Source of the DNA: Macrostomum hystrix
Taxonomy: Eukaryota > Animalia > Platyhelminthes
Reading direction: 5' to 3'
Assembly (NCBI GenBank): GCA_950097015.1
Contig: CATNEN010000039.1
Coordinates: 14,694,001 to 14,758,000, forward strand
DNA: 64,000 nucleotides
A model generated the notes under the pieces. It had not been told where the DNA came from. It did no database searches and saw only the letters and a list, made by a program, of their open reading frames with translations. Both the position numbers and the translations under genes were made by a program. Every line of letters starts with the position of its first letter. The stretch's first letter is position 1. Shown piece after piece: positions 1 through 64,000 of the stretch.

Positions 1-153
1 CAAGAATGTTACTGGGTACGAAGCGTTGCATTCGCAAGCAATAAATTTCAAAACCTAAAAATCACTCCGACAATCACTAACTCGTTAGTGCTTTTAAGTC
101 TTGCGCCGTTGCGACCGTTGGGACTTGCTTTCACAAGCCGTCAGTCAGACCAG

Positions 154-3033
154 TCAGGTGGACAGCTGCTTGACCAGGAAGCAGAGGGTCGTGAACAGTT
201 TGTCCGGCTCGATGTCTGTCGGGTTCTCGCCCATCAGCGAGCACAGCTGGTGATACAGACTGTACGCCAGCTGCTGCCGAGACACCAGCGCTGGGATCTC
301 CTTCGACGCCTGCTCCAGACTTGAGGACAATCTAGCAGACGGCTCGTCTGTATGGGCGCACTCCTCCTTGAGCTGAATCAGGCCCTTCTGTAGCTGCTCA
401 AGCTCCAGACTAACGGAAGGCAGGGAAACTTTCGGCACCTCGAAGTTGAACTGCTGACTAAGGCGCGCCAATTCCTCTGGCGTTAGCTTGCTTCGGGCAG
501 TTTTGCGAACAAAATCTAGAACGGTCTCACGGCCTGAACTGTCCGGGATGCGCGCGATGGTCTCTATGGAGGTCAATCGGAAACCGGGAGCGTAGCGCTT
601 CCGTCCGGAATTCATAAAGTTGCCCAGAACCAGAAAGTAGGTGAGCAGCTTCTGTAAGATGGGCCGGCAGGTGAGGCTTCGGCTGCAGGCCCTACTGAGG
701 CACTCGATCTTCTGGTTGCAGTCGCTGCAGCGGTCGCAGTAGGAGTCCAAGAAGGCAATGACCAGCAGCTTGCTAGGAACCCGCTCAATGCAGGCCAGAC
801 GGACGTAAAACTGGTCGGCTTCGCCAAGCTGGTGCAGGCGGCTCCGGTTTTTGGCAACCAGCTTGATCTCCGAGCGAGACGTTGGCAGGAACTTGTAGAG
901 AATCTCAGCCATTTCTCCGCTGACGACTTTCGTGTCGATCGCTTCAATCGCGCGGCAAATGTCCGCGTCTTCCACTCGAAAGCGACGCTTTGTGATGACC
1001 AGATTCTGGGCGGTCCTCTCGTCCAGTAAAACTGTCTTCTGTTCTTGCTCTGGCTGCTGTTGAAGTACGTGCTGCTGGTGCAGCTGTCGACCACCCGCAG
1101 GCCCCTTGGGACCAGGCGCTGTCTCCTTGGACGCAGGTCCGGGTCGATACAAGCGCCCTGGAGCTGCAGGCGTCATGTGACTGAATTTGCGTTGAAAGTC
1201 GCCTAGATCAATGTCCTTGAGCAGATTTTCCTGCTCCTGCTGAGCCGCCTCAAACACAGTTCCCTTCACTGTGTACAGCGGGTCCCAGTGGCAGGCTGGC
1301 AGATGAGTTCGACTGTTGATCAGGGCAGAGTAGTCCTCCTTCAGCCTGTCGTAGACTGACTCGTAGTATTCATTCTCTGGATCCTCGGCCGGCGGGCGAC
1401 CACCGCCGTCCACTGCTGACAGTGGCGGAGGCGGTGGGGGTGCTGGAGGCGGCGGAGGTGGCGGCGTTGGAAGCGGTGTCGGCGTCTGCTGGTGCTGCAG
1501 CCCGGTAGCCGTTGGCTTCAGTGTCGATGCCGGTGTCGCCGGCGCGGGAGTCGACTTTTTAGTTTTGAGATTCTCGAGCTCCTCAATGGCAAGGGTGAGC
1601 TTTTGATCACTTTGCGTCAACTTTTTCTCCAGGTGGTTTACCTCGTCTCGGAGCACTTCGTTGCGGGCCTCAGCAATGGAGGCTCTGTCGGCAATCAACT
1701 GGACATCGATGTGAAGTACCTTGATTTTCCCAATGAGCTCATCTAAGCAGTTTAAGGTGTACTTCTTTTCCAATTCATTTGTTTCGCTCACATTTTCAAG
1801 GCATTTTTCAAATGTCTCAAAGCTGTAGCCGTGAACCCGCAGGTGCTCGATTATGAAGACGCGTTGATCAAGAGTGACACAGTTCGTCAATAGGTTGTAG
1901 AAGGTCGAAACGATCGACAGCTTCACGCGAAGCTCCTGCAGCTCAGGGTTAGCTGGCGGGCTGTACATCAGATACCAGACAATGAAGGGCACAAGGCCAT
2001 CATCGCAACGCGGCTTAGTTGCCATGGAAACCTTATTTATTTTGTCCTTGCTAGCTGTAAATAGATAGTTAACCAGCTGATTGGTGCCAATGCTGCAAGA
2101 AGCTATCAAGGAGATGCAGTCGAATATACATGGCTGGACTTCAATGTCTGTTCGAGAGTAGAAAATTTTCACCAGTTCAGCGGACACTTCCAATGTGATG
2201 GCCTTGTTTCTAGTCTTTTCAGACCTAAAGAGAGCGTTCTTAAGACAAATTATAGCACAGATGACTGGTGCTGTGCCACACCTAGGCAGCGAAGCTAGAT
2301 GCTGTAGCAAGGCCTTCAGTTGAACAAAGACCCCTGCCTTCTGCAGCTCGTTCACATATGAGATATGGCCCTTGATCATGTCTGATTTGAGCTCGCAGCA
2401 GACCCTGGTGCACCTGGATTCCAGCTTTCGCTGAGCTTCGTTTTGTTGCTTCTTCTGCAGCTTTTTTGGGAAGCCCGCGTTTAGCGACGTGAGCGCTTTG
2501 AGGTGATGCTCAGGCATCCGCTTACACCGCTCGCGTTTCACCAGCAAAACCGCTTTCCAGAGATCCTCCAAAGATTCGTCGCGCTTTATCGACTCGGGAA
2601 ACTCGAGCTCCCGCAGCATCAGATACTTCTCCATCACAATGCGCTCCTCAGGCGGGCCTCCACCAGTAGCGGCCGCCTCCCAGTTGGCCTTGCGGTCGCT
2701 GTCCGTAAAAAGCGCCGGCACACCATAGTCTATGGCATTGTCTGACGCTGCGGCACCCGCCTGTACGCTGTCATAGACGTCGTGCACATCCGAGCCGCGC
2801 TTCAGGTCTTGCAGATCGCGCTTCAGCGATGTAGTTGACGAGTGACGCTGGAGGTACTTTGGAGGCGGCTCCACACCGCTGTCGGTGTCGTTGTTAGTTG
2901 TGGTGGCGCTGGCGCTGTCGGTGGCATCCGAGGAATTGTCTGAGGAGTTGCGACTCCGGTGCCGGCTCCGATGCCTTTCAGGCTGCCGATGTTTCTTGGC
3001 CTTTGCTTCAGCTTTTGTTTTTGAGTTCACCAT
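154..3033 (-). CDS. Formin, FMNL/FRL-like (GBD/FH3 - coiled coil - FH1 - FH2), single coding exon, ~959 aa
   Basis: First ATG is at 3033 (the track start at 3042 is TTG). Polyproline FH1 (PTPPPPPPPAPPPPPPL). FH2 motifs: lasso W...GTVF, AQNLVIT, FLPT, IERV..KL.VIAF, LGNFMN, GFRL.S, MGENP. A splice acceptor (ttttcag) lies ~47 nt upstream of the ATG. Confidence 0.9.
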   Translation of the reverse strand: MVNSKTKAEAKAKKHRQPERHRSRHRSRNSSDNSSDATDSASATTTNNDTDSGVEPPPKYLQRHSSTTSLKRDLQDLKRGSDVHDVYDSVQAGAAASDNAIDYGVPALFTDSDRKANWEAAATGGGPPEERIVMEKYLMLRELEFPESIKRDESLEDLWKAVLLVKRERCKRMPEHHLKALTSLNAGFPKKLQKKQQNEAQRKLESRCTRVCCELKSDMIKGHISYVNELQKAGVFVQLKALLQHLASLPRCGTAPVICAIICLKNALFRSEKTRNKAITLEVSAELVKIFYSRTDIEVQPCIFDCISLIASCSIGTNQLVNYLFTASKDKINKVSMATKPRCDDGLVPFIVWYLMYSPPANPELQELRVKLSIVSTFYNLLTNCVTLDQRVFIIEHLRVHGYSFETFEKCLENVSETNELEKKYTLNCLDELIGKIKVLHIDVQLIADRASIAEARNEVLRDEVNHLEKKLTQSDQKLTLAIEELENLKTKKSTPAPATPASTLKPTATGLQHQQTPTPLPTPPPPPPPAPPPPPPLSAVDGGGRPPAEDPENEYYESVYDRLKEDYSALINSRTHLPACHWDPLYTVKGTVFEAAQQEQENLLKDIDLGDFQRKFSHMTPAAPGRLYRPGPASKETAPGPKGPAGGRQLHQQHVLQQQPEQEQKTVLLDERTAQNLVITKRRFRVEDADICRAIEAIDTKVVSGEMAEILYKFLPTSRSEIKLVAKNRSRLHQLGEADQFYVRLACIERVPSKLLVIAFLDSYCDRCSDCNQKIECLSRACSRSLTCRPILQKLLTYFLVLGNFMNSGRKRYAPGFRLTSIETIARIPDSSGRETVLDFVRKTARSKLTPEELARLSQQFNFEVPKVSLPSVSLELEQLQKGLIQLKEECAHTDEPSARLSSSLEQASKEIPALVSRQQLAYSLYHQLCSLMGENPTDIEPDKLFTTLCFLVKQLST

Positions 3034-4857
3034 TGCTGGCAAGTATTTGTTAAATGGGCGTCACCAGAAGCTTTTTAATCTGAAAAGATTAAAGAATCTC
3101 AAAATAATTTTCTTCTTAAATCTACACTCGTAGTTTCTCGCCAGATTTTATAACGGCGTGTGAAAAATCAACTGTCGTCGGCACGGAGACTTATCAGGGC
3201 GTTAATGTCAACTCGCGGTGGCGCTAGCTGCTTCGTGAGAAAAATCTTCCGATTTTATTGTGAGAATCGTTTTGGAGCCACGCCTAATTTTATTTACGTG
3301 AAAACCAAGCCATTTTAGTTTCAATATATATTTTTTGTTTTCTTTCGAAAAATACGATAAACTGTCCCATAACTTATAAAAATAGACTGAAACAGTACAA
3401 CACAACTCGCTAATAAGGTGTTACGACTTTTGCCCAGGTATAAAATATCCGAAGTTAGTTACTAAAATAATACGCTAGCATAGCGTCGAGCAAAGTTAAA
3501 TACAACCACTAAAATAAAAATATGATTGAAAAAGTATTTATTTTATGACTTCAAAATTAACTATACAAGCTTACTCTATTTAAAAGAAACCAATCATAGC
3601 ATATGCTGAGAGATGGGGAATTGTATTAAACAGAATCTTGCACGCACATGTGTTACACATATGTTCATGCATTTAAGTCGGCAGGTAGACAGATGCAAAA
3701 AATATCTGATATCCAGTATCGTACGCTCGTAATTGACTATTAAAAAGCACATATGTTACTTGCCCTTTCCTGCGACTGATAAACATCATCTAGCCTATTT
3801 TACTAGGTAGCTGTATATACATATTTACTAATATAACGGTACATGCTCCGGCCAGAGATAAAAATAAATGGTAGGGCTGTTATAAATTAGAGAATTTGCA
3901 AAAGCAGACTTGTGTTAGTGTGTTTTGTAGCACACTAAAACTAACCGGCTAACCACGCTTGATTTTTTTGAGGTTTGTTACATTTTATAGCTCAGAGTTG
4001 GGCCAGCAGATACCCTTAGAAGGTTTGTAAGAAATGTGACCATATCCCCGCGGAATCGCCTTTTTGAGACGGATTGCAAGAATTGACTACTATCACTACA
4101 GTACAAAGCTCTACTATAACGATGTGTATTCTAGTGCTCCTTGTCATTTACGTTATAAGAATACGGACACATAAATAAGTTTATGGACAGAAGCCCAACT
4201 GACAATTCTGAATTTTTCGCAATATATTGATTAAAGTTTGTAAAGTTTCAAATTAAACTTCAGTTTTAATGTAAATGTTTTCCGGTCACAGTATCTATTT
4301 AAAAGCTTTACAAACAGGAAAAACAAAACTACTTTAAAATGCACACTAAAAAGCATACTATTCGTGCGCAGCGTGTAGAAACTACTAAGATTTTACTTTT
4401 ATTATTTGCCTAAATAAAGAAACATGTTTATTGTTCTCTAAAAAATTATCTCTACTTAAAATGGTTAAGATCGAAGAATTTTCTCTGAACAAGGAACTTT
4501 CAGAATACGTTAATTGCGGGATAGTACTCTTTTGTTTTTAGTGTAAATCCAGTTGCTTAATATTATAGGGTGAAAAGCTAGTGCTTAGTAATAATAAGAA
4601 ATGTGTGCTTCTTTGTCTTATCTTTTAAAGTATTTTAATGTGGATGGTAATGTAGTGCATTGCGCTTGCGCTTTTGGATTTGATAGTGTACATTGGTGTG
4701 CGATTCACTATTTAGACTGTGTATGATGCTTTTTATTTTAATTGAGCTATTTTTTGCAGAGCATGGACCTAATTTTTCGTATGGTACAGAAGTTAGAAAA
4801 ATCTAACACTTATTCTTATTTCTTAGCACTTTTTATGTCAAGTGATCAGATGCAAAG

Positions 4858-5413
4858 CCATAGTCCGGATCATGCTGGACTTACGCCGGAGGAAAAATCC
4901 AACATTTTTTGGCACTTACGCCAGACTTACGCCAACCAAAAAAAGGTCCCTCTGACTTACGCCACCCAAAAAAGGTCCTTCACAGTTCTTGTTAATCGGT
5001 GATTAATTAAATTCAGAAGTTGCAACTGTTTAAAAATCTCACAAGTTGCAAATTCTGAATCAAGTATCAAAGTAAGCATCTTAAAGCTAAAAAATCTTTT
5101 GCTATCCTACAATAGATATTCTGCTATCTCATTTATATGAACTGCAATATTTTAATGAACAATGTTTTAATGCTGCTCCTTAACATCATAATTAACGCAA
5201 ATGTGTTATGTTCTATAGTGATACATTTGATCGTGAATGATCTCATTTGTGCTAACATTTACACCACTTGATTATTGCCATGTACTTACGCCAAGCACTT
5301 ACGCCAAGGCACATTTTGGCCTATACTTACGCCAAGCACTTACGCCAGCCTCCGATCCCAAACCAGATTTACGCTGGAAATCTCTGGCGTAAATGACATG
5401 ATCCGGACTATGG
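4858..5413. mobile_element. MITE (non-autonomous DNA transposon, hAT/P-type 8-bp TSD)
   Basis: Perfect 17-bp TIR CCATAGTCCGGATCATG...CATGATCCGGACTATGG. TSD ATGCAAAG at 4850-4857 and 5414-5421. Multiple subterminal CTTACGCC motifs at both ends. Confidence 0.9.
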
Positions 5414-5667
5414 ATGCAAAGACATGCAAATCAGGCAAACAAGCATGGTGTGGCTAGCCCTGAAGCAATATAGCCGGTATTTGTTTTTGTGTAGGAACGA
5501 GACGCTAAAACAGAGCAAAAAAGCAAAGCAAGAATAAGAATAATGATCTTTTGACAAGTTATTATTGCTCTAGCTGTATCAGTTTTCAGTAGGCCTAGAT
5601 TAGATATGTCTGCTTTAGGACCATGCCTTTTTGTATGAATAAAATTTCTATGAAAGAAGAGGTTGTA

Positions 5668-5935
5668 GACTAGTAGTTATGGACGCCTACTCACGACTTG
5701 AAGGTAGGGGGTTTGATTCCTGACTTCACTAGAACAATTTGTGTCCTTTAGCAAGACATTGCTTGAGTTCTCCTAGCTTGTAAATGGGTACCAGCATTAG
5801 CTGGAGTAATTGAAGGTGGGTGTCGCACCCTCAGTCCATGGACTGAGCAGCTGTAGCCTTCAGATGCACCATATAATAGCTGCAACTGTGCTGTTGGCTT
5901 CTTGGCTACACATGTGACCCAAACAGGGCAGGTGT
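5668..5935 (+). mobile_element. Degenerate tRNA-derived SINE (CORE-like centre)
   Basis: B-box-like GGTTTGATTCC, then GTGTCCTTTAGCAAGACA...GTAAATGGGTACCAGCATTAGCTGG. Homologous to 20440-20665 and 10420-10580. Boundaries approximate. Confidence 0.65.
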
Positions 5936-6990
5936 AATGATTAATTTAGTAATTGAACAAATTTATTAATGATTTATTATTATGAATAAACTGATTTCTA
6001 AGAAACTTAAAGGTCTAGCTTGATTAGCTATATTAAAATTCAGAATAGTTTTCTGAAAGTTGAAAAATTTGTTTAATACAACTTTGATTATATTTGTTTT
6101 GTTATGTTTTATTTGTTTATGGGCATATGGCCACCCATTCTCTTGCCTATAAAGATTAATGAACCCAAATGTGTTTTTTATATATGTCTAGGTATGTAAA
6201 GCATACAAGGTTTAAAACAAAGTTATGTTAGACCTAATTAAAATATAATTTTTATTGATATATTACATGGTATGGAAACCTAATAAGTTGACAATGGCTA
6301 TATCATTTATGCCCTATGTCATAGCTACATGAAGAGACATTGTACAAAAATGTCTCATAAAATAAAATATTAGAATCATTTTTTAAATCACAAGTTTTTA
6401 ATAGTAACTAGTTTATAGGGGTAAGTGGCTGAACAGTTTACATGTTTGCCTCTTGAACCAAGGTCCCTTGTATGGTGTGTTATATGGTGAAAAAACTAAG
6501 TATGTTACATCAATTTTCTTATATTAAAAAGCAAAAATTATGATATTTTTTGTTTGAAATAAGAAAAAAAACAAAAACTATCCACAACTTTGTGTTACCA
6601 AGAAATATATTAGGTCTAAAAGTTTGTTAAAACCAGTCTTGGCACCTAAATGGCATTTAGCCTGTCAGTAAAGCTATTGTTGTCACTAGGATGTCAAAGG
6701 TATTGAATCAGTTCTGTTTTATAACTGTTGCTACAAAGTCTGGTATAGTTTAATGATGTTTTAGTACTTGATTACTGTAATTACTATATTTCTATTATTG
6801 TTGTAAATTGAAATAGTTTTCTATTTTTGTAATGAATAAAAAATTTTTGTAGTCGAGATATCCGCTTGAATTAAGATTATTTTCGTTAGAAACATAAGTT
6901 AATAGATCTGTGCTGTTACATAACCTGAGCAATAGTTAACTTTATGTATAAATTGATTCCCTCCATTGCAGAAATGAATATTTGCCTGCG

Positions 6991-8607
6991 ATGCAGGCTG
7001 GCTCCTCCATTGTAGTCACTAGTGGGAGCAAGCTGCCCCAGATTTATCCTTGGCCAGTTGGCAGCAATTTTTACCAGCTGGCTGCGCCAACCGTCAGTCA
7101 ACAGGTGGCTGGCGTGGCCAATGCGGCTGCGTCTAATTCTGTCAACACACCCCGAGAAGAGCATAGAGGTTCATCTGTAGCCTACTCGCAGGAGGAGCTT
7201 AGAAAATTCCGCGCTCTACCGAGAACTGTACAAGAATCTTTATTTGGCTATGAAACTCTGGTTCGGAGTTGCTTTATTGATTATGCCATCAACGGAGATG
7301 CATCAAAGTCGATTGAAGACCTAGTTAGAGGAGCGCCCGAGTTTCTTCAAACGGTCGACAATCGGCTATACGGCGAAAGTCCGCTAGGCAAAGCGCTTTT
7401 GAAAAAGAACCAAGAGGCTAGTCGATGCTTTATCAGGCTGGCCGACAGTAGCGGTCAGAGAAATGCGGTTCTGTCGCATAGGAACTCCGCTGGCCACACT
7501 CTCTTAATGCTGGCCGTAGATTTAGACAGTTCAGATTGCAAAGATATTCTTGTCGCACTTTTGCAATATTATCCTGCTCAAATCTATCGGTTTTATGATG
7601 GCGAGGGTCGCAACGTGTTCCACTTTTGCGCTGTCGACAGGTACGCAGCCTCATTTCGGATCATTTTGGACGCTGTGCTACAAATGGACACCGTAGAGAT
7701 TAGCAAGTCGAGCATACTTGAAGCTTTAGACATGACGGATCGATTCCATAAGACGCCAATTCACTACATTGCCGAGTCTGGCGACATTGAAATGTTTAAC
7801 ATGCTGGACTCTTTTGCTCGAAGCAGATCCATTGTAGTGGACTATGATAGCCGCTTCAAGACTAGTGTTAGCAAGACTCCACTGATGGTTGCAGTCGAGT
7901 CGAATCATTTCGATGTTTGCAAATGGCTGCTAGAGAAAGGCCACGTTGATGTCTCAGTAAAGCAGCCAGTCTCATGTTTCACAGCGCTGCACTTTGCAGT
8001 CAAGTTAGGAAGGCCTGAACTCATTGGACTGCTCAGATTGCACGGAGCATCGTCTGAGTTCTATGATGACGAGTGCGAGATGCTTGAGAATTACAAAACA
8101 CCGCTAGAATTGGTTAAAGAGGATTATCAGATTCCTAACAGAGAAATTTGTCTGGAATACCTATTAAAAGATAAGAGTCACTTCAAGCGCAAATATGAAT
8201 ACACGGTGGACTCACTTCCTAGAACTCTCTCAGTAGCTGGGCCGTCGTCTCTCTCGTCGCCATCTTCCTCTCAATCTGAGGCGCAGCAGTTTAATCCCGC
8301 AGAATTTCTTCGCAAAAAGAAAATTGTGACAGACCTGCAGCTGTTTAGCAGCGAACGTCGAGGTGAACTGTCGTTGCGTCTTGCTCGACTCGGCAAATCA
8401 GAGCTGTTCGTTGATCAGCTTATGAAGTACGTGCCTGATCTGGAGGCTGATTTCAAGTACATCGTCAGCTCTTCAGACCCGGTCTTCAATGCCATAACAG
8501 TCTTATCCGACACTGAACAGGCGTCTCGATTTGTGATCAAACAGGTGCTGCTAGACATTGAGGCCGACGAGCTTGTCGAACTGGTGATTCCGGCAACTAC
8601 CTCCTAA
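6991..8607 (+). CDS. Ankyrin-repeat protein with C-terminal death-fold-like domain; NF-kB p105/p100 C-terminal-half (IkB-gamma)-like, copy 1
   Basis: Six full and one partial ANK repeat, pre-ANK motif FIDYAINGD, Ser-rich linker, helical C-terminal domain at ~8326-8590. First in-frame ATG at 6991. An acceptor at 6971 (ccattgcag) leaves open an upstream coding exon. Confidence 0.8.
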   Translation: MQAGSSIVVTSGSKLPQIYPWPVGSNFYQLAAPTVSQQVAGVANAAASNSVNTPREEHRGSSVAYSQEELRKFRALPRTVQESLFGYETLVRSCFIDYAINGDASKSIEDLVRGAPEFLQTVDNRLYGESPLGKALLKKNQEASRCFIRLADSSGQRNAVLSHRNSAGHTLLMLAVDLDSSDCKDILVALLQYYPAQIYRFYDGEGRNVFHFCAVDRYAASFRIILDAVLQMDTVEISKSSILEALDMTDRFHKTPIHYIAESGDIEMFNMLDSFARSRSIVVDYDSRFKTSVSKTPLMVAVESNHFDVCKWLLEKGHVDVSVKQPVSCFTALHFAVKLGRPELIGLLRLHGASSEFYDDECEMLENYKTPLELVKEDYQIPNREICLEYLLKDKSHFKRKYEYTVDSLPRTLSVAGPSSLSSPSSSQSEAQQFNPAEFLRKKKIVTDLQLFSSERRGELSLRLARLGKSELFVDQLMKYVPDLEADFKYIVSSSDPVFNAITVLSDTEQASRFVIKQVLLDIEADELVELVIPATTS

Positions 8608-10419
8608 GTAACTAGATGATGGCGGGCTTCGTGTTAGTTTTCGTTGGCAAGTTTAGATGTATTCCAATATTGTTTTAAACTAGGTTTCATCTAGTGTCAA
8701 GTGTCTCATCTTTGTTGTTTGAAATTCATGATACAGCTATACGTGACGAACTATGTCGATGGGTGATTAAAAACCTATTCCTTTAAAGGCCACATTGTGT
8801 GCCAAAATAAGCCGAAATTACATTTGCATCTATTGAATTTGTATGACTGACAGGGCATAAAACGCCAGGCTTTAGGTTATATGACTCTTTGAGATTGAGC
8901 TGAAAAACATCAGTCGTTCTTAAAGACCTCGGACCTTCTTAACTGAGGCTTCTGTAGCCCGTATAGGTCAAGTTTTTTCTACCAGACGTTGCACCATCCA
9001 TACAACTCAAGGTTATTTTTCTGATTATTCAGCTGCTTCCAAGCTGGACAGAGGCGAATGCTGTGATGCATTGAGCTAATTTTAAGTTGCTCGCACTTAA
9101 GGATAAATCGGCATCTTGTTCGCTAGCACTTAAAATCTGTACATCTGTACATCTGTACATACATAAGTCAAGACAAGCAGAACTTTTTAATCACCCGTCG
9201 GTAAAGTTGTTAAAGACTGTTAGAAAAATATCTATTTGTTTTTTAATGTTGTTTTTTCTTACCTTTCTTAGTAATAAATATTATAAAAGTCATTCTCAAT
9301 GTGCCTTTGCAAACAGTGTTTTTTCTGGCAGCTCGATTGTGCACGCATTCACATCGATTGCTGAAGACACGCGTGTTTCTTGGGAATTAAAAATTGTGTA
9401 ATAAAATTTTGTTGTTCTTTAAAACTATTTGATCATTGCCAATATAGTGGACTGCTTGAATCACTACTTTAGCGCACTGTCAACTAGTGCGTCAACTAGT
9501 TTTTTGAATCAGAACTTCTTGATGCACATTTGCCCTTTCTGACTTATAACTGTTGTGCTGCACAGCGATGAAGTAATAGAATGTAATTCTGCGACTAGTG
9601 CGGACATTCCTGTATTGAATTCTAATCTCCACCACATCATAATCAAAGTGTTGCACAATGGTAGCGTATCACATCAAACAAAATTTCGTCTAACCCTCCC
9701 CCAGGTACACTGCCTGACGACGAAAAAAGTCATAAGGTTAAAAATCATCACTATGCAATTTACTTTTGTTAAAAAAATTGACGTAGTTCTTGTTAAATTG
9801 TTATTTTTTAATTATGAAGACGACTTCCAATTCTGCTTCTAATTCGAAAACAATTTTTTTCGTAACAAACTAGAAGCATTGTCGAATGTCTGAAGCGAAA
9901 TTGTCTTTGACCTTCTATTGATTTAGTTAATTTTGTCGCATATTTTTCCTGGCGTTTTGTATGAAATATGACGAATTGCGACATGCTATCACATAGTTTA
10001 AAATTAATTTTGTTCACCCAATGTATTACGCTAATTACTAAGCTATATTTAATGTCAATGTACAGGTTCAGTTATGAGTATACGAAGTATATATTAATGA
10101 TATTACTCTACTGATCTTCGCACAATTAGTCCGATGGCGGACTAGTTAGATGTACAGTGCTTGAAATAAACAACACGTGCAGTTTGTGCTTTATGCTATA
10201 ACTGTTGCGTGCTCTGCAGCTGTAATAAAGGGGTGACCGACTGCCGCTAGATTTGCGAAGTGGCTCATCACATTCGATTTCATTAGTCTAATATGTCTCA
10301 AAATTTTAAGTGTTTTTTTTCAAAATTTTTGATTAGATTGTTCTGTATTATGTACCCTAGAGAGATACATAAAGGAAATTAGCCCTAGCCCATACGTTCA
10401 GCCAGAGCCATATCCGCAG

Positions 10420-10580
10420 CTATTGCGCAACGCTTCCAAAGGCTGTGTGTGTACAACTGCTTAGTCCGTGGACTCAGAGAGGCCATCGCACCCAACCTAA
10501 ATTTCTATCAAGCAGAGATCCGAACTCCCGACCTCTGGGTCAGAAGTTCAGAGCACTAACCATTGGTCTTAACCGCTTTA
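10420..10580 (-). mobile_element. Internally deleted SINE of the same family
   Basis: Minus strand reads TGGTTAGTGCT...GGGAGTTCGGATC (A/B boxes), then GGTTGGGTG...AGTCCACGGACTAAGCAGTTGTA, matching the 3' part of the 5668 copy. Confidence 0.55.
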
Positions 10581-11092
10581 ACCAAATGACCCATTTTGTG
10601 AAAGCCCACCATGTGGATCAAAGTTTTCCACCCTTCGCAATGAACTAGCTTTCAAAGTCGTCGGAGTCAGCGTCCAGATATTCAGCGATTCTTGTCTAAG
10701 ACCCAGGTGACAAGGACAAAAGACATTACTCTGTATAAACCTCTATGGTGAGTCATATTGGTTATCTTATATGCGAGTAATATAATATTTTCTGAGCAGA
10801 AAAATGATGCCTATATTCGTGAATTTGGCACCAGACACTTCGACAAGAATCGTTGAATATCTTGCCGATGACGATGTTTTTTGTTATTCTGGAACTTTTT
10901 TCATCAGAAAGAGCGGAAAATTTAGTTCGTGATTCTGCATTTTCATGGGTGATAGGTTGAATATTTTGAGAGATGCATGAGAAAAAAAATGTGGATATTT
11001 GAAATCCCCTAAAAATGCGTTTTGATAAAAAAATTTCTGACAGTAAATTAAATAAATCAGTTCCAGAGTGCATTGCTGGCTGGTTGCATTGG

Positions 11093-12334
11093 ATGGCTCA
11101 AAGCCAGTGTCCCGCTGCTAGTGTCGGCAGTAACCAGGCCTTCCTGCAATCGCCAGAGGAGGCCAATGGTGTGGAAGCACTCCGCAGCATCGATTCCTGG
11201 CCGTCTCAGGTCGAGAGTGTAACGCTGACCGAGCACTTGTCAGCGCAATCTTCGATGGATCCTGTGTCAGTTTTTTGTCGGATGAGCGGCCCAGTCCAGA
11301 GAGAGTTCGCCTATTATCCAGGAATTGTCAAGCAGGCCTTCTCAATGTATGCCGACACTGGCAATGCTGGCAGCGTTATTGAGTGGGTAGTAGAAGAAAT
11401 CAGTTCGATGCTTTTCCGTCAAGATCATACTGGCTACATTCCGATAGAAGCAGCCCTGGAGGCGCGCAATGGAGCTGCGGTGAAACGAATGTTAGAAATT
11501 GCAAAGCGTTCTGGATCAGTGTTGCTTGAAAGACTGCTGAAATACAAAAATCCAAGATTTAAGCACTCTCTGCTGATGCTTGCTGTGAAGCTTAACAGCC
11601 GAGAGTATGCGGATATTTTTCACGAACTGGTCAACTACGATCCCGGCTGTATCTACCGCTGCTATGATGACTCGGGAAGGAATGTGTTCCACTGGTGCGC
11701 CAAGCACGGATGCACCACCTCCATTGATATTGTTTTCGGCCTCTTAATTGAGCGCTTCAGAAAAGGCATTTTTCCAAATCAGTGTCTAAACGAAATTATA
11801 AAGGCTTTAGAAATGCCAGACAGACGAAAGAATACGCCGATGCACTATGTCGCTTCTTCTGGTAATCTTGACATGCTGAAAAGTATTCAGGCGTTTCTAA
11901 ATTCCACTAATTTGGAGCTCGATTTCGACGCCCATTTTGTAAGCAGTAACAGCTTAACACCGCTAGTGCTAGCTGTTCAAAGTGAAACATATGAAACTTG
12001 CAAGTGGCTGCTCGAGAATGGCTCTGTTGATGTGCACTTCAAACAGCGCTCCACCTGTCTGACAGCTCTGCACTTTGCTGTGAGAGCTGGCAATCCTGAG
12101 CTCATTGCTCTGCTGATGAAGCACGGCGCGGATTTCGACTACACGGACAGTGACTGCGCCGATTTGGCTGGCTACAAGACACCTCTGGACATGGCTCTGT
12201 CTGAGGACATACCGCGGAGAGAGGCTTGCCTGCGCTGCCTGCGATCAGCAAGCTCGTCGACTTTGGCATCCCTGCCCGGCGCCGTCTCAGGCCGGGCATT
12301 GGGTGACGTGACCAATGCTTTTCTTCCTATTTGA
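11093..12334 (+). CDS. Ankyrin-repeat IkB-gamma-like paralog, copy 2 (no death domain)
   Basis: Intronless ORF aligning with the other copies. The ATG at 11093 (MAQSQ) is preferred over 11015 by paralog alignment. Motifs YADTGN, GRNVFH, TPMHY, TALHFAV, TPLDMA. Confidence 0.85.
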   Translation: MAQSQCPAASVGSNQAFLQSPEEANGVEALRSIDSWPSQVESVTLTEHLSAQSSMDPVSVFCRMSGPVQREFAYYPGIVKQAFSMYADTGNAGSVIEWVVEEISSMLFRQDHTGYIPIEAALEARNGAAVKRMLEIAKRSGSVLLERLLKYKNPRFKHSLLMLAVKLNSREYADIFHELVNYDPGCIYRCYDDSGRNVFHWCAKHGCTTSIDIVFGLLIERFRKGIFPNQCLNEIIKALEMPDRRKNTPMHYVASSGNLDMLKSIQAFLNSTNLELDFDAHFVSSNSLTPLVLAVQSETYETCKWLLENGSVDVHFKQRSTCLTALHFAVRAGNPELIALLMKHGADFDYTDSDCADLAGYKTPLDMALSEDIPRREACLRCLRSASSSTLASLPGAVSGRALGDVTNAFLPI

Positions 12335-12434
12335 TACTCTTGGGCTTTGTTGTGTGGCGTCACTCTTCTAAGCGAGACTCGAAAAATAAAAGATTCGTTA
12401 GATTTTTTTTCTTCGTTTTTCCATTGTTCTAGAG

Positions 12435-12515
12435 CAGGGGTCGGCAAACTCCGGCCCGCGGGACAGATGAGGCCCTCAAAGCTCCCAAATCCGGCCCGTT
12501 GCCCGAACACCTATA
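12435..12515 (+). mobile_element. hAT/Charlie-type transposon terminus (fragment)
   Basis: CAGGGGTCGGCAAACTCCGGCCCGCGGG...GGCCC, preceded by TTCTAGAG, which fits the Charlie NTCTAGAN target consensus. The opposite end is degenerate. Confidence 0.65.
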
Positions 12516-13202
12516 GTATCCTGTCTCATATCGCCCGTGTCTCATCTCTCCTGTTCCTCATCTCTCCCCTGTCTCATCTCTCCCGTGTCTCATCTCTCTT
12601 TATTATCTTTTGTTCATTGTACTTTCAAAGAATTATCAAGTGATTGGCAAACAAATAAGTGTAGTTCTTAGCTTGTATTTTATATTTGCTCCTTGTTTCT
12701 TGCCTGCCCAGAAGTATGTTTTTGACTTGTAAAGTGTTGCTTATCCTGTATCTGCTGTTTATTTTTATATAGAATGTCTCCATGTGTGCCCTTTTTGCAC
12801 ATTGTTAGCTATTGGCAGGATTATGCTCATTGATTTAAGGCATTGTGCCTTTCCAAAGATTACAACTGTTTATGAATAATTATTATATGTTCTACTTTTT
12901 GTATTTTGAAAGGCTATAGAATTAAAAATCTAAAACTAATTAATTTCCTTACATACTAAAAGCTTACCACACAGGTCTCAATTAAACAAATTCGTTTAAA
13001 ACTAAATAATCAAGAGTAAAGTACTTTCTCTGAATCTTCTAAAGTGCAAAATTACATTTTACGATAGTTTTATCTCTCATGTTTGTTGCAGTAGAAATAA
13101 TTTGTAAAGAAGGCACATGAGAAGTGTTCTGTGTTTCCCCATTCTCGATACAGACTCAAATAAGCCACTATTCTATCTTGCAGCTCATAATTACTAGACA
13201 AA

Positions 13203-14339
13203 ATGGAATCGGAGACCAACGAGGAGAGGCCATTTCTCGTGGCACAAACGGACGGTGCCGCCCGGACCTTAAACAGAATCGACTCGTGGCCATCTTTCCT
13301 TTGCACCTCGAGCTTACCCCAAGAAGTGGCTGTTCATTCAGCTGATGAGATGCTCAATAAATTTCGTTCGCTTCCTGTTTCCATTCAGGAAGAGATTGCT
13401 GCATATCCTTTGATTGTTAAACAGGCCTTTCAATCCTATGCGGCATCAGGTGACTTGGAGGATGCTGTTAACTGGTTGGTTGGACAACTTCCTGGAATGC
13501 TATTTCGGACGAGTCAGACTGAATGCCCCCGAATTCCAATGGAAGTGGCACTTGAAGCAGGGAATGTGGCTGCAGTGATGCGTATGTTAGACACAGCACA
13601 GCAGCACTCGGGGTTGCTCGATAGACTGCTCGGATATAGGAATCGTCAATTTGGACACACTATGCTGATGCTTGCAGTCCATCTAAATAGCCGTAAAGAC
13701 AGTTTCCTAATCCACACAATGCTTAGCTTCGACCCGTGTGCGCTTCACCGTTGCTATGACAACAGAGGCAGGAATGTTTTCCACATTTGCGCTCAGTCGG
13801 GGCTTAGCGTAGCCTTTCAAATAATATTTGGCCTCCTTATCGAGTTTCCTGATGTATACAGTACAATAGGTCCGTTGGAAGTGAAGAAAGCGCTGGAAAT
13901 GACAGACTCAGACAAATATACACCGCTTCACTATATTTCCTCAACCGGTAAGACAGGCATGTTTGCGACATTAAAAACTTTCCTGGACCACGTAGATTTG
14001 ACAATTAACTTTGACACTTGTTTCAAATGTGGCAACACTTTGACTCCATTGATGATTGGTGTGAAGAACGGACACTTCGAGGTGTGCGAATGGCTGCTGG
14101 AGAACGGCTCTGTTGATGTGCACTTCAAGCAGCACTCAACCTGTCTGACAGCGCTGCACTTTGCTGTGAGAGCAGGCAATCCTGAGCTCATTGCTCTGCT
14201 GATGCGGCACGGGGCTGATCCAGAGTTTTATAACAGCTACTGTGATTACTTGGATGATTACAAGACTCCTTTGGAGCTTGCCCGAACTGAGAGCATTCGG
14301 AACAAGGATGCTTGCATTCGGTGCCTGGAGACACGTTAG
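13203..14339 (+). CDS. Ankyrin-repeat IkB-gamma-like paralog, copy 3
   Basis: 378-aa intronless ORF with the same motif order (YAASGD, GHTMLMLAV, GRNVFH, TPLHY, TPLMI, TALHFAV, TPLELA). Confidence 0.9.
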   Translation: MESETNEERPFLVAQTDGAARTLNRIDSWPSFLCTSSLPQEVAVHSADEMLNKFRSLPVSIQEEIAAYPLIVKQAFQSYAASGDLEDAVNWLVGQLPGMLFRTSQTECPRIPMEVALEAGNVAAVMRMLDTAQQHSGLLDRLLGYRNRQFGHTMLMLAVHLNSRKDSFLIHTMLSFDPCALHRCYDNRGRNVFHICAQSGLSVAFQIIFGLLIEFPDVYSTIGPLEVKKALEMTDSDKYTPLHYISSTGKTGMFATLKTFLDHVDLTINFDTCFKCGNTLTPLMIGVKNGHFEVCEWLLENGSVDVHFKQHSTCLTALHFAVRAGNPELIALLMRHGADPEFYNSYCDYLDDYKTPLELARTESIRNKDACIRCLETR

Positions 14340-14920
14340 TATCTTACGCACTTCCCAAATGCCAGATTGTGATGTTTTTAATAATGACCTAAATAATCTG
14401 TAAGACATTCTTTTATAATCGTTTTAGCTTTTGTTTGCATAATTTGCAAGCAGAACATTGTGTTTTAACCCTTCTCATCCAATCCGGCCTAAGTATAAGT
14501 GTTTTTATATTTTAATTATCGCCAACTTGTCTTTTATTTTTTATTTTTGTAAGGTTTATAATTTCTTGTTTAATTATATAAGCTCGCTGTATTCTATTAT
14601 TTCTCTCTGAGTGACTGCATGACAGTAAAATTTTTGTCTCTGCTTTACAATCTTTTGTCTACTAGCTTTCTCTCTTTGTTGTCTTAAAAATTCAATTTGG
14701 CAAAGTTCTGGCAAAATTTAGGCAAATTTTCGAAAGCAGAGTTTTAGCTGTGCTTGGGTCACCAAAGACATTCTACATTCTCGTAGCTTTAGGCAGCTCA
14801 CAATTTTACGTGTGTATTTCAGCTATTTTAAACGATGAAGACCTCTAACAAAACCACTCACCACTCCTTTGCAGCGTATTAAAATAATCTAGAAAAGTCA
14901 AACAGTGCATCCTTTGCCTG

Positions 14921-16045
14921 ATGTCGGGAGAAACTGACCTGCCGTTTCTCCAGGCTCCAGCTGACGATGGTGGAGTCGGTTCATTCAACAGCATCGAATC
15001 GTGGCCATCTCTTGTTTTAAAGACTGACACGTCGGATCAGCTGATCATGTCCACGTCAGAACAGATGCTAAAAACATATTGTTCAATGCCCGTTAGAATC
15101 CAGGCAGAGTTCGCTGACTACCCCCGAATAGTGAGACTGTCATTTCAAAGATATGCAGAAGCGGGTGACCCTCTGGATGCAGTGAGCTGGTTGGTAGGCA
15201 AACTGCCTCACATGATGTTTCGGACTGACCAGACTGGCTACATTCCGATCGAAGCAGCTCTTGAAGCAGGCAACGGGGCTTCAGCGAGGCAGATGCTGAG
15301 ACTGGCTGAGCTTTTTGGATCAGACGACAGGCTTGCCAGATACAGAAATCCTCGATATGGATACACTCTGCTGATGCTAGCTGTACATCTGAACAGAAAG
15401 GAATATTCAGACATATTTCTGCAACTGCTAAGCCACGATGTATCCGGATTGCACCGATGCTATGATAGCGACGGAAAGAATGTGTTTCACAGGTGCACAG
15501 AGCTTGGATTTAGCGTTTCCTTTCAAATCATTTTTGGTCTGTTGATTGAGCACCGTGATACGCTCTTGGGATGCAGCCCTCCAGAGATTAAAAGTGCATT
15601 CGAGATGACTGACTCTAGTAAAAACACACCCCTTCACTATATCGCTGCCTCTGGAAAAGTAGAGATGTTTCAAGTTCTTAAGACCTTTTTGATTCGAATG
15701 AATTTGGTGATTGACTTTGACTCTTGCTTTAAGTGCAGCAGCTCCGTTACTCCACTGATTGTTGGAGTACAGAGGGGACACTTGGAGGTGTGCGAATGGC
15801 TGCTGGAGAACGGCTCTGTTGATGTGCACTTCAAGCAGCACTCAACCTGTCTGACAGCGCTGCACTTTGCTGTGAGAGCTGGCAATCCTGAGCTCATTGC
15901 TCTGCTGATGAAGCACGGGGCTGATCCAGAGTTTTATAACAGCTACTGTGATTACTTGGATGATTACAAGACTCCTTTGGAGCTTGCCCGAACTGAGAGC
16001 ATTCGGAACAAGGATGCTTGCATTCGGTGCCTGGAGACACGTTAG
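14921..16045 (+). CDS. Ankyrin-repeat IkB-gamma-like paralog, copy 4 (chimera of copy 6 5' part and copy 3 3' end)
   Basis: 374-aa ORF, near-identical to copy 6 up to ...LLMKHGA and identical to copy 3 thereafter, including the 3' flank. Confidence 0.9.
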   Translation: MSGETDLPFLQAPADDGGVGSFNSIESWPSLVLKTDTSDQLIMSTSEQMLKTYCSMPVRIQAEFADYPRIVRLSFQRYAEAGDPLDAVSWLVGKLPHMMFRTDQTGYIPIEAALEAGNGASARQMLRLAELFGSDDRLARYRNPRYGYTLLMLAVHLNRKEYSDIFLQLLSHDVSGLHRCYDSDGKNVFHRCTELGFSVSFQIIFGLLIEHRDTLLGCSPPEIKSAFEMTDSSKNTPLHYIAASGKVEMFQVLKTFLIRMNLVIDFDSCFKCSSSVTPLIVGVQRGHLEVCEWLLENGSVDVHFKQHSTCLTALHFAVRAGNPELIALLMKHGADPEFYNSYCDYLDDYKTPLELARTESIRNKDACIRCLETR

Positions 16046-16554
16046 TATCTTACGCACTTCCCAAATGCCAGATTGTGATGTTTTTAATAATGACCTAAAT
16101 AATCTGTAAGACATTCTTTTATAATCGTTTTAGCTTTTGTTTGCATAATTTGCAAGCAGAACATTGTGTTTTAACCCTTCTCATCCAATCCGGCCTAAGT
16201 ATAAGTGTTTTTATATTTTAATTATCGCCAACTTGTCTTTTATTTTTTATTTTTGTAAGGTTTATAATTTCTTGTTTAATTATATAAGCTCGCTGTATTC
16301 TATTATTTCTCTCTGAGTGACTGCATGACAGTAAAATTTTTGTCTCTGCTTTACAATCTTTTGCCTACTAGCTTTCTCTCTTTGTTGTCTTAAAAATTCA
16401 ATTTGGCAAAGCTGCTTCGGTCCTGAAATATAAAAATTCGATTTTGAAGTAAAAAATATTCCGATTGCGACATATATATTAAATTTTCTAAAGAAAGAAC
16501 TTTTAGTTTTATTAATTTGTTTTTTTAGGATCTTTCGATAGGATGCATTCCCCA

Positions 16555-16890
16555 TGCCTTAGGCTGCACTTTCCCTAGGCTGCACATTCCCTAAGCTGCA
16601 CATTCCCTAAGCTGCACATTCCCTAAGCTGCACATTCCCTAGGCTGCACATTCCCTAAGCTGCATATTCCCTAAGCTGCACATTCCCTAATAATAACTGC
16701 AGGAGGGCGGCGGGCAATGGCACATCATTTGGTGACACTAGACCCGCAGCCAGCGACGCGGCAATTCTGCCCATTTCGCTGACTCCTCAGCAGTTTTACA
16801 TTTTACATTCCCCGAGCTGCACATTTTTTAAACTGCACATTCCCCGAGCTGCACATTTTTTAAACTGCACATTCCCCGACCTGCACATTT
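16555..16890. repeat. 16-bp minisatellite (CATTCCCTAAGCTGCA)n and derived copies
   Basis: About 8 tandem copies at 16555-16690, with variant copies at 16800-16890. Confidence 0.9.
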
Positions 16891-17137
16891 CTTTAACGCC
16901 CGGCAACGCTAGCTGAAATTGAGCCTCTGAACTCAATGACAGATTGTTTCCCTTGGGCTTACTGGGTTAGCTTAAACTATTATACGAGTGTGCATACAAA
17001 GGACCACAGGTAATCACACTTTACTGAAGTAGTTGATAATATTTATTTGAAGACGCCTTTCATTTCAGCTAGTCGAAACAGCAGATGCACAGTTGAACCA
17101 CCCAGTGCGCCATGCTGTTGCACTAAATAGATGAAAA

Positions 17138-18244
17138 ATGGCGGACGAACCGTTTCTGAAGGCTCCTGTTGACGAGCATCTACTGCGTATACTAGACAAC
17201 ATTCGCGCCTTGCCTCGACTGAAAGAAGATAGCCCATTGGCTGGCGCCTCGGCCAAAGAAATGCGGAGCGTATTTTTTAGAATGCCACCCTACGTTCAGG
17301 AAGAGTTAATCAATTCATCAGACATTGTGCAGCAAGCCCTGAATCAATATGCCCAATCAGGTGATCCAGCAAAAACTATTTTATGGATTGTTGGTCGGCT
17401 TCCAGCAATGCTGTTCATAACTGATCAGACTCACTATATTCCCATTGAAGCAGCACTTGAGTCGGGTAACGGAGCTGCTGTGAGGTTTATGTTAAGCGTT
17501 GCAGAGCGTTCTCAAACTCTGCCCAAGCTTCTGAAGTATAAGAATCGGCGATTTGGGCATTCTTTGATCATGCTCGCTGTCAATTTGAATACATGGGAGT
17601 GTGCCGACATTCTTCATAAACTGATGAGTGGCAACCCATCTGAACTTCATCGATGCTACGACTCGGAGGGTCGGAATGTGTTTCACCGATGCACAGAATT
17701 TGGTTTCAGCACATCCTTTCAAATCATCTGCAATTTCATTATGTCGCATGCGAAATCACATTTAACCAAAGTTTTAGCTGAATTAAAGAACGCTCTTGAA
17801 ATGACAGATAAGAGAAAAAGAACACCAATTCACAATATTTTGGCATCCGGCAGTGTACAAATGCTGGTCAGCTTGAAGCGCCTACTAGACTTTGTAAATA
17901 TAAAATTGGATTTCGATTCTTCTTTTAAAAGCAGTTCCTCTGTCACACCTTTAATAGTTGGTGTGCAGAGTGGACATTTTGAGGCGTGCAAATGGCTGCT
18001 GGACAATGGTTCTGTTGATGTGCACTTCAAGCAGCCCTCGACCTGTCTGACAGCGCTGCACTTTGCTGTGAGAGCAGGCAATCCTGAGCTCATTGCTTTG
18101 CTGGTTCGGCACGGGGCAAATCCTGAGTTCTACGATAGCAACTGTGAGCAATCGGAAGGCTACCAGACCCCACTGGAACTGGCGCGGACGGAGGAAATTC
18201 CCAATAAGCAGGCTTGTTTAGAGGCACTGCTCAACAGTAATTAG
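17138..18244 (+). CDS. Ankyrin-repeat IkB-gamma-like paralog, copy 5
   Basis: 368-aa intronless ORF with ALNQYAQSGD, GRNVFH, TALHFAV, TPLELA. Confidence 0.9.
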   Translation: MADEPFLKAPVDEHLLRILDNIRALPRLKEDSPLAGASAKEMRSVFFRMPPYVQEELINSSDIVQQALNQYAQSGDPAKTILWIVGRLPAMLFITDQTHYIPIEAALESGNGAAVRFMLSVAERSQTLPKLLKYKNRRFGHSLIMLAVNLNTWECADILHKLMSGNPSELHRCYDSEGRNVFHRCTEFGFSTSFQIICNFIMSHAKSHLTKVLAELKNALEMTDKRKRTPIHNILASGSVQMLVSLKRLLDFVNIKLDFDSSFKSSSSVTPLIVGVQSGHFEACKWLLDNGSVDVHFKQPSTCLTALHFAVRAGNPELIALLVRHGANPEFYDSNCEQSEGYQTPLELARTEEIPNKQACLEALLNSN

Positions 18245-18862
18245 AAAAGCTAGTTTAGTCTAGCTTGTAGCTCGGAACAAACACAAAGTTCAAGTTTGCT
18301 ACGTCAGTTAGAATCCATTTTCGAAGTCGATTCTAATTAATATTTCTCCATTGACTTTGTTCAAGTAAAGAGGTAGATGCGTTCCGCAATTTATTTTTTC
18401 TATTTTAATGACTCGTTAAGGCAATGCCCAATGCTAAAACTATTATGATATTTTCTTCAGTCGCACTCTTGATTAGTTTACATGAATTTAACCAAATAAA
18501 CGCATGGCCTTATAACTTTTTGAAGTCTCGCCTAATTTTACCTTGCGACTTTCGTTGTGCCTTCTAACTATAATATATTAGCAGCTTTAGCACCCCTGTT
18601 TCTCTCTGTCTCGCTCTGAGCTCGGTCGTTTCTCTTAAATTTCCTAATTTTGTCCGGAGTTTCTGTATTGATTTATCGAAAGCAGAGTTTTAGCTGTGCT
18701 TGGGTCACCAAAGACATTCTAGCTTTAGGCAGCTCACAATTTTACGTGTGCATGAGTATTTCAGCCATTTTAAACGATGAAGACCTCTAACAAAACCACT
18801 CACCACTCCTTTGCAGCATATTAAAATAATCTAGAAAAGTCAAAAAGTGCATCATTTGCCTG

Positions 18863-19993
18863 ATGCCGGGAGAAACTGACCTGCCGTTTCTCCAGGCTCC
18901 AGCTGACGATGGTGGAGTCGGTTCATTCAACAGCATCGAATCGTGGCCATCTCTTGTTTTAAAGACTGACACGTCGGATCAGCTGATCATGTCCACGTCA
19001 GAACAGATGCTAAAAACATATTGTTCAATGCCCGTTAGAATCCAGGTAGAGTTCGCTGACTACCCCCGAATAGTGAGACTGTCATTTCAAAGATATGCAG
19101 AAGCGGGTGACCCTCTGGATGCAGTGAGCTGGTTGGTAGGCAAACTGCCTCACATGATGTTTCGGACTGACCAGACTGGCTACATTCCGATCGAAGCAGC
19201 TCTTGAAGCAGGCAACGGGGCTTCAGCGAGGCAGATGCTGAGACTGGCTGAGCTTTTTGGATCAGACGACAGGCTTGCCAGATACAGAAATCCTCGATAT
19301 GGATACACTCTGCTGATGCTAGCTGTACATCTGAACAGAAAGGAATATTCAGACATATTTCTGCAACTGCTAAGCCACGATGTATCCGGATTGCACCGAT
19401 GCTATGATAGCGACGGAAAGAATGTGTTTCACAGGTGCACAGAGCTTGGATTTAGCGTTTCCTTTCAAATCATTTTTGGTCTGTTGATTGAGCACCGTGA
19501 TACGCTCTTGGGATGCAGCCCTCCAGAGATTAAAAGTGCATTCGAGATGACTGACTCTAGTAAAAACACACCCCTTCACTATATCGCTGCCTCTGGAAAA
19601 GTAGAGATGTTTCAAGTTCTTAAGACCTTTTTGATTCGAATGAATTTGGTGATTGACTTTGACTCTTGCTTTAAGTGCAGCAGCTCCGTTACTCCACTGA
19701 TTGTTGGAGTACAGAGGGGACACTTCGAGGTGTGCGAATGGCTGCTAGAGAACGGCTCTGTTGATGTGCACTTCAAGCAGCACTCGACCTGTCTGACAGC
19801 GCTGCACTTTGCTGTGAGAGCAGGCAATCCTGAGCTCATTGCTCTGCTGATGAAGCACGGAGCGAGTCCAGAGTTTTATGACGATGAGTGCGCCCAGTTA
19901 GAAGGCTACAAGACACCATTAGAGCTGGCGCGAGCGGGCGGAATCCCGAACAAGCAGGCCTGCATTGGTTGCCTTGAACAGGAACGTTGTTGA
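18863..19993 (+). CDS. Ankyrin-repeat IkB-gamma-like paralog, copy 6
   Basis: 376-aa intronless ORF with the same motifs and a unique 3' end. Confidence 0.9.
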   Translation: MPGETDLPFLQAPADDGGVGSFNSIESWPSLVLKTDTSDQLIMSTSEQMLKTYCSMPVRIQVEFADYPRIVRLSFQRYAEAGDPLDAVSWLVGKLPHMMFRTDQTGYIPIEAALEAGNGASARQMLRLAELFGSDDRLARYRNPRYGYTLLMLAVHLNRKEYSDIFLQLLSHDVSGLHRCYDSDGKNVFHRCTELGFSVSFQIIFGLLIEHRDTLLGCSPPEIKSAFEMTDSSKNTPLHYIAASGKVEMFQVLKTFLIRMNLVIDFDSCFKCSSSVTPLIVGVQRGHFEVCEWLLENGSVDVHFKQHSTCLTALHFAVRAGNPELIALLMKHGASPEFYDDECAQLEGYKTPLELARAGGIPNKQACIGCLEQERC

Positions 19994-20439
19994 AGAGGCC
20001 ATCGGACTGTATTTTGTTTCATGTCCATCAGTGACACATTCGTATTCATTTTTTTACTTGGGTTTTACCGTTGTCATCCGAAATCTTAATCTTATTGTAT
20101 TCTCGAATAATAGTGGGTACTGTTGGCATGATTTGGCTGTAGTATTTTGAAAGCAAAAGTTAGTTTTAGATGGTTACGTTTGTTTCTCTGTTCTGATTTT
20201 TGTGGCTCCTGCTTTTATTCGGCCTATGGTACTTCTGTAGTGGCCTTCTGTTTCGCTGTTAGTGAATAAATTGTAACCACTTATCCTTTTTTCTACCAGA
20301 AAAAAAGTTAAATGTTGAGCAGTGTTCCATTTTGTGGCGGAAAACAGGTTTGGAATTTACGTTTACTGCCAATTCATTGCCTAGTGTTGATCGCAAATCA
20401 TTTTAGCAAGCTTTACAGACATCGAGTCAGAGCCTAATA

Positions 20440-20665
20440 CTCCGTGGTTATAGCGTTGGACCCGCTTGAAGTTCGGTGGTTCAATACACGACTTTTGATC
20501 CGGAAAATTTGTGTCCTTTAGCAACACGCTTAACTCTGCATTGCTTTAGTTCACCCAGGTGTTAAATAGGTTCCAGCATTAGCTGGGGTAATTGAGGGTG
20601 GGTGTGGCGTCCGTCCCCCCACTGATGGACTGATGGAATATGGACTGAACAGCCTTAAGCAGCCT
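20440..20665 (+). mobile_element. Degenerate tRNA-derived SINE (CORE-like centre)
   Basis: GTGGTTATAGCG...GGTTCAATAC head, then GTGTCCTTTAGCAACACGCTTAAC...CACCCAGGTGTTAAATAGG...CCAGCATTAGCTGGGG. Homologous to the 5668 copy. Confidence 0.65.
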
Positions 20666-20815
20666 TTAATCAGCGCAGCGAGGCCGCTATTCGGGTTCTT
20701 CGCGCAGCTAACTCTCCAGGAACAAACCCCAAGACGCTGTGAGAATGTACACCGACTGACGATTCTGAATCGTTCATAGTTTCGAATTCATTGCAGCCGA
20801 TTGAATCGATACATA

Positions 20816-23767
20816 ATGAAAGCCAGTAACTCACTGAAGCGGAAAGTTTGTGACAATATTGTATCCTCTGCGTCAACAGGCTTGGGCTCTGAACCAGCTT
20901 TTAAACGAGCGGAGACGGGCATGCCAAGTGCTGGGGCTGCTGCTGCTGCTGCTGCTGTTGCAGGAAGCAAGGGCTGGCAGAATGGTCTGAAGACGGCCAT
21001 GCGAGATTCTAGCCAGACCCTGTTCTCTGACGATGTCTGCATCATCATTGCAGATAAATATCCGAAGGTAATTATTGCATGGGCCTCTCAAACGAAATTT
21101 TTGGTTCTCGATTCATTCTTGATTTCTCGAAAGAGGGCAATCGTAAAGACTGTTTTTAACTGATTAACTAATAATCCGGCCCCTACATGTATTCGCAGGC
21201 TCGTCACCACTACTTGGTAATGCCGAAGCATCAGATCGACTCGCTGACTCACGTTACTCGCTCAGACGCTCCTATGCTTAGGCACTTGCTTACCGCTGCT
21301 GAAAGCTTCATTGTCAGTGGGTACACAGAGAGTATTTGACTTCATGTTTTCATATCTACCAGCAGAATATAATGTTGACTAGATGATATCCGTATTTAAA
21401 CAGGTAAAAATCTTCAGTTAAGCAAGTTTCGCTTCGGGTTTCACGCGATGCCAAGTATGAGGTGAGCTATGAATTATGCAAGTTAATATGTCGGCAAATT
21501 GTCTTCACATTTGGTAACTATAAATTAGTTAAATTATCACCCTCAGTTAATGAATTGTATCCCCTAATTTGGGATAATTATCCCCCACAGTTGATGAATT
21601 GTATCCTCTAATTTATGCTAATTATCCCCGTCAGTTAATGAATTGTATCCCAAAATTTAGGATAATTATCCCCGTCAGTTAATGAATTGTATTCCCTAAT
21701 TTAGGATAATTATCCCAGTCAGTTAATGTATTGTATCCCCAAATTTAGGATAATTATCCCAGTCAGTTAATGAATTGTATCCCATTATTGAGGATAATTA
21801 TCCCAGTCAGTTAATGTATTGTATCCCCAAATTTAGGATAATTATCCCAGTCAGTTAATGTATTGTATCCCCAAATTTAGGATAATTATCCCAGTCAGTT
21901 AATGAATTGTATCCCATAATTGAGGATAATTATCCCAGTCAGTTAATGTATTGTATCCCCAAATTTAGGATAATTATATCCCAGTCAGTTAATGAATTGT
22001 ATTCCCTAATTTAGGCTAATTATCCCAGTCAGTTAATAAATTGTATCCCAAAGTTTAGGATAATTATCCCCGTCAGTTAGTGAATGGTATCCCTAATTTA
22101 GACTAATTATCCCAGTCAGTTAATGTATTGAATCCCCAAATTTAGGATAATTATCCCAGTCAGTTAATGAATTGTATCCCATAATTGAGGATAATTATCC
22201 CAGTCAGTTATTGTATTGTATCCCCAAATTTAGGATAATTATCCCAGTCAGTTAATGTATTGTATCCCCAAATTTAGGATAATTATCCCAGTCAGTTAAT
22301 GAATTGTATCCCATAATTGAGGATAATTATCCCAGTCAGTTAATGTATTGTATCCCCAAATTTAGGATAATTATATCCCAGTCAGTTAATGAATTGTATT
22401 CCCTAATTTAGGCTAATTATCCCAGTCAGTTAATAAATTGTATCCCAAAGTTTAGGATAATTATCCCCGTCAGTTAGTGAATTGTATCCCATAATTGAGG
22501 ATAATTATCCCAGTCAGTTAATGTATTGTATCCCAAAATTTAGGATAATTATCCCAGTCAGGTAATGAATTGTATCCCCAAATTTAGGATAATTATCCCA
22601 GTCAGTTAATGAATTGTATCCCATAATTGAGGATAATTATCCCAGTCAGTTAATGTATTGTATCCCCAAATTTAGGCTAATTATCCCCGTCAGTTAGTGA
22701 ATTGTATCCCATAATTTATGATAATTATCCCCGTCAGTTAGTGAATTGTATCCCATAATTTATGATAATTATCCCCGTCAGTTAGTGAATTGTATCCCAT
22801 AATTTATGATAATTATCCCCGTCAGTTAGTGAATTGTATCCCCCTTTTTAGGATAATTATCCCCGTCAGTTAATGAATTGTATCCCATAATTTGGGATAA
22901 TTATCCCCGTCAGTTAGTGAATTGTATCCCATAATTGAGGATAATTATCCCAGTCAGTTAATGTATTGTATCCCAAAATTTAGGATAATTATCCCAGTCA
23001 GGTAATGAATTGTATCCCCAAATTTAGGATAATTATCCCAGTCAGTTAATGAATTGTATCCCATAATTGAGGATAATTATCCCAGTCAGTTAATGTATTG
23101 TATCCCCAAATTTAGGCTAATTATCCCCGTCAGTTAGTGAATTGTATCCCATAATTTATGATAATTATCCCCGTCAGTTAGTGAATTGTATCCCATAATT
23201 TATGATAATTATCCCCGTCAGTTAGTGAATTGTATCCCATAATTTATGATAATTATCCCCGTCAGTTAGTGAATTGTATCCCCCTTTTTAGGATAATTAT
23301 CCCCGTCAGTTAATGAATTGTATCCCATAATTTGGGATAATTATCCCCGTCAGTTGATGAACTGATCAAATGTTATTTTCCGCAGCCAGCTACACATGCA
23401 CGCAATCAGTCAGGACTTCCAGTCGCCCTTCTTGAAGAACAAAAAGCACTGGCTATCGTTTACTACAAACTTTTTTTTGGACTGCAATCTGCTTCTGCTG
23501 CTGCTTGAATCGGCTGACGAGCGCGATAGCTCAGGAATGACGGCTGAAGCAAAGGAAACAAAAAATCTACTGATTGACAGTGGTCGGTTGAGTTTCCGCG
23601 GCAGCGGGCCTTCAGCCAGTCTGGCCATAGACAGTGCCTGGTTCGCAGCCCTGATCAAGGCTGGCGAGCTCAGGTGCAACCAGTGCAGCCGTGTTGGCAA
23701 AAACATGCCCGACCTGAAGGACCACCTCGCCTCGCATGCGAGCGGCATAAGCCGTGATGAAATATAG
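20816..23767 (+). CDS. APTX: Aprataxin (HIT hydrolase + C2H2 zinc finger), 4 exons
   Basis: Exons ~20816-21067, 21199-21316, 21404-21461, 23386-23767 (the intron 2 boundaries have one alternative). Spliced protein: W..[59 protein letters not shown], CNQC...LKDHLASH. Confidence 0.92.
21520..23360. repeat. 44-bp intronic minisatellite (~42 copies) with GGATAATTATCC palindrome
   Basis: Unit is approximately GGATAATTATCCCAGTCAGTTAATGAATTGTATCCCATAATTGA. It fills nearly all of APTX intron 3. Confidence 0.95.
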
Positions 23768-24631
23768 TTGCTGGAATTATTATTTTATATGAATAAGTAA
23801 TTTTGCATCTACAAAATGCCGAAATTAATATATATCGTCGATATATATGATGTGAATGTGAACGCTTTTGTCTACGTAAAATACTCGTACCCCCCTGAAG
23901 GACCTTTTACAAGCTGCACTAGCTGGTTGCACCAAATTTATCTACGTCATGTAATTCTATACACCTCGTTATCATTTTTAAAAATGCTAATACACCGCTA
24001 TTATGGTGAGAACCATAATTGTGGACAAATAAATGAGTAGATAGCAAGTTTCATTTTTTGAATCAAATTAAAATGTATATCATTATACACAGTTTTTAAA
24101 TATTTACATTACTTTAAAAAATATAGTAATAAAATTATAAATGGTATAATCCATTGGGCCTGAGAACGAGAAACAAAAGAGGCACTTTAGCGGCCTATGT
24201 CTTGCGTGTTTTGGAATTGCACCTGAGTGCCCTTTTGTGCCGAAATGTCACCAATATTCTTGAAGAGGCATGAAAGGTTCACAATCTGTGAGGCATAAGG
24301 TTAAATCTCAATTTTGATTGGTTATGTTGCGTCAGGGGCACTGCAGGTGCGTAAAAGGTGAACGGGAGGCTCACAATCGAGTCACGGCAGGTGCACAGGA
24401 GGTGCTGAAGGGGGGACTGAAAGCGCATGAAAGGCAAATTAAAAGTGCGTAAGGTGCACATATACGGCATAAATAGGTGCACTGGAGGTGCGTTGCAGTG
24501 GCACGAAAGGTGCGTTTAATGTGAGTTAGAAAGGGGCCACTTTTAGGCTCATTGCAGCGCTGCTTCCAGCTGTTCGGCCCCGGCCTGATGGCATTACGAA
24601 CTTGGATAGTCAGAACGCTGATTGATCAATT

Positions 24632-24878
24632 GGTTACTCAGACACCTGGTTACTCAGACACCTGGTTACTCAGACACCTGGTTACTCAGACACCTGGTTA
24701 CTCAGACACCTGGTTACTCAGACACCTGGTTACTCAGACACCTGGTTACTCAGACACCTGGTTACTCAGACACCTGGTTACTCAGACACCTGGTTACTCA
24801 GACACCTGGTTGCTCAGACACCTGGTTTGCTCAGACACCTGGTTACTCAGACACCTGGTTACTCAGAAACCTGGTTAT
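24632..24878. repeat. 16-bp minisatellite (GGTTACTCAGACACCT)n
   Basis: About 15 near-perfect tandem copies. Confidence 0.95.
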
Positions 24879-25269
24879 ACCTAGTAATTTTTTTTTTCCG
24901 ATACTCTACATCGGACATCGGACTCTGAGCTCTCTTCGGCAACCTGGACGGGTCTCCCGAACAATGACCCAGAGGCGGAGAACACCCTGTACTCCACCCT
25001 GACGCCGGGGGAGTGAGGAGGGAATGGACGTCGACGATCTCCCTTCCCCCAGCTCATCTGTGAAAAATACGAGCTACTTACTGTCCAAATCACACTGAGC
25101 GGTCGAGAGGTCATACCAGCCATGCATTTAGTACAATATGCAATTGTAAGTTAATATCCCACATGCCTGTACAGATTTTTACATGCGTGTCCCGGAACCG
25201 CCCTCGCGCGGCCGTCCTCGCCGCCAACTACCTTTAGGCGTGGCTAAGGACTGAGACCTTTCAGATGGA

Positions 25270-25965
25270 GGCCTCTGTGTCATCCAGTCTGACTGTCTGT
25301 CCGCATAAATGCTTCATCGCAGTACTGCGAAGCCCAGAATGCTGGGTTGCTCGTGAGACTAATGAGACTTTTTGACGTTTAAGAGGTGCTAGATGGCATG
25401 ATGCTGGCTTCAATGTGTTGGTCGTACAATGTGCTTGCGCGACTGTTCTTCGATCTCCACAATGTGCTTCCACTTAGCTCTGAGTTGAGGTTTATCTTCA
25501 TGTTCAACGAAATCTATTTCCCTGTAGGCTTGTGTGTACCAGTGTTTTCTTATGTTTTTTAGCAGGTGCACAGTGTCGAATAGAAGAAATAGTGGCTGGT
25601 TCGCGTCTATCGGATTTTGCACTATCCATGGCGTCGAATTGCCAGACTGGAACAAGCGAAAGCACCGTTTATTGGTAAAGTGGTTGTCGCAAATTAGGCT
25701 GACTACTGTGCCTCCAGATTGCTAACAATGTGGTCAATTACAACGGTCAATTACAAAAAAAACTGAAAAAGTTGACTTATAAAAACATTCCGTTTACACA
25801 TTCTGTTTATATAGTTAACATTTTGATGCTCTCCGATGAGTACGTCGGCAAAGCTCTCATCCAAATGCTCGCTTCTCGTTCGTCCCGGGGGAAACTATAG
25901 ACAGTAAATCTCTGTCCACTGTCATAGTTGCTCTTCCAGCCTTTTACACAGCATTTTCTTGGCAT
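25270..25965 (-). mobile_element. Decayed, internally deleted THAP9/P-element-type transposase
   Basis: THAP-like start at 25965 (MPRKCCVKGWKSNY...YSFPRD...IWMRAL). Catalytic-domain pieces VVSLICDNHFTN and LFLLFDTVHLLKNIRKHW, then frameshifted RQKVSL. Confidence 0.75.
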
Positions 25966-26249
25966 GATGCAAAAACCAGTCAGATAAATCCCGCATCTGT
26001 CTTCTGCAGGACTAAAAAACTGATAACGAACTGAGATAGAAAAGCAAAGAAGGACAACTAAAAGTAAAAGGCTAAACTATGTGCGTTCCTTTTGAGCTAC
26101 GTGCACATATTAATAAAGCATATGCCATAGACTTTTAGCATCATTTAGCCAGATTCGCTTGCATAAATTTGCACAAAACGCGATTGCAGCGTCCTGTGTT
26201 GTTTAGTAGTCCTTGGCACTGCAATCGTGGCAGCACTCCAAGCTTCAGC

Positions 26250-27175
26250 AATTGCAGATGGAAAGAGGTTCTCGATGCGACCATGGCTAGCCCTAAACTG
26301 GTTAACGGTATCGAAGGGTGGCAGGTCTGGGTGGAGGAACCCAACTCTGTCTGCCCATAGTTTCCATGAATTTAAATAACGGTGCAAAACAGCGGTCACC
26401 AACCACTTGGAGACGAAACACCCGTAGCACTGATTGGACGGCCTACACGGTTATCCTCGAGTCCCACCTGCAGGAGTTCATGTAGAAAACTCCGAGGAGG
26501 AAACTGCGAGGAGGTGAATCGTGAGGTGGAAAAGCTCCCTGGCTCCATTACAGCGGCTTACGAAGCGGCCTGCCCTATGCGTGCCTATCCAGGCGAATCC
26601 TCAGTGCGTGGTGGAAACCGGTTCTGGGGAAGATCAGGTGAAGGGCGAAAACCCTGCATCGCTGTGCCATGAAATCTCATGAAGCCTTGAGGGACTTCAA
26701 ACGAGCAGTCCGCAAGGCCAAGGAAAGTAAGTGGCGCCAATTCTGCGATGAATTGGACAAATACAAGCCTACTTCTAGTCTCGTGAAAGCGCTTGCTATG
26801 GACAATATGTCCAAACTTGATAAAAAATGAGAATAGCAAATGGAGAAACCGCAGGAGGTGCTCCAGCTCCAGGAGGTGGACAGCTGCTTCCCTCCGGTTC
26901 CCACCGCCAACACGGAGCCAAGCCACTCGCTGGAAGCTAGGCGCCAACCTGGAAACGAACAACATCAAGAAGACCTAATTGCTCGCGCAGTCAGGACTTT
27001 CAAACCCTTCAAGTCTCCGGGACTGGACGGCATCTTCCCAATCCTCCTTCGTGAGGCGGCGAAGATCCAGAAGTTCCGGAGTATTACCTGCAACCTTATG
27101 CGGGCATCGATTCAGCTGGGGTTCGTGGCCAGGTGCTGGACTAACGCTCGCGTTGTCTTCATACCCAGTCTCGAC
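26250..27175 (+). mobile_element. Decayed non-LTR retrotransposon fragment (LOA/R1-like endonuclease-RT linker and RT start)
   Basis: Frameshifted peptides TDWTAY, AAYEAACP, KWRQFCDEL, FKPFKSPGLDGIFPILL, RASIQLG..W..ARVVFIP. Truncated before the RT core. Confidence 0.8.
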
Positions 27176-27557
27176 TGATCTTACTGATGTCGACTGACCA
27201 CCCTTTGCTTGTATGGCGGTATGGCGGTATGGTGGTATATGGTAGGTTCAAGGGACATGTAGTACTGTTAACGCGGCGTGGGGTGGATGACTGGGTGTGG
27301 CAGCGACGGAAACTTGTTCGGGTGGGCTTGACAGGACGCGGTTGGGGCGGGTGACTGCGCGAGGGACGGAATTATTTGGGGTGGATTTTCAAGAAAAATT
27401 GAAATTTAGTATGAAGCCTTTGACTGTTTAACCTTAAGCTATAAAATCTGATCAATCAATCAACCAAGCGATAAATAAATAAATAAAAATATATAAATCA
27501 ATAAATCAAGAAATCAACGTAAACCAAACCAACCAATCTCTGCACTGCACACTTTAG

Positions 27558-27769
27558 AGTCGCGACATTCGGCTGCCTCGCCCCTTTACTCGGTGCCGGG
27601 GACGCCCAGGACCACGGACTTACCCAGGAGCTACTCCAGCAAAGGCGTGGCCTGGTGGCACGTGCTGCTAATCCTATTCGGCCTGATGGTCCTGGGATCG
27701 TGCTCCTACGGCGGCTACAGGAAAACAGCTGTCATAGTCACTACTACGTGTACTACTGAGTTCCAGTAG
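27558..27769 (+). pseudogene. Orphan terminal exon encoding a single transmembrane segment and short tail
   Basis: Acceptor actttag at 27557. Open frame ...YSSKGVAWWHVLLILFGLMVLGSCSYGGYRK...EFQ-stop. AATAAA at 27881. GC-rich relative to the flanks. Confidence 0.4.
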
Positions 27770-27952
27770 CAATTGGAGTCGTGCTGGCATGCCAGTGCCA
27801 TGACATTTTAGAGTTTTACTGGACTTATTTTATGCTGTTTTGTGATTTCTATGATTACTTTTTTGAAGGCTATTGTTTTTAATAAATTAACCGCGTGAAG
27901 ACCAATTATTGCTCACAAAAAATATCCAGAACAGTCATTTTATATACTCGTA

Positions 27953-28205
27953 CTAGTGTGACAGTCTCACAATCCAGTGTGACAATCTCACCATCTAGTG
28001 TGACAGTCTCACCATCTAGTATGACAGTCTCACCATCTAGTGTGACAATCTCACCATCTAGTGTGACAGTCTCACCATCTAGTATGACAGTCTCACCATC
28101 TAGTATGACAGTCTCACCATCTAGTATGACAGTCTCACCATCTAGTATGACAGTCTCACCATCTAGTATGACAGTCTCACCATCTAGTGTGACAATCTCA
28201 CAGTC
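27953..28205. repeat. 21-bp minisatellite (TCTAGTATGACAGTCTCACCA)n
   Basis: About 12 tandem copies. Confidence 0.95.
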
Positions 28206-28398
28206 CACATTCCCCTGAGTAAGATCGAAAAGGGTACATTTAGGATATCAGCTTTAAGTTATTATTATAAAAAATTGCATTTTGCCAATCTAATATTTTG
28301 TTGATAAACAATAATTCAGAATTACAAACAAAGCAGTTTACGACAAAAATATTCTGGGTAGTCGATTCAGTCTTTTAAGCAGGAAGTTCGCTGAGTTT

Positions 28399-28475
28399 TC
28401 AGCGCAGCGCAGTCAGTAACAGTGCCTGCAGCTTGCTCATCTTTGGAGTTGATTTCTGAGTTTAGTGATTGATTG
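28399..28475 (-). pseudogene. Truncated duplicate of exon 1 and 5' UTR of the giant Ly6-repeat gene
   Basis: ATGAGCAAGCTGCAGGCACTGTTACTGACTGCGCT (MSKLQALLLTALR-stop) and its upstream sequence match 48634-48705. Confidence 0.8.
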
Positions 28476-28988
28476 AGAAGACTCCGAGAGGCTTCTATGT
28501 AATAGGATTAATAGGTAATAGGAAATCAGGATTAGTAGACAATAGGAAATAGAATTAACAGGTAATAGGATCAAAAAACACCATGCAGCAGCACTAAACT
28601 AATGCCCCGCAGCAAAGACTGAAATAATGACCCCAGCAACAGAGAGCTAAGGCCCCCCCCAGCACAAGTGAAGTAATGTTCCCTAGGAACAAAGAACAAA
28701 GGACCCCTAGCAACAGAGACCTAAGGCCCTTCAGCAGAAGTAAACTAATCCCCCCCAGCAACTGAGAACTTATTCCCCCCCGGCAGCAAAGAACTACTGC
28801 ACTAATGCAAAGAACTAAAGCAATTGCCTCCCCCAAGTTCACTTAGGTCAATGAAATTTAGACAAGACTATACCTACTTCAAGATAAATAGGTTAAAATG
28901 GAGCCTCCACTGTGTCTGTACCCGCTCACTCAGCTGCCTTTAGTCGATGACCAAAGTCTTTAAACAAGTCTATGATCGAGAGTGTTTA

Positions 28989-31900
28989 CTAAGCTTCAGC
29001 TGAGCTTCGCCACACAGTGGTCACTGCGGCCACCGCGGCGAATACGGCGATTTTTGCGGCGGCAGTAAGGCCCAGGGTGGACGCCGCTTTGTTTGCAGCG
29101 TAGAAGACTGCGATGTTGTTGGAGGCCGACGCGGTGTTGGAGGCCACAGTGCTGTTGGTGGCCGTGGTGCTGTTGGAGGCCGCGTTGGTGTTGGACGCCA
29201 CGTTGGTGTTGAAAGCCGCGATGGTGTTGGAGGCCGCGGTGGTGTTCGAGGCCGTGGTGTTGCTGAAGGCCGCGTTGTTACTGGAGGCCGCGGTGGTTCC
29301 GGAGGGTGGGTTGCACCTGTCCCAACTACAGATGGAGCACTTGTCGATATTTCTGAACCGATGAACGCAATAAAATTTTGATGCACACTTGCCTTGGGTC
29401 TGCAATGTTGGAGAGATAGACAGGAGTCGAAATTCAACCATTCAGTGTTAATTAGTAAACGGCACAGCCTAATAAAAGCAGCAGCTTACCACGTGACATC
29501 CATTTTGGTAGTAAGTGATAGAAAGGCATCCCATGCCTTCTGCAGGGCAATCCTTTTCTACAATTATTGTTGGCACTGCTTTAAACAGTTTTGAAATTGA
29601 ATAATGGTAGCAACGAAGGCGGCTCCCATTAAATGAGGACTCGATGCTGAGGTTCAACCATTCATTTTCGGGGGGCACAATGTTCTTGGAGGCAACGGTG
29701 GTGTTGGAGGCCACGATGGTGTTGGGGGCCGTAGTTGTGTCGGAGGCCGCGATGGTATTGGAGGCCGCGATCGTGCTTAAGGCCGCGTTCGTGTTGGAGA
29801 CCACGATGGTGTTGGGGTCCGTAGTTGTGTCGGAGGCCGTCCTGGTGTTGGTGGCCGCCATTGTGTTAGAGGCTGTGGTGGTGTCAGAGACCGCATTGGT
29901 GATGGAGGCCGCGATGGTGTTGGGGGCCGTAGTTGTGGAGGAGGCATTCATGGTGTTGGTGGCTGACATTGTGTTAGAGGCCTCGATGGTGTTGGATGCC
30001 GTAATGGTGTTGGAGGCCGTGGTGGTGTCGGAGGCCGCGATGGTATTGGAGGCCGCGATCGTGCTTAAGACCGCGTTCGTGTTGGAGACCACGATGGTGT
30101 TGGGGTCCGTAGTTGTGTCGGAGGCCGTCCTGGTGTTGGTGGCCGCCATTGTGTTAGAGGCTGTGGTGGTGTCAGAGACCGCATTGGTGATGGAGGCCGC
30201 GATGGTGTTGGGGGCCGTAGTTGTGGAGGAGGCATTCATGGTGTTGGTGGCTGACATTGTGTTAGAGGCCTCGATGGTGTTGGATGCCGTAATGGTGTTG
30301 GAGGCCGTGGTTGTGTCGGAGGCCGTCATGGTGTTGGTGGCCGACATTGTGTTAGAGGCCTCGTTGGTGTTGGATGCCGACGTAATGGTGTCGGAGGCCG
30401 TGGTGGTGTCGGAGGCCGCGATGGTATTGGAGTCTGCGATGGTGTTCGAAGCCACGTATGTGTTCGAGGCGACGATGGTGTTGGATGCCGTATTGGTGTC
30501 GGTGGCCACGATGGTATTGGAGGCCGCGATGGTGTTCGAGGCCGCGTTAGTGTTAGAGGCGACGATGGTGTTGGAGGCCGTGGTGGTGTCGGAGGCCGTC
30601 ATGGTGTGGGTGGCCGAAATTGTTTTAGAGGCCTCGATGGTGTTGGATGCCGTAATGGTGTTGGAGGCCGTGGTGGTGTCGGAGGCCGTCATGGTGTTGG
30701 TGGCCGCCATTGTGTTAGAGGCCTCGATGGTGTTGGATGCCGTAATGGTGTTGGAGGCCGAGGTGGTGTCGGAGGCCGCGATGGTATTGGAGTCTACGAT
30801 GGTGTTCGAGGCCGCGTATGTGCTAGAGGCGACGATGGTGATGGAGGCCGTGGTGGTGTCGGAGACCGCGTTGGTGTTGGAGGCCGCGGTGGTGTTCGAG
30901 GACCCGTTTGTGTTAGTTGCTGCGAGGGTGTTAGTGGACGCAATTGTGTTTGAGGCCTCGACGGTGATGGAGGCCGTGGTGGTGTCGGTGGCCGCGTTGG
31001 TGTTGGAGGCCTTGTTAGTGTTGGAGGCCCAGTTTGTTCCGGAGGGTGGGTTGCACCTGTCCCAACTACAGATGGAGCAGTTGTCGATATTTCTGAACCG
31101 CTCAACGCAATGAAATTTCGATGCACACATGCCTTGGGTCTGCAATGTTGGAGAGATAGACAGGAGTCGAAATTCAACCATTCAGTGTTAATTAGTAAAC
31201 GGCACAGCCTAATGAAAGCAGCAGCTTACCACGTGAGATCCATTTTGGTAGTAAGTGATAGAAAGGCATCCCATGCCTTCTGCAGGGCAATCCTTTTCTA
31301 CAATTATCTCTGGCACTGCTTTAAACAGTTTTGAAATTAAATAATGGTAGCAACGAAGGCGGCTCCCATTAAATGAGGACGCGATGCTGAGGTTGAGCCA
31401 TTTATTTTCGGAGGGCACAATGTTCTTGGAGGCAACGGTGGTGTTGGAGGACGCTATCGTGCTTGAGGCCGCGATGGTGTTGGAGGCAACGATGGTGTTG
31501 GAGGCCGTGGTGGTGTCGGAGGCCGTCATGGTGTTGGTGGCCGACATTGTGTTAGAGGCCTCGATGGTGTTGGATGCCGTGATGGTGTTGGAGGCTGCGG
31601 TGGTGTCGGAGGCCGTGATGGTATTGGACTCCGCGATGGTGTTTGAGGCCGCGTTTGTGTTAGAGGCGACGATGGTGTTGAAGGCCGTGGTGGTGTCGGA
31701 GGCCGCGTTAGTTTTGGAGGCCGCGATGGTGTTGGATGCCGTAATGGTGTTGGAGGCTGCGGTGGTGTCGGAGGCCGTGATGGTATTGGACTCCGCGATG
31801 GTGTTTGAGGCCGCGTTTGTGTTAGAGGCGACGATGGTGTTGAAGGCCGTGGTGGTGTCGGAGGCCGCGTTGGTGTTGGAGGCCGCGGTGGTGTTCGAGG

Positions 31901-34900
31901 ACCCGTTTGTGTTAGTTGCTGCGAGGGTGTTAGTGGACGCAATTGTGTTTGAGGCCTCGACGGTGATGGAGGCCGTGGTGGTGTCGGTGGCCGCGTTGGT
32001 GTTGGAGGCCTTGTTAGTGTTGGAGGCCCAGTTTGTTCCGGAGGGTGGGTTGCACCTGTCCCAACTACAGATGGAGCAGTTGTCGATATTTCTGAACCGC
32101 TCAACGCAATGAAATTTCGATGCACACATGCCTTGGGTCTGCAATGTTGGAGAGATAGACAGGAGTCGAAATTCAACCATTCAATGTTAATTAGTAAACG
32201 GCACAGCCTAATGAAAGCAGCAGCTTACCACGTGAGATCCATTTTGGTAGTAAGTGATAGAAAGGCATCCCATGCCTTCTGCAGGGCAATCCTTTTCTAC
32301 AATTATCTCTGGCACTGCTTTAAACAGTTTTGAAATTAAATAATGGTAGCAACGAAGGCGGCTCCCATTAAATGAGGACGCGATGCTGAGGTTGAGCCAT
32401 TTATTTTCGGAGGGCACAATGTTCTTGGAGGCAACGGTGGTGTTGGAGGCCGCTATCGTGCTTGAGGCCGCGATGGTGTTGGAGGCAACGATGGTGTTGG
32501 AGGCCGTGGTGGTGTCGGAGGCCGTCATGGTGTTGGTGGCCGACATTGTGTTAGAGGCCTCGATGGTGTTGGATGCCGTGATGGTGTTGGAGGCTGCGGT
32601 GGTGTCGGAGGCCGTGATGGTATTGGACTCCGCGATGGTGTTTGAGGCCGCGTTTGTGTTAGAGGCGACGATGGTGTTGAAGGCCGTGGTGGTGTCGGAG
32701 GCCGCGTTAGTTTTGGAGGCCGCGATGGTGTTGGATGCCGTAATGGTGTTGGAGGCTGCGGTGGTGTCGGAGGCCGTGATGGTATTGGACTCCGCGATGT
32801 TGTTTGAGGCCGCGTTTGTGTTAGAGGCGACGATGGTGTTGAAGGCCGTGGTGGTGTCGGAGGCCGCGTTAGTTTTGGAGGCCGCGATGGTGTTGGGGGC
32901 CGTAGTTGCGTCAGAGGCCGTCATGGTTTTGGAGGCCTCGATGGTGTTGGATGCCGTAATGGTGCTAGAGGCTTCGATGGTGTTGGATGCCGTAATGGTG
33001 TTGGAGGCAGTGGTGGTGTCAGAGGCCGTGATGGTATTGGAGGCCGCGATCGTGCTTAAGGCCGCGTTAGTGTTGGACGCCAAGATGGTGTTGGGGGCCG
33101 TAGTTTTGTCGGAGGCCGTGATGGTATTGGACTCCGCGATGGTGTTTGAGGCCGCGTTTGTGTTAGAGGCGACGATGGTGTTGAAGGCCGTGGTGGTGTC
33201 GGAGGCCGCGTTGGTGTTGGAGGCCGCGGTGGTGTTCGAGGACCCGTTTGTGTTAGTTGCTGCGAGGGTGTTAGTGGACGCAATTGTGTTTGAGGCCTCG
33301 ACGGTGATGGAGGCCGTGGTGGTGTCGGTGGCCGCGTTGGTGTTGGAGGCCTTGTTAGTGTTGGAGGCCCAGTTTGTTCCGGAGGGTGGGTTGCACCTGT
33401 CCCAACTACAGATGGAGCAGTTGTCGATATTTCTGAACCGCTCAACGCAATGAAATTTCGATGCACACATGCCTTGGGTCTGCAATGTTGGAGAGATAGA
33501 CAGGAGTCGAAATTCAACCATTCAGTGTTAATTAGTAAACGGCACAGCCTAATGAAAGCAGCAGCTTACCACGTGAGATCCATTTTGGTAGTAAGTGATA
33601 GAAAGGCATCCCATGCCTTCTGCAGGGCAATCCTTTTCTACAATTATCTCTGGCACTGCTTTAAACAGTTTTGAAATTAAATAATGGTAGCAACGAAGGC
33701 GGCTCCCATTAAATGAGGACGCGATGCTGAGGTTGAGCCATTTATTTTCGGAGGGCACAATGTTCTTGGAGGCAACGGTGGTGTTGGAGGCCGCTATCGT
33801 GCTTGAGGCCGCGATGGTGTTGGAGGCAACGATGGTGTTGGAGGCCGTGGTGGTGTCGGAGGCCGTCATGGTGTTGGTGGCCGACATTGTGTTAGAGGTC
33901 TCGATGGTGTTGGATGCCGTGATGGTGTTGGAGGCTGCGGTGGTGTCGGAGGCCGTGATGGTATTGGACTCCGCGATGGTGTTTGAGGCCGCGTTTGTGT
34001 TAGAGGCGACGATGGTGTTGAAGGCCGTGGTGGTGTCGGAGGCCGCGTTAGTTTTGGAGGCCGCGATGGTGTTGGATGCCGTAATGGTGTTGGAGGCTGC
34101 GGTGGTGTCGGAGGCCGTGATGGTATTGGACTCCGCGATGGTGTTTGAGGCCGCGTTTGTGTTAGAGGCGACGATGGTGTTGAAGGCCGTGGTGGTGTCG
34201 GAGGCCGCGTTAGTTTTGGAGGCCGCGATGGTGTTGGGGGCCGTAGTTGTGTCAGAGGCCGTCATGGTTTTTGAGGCCTCGATGGTGTTGGATGCCGTAA
34301 TGGTGCTAGAGGCTTCGATGGTGTTGGATGCCGTAATGGTGTTGGAGGCAGAGGTGGTGTCAGAGGCCGTGATGGTATTGGAGGCCGCGATCGTGCTTAA
34401 GGCCGCGTTAGTGTTGGACGCCAAGATGGTGTTGGGGGCCGTAGTTTTGTCGGAGGCCGTGATGGTATTGGACTCCGCGATGGTGTTTGAGGCCGCGTTT
34501 GTGTTAGAGGCGACGATGGTGTTGAAGGCCGTGGTGGTGTCGGAGGCCGCGTTAGTTTTGGAGGCCGCGATGGTGTTGGATGCCGTAATGGTGTTGGAGG
34601 CTGCCGTGGTGTCGGAGGCCGTGATGGTATTGTACTCCGCGATGGTGTTTGAGGCCGCGTTTGTGTTAGAGGCGACGATGGTGTTGAAGGCCGTGGTGGT
34701 GTCGGAGGCCGCGTTAGTTTTGGAGGCCGCGATGATGTTGGGGGCCGTAGTTGTGTCAGAGGCCGTCATGGTTTTGGAGGCCTCGATGGTGTTGGATGCC
34801 GTAATGGTGCTAGAGGCTTCGATGGTGTTGGATGCCGTAATGGTGTTGGAGGCAGTGGTGGTGTCAGAGGCCGTGATGGTATTGGAGGCCGCGATCGTGC

Positions 34901-37900
34901 TTAAGGCCGCGTTAGTGTTGGACGCCAAGATGGTGTTGGGGGCCGTAGTTTTGTCAGAGGCCGTGATGGTATTGGACTCCGCGATGGTGTTTGAGGCCGC
35001 GTTTGTGTTAGAGGCGACGATGGTGTTGAAGGCCGTGGTGGTGTCGGAGGCCGCGTTGGTGTTGGAGGCCGCGGTGGTGTTCGAGGACTCGTTTGTGTTA
35101 GTTGCTGCGAGGGTGTTAGTGGACGCAATTGTGTTTGAGGCCTCGACGGTGATGGAGGCCGTGGTGGTGTCGGTGGCCGCGTTGGTGTTGGAGGCCTTGT
35201 TAGTGTTGGAGGCCCAGTTTGTTCCGGAGGGTGGGTTGCACCTGTCCCAACTACAGATGGAGCAGTTGTCGATATTTCTGAACCGCTCAACGCAATGAAA
35301 TTTCGATGCACACATGCCTTGGGTCTGCAATGTTGGAGAGATAGACAGGAGTCGAAATTCAACCATTCAGTGTTAATTAGTAAACGGCACAGCCTAATGA
35401 AAGCAGCAGCTTACCACGTGAGATCCATTTTGGTAGTAAGTGATAGAAAGGCATCCCATGCCTTCTGCAGGGCAATCCTTTTCTACAATTATCTCTGGCA
35501 CTGCTTTAAACAGTTTTGAAATTAAATAATGGTAGCAACGAAGGCGGCTCCCATTAAATGAGGACGCGATGCTGAGGTTGAGCCATTTATTTTCGGAGGG
35601 CACAATGTTCTTGGAGGCAACGGTGGTGTTGGAGGCCGCTATCGTGCTTGAGGCCGCGATGGTGTTGGAGGCAACGATGGTGTTGGAGGCCGTGGTGGTG
35701 TCGGAGGCCGTCATGGTGTTGGTGGCCGACATTGTGTTAGAGGTCTCGATGGTGTTGGATGCCGTGATGGTGTTGGAGGCTGCGGTGGTGTCGGAGGCCG
35801 TGATGGTATTGGACTCCGCGATGGTGTTTGAGGCCGCGTTTGTGTTAGAGGCGACGATGGTGTTGAAGGCCGTGGTGGTGTCGGAGGCCGCGTTAGTTTT
35901 GGAGGCCGCGATGGTGTTGGATGCCGTAATGGTGTTGGAGGCTGCGGTGGTGTCGGAGGCCGTGATGGTATTGGACTCCGCGATGGTGTTTGAGGCCGCG
36001 TTTGTGTTAGAGGCGACGATGGTGTTGAAGGCCGTGGTGGTGTCGGAGGCCGCGTTAGTTTTGGAGGCCGCGATGGTGTTGGATGCCGTAATGGTGTTGG
36101 AGGCTGCCGTGGTGTCGGAGGCCGTGATGGTATTGTACTCCGCGATGGTGTTTGAGGCCGCGTTTGTGTTAGAGGCGACGATGGTGTTGAAGGCCGTGGT
36201 GGTGTCGGAGGCCGCGTTAGTTTTGGAGGCCGCGATGATGTTGGGGGCCGTAGTTGTGTCAGAGGCCGTCATGGTTTTGGAGGCCTCGATGGTGTTGGAT
36301 GCCGTAATGGTGCTAGAGGCTTCGATGGTGTTGGATGCCGTAATGGTGTTGGAGGCAGTGGTGGTGTCAGAGGCCGTGATGGTATTGGAGGCCGCGATCG
36401 TGCTTAAGGCCGCGTTAGTGTTGGACGCCAAGATGGTGTTGGGGGCCGTAGTTTTGTCAGAGGCCGTGATGGTATTGGACTCCGCGATGGTGTTTGAGGC
36501 CGCGTTTGTGTTAGAGGCGACGATGGTGTTGAAGGCCGTGGTGGTGTCGGAGGCCGCGTTGGTGTTGGAGGCCGCGGTGGTGTTCGAGGACCCGTTTGTG
36601 TTAGTTGCTGCGAGGGTGTTAGTGGACGCAATTGTGTTTGAGGCCTCGACGGTGATGGAGGCCGTGGTGGTGTCGGTGGCCGCGTTGGTGTTGGAGGCCT
36701 TGTTAGTGTTGGAGGCCCAGTTTGTTCCGGAGGGTGGGTTGCACCTGTCCCAACTACAGATGGAGCAGTTGTCGATATTTCTGAACCGCTCAACGCAATG
36801 AAATTTCGATGCACACATGCCTTGGGTCTGCAATGTTGGAGAGATAGACAGGAGTCGAAATTCAACCATTCAGTGTTAATTAGTAAACGGCACAGCCTAA
36901 TGAAAGCAGCAGCTTACCACGTGAGATCCATTTTGGTAGTAAGTGATAGAAAGGCATCCCATGCCTTCTGCAGGGCAATCCTTTTCTACAATTATCTCTG
37001 GCACTGCTTTAAACAGTTTTGAAATTAAATAATGGTAGCAACGAAGGCGGCTCCCATTAAATGAGGACGCGATGCTGAGGTTGAGCCATTTATTTTCGGA
37101 GGGCACAATGTTCTTGGAGGCAACGGTGGTGTTGGAGGCCGCTATCGTGCTTGAGGCCGCGATGGTGTTGGAGGCAACGATGGTGTTGGAGGCCGTGGTG
37201 GTGTCGGAGGCCGTCATGGTGTTGGTGGCCGACATTGTGTTAGAGGCCTCGATGGTGTTGGATGCCGTGATGGTGTTGGAGGCTGCGGTGGTGTCGGAGG
37301 CCGTGATGGTATTGGACTCCGCGATGGTGTTTGAGGCCGCGTTTGTGTTAGAGGCGACGATGGTGTTGAAGGCCGTGGTGGTGTCGGAGGCCGCGTTAGT
37401 TTTGGAGGCCGCGATGGTGTTGGATGCCGTAATGGTGTTGGAGGCTGCGGTGGTGTCGGAGGCCGTGATGGTATTGGACTCCGCGATGGTGTTTGAGGCC
37501 GCGTTTGTGTTAGAGGCGACGATGGTGTTGAAGGCCGTGGTGGTGTCGGAGGCCGCGTTAGTTTTGGAGGCCGCGATGGTGTTGGGGGCCGTAGTTGTGT
37601 CAGAGGCCGTCATGGTTTTTGCGGCCTCGATGGTGTTGGATGCCGTAATGGTGCTAGAGGCTTCGATGGTGTTGGATGCCGTAATGGTGTTGGAGGCTGC
37701 CGTGGTGTCGGAGGCCGTGATGGTATTGTACTCCGCGATGGTGTTTGAGGCCGCGTTTGTGTTAGAGGCGACGATGGTGTTGAAGGCCGTGGTGGTGTCG
37801 GAGGCCGCGTTAGTTTTGGAGGCCGCGATGATGTTGGGGGCCGTAGTTGTGTCAGAGGCCGTCATGGTTTTGGAGGCCTCGATGGTGTTGGATGCCGTAA

Positions 37901-40900
37901 TGGTGCTAGAGGCTTCGATGGTGTTGGATGCCGTAATGGTGTTGGAGGCAGTGGTGGTGTCAGAGGCCGTGATGGTATTGGAGGCCGCGATCGTGCTTAA
38001 GGCCGCGTTAGTGTTGGACGCCAAGATGGTGTTGGGGGCCGTAGTTTTGTCAGAGGCCGTGATGGTATTGGACTCCGCGATGGTGTTTGAGGCCGCGTTT
38101 GTGTTAGAGGCGACGATGGTGTTGAAGGCCGTGGTGGTGTCGGAGGCCGCGTTGGTGTTGGAGGCCGCGGTGGTGTTCGAGGACCCGTTTGTGTTAGTTG
38201 CTGCGAGGGTGTTAGTGGACGCAATTGTGTTTGAGGCCTCGACGGTGATGGAGGCCGTGGTGGTGTCGGTGGCCGCGTTGGTGTTGGAGGCCTTGTTAGT
38301 GTTGGAGGCCCAGTTTGTTCCGGAGGGTGGGTTGCACCTGTCCCAACTACAGATGGAGCAGTTGTCGATATTTCTGAACCGCTCAACGCAATGAAATTTC
38401 GATGCACACATGCCTTGGGTCTGCAATGTTGGAGAGATAGACAGGAGTCGAAATTCAACCATTCAGTGTTAATTAGTAAACGGCACAGCCTAATGAAAGC
38501 AGCAGCTTACCACGTGAGATCCATTTTGGTAGTAAGTGATAGAAAGGCATCCCATGCCTTCTGCAGGGCAATCCTTTTCTACAATTATCTCTGGCACTGC
38601 TTTAAACAGTTTTGAAATTAAATAATGGTAGCAACGAAGGCGGCTCCCATTAAATGAGGACGCGATGCTGAGGTTGAGCCATTTATTTTCGGAGGGCACA
38701 ATGTTCTTGGAGGCAACGGTGGTGTTGGAGGCCGCTATCGTGCTTGAGGCCGCGATGGTGTTGGAGGCAACGATGGTGTTGGAGGCCGTGGTGGTGTCGG
38801 AGGCCGTCATGGTGTTGGTGGCCGACATTGTGTTAGAGGCCTCGATGGTGTTGGATGCCGTGATGGTGTTGGAGGCTGCGGTGGTGTCGGAGGCCGTGAT
38901 GGTATTGGACTCCGCGATGGTGTTTGAGGCCGCGTTTGTGTTAGAGGCGACGATGGTGTTGAAGGCCGTGGTGGTGTCGGAGGCCGCGTTAGTTTTGGAG
39001 GCCGCGATGGTGTTGGATGCCGTAATGGTGTTGGAGGCTGCGGTGGTGTCGGAGGCCGTGATGGTATTGGACTCCGCGATGGTGTTTGAGGCCGCGTTTG
39101 TGTTAGAGGCGACGATGGTGTTGAAGGCCGTGGTGGTGTCGGAGGCCGCGTTAGTTTTGGAGGCCGCGATGGTGTTGGATGCCGTAATGGTGTTGGAGGC
39201 TGCCGTGGTGTCGGAGGCCGTGATGGTATTGTACTCCGCGATGGTGTTTGAGGCCGCGTTTGTGTTAGAGGCGACGATGGTGTTGAAGGCCGTGGTGGTG
39301 TCGGAGGCCGCGTTAGTTTTGGAGGCCGCGATGATGTTGGGGGCCGTAGTTGTGTCAGAGGCCGTCATGGTTTTGGAGGCCTCGATGGTGTTGGATGCCG
39401 TAATGGTGCTAGAGGCTTCGATGGTGTTGGATGCCGTAATGGTGTTGGAGGCAGTGGTGGTGTCAGAGGCCGTGATGGTATTGGAGGCCGCGATCGTGCT
39501 TAAGGCCGCGTTAGTGTTGGACGCCAAGATGGTGTTGGGGGCCGTAGTTTTGTCAGAGGCCGTGATGGTATTGGACTCCGCGATGGTGTTTGAGGCCGCG
39601 TTTGTGTTAGAGGCGACGATGGTGTTGAAGGCCGTGGTGGTGTCGGAGGCCGCGTTGGTGTTGGAGGCCGCGGTGGTGTTCGAGGACTCGTTTGTGTTAG
39701 TTGCTGCGAGGGTGTTAGTGGACGCAATTGTGTTTGAGGCCTCGACGGTGATGGAGGCCGTGGTGGTGTCGGTGGCCGCGTTGGTGTTGGAGGCCTTGTT
39801 AGTGTTGGAGGCCCAGTTTGTTCCGGAGGGTGGGTTGCACCTGTCCCAACTACAGATGGAGCAGTTGTCGATATTTCTGAACCGCTCAACGCAATGAAAT
39901 TTCGATGCACACATGCCTTGGGTCTGCAATGTTGGAGAGATAGACAGGAGTCGAAATTCAACCATTCAGTGTTAATTAGTAAACGGCACAGCCTAATGAA
40001 AGCAGCAGCTTACCACGTGAGATCCATTTTGGTAGTAAGTGATAGAAAGGCATCCCATGCCTTCTGCAGGGCAATCCTTTTCTACAATTATCTCTGGCAC
40101 TGCTTTAAACAGTTTTGAAATTAAATAATGGTAGCAACGAAGGCGGCTCCCATTAAATGAGGACGCGATGCTGAGGTTGAGCCATTTATTTTCGGAGGGC
40201 ACAATGTTCTTGGAGGCAACGGTGGTGTTGGAGGCCGCTATCGTGCTTGAGGCCGCGATGGTGTTGGAGGCAACGATGGTGTTGGAGGCCGTGGTGGTGT
40301 CGGAGGCCGTCATGGTGTTGGTGGCCGACATTGTGTTAGAGGTCTCGATGGTGTTGGATGCCGTGATGGTGTTGGAGGCTGCGGTGGTGTCGGAGGCCGT
40401 GATGGTATTGGACTCCGCGATGGTGTTTGAGGCCGCGTTTGTGTTAGAGGCGACGATGGTGTTGAAGGCCGTGGTGGTGTCGGAGGCCGCGTTAGTTTTG
40501 GAGGCCGCGATGGTGTTGGATGCCGTAATGGTGTTGGAGGCTGCGGTGGTGTCGGAGGCCGTGATGGTATTGGACTCCGCGATGGTGTTTGAGGCCGCGT
40601 TTGTGTTAGAGGCGACGATGGTGTTGAAGGCCGTGGTGGTGTCGGAGGCCGCGTTAGTTTTGGAGGCCGCGATGGTGTTGGATGCCGTAATGGTGTTGGA
40701 GGCTGCCGTGGTGTCGGAGGCCGTGATGGTATTGTACTCCGCGATGGTGTTTGAGGCCGCGTTTGTGTTAGAGGCGACGATGGTGTTGAAGGCCGTGGTG
40801 GTGTCGGAGGCCGCGTTAGTTTTGGAGGCCGCGATGATGTTGGGGGCCGTAGTTGTGTCAGAGGCCGTCATGGTTTTGGAGGCCTCGATGGTGTTGGATG

Positions 40901-43900
40901 CCGTAATGGTGCTAGAGGCTTCGATGGTGTTGGATGCCGTAATGGTGTTGGAGGCAGTGGTGGTGTCAGAGGCCGTGATGGTATTGGAGGCCGCGATCGT
41001 GCTTAAGGCCGCGTTAGTGTTGGACGCCAAGATGGTGTTGGGGGCCGTAGTTTTGTCAGAGGCCGTGATGGTATTGGACTCCGCGATGGTGTTTGAGGCC
41101 GCGTTTGTGTTAGAGGCGACGATGGTGTTGAAGGCCGTGGTGGTGTCGGAGGCCGCGTTGGTGTTGGAGGCCGCGGTGGTGTTCGAGGACCCGTTTGTGT
41201 TAGTTGCTGCGAGGGTGTTAGTGGACGCAATTGTGTTTGAGGCCTCGACGGTGATGGAGGCCGTGGTGGTGTCGGTGGCCGCGTTGGTGTTGGAGGCCTT
41301 GTTAGTGTTGGAGGCCCAGTTTGTTCCGGAGGGTGGGTTGCACCTGTCCCAACTACAGATGGAGCAGTTGTCGATATTTCTGAACCGCTCAACGCAATGA
41401 AATTTCGATGCACACATGCCTTGGGTCTGCAATGTTGGAGAGATAGACAGCAGTCGAAATTCAACCATTCAGTGTTAATTAGTAAACGGCACAGCCTAAT
41501 GAAAGCAGCAGCTTACCACGTGAGATCCATTTTGGTAGTAAGTGATAGAAAGGCATCCCATGCCTTCTGCAGGGCAATCCTTTTCTACAATTATCTCTGG
41601 CACTGCTTTAAACAGTTTTGAAATTAAATAATGGTAGCAACGAAGGCGGCTCCCATTAAATGAGGACGCGATGCTGAGGTTGAGCCATTTATTTTCGGAG
41701 GGCACAATGTTCTTGGAGGCAACGGTGGTGTTGGAGGCCGCTATCGTGCTTGAGGCCGCGATGGTGTTGGAGGCAACGATGGTGTTGGAGGCCGTGGTGG
41801 TGTCGGAGGCCGTCATGGTGTTGGTGGCCGACATTGTGTTAGAGGCCTCGATGGTGTTGGATGCCGTGATGGTGTTGGAGGCTGCGGTGGTGTCGGAGGC
41901 CGTGATGGTATTGGACTCCGCGATGGTGTTTGAGGCCGCGTTTGTGTTAGAGGCGACGATGGTGTTGAAGGCCGTGGTGGTGTCGGAGGCCGCGTTAGTT
42001 TTGGAGGCCGCGATGGTGTTGGATGCCGTAATGGTGTTGGAGGCTGCGGTGGTGTCGGAGGCCGTGATGGTATTGGACTCCGCGATGGTGTTTGAGGCCG
42101 CGTTTGTGTTAGAGGCGACGATGGTGTTGAAGGCCGTGGTGGTGTCGGAGGCCGCGTTAGTTTTGGAGGCCGCGATGGTGTTGGGGGCCGTAGTTGTGTC
42201 AGAGGCCGTCATGGTTTTTGCGGCCTCGATGGTGTTGGATGCCGTAATGGTGCTAGAGGCTTCGATGGTGTTGGATGCCGTAATGGTGTTGGAGGCTGCC
42301 GTGGTGTCGGAGGCCGTGATGGTATTGTACTCCGCGATGGTGTTTGAGGCCGCGTTTGTGTTAGAGGCGACGATGGTGTTGAAGGCCGTGGTGGTGTCGG
42401 AGGCCGCGTTAGTTTTGGAGGCCGCGATGATGTTGGGGGCCGTAGTTGTGTCAGAGGCCGTCATGGTTTTGGAGGCCTCGATGGCGTTGGATGCCGTAAT
42501 GGTGCTAGAGGCTTCGATGGTGTTGGATGCCGTAATGGTGTTGGAGGCAGTGGTGGTGTCAGAGGCCGTGATGGTATTGGAGGCCGCGATCGTGCTTAAG
42601 GCCGCGTTAGTGTTGGACGCCAAGATGGTGTTGGGGGCCGTAGTTTTGTCAGAGGCCGTGATGGTATTGGACTCCGCGATGGTGTTTGAGGCCGCGTTTG
42701 TGTTAGAGGCGACGATGGTGTTGAAGGCCGTGGTGGTGTCGGAGGCCGCGTTGGCGTTGGAGGCCGCGGTGGTGTTCGAGGACCCGTTTGTGTTAGTTGC
42801 TGCGAGGGTGTTAGTGGACGCAATTGTGTTTGAGGCCTCGACGGTGATGGAGGCCGTGGTGGTGTCGGTGGCCGCGTTGGTGTTGGAGGCCTTGTTAGTG
42901 TTGGAGGCCCAGTTTGTTCCGGAGGGTGGGTTGCACCTGTCCCAACTACAGATGGAGCAGTTGTCGATATTTCTGAACCGCTCAACGCAATGAAATTTCG
43001 ATGCACACATGCCTTGGGTCTGCAATGTTGGAGAGATAGACAGGAGTCGAAATTCAACCATTCAGTGTTAATTAGTAAACGGCACAGCCTAATGAAAGCA
43101 GCAGCTTACCACGTGAGATCCATTTTGGTAGTAAGTGATAGAAAGGCATCCCATGCCTTCTGCAGGGCAATCCTTTTCTACAATTATCTCTGGCACTGCT
43201 TTAAACAGTTTTGAAATTAAATAATGGTAGCAACGAAGGCGGCTCCCATTAAATGAGGACGCGATGCTGAGGTTGAGCCATTTATTTTCGGAGGGCACAA
43301 TGTTCTTGGAGGCAACGGTGGTGTTGGAGGCCGCTATCGTGCTTGAGGCCGCGATGGTGTTGGAGGCAACGATGGTGTTGGAGGCCGTGGTGGTGTCGGA
43401 GGCCGTCATGGTGTTGGTGGCCGACATTGTGTTAGAGGTCTCGATGGTGTTGGATGCCGTGATGGTGTTGGAGGCTGCGGTGGTGTCGGAGGCCGTGATG
43501 GTATTGGACTCCGCGATGGTGTTTGAGGCCGCGTTTGTGTTAGAGGCGACGATGGTGTTGAAGGCCGTGGTGGTGTCGGAGGCCGCGTTAGTTTTGGAGG
43601 CCGCGATGGTGTTGGATGCCGTAATGGTGTTGGAGGCTGCGGTGGTGTCGGAGGCCGTGATGGTATTGGACTCCGCGATGGTGTTTGAGGCCGCGTTTGT
43701 GTTAGAGGCGACGATGGTGTTGAAGGCCGTGGTGGTGTCGGAGGCCGCGTTAGTTTTGGAGGCCGCGATGGTGTTGGATGCCGTAATGGTGTTGGAGGCT
43801 GCCGTGGTGTCGGAGGCCGTGATGGTATTGTACTCCGCGATGGTGTTTGAGGCCGCGTTTGTGTTAGAGGCGACGATGGTGTTGAAGGCCGTGGTGGTGT

Positions 43901-46900
43901 CGGAGGCCGCGTTAGTTTTGGAGGCCGCGATGATGTTGGGGGCCGTAGTTGTGTCAGAGGCCGTCATGGTTTTGGAGGCCTCGATGGTGTTGGATGCCGT
44001 AATGGTGCTAGAGGCTTCGATGGTGTTGGATGCCGTAATGGTGTTGGAGGCAGTGGTGGTGTCAGAGGCCGTGATGGTATTGGAGGCCGCGATCGTGCTT
44101 AAGGCCGCGTTAGTGTCGGACGCCAAGATGGTGTTGGGGGCCGTAGTTTTGTCAGAGGCCGTGATGGTATTGGACTCCGCGATGGTGTTTGAGGCCGCGT
44201 TTGTGTTAGAGGCGACGATGGTGTTGAAGGCCGTGGTGGTGTCGGAGGCCGCGTTGGTGTTGGAGGCCGCGGTGGTGTTCGAGGACCCGTTTGTGTTAGT
44301 TGCTGCGAGGGTGTTAGTGGACGCAATTGTGTTTGAGGCCTCGACGGTGATGGAGGCCGTGGTGGTGTCGGTGGCCGCGTTGGTGTTGGAGGCCTTGTTA
44401 GTGTTGGAGGCCCAGTTTGTTCCGGAGGGTGGGTTGCACCTGTCCCAACTACAGATGGAGCAGTTGTCGATATTTCTGAACCGCTCAACGCAATGAAATT
44501 TCGATGCACACATGCCTTGGGTCTGCAATGTTGGAGAGATAGACAGGAGTCGAAATTCAACCATTCAGTGTTAATTAGTAAACGGCACAGCCTAATGAAA
44601 GCAGCAGCTTACCACGTGAGATCCATTTTGGTAGTAAGTGATAGAAAGGCATCCCATGCCTTCTGCAGGGCAATCCTTTTCTACAATTATCTCTGGCACT
44701 GCTTTAAACAGTTTTGAAATTAAATAATGGTAGCAACGAAGGCGGCTCCCATTAAATGAGGACGCGATGCTGAGGTTGAGCCATTTATTTTCGGAGGGCA
44801 CAATGTTCTTGGAGGCAACGGTGGTGTTGGAGGCCGCTATCGTGCTTGAGGCCGCGATGGTGTTGGAGGCAACGATGGTGTTGGAGGCCGTGGTGGTGTC
44901 GGAGGCCGTCATGGTGTTGGTGGCCGACATTGTGTTAGAGGTCTCGATGGTGTTGGATGCCGTGATGGTGTTGGAGGCTGCGGTGGTGTCGGAGGCCGTG
45001 ATGGTATTGGACTCCGCGATGGTGTTTGAGGCCGCGTTTGTGTTAGAGGCGACGATGGTGTTGAAGGCCGTGGTGGTGTCGGAGGCCGCGTTAGTTTTGG
45101 AGGCCGCGATGGTGTTGGATGCCGTAATGGTGTTGGAGGCTGCGGTGGTGTCGGAGGCCGTGATGGTATTGGACTCCGCGATGGTGTTTGAGGCCGCGTT
45201 TGTGTTAGAGGCGACGATGGTGTTGAAGGCCGTGGTGGTGTCGGAGGCCGCGTTAGTTTTGGAGGCCGCGATGGTGTTGGGGGCCGTAGTTGTGTCAGAG
45301 GCCGTCATGGTTTTTGAGGCCTCGATGGTGTTGGATGCCGTAATGGTGCTAGAGGCTTCGATGGTGTTGGATGCCGTAATGGTGTTGGAGGCAGAGGTGG
45401 TGTCAGAGGCCGTGATGGTATTGGAGGCCGCGATCGTGCTTAAGGCCGCGTTAGTGTTGGACGCCAAAATGGTGTTGGGGGCCGTAGTTTTGTCGGAGGC
45501 CGTGATGGTATTGGACTCCGCGATGGTGTTTGAGGCCGCGTTTGTGTTAGAGGCGACGATGGTGTTGAAGGCCGTGGTGGTGTCGGAGGCCGCGTTAGTT
45601 TTGGAGGCCGCGATGGTGTTGGATGCCGTAATGGTGTTGGAGGCTGCGGTGGTGTCGGAGGCCGTGATGGTATTGTACTCCGCGATGGTGTTTGAGGCCG
45701 CGTTTGTGTTAGAGGCGACGATGGTGTTGAAGGCCGTGGTGGTGTCGGAGGCCGCGTTAGTTTTGGAGGCCGCGATGGTGTTGGATGCCGTAATGGTGTT
45801 GGAGGCTGCGGTGGTGTCGGAGGCCGTGATGGTATTGTACTCCGCGATGGTGTTTGAGGCCGCGTTTGTGTTAGAGGCGACGATGGTGTTGAAGGCCGTG
45901 GTGGTGTCGGAGGCCGCGTTAGTTTTGGAGGCCGCGATGGTGTTGGGGGCCGTAGTTGTGTCAGAGGCCGTCATGGTTTTGGAGGCCTCGATGGTGTTGG
46001 ATGCCGTAATGGTGCTAGAGGCTTCGATGGTGTTGGATGCCGTAATGGTGTTGGAGGCAGTGGTGGTGTCAGAGGCCGTGATGGTATTGGAGGCCGCGAT
46101 CGTGCTTAAGGCCGCGTTAGTGTTGGACGCCAAGATGGTGTTGGGGGCCGTAGTTTTGTCGGAGGCCGTGATGGTATTGGACTCCGCGATGGTGTTTGAG
46201 GCCGCGTTTGTGTTTGAGGCAACGATGGTGTTGAAGGCCGTGGTGGTGTCGGAGGCCGCGTTGGTGTTGGAGGCCGCGGTGGTGTTCGAGGACCCGTTTG
46301 TGTTAGTTGCTGCGAGGGTGTTAGTGGACGCAATTGTGTTTGAGGCCTCGACGGTGATGGAGGCCGTGGTGGTGTCGGTGGCCGCGTTGGTGTTGGAGGC
46401 CTTGTTAGTGTTGGAGGCCCAGTTTGTTCCGGAGGGTGGGTTGCACCTGTCCCAACTACAGATGGAGCAGTTGTCGATATTTCTGAACCGCTCAACGCAA
46501 TGAAATTTCGATGCACACATGCCTTGGGTCTGCAATGTTGGAGAGATAGACAGGAGTCGAAATTCAACCATTCAATGTTAATTAGTAAACGGCACAGCCT
46601 AATGAAAGCAGCAGCTTACCACGTGAGATCCATTTTGGTAGTAAGTGATAGAAAGGCATCCCATGCCTTCTGCAGGGCAATCCTTTTCTACAATTATCTC
46701 TGGCACTGCTTTAAACAGTTTTGAAATTAAATAATGGTAGCAACGAAGGCGGCTCCCATTAAATGAGGACGCGATGCTGAGGTTGAGCCATTTATTTTCG
46801 GAGGGCACAATGTTCTTGGAGGCAACGGTGGTGTTGGAGGCCGCTATCGTGCTTGAGGCCGCGATGGTGTTGGAGGCAACGATGGTGTTGGAGGCCGTGG

Positions 46901-48668
46901 TGGTGTCGGAGGCCGTCATGGTGTTGGTGGCCGACATTGTGTTAGAGGTCTCGATGGTGTTGGATGCCGTGATGGTGTTGGAGGCTGCGGTGGTGTCGGA
47001 GGCCGTGATGGTATTGGACTCCGCGATGGTGTTTGAGGCCGCGTTTGTGTTAGAGGCGACGATGGCGTTGAAGGCCGTGGTGGTGTCGGAGGCCGCGTTA
47101 GTTTTGGAGGCCGCGATGGTGTTGGATGCAGTAATGGTGTTGGAGGCTGCGGTGGTGTCGGAGGCCGTGATGGTATTGGACTCCGCGATGGTGTTTGAGG
47201 CTGCGTTTGTGTTAGAGGCGACGATGGTGTTGAAGGCCGTGGTGGTGTCGGAGGCCGCGTTAGTTTTGGAGGCCGCGATGGTGTTGGGGGCCGTAGTTCT
47301 GTCAGAGGCCGTCATGGTTTTGGAGGCCTCGATGGTGTTGGATGCCGTAATTGTGTTGGAGGCCGTGCTTGTGTCGGAGGCCGTCGTGGTGTTGTTGGCC
47401 GCCATTGTGTTAGAGGCCGTGGTGGTGTCGGAGGCCGCGTTGGTGTTAGAAGCGGCGATGGTATTGGGGGCCGTAGTTGTGTCGGAGGCCGTCATGGAGT
47501 TGGTGGCCGACATTGTGTTAAAGGCCTCGATGTTGTTGGATGCCGTAATGGTGTTGGAGGCCGCGGTGGTGTCGGTGGCCGCGATGGTGTTCGAGGCCGC
47601 GTTTGTGTTAGAGGCGACGATGGAGTTGGAGGTCGTGGTAGTGTTGGTGGACGTCATGGTGTTGGTGGCCGCCATTGTGTTAGAGGCCTCGATCTTGTAG
47701 GATGCCGTGATGGTGTTTAAGGCCGCTGTGCTGTTTGAAGCCGCGTTGGTGTTGGAGGCGACGGTGGTGTTTGAGGCCGTGGTAGTGTCGGAGATCGCAA
47801 TAGTGTTAGACGCCGTGGCGGTGTCGGAGGCCGCGATGGTATTTGAGGCCGCGGTGGTGATGGAGGCAGTGGTGGTGTTTGACGCCGTGGCGGTGTCGGA
47901 GGCCGTGATGGTATTTGAGGCCGCGTGGGTGTCGGAGGCCGCGATGGTATTTGAGGCCGCGATGGTGTTAGTGGCCGCAACTGTGTTTGAGGCCTCGACG
48001 GTGATGGAGGCCGTGGTGGTGTCCGAGGCCGCAATGGTGTCGGAGGCCGTCATGGTGTTGGTGGCCGCCATTGTGTTAGAGGCCTCGATCGTGTTGGATG
48101 CCGTGATGGTGTTGAAGGCCGCGGTACTGTTGGAGGCTGAGTTGGTATAGGAGGCCGCATTAGTGTTGGAGGCCGCGGTGTAGTTGGGCGGTATGTTGCA
48201 CAAATCCTTCGAACAGTCGGAGCAGTTAAATCCTTTCCATTTCCAAAAAGCGCATATTATAGGATATGAACATGCGCCAAAGGCCTTTAATATTTTAGAG
48301 AATGGCAGGAGTTGCAGTTCAACCTTTAATAGCTAATTAATAGCCATCGCGTATTTTTCAGAGTTAATAAAAGCAGGAGCTTACCATAAAAGGCTCTTTT
48401 CTTGTCACAATTTGGCATCCTATTTCGCATTTCATCGCAATGACATTAGTATTATTAAGGGAATCAAATTTGTAGCACTGTAAGCCGCTCACAATCTGAA
48501 ACTCTGAAAAAAAATTTATGTTCAATAGTCAAGCGTACAGAGTGTCCGAGAGGACTAGACCAACATGAAAAAGTTTTTGAATTCTATTTAAATAGATGCA
48601 AAGCTTAAGTACTCACTAGAGACGAGCAACACTAGCGCAGTCAGTAACAGTGCCTGCAGCTTGTTCAT
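28989..48668 (-). CDS. Giant secreted, probably GPI-anchored protein: signal peptide + 13 Ly6/uPAR-like (8-Cys three-finger) domains alternating with ASNTxx hexapeptide arrays; ~6,100 aa, 15 exons
   Basis: Exons 48668-48617 (MNKLQALLLTALVLLVS), 48503-48385, 48284-46620, 46529-44613, 44522-43110, 43019-41517, 41426-40014, 39923-38511, 38420-36918, 36827-35415, 35324-33570, 33479-32229, 32138-31230, 31139-29490, 29399-28989. Twelve 90-bp phase-0 introns (GTAAGC...polypyrimidine TTGCAG). Splicing joins LRCY...KDC...GC...HV to TQGMC...C...C..C..DRCN. Hydrophobic C-terminal tail AAAKIAVFAAVAAVTTVW. Confidence 0.85.
29300..46800. repeat. Coding macro-tandem array of ~1.0-2.0-kb units containing an 18-bp sub-repeat
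   Basis: Twelve near-identical Cys-domain/intron cores separated by variable numbers of 18-bp units such as GATGGTGTTGGAGGCCGC. Confidence 0.95.
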
Positions 48669-49530
48669 TGCTTCAGGAGTTGATTGCTGAATTTAGTGAT
48701 TGATTGCTGGGTTGATTTCTTAGTTTAGTTGTAAAAAAAAGTTTTGTCTTGTCCTTTCGCTGCTTCGAGCTAAATAGACGAATAAAGACCCTGTGCATGT
48801 ACCCGTTCACTGAGATGCCTTTAGTCTATGGCCAAAATCACTAGCTGTAGAGGGCCTAAAAGCGAAGATTTCGGCATGACGATACCGAGCTCTAAAGTTA
48901 TTCAACGTCTCTCACGTACTTTGCCATGCCACTTGACCATCGTTTCCCCAAACCCGTGTTGGCTTAGTTATCGTCTATGGTCCTTAGTCTGACGCACAGT
49001 TGCGACTTAGATGAAGGCACTTGTTGCGCGAATTTTGTTGTTTAACTTTCTGCTCGCAAGCTAGAGAGCTATCCACAAATATATGCTAGAGTTCTGATCC
49101 TCTACAGAGCGAAAAATCATTTCACTGGCTTTTATGCAATAGGATAACCTGTATAGGATAGCTTCGAAGAGGTGAACCTCTTCAGTACCGAGACTTTTTA
49201 CTGCACTCCGTGAAAATCCGTATGGTCAGCATGGCTGACCATAGACTATTTTATCCCTGGCGTGTGGTCTTGCTTCACTCCATGAAAATCCTAAGCGAAT
49301 TCTATGCAGTTCTTGCGCACCGGTTTTTTATTCCTTAGACGAATGGGTGGGTGGCTGTAACGCAAAGCGTCTATGTCCTAAACCCTCCAGCTCTATATAT
49401 GTACAGTAAGCTGTTGTTCTTCACTGCAATCTTTCTATCCTCCAATCTCACTGTGTTTGTGTAAAAAACTGTCAACTTGAGTGGTATGGACCAACTTATT
49501 ACCAGCGACGAATCGTTTTGCGATGAATCT

Positions 49531-50568
49531 TCGCCATCATGGCGTTGTACTGTGCTCCGAGAGCAGCTGTGATGACGCTGGACGGCCTTTCGGACTCCTT
49601 CGAGACATCCTCCGGGGTGCTCCAGCGGGACACTCTAGCACCATTCATGTTCGTCCTGGTGCTTGACTGGGTGCTACGAACTGCTCTTCCTACCGACGAA
49701 GACGGCTTCCTACTGCGGCGACGCGTAGGTCGACGTCAAGCAGAGAAACGGCTCAGCGTGCTTTGCTACGCCGATGACCTCGCCCTGCTGTTCTCTACCG
49801 TAGAGGGCGCTCAGCGCCAGCTGGACAAGCTGGTTAGCACTGCAGCGAGTGTCGGCCTGCTGGGGTCAACACGAAGAAGACCGCTGTGCTCTGCGTGCCG
49901 GGCGACATCGAGGCAGCAATTTTCTGCCGAGGCGCTGACGGGCAGGTAACGGAGCTTCCACGCTGTCAGCAGTTCGTCTACCGAGGCGGTCTGGTACCAG
50001 ACGTCCGCGAAGAACTGCGGCGTCGCCGCCGGTACGCTTGGGCTGCCTTTCGTTCTGTGAGGGCGGTCCTGCAGTCCGAGGCCCTACCTGATCGCCAGAG
50101 GGCGGCGTTGTTCCAGGCGGTGGTCGAGACCGTCCTGTTGTACAACGCCGAGACCTGGACGCTGACGGATTCGCTCGAGCAGCAAGTCAATGCGGTGCAC
50201 GCTGGCCTGCTGCGTGCCGCCGTTAAGATCAGCGACGAGCGGATCACTAACGCGATACTCTATCGCCGCGCCGGCCTGGCCCGTCCAAGTGAACGGCTGC
50301 GACTTCGGCGACTCCAGCTGGCAGGCCATTTCATCCGCGCCGAGTCCTACTGCCCGCAGCCGGTGCAGGAGGTGCTGCTGCTAACGCTGCAGGCACCCTA
50401 CCGGCGCGGCCAGGCCCGAACTCGGCGTTTCGTCGACTGCCTGCTGGCCGATGCTGGCGCCCCGGACACTGCCGGCGGTGCGGCCTTTGTTCGCGCCCAG
50501 GCTCTGAAGCGTGCACTGTGACGCTGCTTTTTTCCACCTGACAGCTTATTTTGTTGTTGCTGTTGTTG
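49531..50568 (+). mobile_element. 5'-truncated RTE-type non-LTR retrotransposon
   Basis: RT motifs GVLQ(R)DTLAPFMF, YADD, F.Y.G, VLLYNAETWTL, RRLQLAGH. Frameshift at ~49860-49890. Stop at 50521 followed by a (TTG)n tail at 50550-50568. Confidence 0.88.
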
Positions 50569-52879
50569 TATCAAAATCTTGACAAGCGCTTATGTCTCCT
50601 TGACTGCTGCAGAGTCCGGACAGCCGAATTTGGGACCCACATATGGAGGGAGGGAGCGATTTTTTAGTTTTTTTTAGGGAACAATATTAAACAAAACTGA
50701 AAACAGCGGGAGGGAGCGTGGAGAATCGGAGAGTGAGAGAGACAGTAAGAGATCTATCTACCTATCTATCTATGCCCACCTGTCAAAAAACGTAAACAGA
50801 TAATTAAAGGAAATATGATCCACAGTATTTATCCAAAACAGCACTTGTTTTGTACATGCAACAACACGAACGGGCAGACTCACACACCAGCGGTGTCATC
50901 AAGCCAGCGTTACCGTATATATGAATATTTAATTAATTTAACTGCTCAAAGTTATTCAACTCGAATCACCAGGATGGACAGGTTGGAACATAATATTTAA
51001 ATACTAAATTAACTTAAAAATTTTAATGTCGTGTTACTTCAGTACGTAGGATTTAATTAATGGGACTGAACATACATTTTATTCACTAAGCATGGTAAAA
51101 TTAAAATACATATAATCTAATATACTAAAAATGAAAATCTTGCTTGCTTGTCTAATACCTAAATCTGTGTATGTTTCTGCCTATGTCTGTCTGTCTGTCT
51201 GTCTGTCTGTCCGTATGTTTCACGTTTTAAGCTGAATGCCTAGCTGGACCATTTTCAACCGGATTTGTTGAATTCGATTCGAAATTTTCAGCCGGTGGTG
51301 TGGCTTAAAATTGGTTGAATTCTGTTTATATTAAGACTGTTAAATTGACAGAAAACTGTATTTTTTGCAAAGTTCATTCAAGTTCAAACATGCTCGGCTG
51401 CTCTGGCTTGCTAAAAGTGTTCATTTCATTAGATTGCATCAGCAGTGGGGTGAATCCAAAATTTACTACAGAGTTTTTTAAAGGGGTGTCTTATGCTTCT
51501 TAAAATCTTATAACGCAGATTGGTGTGTTGCATCAGGTCTTAAATTAATGATTGAAGTGTTCTTAATCGATGTATAATAATTATAATCCAACGGAAAGCC
51601 AATTTATCTTAAAAAATTCGTTTAAATTTGAAAAAGTGCAAAAAAATTAATGTCTAAAATTTATATTTATTAGTTGTATGGTAAATAAAAACTAAACCTT
51701 TTTTACCTGTGTATTTTTTAAATACGATTTCTTTTCATTTTAGAATTATATCTTTGTTTTACTAAGTTAACTTTTCAAAATGCTTTTTTGCAATAAATGG
51801 TCGGCCATTTTGTCATGTCCAAAACTTACCCGTTTTCCAATATTGCAGAATTTGTGTCCCGACACCGATAATGATTTGAACGCCATCGGATATAATTTTT
51901 AATGACTATTTCTTGCTTTTGGAGTGTCTCATATCCTTATAGACATTTGTATAAAGCCAGGCTATTCGGTCAATCACACATCAAAATATAGCCCTTTTTT
52001 GAAAGACTCGTAGTGCCCAAGTTCAATTTACTCTCTTACCCTCTTTTCTGCATAGGCTAAAAAATCCATGCGCATCAATGTGCGTGTGGACCTTTCCTGC
52101 CGGCCAAATGAATTGCCCAGTGCTAAATGTGCATATCGTGTGTATTTGTGGGTCCCGCTTACCCTGGCTGGCTGAATTATTCATTGCTAGCCTAGACGCA
52201 CTAAAATGTACACTTCTTAGCTAGCTAGCAGTGAGAGATTCAAACATAAATATGCAGATTTTTGTGCCCTCACATCAACGGTCGGATAGCCAGCTGGTAG
52301 GCACTTAGGCTAGGTTAGGCTAGGATTCCCCGGCTCGAGTCCCCAGTGCGGCTGGCAAATTAATTGTCTTAATGGATGCCACCTGCTACTTTCAGTAACA
52401 GTCAGTGTGCTAAGTAACCTTTTTTCTTTTGTATGTTTCACGTATGTTTCACGTTTTTAAGCTGAATGCTAAATGAGATTATCGCTTACATTTGCGATTG
52501 GCTGCTGCATTCAATACAGAAATTTCTGTATTGACAGGGTACAGTTTGTACAGGTACAAAGGCGAATGTACAAATCAGGAGTACATATGCAACAGATATT
52601 GATTTAAAGGTATGAGAGCTGCATGGTTTGTTTCTTCAAATTTATTCACCCATCGCTTTGTCTATAAAAAGCATTTCGTATATCTGAACATTTTATCGGA
52701 TTTTTGTCTTCATTGTCTAAGCAAAGTAATGCCTAAGCGCAAGAGCTTTCTCCAAAAGAGCCGCCAAGCGAAGCAGCATCGCCGTGCTGAAACAGACGAT
52801 GAAAGAGAAGAGCGTCTTCGGAAGAATCGTGAGTATGCACGTAGGCGTCGAGAGGAGGAAAATGAATCGAGTCGAGTGG

Positions 52880-53430
52880 CTCGTCTTCATGATGACAGGC
52901 ATCGCACTGCCGAGCGACGCGCTGCTGAATCGTCACCTGAAAGACTGTCTCGTCTTCATGATGACAGGCATCGCACTGCCGAGCGACGCGCTGCTGAATC
53001 GTCACCTGAAAGACTGTCTCGTCTTCATGATGACAGGCATCGCACTGCCGAGCGACGCGCTGCTGAATCGTCACCTGAAAGACTGTCTCGTCTTCATGAT
53101 GACAGGCATCGCACTGCCGAGCGACGCGCTGCTGAATCGTCACCTGAAAGACTGTCTCGTCTTCATGATCACAGGCATCGCACTGCCGAGCGACGCGCTG
53201 CTGAATCGTCACCTGAAAGACTGTCTCGTCTTCATGATGACAGGCAGCGCACTGCCGAGCGACGCGCTGCTGAATCATCACCTGAAAGACTGTCTCGTCT
53301 TCATGATGACAGGCATCGCACTGCCGAGCGACGCGCTGCTGAATCGTCACCTGAAAGACTGTCTCGTCTTCATGATGACAGGCATCGCACTGCCGAGCGA
53401 CGCGCTGCTGAATCGTCACCTGAAAGACAA
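52880..53430 (+). repeat. 60-bp coding tandem repeat (RLHDDRHRTAERRAAESSPERLS-type, 20 aa, ~9 copies)
   Basis: Near-perfect 60-bp period, visible as vertically aligned sequence lines. Confidence 0.95.
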
Positions 53431-56400
53431 AGCCGGTTGGCAGACCTTAGAACTCGAGATTCTAACAACCGAGCTAATGAGTCCCTTGCTGCAAGAGATA
53501 AGCGGTTAGAAAAGGCCAGAACACGGGACGCTGAGCGACGACTAAACGAATCTTTAGGCGTCAGGGACAATCGGCTTAAAAATTCGAAAAGTCGAACCGC
53601 TGAACGAAGGGCATCTGAATCTGCATCAGAACGCCAATCTCGCTTGGATCGCATGCGGATTTCCAGTGTAACTCGGCGAACGCACGTAGATTCACCCAGC
53701 AGCTTGTGAGTAAAAAAGGCTATGAGAAATAACAAACGCTGTTTAGATGGGGGCTTTTAATTAAAACTTTAGGTACATACTTGCTCCTGATATTCCTACT
53801 TACAGTAGTCACACAGGGGGTGTCGGTGTTGCGAATCTGTGAGGCTTTGAACTGCGAGCTGTGAACGGGAAACGCATTGAAGGCGGGACATGCACACGCA
53901 AATAAAGAATTAGTATAATGGATATCGATCAACGAATATAATTTGTATTTGAATTTGGCAATAGGTATACTCTCCAACATCGATTCTCGCTTGCCTGATA
54001 TCCACGCAATTCTATGTGTAATTATATATTTTGTAATGCCTTCAAAATTATATCTTTTCCCATCCGATTGAAAGTGTAGTTAAATATCGATTGTATTAAA
54101 AAATCCTGCTTCTTTATATTCCCAACTACAGGCCTCTCGTCACAAGCCACGCTTCACCAACGCGATCGTTGCTAAACTTTGCTGTGCATAATGTACCTGG
54201 TGACGGCGACTGCTTCTTTCACGCCGTCTGTGACCAACTTAAAAATACGGAGCTGAGCACAGATGCTTTCACCTTGCGACAGGAGCTCACTCGTCGCGCA
54301 CAGCCTTATTTACTGAATTTAGAAGCAAGCGGATTTATTGTGCAAGGTTCAAGTGCTTCACTTTTGAGAGCTTCAGGCTCGCAAGGAGTTGCAGTCCCCG
54401 ATGAAATAGTACCGCTTCTAAGTCAATGCTTCAATATAGACGTTACTATTTTTCAAATTGATGGACGCGTACTGCAGCATTTCACATCGCCAGTTCATCC
54501 GCCAGTCTCTGTTGTGCGGTTGCTGTTGCACAATGAGCACTACCAGTCGCTGCGAAATTCCTTGCCAGATTCGCAAAGGTCTGCGCAGGACATCGGATCC
54601 GCTTCTGCAAGTGAGAGCTCCGTGATGAGTCCAGTCAAGAAGCGCCGGCTGCCTGCTGCTTTGCCTCCAACTTTGCCTCCAACTGCAGGACAGCATCGCG
54701 ACAACACTGACGGGCCTACCTTGAGTTGCGAATCTTTGTTGACATTGAGAAATCGAGAGCTGCTGATGAAACTTTGACTAGGGATTCAACTTGCACTGAA
54801 CAATCTGTGTAAGTGTGCCGACTATTATATATGAATAACATTTACAACTGCAATGGTTATAATGCAGAAAAATCCATCAGCACAGAAACTTTTGATGCAC
54901 ATTCAATTCTTCCTTTGGTGATGCTGTGTGGATGGTTTATGGCTAAATCTACTACCTGTAGTACTTGATCGCAGCTTGAAAAAATTATCTTAATTCCATG
55001 AACGTCCGGTAACGGCGACTCAAAGATTAATGCTTATTCGATTGCAGATCAGCGGAGGCGGCAACGCATTCGGCTGGTCGGATGGAATACCCATGCACAA
55101 TGTGCGGCGCTCTGCGTTGGAAGCTGGAGGTGGCCGGACTCTGCTGCACTGGTGGACAGGTGAAGCTGGAGCAGCGGCGCATACCAGAGGAGCTGCGACG
55201 GCTCTATCAGGGCCAGCATGAAAAAAGCCGGCTCTTTTTAAATAACATCCGGAGGTTCAATGCAGCACTACACATGACATCTTTTGGTGTTAACAAGCGT
55301 GATCTTCCTCTAGGCTCAATGAATTTGATCATCAATGGACAAATCCATCACAAAATTGGCAGCCTTCTTCCTATTGAGGGCAGGACGGCACAATTTTGCC
55401 AGATTTTCTTCTGTGACTCTGAACTGGATACACGAATGGCAATGGTGAACGGTTTAGATCGAAACATTCTAGAGCTGCTGCAGAACATGCTGCATCGGGA
55501 AAATTCGTATGTACGCAGCTTCAAAGCTGCCATCGAGCGAATCACAGAGAATCCCGATCTGCAGAGTGCATCTTTGGTTATCCGGGCAGATAGGAGACCC
55601 ACTGGCGAGCATGTGAGGTAAGTTGGGTTTACTTTAAACTGATTTAAGCACTGAATGATGATATTTGAGCTTAGTTTTCTTTTTTAGAGAAATTTTCAGA
55701 AAGGGAGTTGTTCTTTTAATTAGGCTTAAAACTTTGTTATAGACGGCACATCGGCCAAACCACACTAGATTATTCTTTTTCGAAACACGGTAACTGGAAT
55801 ATGTTATGTACTATTTATAGTAATATATGAGGAATCAATTAATAAGAGACAAGAAACATAACTGTCTGTGACAAAGACTTGTTGAAGACGGAAATCAAAA
55901 TCACACATTGAGTTCTCAGTTAGTTGAAGAATAAATATGTCCTTTTTAAAACTGGTTGATTAGATTTTAATTAGACTGAATGAATGTCTACTTTATCAAT
56001 TTCCTAGGCGATTCAACCTACCAAGTGTTAGTGAAGTCGCAGTGTTGTTTGACGCATTGGAGGACGATACCGAAAGTGCTGCAGGCAAGCGGGATGTCAT
56101 TGTGCATCTGCGATCGGGCAGGATACAACGCATTGACGAGACACACCGCTCCTACGACCCATTGGAGTATGTACTCTTTCACCCATGCGGAGAAGATGGC
56201 TGGCACATTGGTCTGACGATGGCTAACAATCGCAAAGCTAACACCCAGAGCAATGTACTCACATCAGCTCATGATTCGTCCCGGCGTCTTCAATGCCCTT
56301 CACTACGGCAAGCGGCTCTTCCAACAATATATTGTCGATCAGGCAGCAAAGATAGAAGCTGAGCGACTAAATTATTTGAAGACGCACCAAAATGACCTCC

Positions 56401-56833
56401 GCTCTGAGACTTACAGCGGCCTGAAAGATGCGCTGGTTGCCTCCGATGTTGACCCAGATTGGGCCAGCAAAGTCGGGAACCGTGTCATACTGACCTCCAG
56501 CTTTGTCGGCGGTCCGCGCTATCGGAGGGAGCGTCAACAGGACGCCATGGCATATGTGCAGCGCTTCGGAAGGCCGGATCTTTTCATAACAATGACTGCG
56601 AATCCTGCATGGGAAGAAATCACACAGGAGCTGCTGCCTGGACAAAGCCCGGTTGATAGACCAGACCTCACAATGCGCGTCTTTGACTTAAAGCGAAAGG
56701 CTCTGCTGGATTGCCTACGGACTGCTTTCGGCACTCCGGTCGCACATGTCTGCTCGCTTGAGTTTCAGAAACGAGGTGAGTTTATATTTAGTTTATGCAA
56801 GAACTACAAACACTATCGACCACCAGCGAAGTA

Positions 56834-56942
56834 TTGTCAGCCTGTCTCTGTCAGCCTGTCTCTGTCAGCCTGTCTCTGTCAGCCTGTCTCTGTCAGCCTG
56901 TCTCTGTCAGCCTGTCTCTGTCAGCCTGTCTCTGTCAGCCTG
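56834..56942. repeat. 14-bp minisatellite (TGTCAGCCTGTCTC)n in a RepHel intron
   Basis: About 7.5 perfect copies. Confidence 0.95.
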
Positions 56943-59900
56943 CCTCTTTAGGCCCTTGATTCACTTTATTCTGACTACATTTCTTCTACTAGCTGAGCAT
57001 GTTGTGTTGTGAGATGCGATTATTCAGATAAAGTAGGATTCGTTCAATCGATTTTTCAATTTATTTATTTTTACTACTCTCTGTGAGATTTTTTCAGTCG
57101 ACTTATCAAGATTAAAATTCGCGACTTTCGCAACGATCTCTCTGCAGGTCTGCCACATGTTCATATACTTCTGTGGCTGGCACAGATGGATAAGATCACA
57201 CCTGACCGCTACGATGATGTCGTGTGCGCGGAAATCCCGAGCGCTGTCGATGATCCGGAGCTGCACAAGCTGGTTGTTGATAACATGATGCATGGACCAT
57301 GTGGTGAAATAAACCCGCGATGTGTTTGCATGATAAACGGAGCTTGCAGCAAAAAATTCCCAAAGGACTACCAACTTGCGTCTGTTGTGAACGACTCGGG
57401 ATTCCCATTTTATCGTCGGAGATCTGCAACAATGGGAGGTCACGTAGCCAAGAAGTATCTGCGAGGCAAGGAAGTGATCATGGACAACAGGTAAATACTC
57501 ATTTTGGAATTATAGAAAAAGTTAGCAAAAATTGACATGTACAAATTAGACTTTCTTTAAAAATACATCATCTGGGATTTAATATGCCTTGCACTGATTT
57601 AAAACTTCGGTTCGAGAGGCGTTTTAGAGGATTCATTTTAATGTAGCAGTAATGATGAAAATTTTCATGGACAACAAACTACTTTTTTTCTTTCCATCTA
57701 TGCAGTTTAATTTGTGTGGTACAGGACTTCGATTTAAATTACCAGTATTAGATGTATCTAATCCTCATTTAGTAACAATGCTTTGCTTTATATTTATCGT
57801 TGAAGAGAAAGAGTAATTGTTGATTGAAGTGAAAATGTATCTGATATTCATAGTGATAATTACTAATACTTAATTTACTTTTGCTCTTACTTTTTAGATT
57901 CGTTGTCCCCTACAATGCGCACCTGTTGCGCCTATTTCGGTGCCACTTAAACGTCGAGATTTGCGCGACCATAAGGGCAATTAAATATGTAGTTAAATAT
58001 CTCCACAAGGGATCCGATATGGCAACTGTTGAGCTGACTACGGAGCAGCGTGAAGAAATAAAGTGGAATGAAATCGCTGCTTACCTGTTAACTCGGTATC
58101 TGGGCCCACATGAAGGTGTTCAAATAATTCTCGGAATGAGCGTTCATAGCCGCTATCCGCCTGTTGTTCAGTTGTGCGTCCATCTCCCTGGTAAAAACCG
58201 AGTTATCTTTTCTGCGGCAACAGCTGAAATGCAAGCATCAAGACCACCTCGCAGCATGCTAACAGCGTTTTTTGAACTTTGTCGCAGAGATGATTTCGCC
58301 CGCACTCTGTTGTACACAGATGTTCCGCGATACTATATCTGGCAAGCTGACCGAAAGGAATGGCAGAGGACCAAGATTGGAGCACCTGTGGATGGCTACG
58401 ATGGCGTTCGTCAGCGAGATACCATTGGCCGCATGTACAATGTCAGCCCGAGAGCTCGAGATGTATTTTATCTACGACTAGCCTTGCTGCGTATTCGGGG
58501 ACCGGTCAGCTATGAATCTCTGCGAACAGTAGACGGAATTCTGTACACTGATTTCTTTGAGGCTTGCAAGGCTCTTGGAATGCTGGAAGATGATAATCAT
58601 TTCCGTCTCTGCATGGAAGAGGCTGAACAGACTCAGATGCCAGCTGCTCTTCGAAGTCTATTCTCGGTCATTTTGATCCACGGCAATCCTACAGACGCGC
58701 AACATTTGTGGTCCCGCTTCCAGTTGTCAATGGGTGAGGATTTTGCCCATCGCGAGTCAGCTGATGAAGCTTGGATAGTGAACCGTGTTCTGCAAGATTT
58801 GACCGTGCGATTGAGCCTTATGGGCGGCAGTTTGTCTCAATTTGGTTTGCCAGAACCACTTCAAATTGCTGAGCAGGAAGCCGAGTTCGACGCGCAGGAG
58901 TTGAGCACGTTTGTTGAGCAGCGTGAGTACCAGCTGACAGACGAGCAGCAAAAAATCTACAAGGCAGTGCTGGACAGTTTGCAGAGTGGAGGAGGTCTGC
59001 ACTTCATTGACTCGGAACTTGACAGGAGGAACTGGAAAGAGTTTTCTACTGGAACTTCTGCTTGCTCACGTGCGATCGCGTGGTGAACTTGCTTTGGCTG
59101 TTGCAACCACAGGAATTGCGGCAACTCTGCTCCCTGGCGGCCGGACTGCCCACTCGGCATTTAAAATTTCCCCTTCGGTTTTGAATGAAAGCTGCGGGCA
59201 TTGCGACATAAAAAAGCAGAGTGCCCTAGCCGAAAATTTGCGAAACACCCGACTTGTTGTATGGGATGAAGCAGCAATGGTGCATCGCAAGATTCTAGAA
59301 ACAGTCGAACGCAGTTTGAGAGATATAATAGCTGACAAGCCTTTCGGTGGACTGACGTTTGTAATGGCTGGAGATTTTCGACAATTGCTGCCTGTTATAA
59401 AGGGCGGCACAGCTGCAAACGCAATTCAGGCGTGCATAAATAGGAGTCCACTTTGGAGCGGCTTTCTGCAGCATCGGCTAACCCGCAACATGCGACTTCA
59501 AGCAGACACCGATTCTGAAGCTTCGCACTACGCCGAGTTTCTGCTGCAGGTTAGTTTCTAATATTTAACTTGTATTTAGTGTTTCGATTAGATTAGGGTT
59601 TGAAATATGATAAAAGGTGCGCCTGTTGATAGTTGAGATTTTATTGGTTTTAAAAATATCGTAGTGTTTATCTTAGATTAATAACTGATCTCGAAAAACT
59701 GGCAGCTAGCACTTCACATATTTTCCTCAATTCACATGCATTCATAGGTCGGTGAGGGACGACTAAAGCAGGACGATCAAGGCTATGTGGAACTCCCATC
59801 GGAGATTTGCATGCCAATGGGATCTGACACGATGCAGCTGATTCGATATGTTTTTCCCAGCTTCAACAATGCTGAGACGCGCGATCAACAGTTTGAATCC

Positions 59901-61556
59901 AGAGCAATTCTGGCACCGCACAATCGAACGGTGAACGAAATCAACGCTCAATGCCTGGTTATGTTTCCAGGAAAGGCTGTGGAATACCTTTCAATTGACA
60001 GCATCCCAGATGACGAAGAAGCGGCGATTCAATTTCCTGTTGAGGCACTGAACAGCTTAGAAGCACAGGCACTTCCGCCGCACCGACTGGAACTTAAAGT
60101 CGGAGTGCCTATCATGCTGCTGAGGAATTTAGATGCACCACGTCTCTGCAACGGAACCAGGCTAATCATCACGAAGCTAGAAAAGAATGTTTTGGTAGCT
60201 CGAATCGCTTCTGGAGCTTTCAAAGGCGCACCTGTTCTGCTACCAAGAATTCCATTGACGCCGAATGCTGAGGATTTGCCTGTAAAATTCCGCAGACTGC
60301 AGTTTCCTGTTCGACTTTGCTTTGCAATCACAATTCATAAGAGCCAAGGTCAGAGCCTGGATTCCTTTGGCGTTCACTTGGGCCAGTCGTGTTTTCAACA
60401 TGGCCAATTGTATGTTGCGCTGAGTCGAGCACGTGACCCAAGGCATGAGCGTGTCCTTCACGGCCAGCAGACGCAGAATATTGTCCTGCAACAAGTTTTT
60501 TCAACGGCCTGCGATTGTTCGTGATACTCACATTTTATGCCTGTAAAACAGTCTTTTGACAAACAGTTTAGATACAATCTGCTTTACTCTATTATCAACA
60601 GGTCAATTTTGAAATTTAGCTAAATTCGAAGTTGAAATCCGCACATTACAATAGGCCAAACGTTGCAATAAACCCCATGTTAAAACAAACTCCATGTTGC
60701 GATATCCGCAGGTTGCAATAATCCACAGCTTAAAATAATACAATGTGCAATGTTCACCCTCGAGGTTGAAGCAATACTATAGTCCTTATATTTGAAAAAT
60801 CCATAGCAATAATCCATGGTGCAATAATCCACCGTTTACAATAATCTCCACGATGCAATAATCCCAGGTTGTAATTCAGTCAGCCTGTTCTAAACGCTAC
60901 GATTCGTCAAAAGAGATATTTATCTGATGATTGTGCTGTTTATTATTCATATTTCACATGCAAATTATTAGAAGTGATTGAAGGTACATCATAATTCTCT
61001 TGTTCCAATTGTGAATCTAAAAGTGGAAAATTTGAAACACCTGTTCTATTCAACGTTCTCTTGCTGCGCTGTTGCACTGCCGCAAGTGCAAGAATTTCCG
61101 CAACTCCTGTGTCTTTTGACCGTCAAAAGCGAAGATGCGTTGCTTTTTCTGCTGATTATTTTTTGCTTCCTAATTTACTGTGAGCTTGTCGCCCAGTCGC
61201 TTTCTTTCAACTGCTGCAACATTTTGATGACAGCCACACAGTAACTAGAAAGTAGACTGTCGAATAAATTCCCAGGATGTAATGCTGGTATCCAGGTTGC
61301 AATAATCCCTGGTTTCAGATTACTTTAACGGGCTTGGACAGAGTGGACAGGAAACTGGTCTGCAAACTGGTTTGCTAATTTGTCATTAGCGTGCAGTAAA
61401 TGTCCATGAGCACGCTGTCAGTTGGTTTGTCAACGGGGCTGATAGTTTGTATTCAAACGGATTAATTGTTTGTCTTTCAACGGGATATGTTAATTGATTT
61501 ATCAAAATGCTCTTAGTTGTTTAGCAAACATTAAATGGTCTGTGAAATGTGTGTTG

Positions 61557-61598
61557 GCTTATACCACAGAATATCAATTGATATTCTGTGGCTTATAC
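61557..61598. mobile_element. Transposon excision footprint: 26-bp palindrome between 8-bp direct repeats
   Basis: GCTTATAC-CACAGAATATCAATTGATATTCTGTG-GCTTATAC. Confidence 0.75.
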
Positions 61599-62071
61599 CT
61601 CAAATGGATTGTAAATTGGTCTGTTAATGCTAATAAATAAACTGTTGTTAATTAGCCGGTCTGTAATGGAGCTGTGATTTAATGTCATCAAGAAGTAAAT
61701 CAATCTGCCTACGGGCTGTGACAATTGTCTCAACGGGCTGTATATTAGTCTACAAAAATCCGCAGCTTGGAATCAGAAGGGTACATCATACACTATGTAC
61801 ATCTGCGTCACCTCAACGATCGTCTGCTATTGACTGCTGAGTAACTCACTTTTTAAGAAGCTATGACTTTAATGTCCACCTATACCACCGTCACAAAACA
61901 AATTCGCGTGGTCACACGATCACCACATCCCTTGTACATCGGTCGCGTGATTTGATGGCTCATTGGATGGCAGTTTGAAAAACTTTAAGAATCAATATAT
62001 AATAGGTGGAAACCTCTTGACTTTACGATATTGAAATTCAGCTGACTGCATTTGTCATACACGTAGACAAA

Positions 62072-63876
62072 ATGAAGATTTTGGAGATAAAATCCTGCGG
62101 AAGGCTGAGCATTCCAGTGCTGGGTAAGGTTTTCCTTCGGAATGAGGTGAGCTACGAGCTACATGTCTATATACTTAGATATATAGTCTCATAATTACGT
62201 CGACATCTTGCTGCTCATACTCGCATATGAACCTGCAGATATTACATATTCTCCACCTCGCTAAATCAATACTAGAACAAATAACTTACTTGTAGTAGTG
62301 ACTGAACTTATTCTTGAACAGATTCGAGATTACACAAGCCGACGAGGCAACGGACAGCTATTTAGCATTCTTCTGGCGGACGAATCGGCCGAAATCAAGG
62401 TCTGCTTCTTTGGCCGCGAGCTGGCCGAGCGCTGGAACTTGTGCGCCGTGGGCAGGGCGATACAGGTGTCAGGTGGAGAGGCAAAAGTAGCGGACACTCG
62501 CTTTAACGTAGCCAACAACATTTTCGAAATAATATTGAATATTGACAACGGCGGCCTCGTTGAACGAGCTGATAACATTATCTGCAGCCCTCAATTCAAG
62601 TTTCGGCTCATATCCGAGCTGCCGACCGTCGGGTCCAGCGGGTAAGATTCACGTTGTAACGACATTGTACTTTTCAACTGACTAAAGTATTAGAGCGATT
62701 TTTGGCAAGGAGCTCTTAAGTAGAAGGACGTTATATTCAAGCATGGGAAACTATTCAAATCCGATTTTTAGAAAGATGCATATTGAATATTTATATATTT
62801 ACACTTTCGAGGCTGATTTTCCTCGATTCGATTATGATCGACGTAAGGAAGCATTAAATATTCAAATATAGTGAATTTTTCATGTACACATAAAATCGAA
62901 GTTCAATCTAGAAACGTTTCCAGACGCAAAAAGCATATTTCTCAAATTTACAGTTTCTTATCCTTAAGTTTGAACTACACTACTAATAATAGCACAATAA
63001 GGGTTAAATAAAAAATGACGGAAATGCATAGCAAATACGGGGACACTGCAATGGGGGGTTCATTGGAAGTCAGAGTTTGAGGCAATGGCCTAATTGACAC
63101 TCGCGGCTATTGCCTCAAACTCTGACTTCCTATGAGCATCATTGCTTAAAATTTCCATCAATTCTATGCAATGGCCGGCCATTGCCATTGCCATTGCCAA
63201 GAAGTGAAATTTTAGGCAATGTCTGTTTGACACAAGAAGAACTGGACCTGTATGTATTTACAAGATAAATATAGTACTTTCTCAATTTCCTGCCAGAGCT
63301 ATCGTCGACGTTCTTGGCGTCGTAATTTCAAAAGATGGTCCAACGGAAGTGCCAACAAGGAAGGGCCCTTGCGCAAAGAGCACAATTGTATTGGCAGATG
63401 CAACAAACACGGCTGTCACCTGCACGTTCTGGGGACAAAGCGCGGCCCAGGTAGCGTCATGGTCAGCGAATGACGTTTTAGCAATTAAAGGCGCGCGGAC
63501 AAGCGATTATGGATCGATGTCCCTCAATTGCAGCTCCGCTCTGTGCATGATGGAGCCTGACATCCACCAGAATGTCGAAGTCGACCGTCTGCGGACCTGG
63601 ATCACTCAGCGCGATGACAGACTCACGCCTGCTGCCATTGAATTTGTTGCTGCCGCTGCCATCCGCGAGAAAGCAGATGAAATTTTTTTAGAAATACCAT
63701 CTGCGGTGAAGCGGGTGCGCATTCGCCGCGGAAGTTTGGAGGTAAGATAAATTTAAATGTCGATTTATCTGCGGGACTGGATTTGTGCGACTGTTTTTCT
63801 TACTCGCTTATTATCCAAATTACAATTTCAGAAATCTGTGTCTTTCGAGGAGGCGGGTCTGAGCTCCTCCCAGTGA
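62072..63876 (+). CDS. RPA70-like ssDNA-binding protein (two OB folds, DBD-A and DBD-B only), 4 exons; probably Helitron cargo
   Basis: Exons 62072-62146, 62322-62641, 63297-63741, 63832-63876 splice in frame. Motifs IRDY...RGNGQLFSILLADESAEIK, VDVLGV, IVLADAT..AVTCTFWG, VLAIKGARTSDYG..SL, PDI...RLRTW match RPA1 DBD-A/B. Confidence 0.85.
63061..63134. repeat. 30-bp inverted repeat with 14-nt loop in an intron
   Basis: CATTGGAAGTCAGAGTTTGAGGCAATGGCC / GGCTATTGCCTCAAACTCTGACTTCCTATG, 2 mismatches. Confidence 0.85.
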
Positions 63877-64000
63877 GTAATTTAAATTATGGCTTTGGCC
63901 AATCGGCTCATTAGTGGTTTGATTGATGAATCAATGCATATGGAAACTACAAATTGATAATCATATGATTGAAATTTGCTCTTAAAAGTTTACATACTTA

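What the first reader, a model, noticed from the sequence alone, without database searches (positions are those of the whole stretch)
6991..19993. Six-gene tandem array of stand-alone NF-kB p105/p100 C-terminal halves (IkB-gamma-like)
Seen: six intronless same-strand paralogs, each with 6 full plus 1 partial ankyrin repeats. Recalled p105 hallmarks appear in order: (a) the pre-ankyrin helix ALFDYAVTGD matches FIDYAINGD / FSMYADTGN / FQSYAASGD / FQRYAEAGD / LNQYAQSGD; (b) an acidic insert between ANK6 and the partial ANK7, p105 GADP..EN....D...TPLDMA versus GADPEFYNSYCDYLDDYKTPLELA and GADFDY...TPLDMA; (c) a death-domain-like region after the repeats in copy 1. No Rel homology domain is visible in the window. 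Inference: a split NF-kB precursor (fission is known in Nematostella) whose inhibitory half expanded and diversified into an IkB repertoire. This would be notable if the host is a flatworm, a group where NF-kB signalling is often reported as reduced.
Basis: partly seen in the sequence, partly recalled or inferred. Interest (0 to 1): 0.85.

Follow-up and report, generated by a model that had tools for sequence, protein, structure and literature searches.

The report
Flatworm ankyrin plus death-like gene array
Six neighbouring, expressed, intronless genes of the flatworm Macrostomum hystrix encode ankyrin-repeat proteins of a family seen only in Macrostomum, whose full-length members end in a divergent death-like domain; the layout resembles the inhibitory half of NF-kB p105, but nothing shows that it descends from it or acts like it.

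Summary
Six same-strand open frames (6991-19993) encode paralogous ankyrin proteins. RNA-like contigs are colinear with copies 3-5. Contigs over copies 4 (or its near-twin 6) and 5 carry the Macrostomum spliced leader.

The host is Macrostomum hystrix; the assembly size and contig number match exactly.

- **Two claimed p105 hallmarks are ordinary ankyrin features.** These are the YAxxGD helix and the loop insert before the last repeat. Sequence, profile, fold and language-model searches place the repeats among generic ankyrin proteins. IkB, Bcl-3 and p100 tie with gankyrin, Notch, FEM1 and designed proteins.
- **The third hallmark is tentatively real.** Copy 1 and at least seven dispersed paralogs end in a confidently predicted six-helix domain. 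It resembles death domains weakly but consistently, though Pfam does not detect it.
- **Copies 2-6 lost the tail.** They form one clade that lost it before the M. hystrix / M. lignano split.
- **Possible partners exist.** The genome has eight divergent Rel-like exons, three NFAT5-like loci and a MyD88-like gene. No ankyrin repeats lie beside any Rel homology locus.
- **No IkB signalling marks were found.** There is no DSGxxS degron, and no IKK or NEMO marker.

Verdict: a Macrostomum-restricted ankyrin plus death-like family. The IkB reading is not excluded (about 0.17) and is unproven.

The parts
6991..8607 (+). Copy 1: the full-length family member. It has a disordered N-terminus, a cap helix pair, about seven ankyrin repeats, a Ser-rich disordered linker and a death-like C-terminal domain.
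   Evidence: ORF; Pfam ankyrin only; AF2 model m42c9474de3ba; M. lignano orthologs P0121/P0122 at 54% identity over the tail.
8332..8586 (+). Death-like six-helix tail of copy 1 (residues 448-532).
   Evidence: pLDDT 83-96 with six helices. Best PDB profile hit is the NRADD death domain, E 0.19. hhalign against 12 Pfam-detected M. hystrix death domains gives E 2.6e-4, in register. The score of 25.6 compares with a column-shuffled null of 8.2 +/- 1.6, reached by 0 of 200 shuffles. The top three ESM Atlas clusters are Death. Pfam itself finds nothing even at E 10.
11015..12334 (+). Copy 2: a tail-less ankyrin paralog with a short, non-death C-terminal remnant.
13203..14339 (+). Copy 3: a tail-less ankyrin paralog. 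An RNA-like contig starts at 13183, directly after a TTGCAG acceptor.
14921..16045 (+). Copy 4: a tail-less paralog and recent twin of copy 6 (dS 0.098). A spliced leader is joined just after TTTGCAG at about 14875-14877. The two bases after the leader match copy 6 rather than copy 4, so this contig may come from copy 6.
   Evidence: Loose end GCGAAGACTCAATTTATTGCATG in run X3 equals the 3' part of the M. lignano spliced leader (PMC8629364).
17138..18244 (+). Copy 5: a tail-less paralog. A spliced leader is joined at 17068, after TTTCAG.
   Evidence: The same loose end appears in runs X3 and X9.
18863..19993 (+). Copy 6: a tail-less paralog whose upstream acceptor is almost identical to that of copy 4.
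   Evidence: A DNA contig joint 'goes back 3942', which shows the 3.9-kb duplicated unit.
14103..14216 (+). A 114-nt cassette in repeat 6 (NGSVDV...HGA), homogenised among copies 2-6. It also lies at 12017-12130, 15809-15922, 18005-18118 and 19751-19864.
   Evidence: Nucleotide identity is 89-97% and third-position identity 0.84-0.87, against about 0.57 and 0.47 elsewhere.

Best explanation
The array belongs to a family seen only in Macrostomum. Its ancestral form has four parts: a short disordered N-terminus, an ankyrin stack of a cap plus about seven repeats, a Ser-rich linker, and a divergent death-fold domain.

Copy 1 keeps that form. Copies 2-6 descend from one ancestor that lost the tail before M. 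hystrix and M. lignano split. They then multiplied in tandem separately in each species, and a 114-nt stretch of repeat 6 was kept uniform by gene conversion.

The genes are intronless. Copies 3-5 are covered by RNA-like contigs. Spliced-leader ends lie at the acceptors upstream of copy 4 (or its near-twin 6) and copy 5. The spacing is operon-like.

The likely working (inferred, not shown): the ankyrin groove binds a client protein, and the death-like domain of full-length members docks that complex onto other death-fold proteins (the genome has MyD88-like, DAPK-like and UPA-death proteins). The tail-less copies bind the same or related clients without docking, so they act as competitors or buffers. 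Whether the client is a Rel-like factor is open.
For: **The genes and their relatives**
- Six ORFs with only ankyrin Pfam hits.
- Nearest relatives are M. lignano hypothetical proteins at 55-58% identity; everything else is generic ankyrin.
- The genome is M. hystrix (220,453,370 bp, 42 contigs).
- At least nine dispersed paralog loci lie on C10 (three), C41 (two, identical in score to C10 loci), C32, C3 (two) and C8. Seven of them carry the same tail; weaker ankyrin-only matches lie on C7 and C38.

**The tail**
- It is a six-helix domain, pLDDT 83-96.
- It resembles death domains in three independent weak tests, backed by a shuffle control with 0 of 200 reaching the observed score.
- The tail profile finds only M. 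lignano proteins among 1.84 billion representatives.

**Evolution and expression**
- In the tree, the tail-less clade has 100/100 support and is sister to copy 1 plus P0121/P0122. Other subfamilies hold M. hystrix / M. lignano pairs.
- dN/dS is about 0.2-0.3 and dS is saturated, except between copies 4 and 6.
- The cassette is homogenised.
- RNA-like contigs and spliced-leader ends were seen.
- Death-fold partners are present in the genome.
Against: - Pfam does not recognise the tail as a death domain. The profile matches are weak (hhalign probability about 42%; PDB E 0.19).
- No binding partner was identified.
- The adaptor/competitor mechanism is inference from domain architecture only.
- The runs used for expression are contigs of uncertain library type, so levels, tissues and exact transcript ends are unknown.
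Confidence: 0.6

Rival explanations
1. One reading: the family derives from the C-terminal half of an NF-kB p105/p100-type precursor (ankyrin repeats plus death domain). It serves as IkB-like inhibitors of the divergent Rel-like RHD proteins of Macrostomum, with the tail-less copies forming a diversified IkB repertoire.
For: - The full-length architecture is about seven ankyrin repeats followed by a death-like domain, as in p105/p100/IkB-gamma.
- Eight Rel-like RHD exons lie in three tandem clusters. Tested on one of the C7 exons, the best PDB matches are p65, RelB and p50, not NFAT.
- None of the RHD loci has ankyrin repeats within the 20-30 kb fetched around it.
- A MyD88-like gene is present.
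- Planarian RHD factors are likewise reported as divergent, and that paper does not mention IkB or ankyrin proteins (PMC13563047).
Against: - The ESM Atlas gives generic ankyrin clusters.
- The cap helix is generic. 92 of 116 unrelated ankyrin proteins carry the relaxed hxxxAxxG[DN] motif.
- There is no DSGxxS degron.
- No IKK scaffold or NEMO domain was found.
- Five of the six genes lack the tail.
- Other ankyrin plus death families exist.
- There is no synteny with the RHD loci.
Confidence: 0.17
2. The family is a divergent offshoot of the stand-alone ANKDD1-type proteins (ankyrin repeats plus a C-terminal death domain), or of another ankyrin...death gene such as DAPK or ankyrin. It would have a role unrelated to NF-kB.
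For: - It has the same stand-alone architecture and a similar size (420-540 aa).
- The genome holds other ankyrin...death genes, such as a DAPK-like ankyrin-COR-death ORF at C38:30.80 Mb.
- That ANKDD1 has this layout is from general knowledge, not tested here.
Against: - No reference ANKDD1 sequence could be brought in by reference, so nothing was compared.
- HMMER with the tail profile reaches no canonical death-domain protein at all.
- The repeat number (cap + 7) is lower than I recall for ANKDD1 (9-10).
Confidence: 0.13
3. The tail is not a death fold. The array is simply a fast-evolving, lineage-specific cluster of ankyrin binding proteins with no link to death-fold or NF-kB signalling.
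For: - Pfam finds no Death match even at E 10.
- All death-domain signals are sub-threshold.
- Five of the six genes have only ankyrin repeats.
- dN is high among paralogs, 0.29-0.45.
Against: - Four independent weak signals all point to the same fold, and the alignments are in register at the domain's C-terminal end.
- No shuffled profile reached the observed score.
- The tail is conserved between the two species and across old subfamilies.
Confidence: 0.1

Closest known systems
NF-kB p105/p100 C-terminal half (IkB-gamma / IkB-delta)
   Different: - It is no closer in sequence or fold than unrelated seven-repeat proteins.
- There is no RHD in cis or nearby.
- There is no DSGxxS degron.
- The protein ends directly after the death-like domain, whereas p105 carries its degron after the death domain (general knowledge).
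- The tail is absent from copies 2-6.
- The death-like domain falls below Pfam detection.
Bcl-3 and the classical IkB proteins (IkB-alpha, -beta, -zeta)
ANKDD1A/B (ankyrin repeat and death domain containing 1)
   Same: A stand-alone ankyrin repeat array with a C-terminal death domain and a length near 500 aa (architecture from general knowledge).
   Different: It was not compared directly. I recall fewer repeats here than in ANKDD1. The family has its own N-terminal region and a death-like domain that HMMER cannot link to canonical ones.
Generic ankyrin-repeat scaffolds (gankyrin/Nas6p, Notch ANK, FEM1, ankyrin-R/B, designed ANK proteins)
   Same: These are the best sequence and profile matches and equal structural matches. 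The 'YAxxGD' cap aligns to their N-terminal cap repeats.
   Different: They lack the family-specific N-terminal segment, the insert helices between repeats 3 and 4, the aromatic-acidic loop insert before repeat 7 and the death-like tail.

Membership tests
IkB / NF-kB p105-p100 C-terminal half | A stack of six to seven ankyrin repeats. | tested here: met
   AF2 models show a cap plus seven repeats. The model aligns 1:1 with seven-repeat proteins. This feature is shared with many unrelated families.
IkB / NF-kB p105-p100 C-terminal half | An ankyrin domain specifically closer to IkB/p105 than to other ankyrin families (sequence, profile or fold). | tested here: not met
   No IkB appears among the top 60 PDB sequence or profile hits. 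In Foldseek and VIA-align, IkB members tie with gankyrin, Notch, FEM1 and DARPins. The ESM Atlas gives generic ankyrin. In the cap profile search, p100 ranks 21. No curated phylogeny could be built.
IkB / NF-kB p105-p100 C-terminal half | A death domain directly after the repeats (p105/p100 type). | tested here: inconclusive
   Copy 1 and seven dispersed paralogs have a six-helix tail with weak, consistent death-domain similarity. Pfam finds no hit. The tail is absent in copies 2-6.
IkB / NF-kB p105-p100 C-terminal half | A signal-dependent DSGxxS phospho-degron. | tested here: not met
   A regular-expression scan of all six proteins found only DTGNAGS inside the cap repeat of copy 2, and no DSGxxS.
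IkB / NF-kB p105-p100 C-terminal half | A Rel/NF-kB-class RHD partner encoded in the genome. | tested here: met
   Eight Rel-like RHD N-terminal exons lie on C7 (three plus two) and C1 (three); four score above the Pfam cut-off. One C7 exon, tested against the PDB, best matches p65, RelB and p50. This shows existence only.
IkB / NF-kB p105-p100 C-terminal half | Binds Rel dimers and masks their nuclear localisation signal. | not testable with these tools
   The dimerisation/NLS part of the Rel-like genes is split over several exons. A joined model may not be built here, so no co-fold was sent.
IkB / NF-kB p105-p100 C-terminal half | Upstream IKK complex present (IKK-beta scaffold domain, NEMO). 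| tested here: inconclusive
   Exon-wise six-frame searches with PF18397 and PF11577 found nothing. The tool warns that a blank does not show absence.
Ankyrin repeat superfamily (Pfam Ank, Ank_2-5) | Matches above the curated cut-offs. | tested here: met
   All six proteins score 71-80 bits against Ank_2, whose cut-off is 27.3.
Death domain (Pfam PF00531) | A match above the curated cut-off for the tail. | tested here: not met
   No Pfam hit at E <= 10 for residues 388-538 of copy 1. The window has no PF00531 hit in the genome-wide scan.
Death-fold superfamily | A six-helix bundle with profile-level similarity to bona fide death domains. | tested here: inconclusive
   Six helices at pLDDT 83-96. 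hhalign E 2.6e-4, probability 42%. Score 25.6 against a shuffled maximum of 16.6. NRADD is the best PDB hit at E 0.19. The top three ESM Atlas clusters are Death at 0.85. No fold search of the isolated domain was possible.
ANKDD1 | Orthology of the ankyrin and death domains to ANKDD1A/B. | not tested

The most novel reading that the evidence does not exclude
Macrostomum, and perhaps flatworms generally, regulate their expanded and highly divergent Rel-like RHD factors with a lineage-specific inhibitor family. That family would descend from the ankyrin plus death half of an ancestral p105-type NF-kB. Copy 1 and the dispersed paralogs would be the IkB-gamma-like forms, and the tail-less tandem copies a diversified IkB repertoire. 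This would supply the IkB side of flatworm NF-kB signalling.
Probability: 0.15. Interest if true: 0.7.

Novelty: new member of a known kind. Interest (0 to 1): 0.35.

Why it matters
Flatworm NF-kB signalling is poorly defined. Surveys report no p105/p50 in Platyhelminthes (PMC11432056), and only highly divergent RHD factors in planarians (PMC13563047).

This work shows that M. hystrix has three things:
- Clusters of Rel-like RHD exons.
- A MyD88-like gene.
- A Macrostomum-restricted ankyrin plus death-like family. Its layout, and nothing more so far, matches the inhibitory half of p105.

That gives concrete candidates for a binding or knock-down test in a tractable model genus.

If the IkB link fails, the locus is still a clean example of three processes: domain loss followed by tandem expansion, local gene conversion, and operon-like spliced-leader expression. 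It would otherwise be an ordinary lineage-specific ankyrin family.

Tried and rejected
1. **Sequence and profile searches of copy 1 and the family against PDB chains.** Only generic ankyrin proteins came up, with no IkB in the top 60.
2. **Foldseek and VIA-align on the copy 3 model.** IkB-family chains are present but tied with many unrelated seven-repeat proteins, so the fold cannot decide.
3. **ESM Atlas on copy 3.** Generic ankyrin clusters only.
4. **Pfam on the copy 1 tail and on the N-terminal regions at E <= 10.** Nothing.
5. **HMMER with the tail profile over 1.84 billion representatives.** Only Macrostomum lignano proteins and three low-complexity hits; no bridge to canonical death domains.
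6. **The strict [FLIVM]xxYAxxG[DN] motif in 116 unrelated ankyrin proteins.** There were 0 hits, so the tyrosine is family-typical. The relaxed cap motif is in 92 of 116, so it is no p105 hallmark.
7. **Search for ankyrin repeats next to RHD loci** (20-30 kb around the C24, C38, C26, C7 and C1 loci). None were found, while positive controls were detected. The first regular expression was too strict and was replaced by an HMM.
8. **The three RHD_dimer hits.** They turned out to be NFAT5-like, not NF-kB.
9. **IKK scaffold and NEMO Pfam searches of the genome.** Blank, and not conclusive.
10. **The look-up of encoding contigs.** It was closed, so M. lignano synteny rests only on shared contig lengths.
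11. **Complex prediction was not sent.** The dimerisation/NLS part of the Rel-like genes is split across exons and a joined model may not be built here. I also do not claim binding.
12. **A phylogeny against p105, IkB, Bcl-3 and ANKDD1 could not be built.** No such sequences were obtainable by reference.

Full report
**What is there**

The region holds six open frames on the + strand:

| Copy | Coordinates | Length |
|---|---|---|
| 1 | 6991-8607 | 538 aa from the ATG |
| 2 | 11015-12334 | 439 aa |
| 3 | 13203-14339 | 378 aa |
| 4 | 14921-16045 | 374 aa |
| 5 | 17138-18244 | 368 aa |
| 6 | 18863-19993 | 376 aa |

All six match only the Pfam ankyrin families, at E 1e-19 to 1e-22. No further fragments of the family lie in the window.

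The neighbours are unrelated. They are a formin FH2 gene at 157-3042 (-), a long tandem-repeat gene at 29-48 kb, and Helitron pieces at 56-60.5 kb.

**Host**

The window's genome has 220,453,370 bases in 42 contigs. That is exactly the published Macrostomum hystrix assembly (PMC10468722). The nearest proteins anywhere are M. lignano hypothetical proteins at 55-58% identity. Everything below them is generic ankyrin.

**Expression and gene structure**

I laid public contigs on 12900-18899.

- Run X1 covers nearly the whole stretch, like DNA.
- Run X3 leaves several inter-gene stretches uncovered (12900-13100, 16100-16500, 18700-18899). Its contigs lie at 13183-14108, 14183-14875, 14877-15814, 17068-18066 and 18068-18596, all colinear with the genome.
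- The contigs that start at 14877 and 17068 carry an unmatched 5' end, GCGAAGACTCAATTTATTGCATG. Run X9 shows the same end at 17068.

That sequence is the 3' part of the 35-nt M. lignano spliced leader (PMC8629364). It occurs 29 times in this genome, mostly in regular arrays, as expected of spliced-leader RNA genes.

Canonical acceptors (TTTGCAG, TTTCAG, TTGCAG) sit directly before these points, and before the contig start at 13183. The contig at 14877 carries CA after the leader, which matches copy 6 rather than copy 4. It may therefore come from copy 6 or an allele.

Copies 3, 4 and 5 are thus covered by RNA-like contigs without introns in the coding part. Spliced-leader ends lie at the acceptors upstream of copy 4 (or 6) and copy 5.

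The spacer between copies 3 and 4 is also covered. The spacers from each stop codon to the next acceptor are 0.5-1.0 kb. That fits the operon criterion used for M. lignano. Co-transcription itself is not shown.

**Anatomy of the proteins**

The AlphaFold model of copy 3 (pLDDT 79.6) has these parts:
- A disordered N-terminus (residues 1-45).
- Two helices, then a helix pair carrying F-x-x-Y-A-x-x-G-D (69-99).
- Seven ankyrin helix pairs (about 100-378).
- Extra helices between repeats 3 and 4.
- A short helix in an enlarged loop before repeat 7.

Conservation peaks in repeat 6. Its amino-acid sequence is almost identical in copies 2-6 and in the M. lignano orthologs. At DNA level, 114 nt there are 89-97% identical among copies 2-6, and third-position identity is 0.84-0.87. 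Elsewhere the figures are about 57% and 0.47. This points to gene conversion on top of protein-level constraint.

Overall the paralogs are old: dS is 0.9-2.6 and dN/dS about 0.2-0.3. The exception is copies 4 and 6 (dS 0.098), which belong to a 3.9-kb duplicated unit.

**Testing the three 'p105 hallmarks'**

*(a) The YAxxGD helix.* A profile of this region searched against PDB chains aligns best to ordinary ankyrin repeats and caps. The top specific hits are designed ANK proteins (residues 12-58 of 4gpm), MIB1 and latrocrustotoxin. p100 (4ot9) does match the same stretch, but only at rank 21 (E 0.017), and Bcl-3 at rank 24. The relaxed motif occurs in 92 of 116 unrelated ankyrin proteins. Only the tyrosine is family-typical. 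The helix is therefore a degenerate N-terminal ankyrin repeat and says nothing specific about p105.

*(b) The insert before repeat 7.* It is real and conserved. It is an enlargement of an ankyrin loop by about eight residues. I could not compare it with p105 by reference.

- The genome holds at least nine more distant paralog loci: C10 (three), C41 (two, identical in score to C10 loci), C32, C3 (two) and C8. Weaker ankyrin-only matches lie on C7 and C38.
- Seven of these paralogs (three on C10, one on C32, two on C3, one on C8) have the same N-terminal segment, ankyrin stack and a C-terminal tail that aligns with the tail of copy 1.
- In the model of copy 1 the tail (447-534) is a compact six-helix domain at pLDDT 83-96, behind a disordered Ser-rich linker.
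- Pfam does not see a death domain even at E 10.
- The tail profile's best PDB hit is the NRADD death domain (E 0.19), in register over helices 4-6.
- hhalign against a profile of twelve Pfam-detected death domains from this same genome gives E 2.6e-4 (probability 42%), again end-to-end in register.
- The hhalign score of 25.6 compares with 8.2 +/- 1.6 (maximum 16.6) for 200 column-shuffled profiles.
- The three nearest ESM Atlas clusters for the tail are all Death-domain clusters (score 0.85, a lead only).

I put the death fold at roughly three in four.

**Family history**

- HMMER with the tail profile over 1.84 billion representatives finds only M. lignano proteins.
- In a maximum-likelihood tree, the tail-less proteins (copies 2-6 plus M. 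lignano P0001-P0004) form one clade with 100/100 support. It is sister to copy 1 plus its M. lignano orthologs.
- Within the tail-less clade the M. lignano copies group together, and so do copies 3, 4 and 6. The other subfamilies contain M. hystrix / M. lignano pairs.
- The tail was therefore lost once, before the two species split. The short genes then multiplied, or were homogenised, separately in each species.

**Is it IkB / p105?**

Nothing places the ankyrin domain nearer to IkB proteins than to other ankyrin families.
- No IkB is among the top 60 PDB hits of copy 1 or of the family profile.
- Foldseek gives near-equal E-values to everything, with IkB-zeta at rank 13, Bcl-3 at 23 and IkB-beta at 45.
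- The ESM Atlas returns generic ankyrin clusters.
- No DSGxxS degron is present. A conserved [DE][ST]WPS motif sits in the disordered N-terminus instead.
- Searches for the IKK-beta scaffold domain and for NEMO were blank, which is weak evidence only.

- Besides three NFAT5-like loci, the genome has eight Rel-like RHD N-terminal exons in three tandem clusters: C7:0.39-0.41 Mb, C7:12.50 Mb and C1:23.99-24.02 Mb.
- One of the C7 exons, tested against the PDB, best matches p65, RelB and p50, and not NFAT.
- None has ankyrin repeats within the 20-30 kb fetched.
- This mirrors the planarian picture of several highly divergent RHD factors and a conserved NFAT5 (PMC13563047). It also fits the reported absence of p105/p50 from Platyhelminthes (PMC11432056).
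- A MyD88-like gene (death plus TIR domains) is present.

**Conclusion**

The safest description is a Macrostomum-restricted family of ankyrin plus death-like proteins. This array is one full-length gene followed by five tail-less derivatives.

Ankyrin plus death domain is the layout of the p105/p100 C-terminal half. It is also the layout of ANKDD1, DAPK and the ankyrins (a DAPK-like gene is in this genome). Architecture therefore does not establish descent from a split NF-kB.

I commit to an adaptor/competitor mechanism. The ankyrin groove binds a client. The death-like tail docks full-length members to other death-fold proteins. The tail-less copies compete for the client. This is inference, not a result. 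The IkB reading keeps about 0.17.

**Limits**

- No p105, IkB or ANKDD1 sequences could be brought in by reference, so no phylogeny against them was built.
No co-fold was therefore sent.
- The expression evidence rests on assembled contigs of uncertain library type.

Noticed in passing
window 12017-12130, 14103-14216, 15809-15922, 18005-18118, 19751-19864: A 114-nt stretch of ankyrin repeat 6 is 89-97% identical at DNA level among copies 2-6, whose remaining sequence is about 57% identical. Third-codon positions are 0.84-0.87 identical. This looks like local gene conversion. Assembly unitigs of the public runs break exactly there.
   Followed up: partly
window 13183, about 14875-14877, 17068, about 18817: Spliced-leader trans-splice acceptors (TTGCAG/TTTCAG) lie 20-70 nt upstream of the start codons. 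The spacer between copies 3 and 4 is covered by an RNA-like contig, and the stop-to-acceptor spacers are 0.5-1.0 kb. This is an operon-like arrangement; co-transcription is not shown.
   Followed up: partly
window 16690-16800: A short element between copies 4 and 5 has an enormous summed depth in the DNA run (about 900,000 against about 75 beside it), with many unlike flanks. It is a very high-copy repeat of this genome.
   Followed up: no
window about 60-80 nt into copies 2, 3, 4 and 6 (residues 26-64), and the M. lignano orthologs: A conserved short motif, [ND]SI[DE][ST]WPS[LF], sits in the otherwise disordered N-terminus. It is absent from copies 1 and 5. It could be a docking or degradation motif, but it is not the beta-TrCP DSGxxS type.
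   Followed up: no
G000 C7:389919-407456, C7:12496861-12501011, C1:23989624-24016044 (L001-L008): Eight divergent Rel-like RHD N-terminal exons (HRFRYE.E...G..GG motif) lie in three tandem clusters. The one C7 exon tested against the PDB best matches p65, RelB and p50. The dimerisation part is split over several exons and is not recognised by Pfam RHD_dimer.
   Followed up: partly
G000 C24:2419740, C38:8417063, C26:346574 (L024-L031): Three NFAT5-like loci carry well-conserved RYLTEGSRG.VKD and DC.GILKLRNADV motifs.
   Followed up: partly
G000 C38:30080800 (L059) and C38:30799414 (L061): L059 holds a MyD88-like ORF (Death plus TIR_2). L061 holds a DAPK-like ORF (ankyrin repeats, COR-A, Death). 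A THOC1 gene with a death domain (C24:1313354) and a UPA-Death ORF (C1:5495919) are also present.
   Followed up: partly
window 28989-48668: A tandem repeat with units of about 1.5 kb, strong GC skew (+0.4) and long open frames on both strands. Pfam found nothing in two units.
   Followed up: no
window 157-3042 (-) and 52.6-60.5 kb (+): A formin gene exon (FH2, E 4e-51) lies upstream of the array. Downstream are Helitron-like pieces (Helitron_like_N, Pif1 2B domain) and an STPR-repeat ORF.
   Followed up: no

Follow-up and report, generated by a model that had tools for sequence, protein, structure and literature searches.

A predicted 6,128-codon gene encoding thirteen Ly6/uPAR-like eight-cysteine domains on hexapeptide spacers in the flatworm Macrostomum hystrix

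We identified a gene of M. hystrix that is transcribed and spliced and whose predicted product carries 13 eight-cysteine domains separated by long hexapeptide spacers. The domain is plausibly of the Ly6/uPAR three-finger (LU) type (Pfam clan CL0117), judging from its motifs and gene layout. On balance, we favor the reading that this is a real expressed gene, a giant member of a Ly6/uPAR-like family built from a signal peptide, domain, stalk and GPI-type tail, and that its product would serve as a multivalent glycocalyx component. The window analyzed was a stretch of 64,000 nucleotides, and all positions refer to it unless otherwise indicated.

Gene structure

The 15 exons were joined in silico and the frame, length and composition of the product were checked. 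An open frame of 6,128 codons without a stop was obtained on the minus strand, running over 19.7 kb from the ATG at 48668 to the end of the stop codon at 28989, with two small 5' exons followed by 13 large ones. The initial annotation had proposed a single spliced frame with a signal peptide at 48668; the joined frame and the exon 1-2 model agree with both. Each of the 13 domains contains one GTAAGC donor. The domain-splitting introns are all GT-AG and phase 0; the first measures 100 bp and the remaining ones 90 bp each (twelve introns, GTAAGC...TTGCAG), with pairwise differences among the twelve at 0-1 positions. Intron 1 (113 bp, phase 1, 48504-48616) lies inside the signal peptide. The features are as follows:

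48617..48668, minus strand: exon 1; holds the start codon and the larger part of the signal peptide (MNKLQALLLTALVLLVS); phase-1 end at a GTGAGT donor; the downstream intron 1 is skipped by an X2 contig
48385..48503, minus strand: exon 2; completes the signal peptide (..KFQIVSG) and encodes the N-half of the divergent domain 1 (LQCYKF...KCEIGC...PFM); both flanking introns are skipped in one X2 contig
48285-48384, minus strand: domain 1 equivalent of the 90-bp introns, 100 bp
46620..48284, minus strand: exon 3, 1665 nt; domain 1 C-half (AFGAC...CSKDLCN), first hexapeptide spacer and domain 2 N-half; 83-89% identity to core units
46530..46619, minus strand: first 90-bp phase-0 intron in a domain (GTAAGC...TTGCAG); skipped by X5 and X9 contigs, with the same junction in X2
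44613..46529, minus strand: exon 4, 1917 nt; domain 2 C-half, spacer and domain 3 N-half; X5 and X9 contigs skip the 90-bp introns on either side
43110..44522, minus strand: exon 5, 1413 nt; unit of C-half, spacer and N-half (as in exons 6 to 12)
41517..43019, minus strand: exon 6, 1503 nt
40014..41426, minus strand: exon 7, 1413 nt; identical to exon 10
38511..39923, minus strand: exon 8, 1413 nt; opens copy 2 of a three-unit block of 4,509 bp
36918..38420, minus strand: exon 9, 1503 nt
35415..36827, minus strand: exon 10, 1413 nt
33570..35324, minus strand: exon 11, 1755 nt
32229..33479, minus strand: exon 12, 1251 nt
31230..32138, minus strand: exon 13, 909 nt; shortest unit, with a spacer of 229 aa
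29490..31139, minus strand: exon 14, 1650 nt; diverged edge unit ending with the domain 13 N-half, which bears an extra Cys (NGCHV); 84-86% identity to core units
28989..29399, minus strand: exon 15; domain 13 C-half, short Ser/Thr/Asn/Ala stalk, hydrophobic C-terminal tail (..LGLTAAAKIAVFAAVAAVTTVWRSSAEA, ~28992-29075) and stop codon (28989-28991)
44523-44612, 43020-43109, 41427-41516, 39924-40013, 38421-38510, 36828-36917, 35325-35414, 33480-33569, 32139-32228, 31140-31229 and 29400-29489, minus strand: the other eleven 90-bp introns

Open reading frames on the plus strand across the array were considered as genes and rejected; they mirror the repeat without meeting a stop codon.

Transcript evidence

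Splicing was assessed in public transcript data. Contigs of M. hystrix (X2) jump 48283-48384 (100 bp) and 48503-48617 (113 bp), and contigs of M. hystrix (X5) and of a related species (X9) jump 46529-46620 and 44522-44613 (90 bp). The skipped 90-bp segments read CT..AC on the plus strand, i.e., GT..AG on the minus strand. Skipping at the predicted GT..AG sites was found in two M. hystrix studies and one second species; X1 contigs retain the introns, as expected of genomic DNA. The HV|TQG junction, which the initial annotation had named as a check, was present in the transcript contigs. Half-domain searches of the genome matched this locus only, leaving no retrocopy able to mimic spliced contigs. 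Between the related species and M. hystrix, 13 of the 18 listed differences are synonymous; one of the 18 lies inside the domain and is itself synonymous.

The main products may also be shorter isoforms, with the 13-domain form being rare. All internal exons are phase 0-0, starting with a C-half and ending with the N-half of an identical domain; therefore, skipping of any run of exons leaves an in-frame protein with intact domains. In addition, the X2 junction contig can be placed equally well on more than one exon pair ('goes back 1917'). However, no contig has a junction for which skipping is the sole explanation and the identical repeats fully account for this ambiguity, and we regard predominance of short forms as unlikely.

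Domains, spacers and C-terminal tail

The spliced domain has 74 residues. Eight Cys, a CY following the start and the C-x2-C-x4/5-C-N end are kept in 13 of 13 copies and in all paralogs, and the intron of each domain falls between Cys3 and Cys4. The predicted protein contains 105 Cys, i.e., eight in each of the 13 domains and one more in the last, in line with the 13 domains claimed at the outset. Domains 2-12 are identical in protein sequence. Compared with these core domains, domain 13 shows 93% identity in the N-half and 88% in the C-half, and domain 1 shows 14% and 36%, respectively.

The spacers are 229-568 aa in length, close to the ~200-550 aa first estimated, and are built from the hexapeptide [I/N/T]-x-A-S-[N/D]-T. 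Residue autocorrelation was 0.46-0.56 at multiples of 6 and 0.09 off register, which bears out the proposed hexapeptide period; at the DNA level, the tandem period is 18 bp across 29686-48177. The spacers consist of 25% Thr, 16% Ser (Ser+Thr 41%), 20% Ala and 14% Asn, hold 57 N-x-S/T sequons, and contain 1.4% Pro, unlike the classic mucin PTS regions. The AlphaFold2 single-sequence model of exon 13 had a mean pLDDT of 33, with four low-confidence strands in the N-half and no confident structure in the spacer.

The C-terminal tail comprises ~22 hydrophobic residues followed by six polar ones (RSSAEA). Its Kyte-Doolittle 15-residue mean rises to ~2.0, in keeping with the hydrophobic tail noted earlier. 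The sole Pfam match of exon 15 was sub-threshold, to the MGC-24 sialomucin. We consider that the protein is probably tethered to the membrane. Alternatively, it may be released as secreted mucus, an adhesive or an egg or sperm coat, with the tail cleaved or the GPI anchor shed. Its great size, its repeats and its propensity to carry glycans recall secreted gel and glue proteins, and the six polar residues after the tail also point in that direction. However, the same tail is found in small one-domain paralogs, and some paralogous proteins end directly at the hydrophobic stretch, as GPI signals typically do; release is therefore a reading that we find rather unlikely.

Relationship of the domain to the Ly6/uPAR type

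The initial annotation had assigned the domain to the Ly6/uPAR type. The LxCY start, the C-x2-C-x4-CN end and the eight Cys are LU-like, and the Cys spacing presumably matches that of eight-Cys three-finger proteins position by position. Deviations were also found: C-x-x-C stands in place of the adjacent Cys-Cys before the last loop, and no Cys occurs at +3 after the first Cys. In LU genes, a phase-1 intron closes the signal exon, and each domain is then encoded by two exons that split it in loop 2 (PMC6600238). The present gene has the same layout in its phase-1 exon 1 and two-exon domain, but domains 2-13 are without introns on their outer sides.

The nearest named ESM Atlas clusters of the N-half were QVR, Toxin_TOLIP/UPAR_LY6, cobra toxin, PATE and ecTbetaR2, all within the uPAR_Ly6_toxin clan; their scores of 0.75-0.82 make them a lead only. 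When the two halves were co-folded as separate chains, the ipSAE was 0.35 compared with 0.02 for the best control, with at least 96% of contacts agreeing between runs and a partner pLDDT of at least 72 (72-74). This result was graded as weak support. Of 78 solved complexes, 51 attained the mark, as did 2 of 108 mismatched pairs, but passes at 0.60 or below comprised only 5 of the 78 solved complexes and all four passing mismatches (of 180).

Profile searches gave no significant match. Pfam searches with the half-domains (33-47 aa, E <= 10), for which such short queries are a handicap, returned no clan match. Six-frame whole-genome scans with PF00021, PF17064 and PF00087 found other loci and none at C39:14.72-14.74 Mb. 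PDB profile searches yielded chance matches only, and hhalign against the canonical LU domains of the same genome aligned only the terminal C..D.CN (E = 0.028, probability <2%). Among 1.84 billion representatives, the N-half had no relatives, its two matches being translated junk repeats; the ESM Atlas search with the C-half returned no match. The assignment stood on motif, Cys spacing, gene layout, Atlas neighbors and weak co-folding, and did not gain a significant Pfam, PDB or profile-profile match.

These empty searches, together with the C-x-x-C in place of Cys-Cys, would also fit a lineage-specific disulfide-rich fold that shares merely the LxCY and CN end motifs with Ly6/uPAR proteins. 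Nevertheless, the gene layout, the Cys spacing and the clan of every named Atlas neighbor argue against an unrelated fold, as does the usual Ly6 build of the protein, in which a signal peptide is followed by the domain, a Ser/Thr stalk and a tail of GPI type. We judge such a fold improbable and retain the three-finger type as the plausible assignment.

Homogeneity and copy number of the array

The core units (exons 4-13) are 99.1-100% identical, whereas the edge units show 83-86% identity, as would be expected if a tandem array evolves in concert. Only 6 of 4,509 positions distinguish the block at 44522-40014 from that at 39923-35415. Because the core units are nearly identical, the copy number depends on the long-read assembly; the exact count of 13 units and a single 18.4-kb mRNA are predictions, as no read spans the array, and the transcript contigs here are too short to bridge a unit. 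The M. hystrix assembly was built in canu using PacBio reads, with Arrow and Pilon for polishing (PMC10468722), a procedure that may miscount or homogenize near-identical repeats. Therefore, the gene may be real while its unit number and near-identity are partly a product of assembly and polishing, with the true count being fewer, more or variable among individuals, as in a mucin VNTR. In contrast, the units vary in length (909-1917 nt) and carry a few private differences, and the edge units have diverged, as a real array should show. Furthermore, the worms sequenced came from a highly inbred line (F ~0.998), making collapsed haplotypes unlikely. We consider an artefact of this kind to be fairly unlikely.

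Related genes in the genome

Exon 1 and the 5'UTR showed 84-91% nucleotide identity to sequences at at least 12 other loci, and the family shares the 5'UTR, the signal exon and intron 1. Paralogs contain one (L003), two (L001) or three domains (L008+L011), with stalk and tail alike. As in the present gene, the smaller paralogs (L003, L001, L004 and L008+L011) show the same domain split, an A-S/T-N-T stalk and the tail; however, they have 1-3 domains compared with 13, and their domain sequences are just 14-36% identical. In L008+L011, introns still flank every N-half exon, unlike in the present gene. The 13-domain gene is thus the largest member of a lineage-specific family. A truncated relic of the shared cassette was also found just downstream of the gene and is probably outside the transcript:

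28406..28475, minus strand: truncated relic of the family 5'UTR/exon-1 cassette; 90% identity over query positions 25-97

Proposed protein and its role

We propose that the family is built from a shared signal-peptide exon, at least one eight-Cys LU-like domain, a hexapeptide stalk rich in Thr, Ala, Ser and Asn, and a GPI-type hydrophobic C-terminus. In the present gene, a 1.4-1.9-kb unit consisting of a domain C-half, the stalk, the following domain's N-half and a 90-bp intron would have been amplified in tandem, its homogeneity being kept by unequal crossing-over or gene conversion. Splicing would restore 13 intact domains on one chain of ~6,100 residues. The signal peptide is predicted to be cleaved after ..IVSG, such that the mature protein would begin with LQCY. 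Each domain may fold with four disulfides, and the spacers, given their Ser+Thr content and sequons, may become heavily glycosylated and extended. Held at the outer membrane leaflet, the protein would form a micrometre-scale mucin-like filament displaying 11-12 identical binding modules at regular intervals, i.e., a multivalent glycocalyx or coat component. The glycocalyx, mucus or adhesive role put forward initially is thus one that we also infer.

The exon design itself might be a generator of length and valency for a surface filament, making the coat tunable. As all internal exons are phase 0 and split the domains, exon skipping or unequal crossover gives a perfect protein of another length. 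We consider this idea a long shot; that it serves surface recognition or defence in this worm, which inseminates through the skin, is speculative. The locus also illustrates concerted evolution cleanly: the duplicated unit is out of step with the domain boundary, and intact domains are put back together by splicing. In Macrostomum, an experimental model for which in-situ hybridisation and RNAi have been set up in M. lignano, the function is directly testable.

Comparison with known proteins

The Ly6 proteins of Schistosoma and Fasciola have one or two domains and are not known to have long hexapeptide rods, and C4.4A has a Ser/Thr/Pro-rich stalk. Like the present protein, the vertebrate multi-LU GPI-anchored proteins (uPAR, C4.4A/LYPD3, CD177, TEX101 and Haldisin) combine a signal peptide, tandem two-exon LU-type domains and a GPI-type tail (PMC6600238). 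However, they contain two to few domains packed adjacently, whereas the 13 domains here lie 229-568 aa apart; an intron flanks the exon pair of each of their domains, whereas none lies between stalk and next domain here. In addition, 11 domain copies are identical in the present gene, and its membership in the LU clan is putative. The flatworm Ly6/CD59-like tegument proteins (Schistosoma SmLy6/SmCD59 and Sm29; Fasciola Ly6 family) are surface LU-domain proteins from the same phylum (PMC4492491, PMC3812095 and PMC8763315). The present domain showed no detectable similarity to canonical LU profiles.

LU domains are described as single modules or a few adjacent copies (PMC6600238). Many LU copies strung on long glycan-type rods are mentioned neither in that review nor in a survey of 387 invertebrate genomes (PMC13719153), an absence that agrees with the novelty claimed initially. 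Going by these two sources, described proteins of this type would have far fewer domains than the 13 LU-like ones here. Confirmation of the fold would give the present protein the highest known LU valency and make it an independent invention of the mucin design, in which Cys domains interrupt a glycosylated repeat.

In the gel-forming mucins MUC2, MUC5AC and MUC5B, CysD domains interrupt the PTS region. These mucins are the closest design analogy, with small disulfide-rich domains spaced along a very long repeat that carries glycans, and recently homogenised tandem units. Their domain is unrelated, and they are secreted, Pro-rich and polymerised through VWD/CK; in contrast, the present protein has no VWD or CK domain, is low in Pro (1.4%) and ends in a membrane-anchor-type tail.

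A single open frame across thirteen minus-strand ORFs

An ORF scan of the window returned thirteen long ORFs on the minus strand between 48668 and 28989. Each opens within a short stretch that contains stops and terminates a few codons past '...YYQNGSHV', and reading of the DNA identified every such stretch as a canonical intron, with GTAAGC straight after ...CAC GTG and TTGCAG straight before ACC CAA GGC. Removal by script of these in-domain introns and of two further 5' introns gave a 15-exon model in which 6,128 codons were open. We joined the exons in scripts for frame, length and composition, and ran all searches exon by exon.

Features of the script-built exon model (minus strand)
48668, minus strand: ATG start codon
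Exon 1, minus strand: 52 nt, ending in phase 1 within the signal peptide
Exon 2, minus strand: 119 nt
Exons 3-15, minus strand: thirteen exons, 411-1917 nt long, with phase-0 joins throughout
28989-28991, minus strand: stop codon

The product begins with the hydrophobic signal MNKLQALLLTALVLLVS-KFQIVSG followed by LQCY, carries 13 eight-Cys modules of ~74 aa with spacers of 229-568 aa, and ends in ~22 hydrophobic residues and RSSAEA. The single spliced frame proposed in the initial annotation, with its signal peptide, 13 eight-Cys domains and hydrophobic tail, was thus recovered without a stop. ORFs of 240-580 aa on the plus strand across the array were rejected as mirror ORFs of the stop-free repeat, as the splice sites suit the minus strand only.

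Spliced transcripts from the locus

We compared four public sequencing runs with 44400-48800 of the window. Contigs of run X1 read through the introns (46233-46974 and 48061-48708) and resemble genomic DNA. In run X2, from the same species and study, one contig omits both 48283-48384 (100 bp) and 48503-48617 (113 bp), and another carries the HV|TQG junction. Run X5, from the same species in another study, omits 44522-44613 and 46529-46620, and run X9, from another organism with ~93-95% identity, also omits 46529-46620, the shorter side being 200 letters long. Every omitted piece ends in CT..AC on the plus strand, i.e., GT..AG on the minus strand. A genome search found no half-domain copy outside this locus, which rules out a processed DNA copy as the source of the joined forms and identifies them as transcripts. 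Splicing across the 90-bp introns with an HV|TQG junction, which had been set as the test of the gene model, is seen in the contigs of X2, X5 and X9. Because the transcript contigs are short, the full-length mRNA and the number of units lie beyond their reach. Thirteen of the 18 listed differences in X9 are synonymous, including the only one within a domain, which argues that the frame is under purifying selection in the second species.

At 48618 and 48668, exon 1 is joined in transcript contigs of three runs to different 5'UTRs and different second exons; these joins fit expressed paralogs with a common signal exon.

An old hexapeptide within young tandem units

The spacers consist of T (25%), A (20%), S (16%), N (14%), I (8%) and P (1.4%), contain 57 N-x-S/T sequons and follow the hexapeptide [I/N/T/M]-[A/T/V/E]-A-S-[N/D]-T. 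Residue autocorrelation was 0.46-0.56 at multiples of six and 0.09 elsewhere, confirming the hexapeptide rods that had been described between the domains. The corresponding 18-bp DNA period matches at only 60%, which points to an old short repeat; judged from their nucleotide identity, the large units are young by comparison. Over the columns they share, exons 4-13 show 99.1-100% identity, and their lengths vary by in-frame blocks. Two 4,509-bp blocks of three units each differ at 6 positions, and the twelve 90-bp introns differ among themselves at 0-1 positions. Identity to the core units drops to 83-86% in the edge units (exons 3 and 14). At the protein level, domains 2-12 are identical, domain 13 has six changes, one of which is a ninth Cys, and domain 1 is of a different, diverged type. 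A homogenised core with diverged edges is the pattern that unequal crossing-over gives in real tandem arrays. The published M. hystrix assembly (~220 Mb, 42 contigs) rests on PacBio reads from a highly inbred line, assembled with canu and polished with Arrow and Pilon (PMC10468722); with 99.9%-identical units over 19 kb, both the precise unit count and the degree of identity depend on the assembly. Since every internal exon is in phase 0-0 with matching half-domains, exon skipping or unequal crossover would always regenerate intact domains, and length variants arising in either way are plausible.

Two repeats lie 3' of the gene. A 21-bp minisatellite (27953-28201; ~12 copies, 94% match) has short-period counterparts downstream of two paralogs (L001 and L005), and from these similar repeats the 3' flanks may have been duplicated along with the genes. 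About 500 bp past the stop codon, a truncated 5'UTR/exon-1 cassette of the family (28406-28475, minus strand, 90% identity) may be left over from a neighbouring family member or from the duplication that gave rise to the locus.

Relation of the module to Ly6/uPAR domains

The initial annotation had assigned the module to the Ly6/uPAR (LU) type. It starts with L-x-C-Y, ends with C-x-x-D-x-C-N and contains eight Cys, whose spacing, in our own comparison, can be placed one-to-one on that of eight-Cys three-finger proteins. Domain 1 begins straight after the predicted signal cleavage, and in overall build, from signal peptide through domain and Ser/Thr stalk to GPI-type tail, the product matches Ly6 proteins. 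As in LU genes, a phase-1 intron follows the signal exon, and each domain is encoded by two exons whose intron falls in loop 2 (PMC6600238). In the ESM Atlas, the clusters nearest to the 47-aa N-half were QVR, Toxin_TOLIP/UPAR_LY6, cobra-type toxin, PATE and ecTbetaR2, all three-finger families, with neighbour scores of 0.75-0.82 that serve as a lead only; the C-half gave no match there. When the N-half and C-half were co-folded as separate chains, ipSAE was 0.35 against 0.02 for the best control, a verdict of 'weak support'. Of 78 solved complexes, 51 reached this mark, as did 2 of 108 mismatched pairs; at 0.60 or under, it takes in only 5 of the 78 solved complexes and all 4 passing mismatches, of 180. 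The runs agreed in at least 96% of contacts, and partner pLDDT was at least 72.

Sequence profiles gave no such match. Pfam searches with six exon pieces or half-domains yielded no LU match, only sub-threshold chance matches to Cyt-b5, Neil1 and MGC-24, and genome scans with PF00021, PF17064 and PF00087 picked up canonical LU genes at other loci and missed this one. Profile searches of the PDB, run with family alignments of both halves, returned only ribosomal eS27 and uL16 (E at least 0.36), which we took as chance. In hhalign comparisons with eight canonical LU domains from this genome, the half-domain alignments matched at the terminal C..D.CN tail only, and the module has C-x-x-C where LU domains usually have adjacent CC. 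The 57-aa N-half found nothing related among 1.84 billion representative proteins; both matches were translated junk repeats, indicating that the family is absent from that library. A search for proteins of 259-824 aa homologous to exon 5 residues 405-471 gave no match. The LU assignment is partly supported: the motif ends, Cys number, gene layout, Atlas neighbours and weak co-fold favour it, and the sequence-profile results count against it. Our reading is that the module would be a very diverged, lineage-specific LU-like domain, with sequence membership in the LU family not established; it probably has a three-finger fold.

Canonical QVR/Ly6-type LU domains above the Pfam cut-off occur elsewhere in the genome (L012-L018), several intronless and others split near profile position 41-47.

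Canonical LU domains passing the Pfam cut-off (three locations; others occur)
G000:C1:17114220-17114507
G000:C38:13672818-13673129
G000:C12:3312966-3313322

On contig C7, L010:556-1329 (minus strand) encodes a classic 10-Cys LU domain (..CCRGDLCN), after which comes another kind of tandem repeat, PSQSVGL[CF]; the opposite strand stays open through a GQQTGMG repeat.

Spacer model and proposed function

Single-sequence AlphaFold2 on exon 13, taken as a possible circular permutant (C-half, rod, N-half), gave a mean pLDDT of 33, which is unusable for a fold search; the spacer had pLDDT 26-34 and no secondary structure. As weak evidence either way, this model lends no support to a hexapeptide beta-helix or beta-solenoid rod and would fit an extended glycan-bearing stalk. 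A glycosylated extended chain measures roughly 0.2-0.25 nm per residue, at which ~4,600 spacer residues would span ~1 micrometre, with a domain every 50-140 nm.

We propose that the protein would enter the secretory pathway, its thirteen small disulfide-bonded modules folding and its spacers becoming glycosylated. The tail would direct GPI attachment, a single-pass anchor being less likely. The predicted outcome is a very long surface filament bearing 11-12 identical binding modules, most likely serving the glycocalyx, or a surface or secreted coat, as a multivalent constituent. The nearest analogy, which concerns design and not ancestry, is to gel-forming mucins, in which CysD domains interrupt the PTS region. 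Among candidate relatives, the multi-LU GPI proteins (uPAR, C4.4A, CD177) and the flatworm Ly6/CD59-like tegument proteins come closest; all of them have one to a few domains.

A paralog family in the same genome

A stretch of 131 bases (5'UTR, exon 1 and intron start) recurs with 84-91% identity at no fewer than 12 other places in the genome, each with an intact MNKLQALLL.ALVLLVS exon and GTGAGT donor. The common plan continues with an N-half exon (..FQIVSG-L-x-C-Y..), then an intron and a C-half exon that closes with C-x2-C-x4/5-C-N-x-P-P, after which come an A-S/T-N-T-x-x stalk, variable in length, and the shared hydrophobic tail. Paralog L003 has one domain and is nearly stalkless, and L001 has two domains. 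A second beads-on-a-string gene, L008+L011 (L008:527-4500; G000:C38:8534500-8540600, plus strand), has three identical LU-like domains and A-T-N-T-I-A stalks of ~400, 500 and 680 aa; introns still flank every N-half exon, and the rod ends at a GTGAGTAC donor resembling that of exon 1. Compared with these relatives, the 13-domain gene has a higher copy number and lacks the intron between stalk and next N-half. We considered an exonised intron 1 as the origin of the rod-to-N-half junction; intron 1 is conserved among the paralogs and could not be aligned to the internal junction, leaving this idea unsupported. No paralog with a stop-free in-domain intron was found. The 13-domain gene would represent an extreme, mucin-like multi-LU-type surface protein of a lineage-specific flatworm family.

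The 5'UTR, signal exon and intron 1 of the paralogs (L001, L004, L008 and window 48470-48625; alignment A3) are conserved in nucleotides far above the domains, which share 14-36% amino-acid identity; oddly, conserved non-coding sequence surrounds fast-changing coding sequence. Just 3' of the one-domain paralog, two adjacent ORFs (L003, about 1940-2940, plus strand) look, by eye, like the DNA-binding and DDE catalytic parts of a Tc1/mariner-type transposase.
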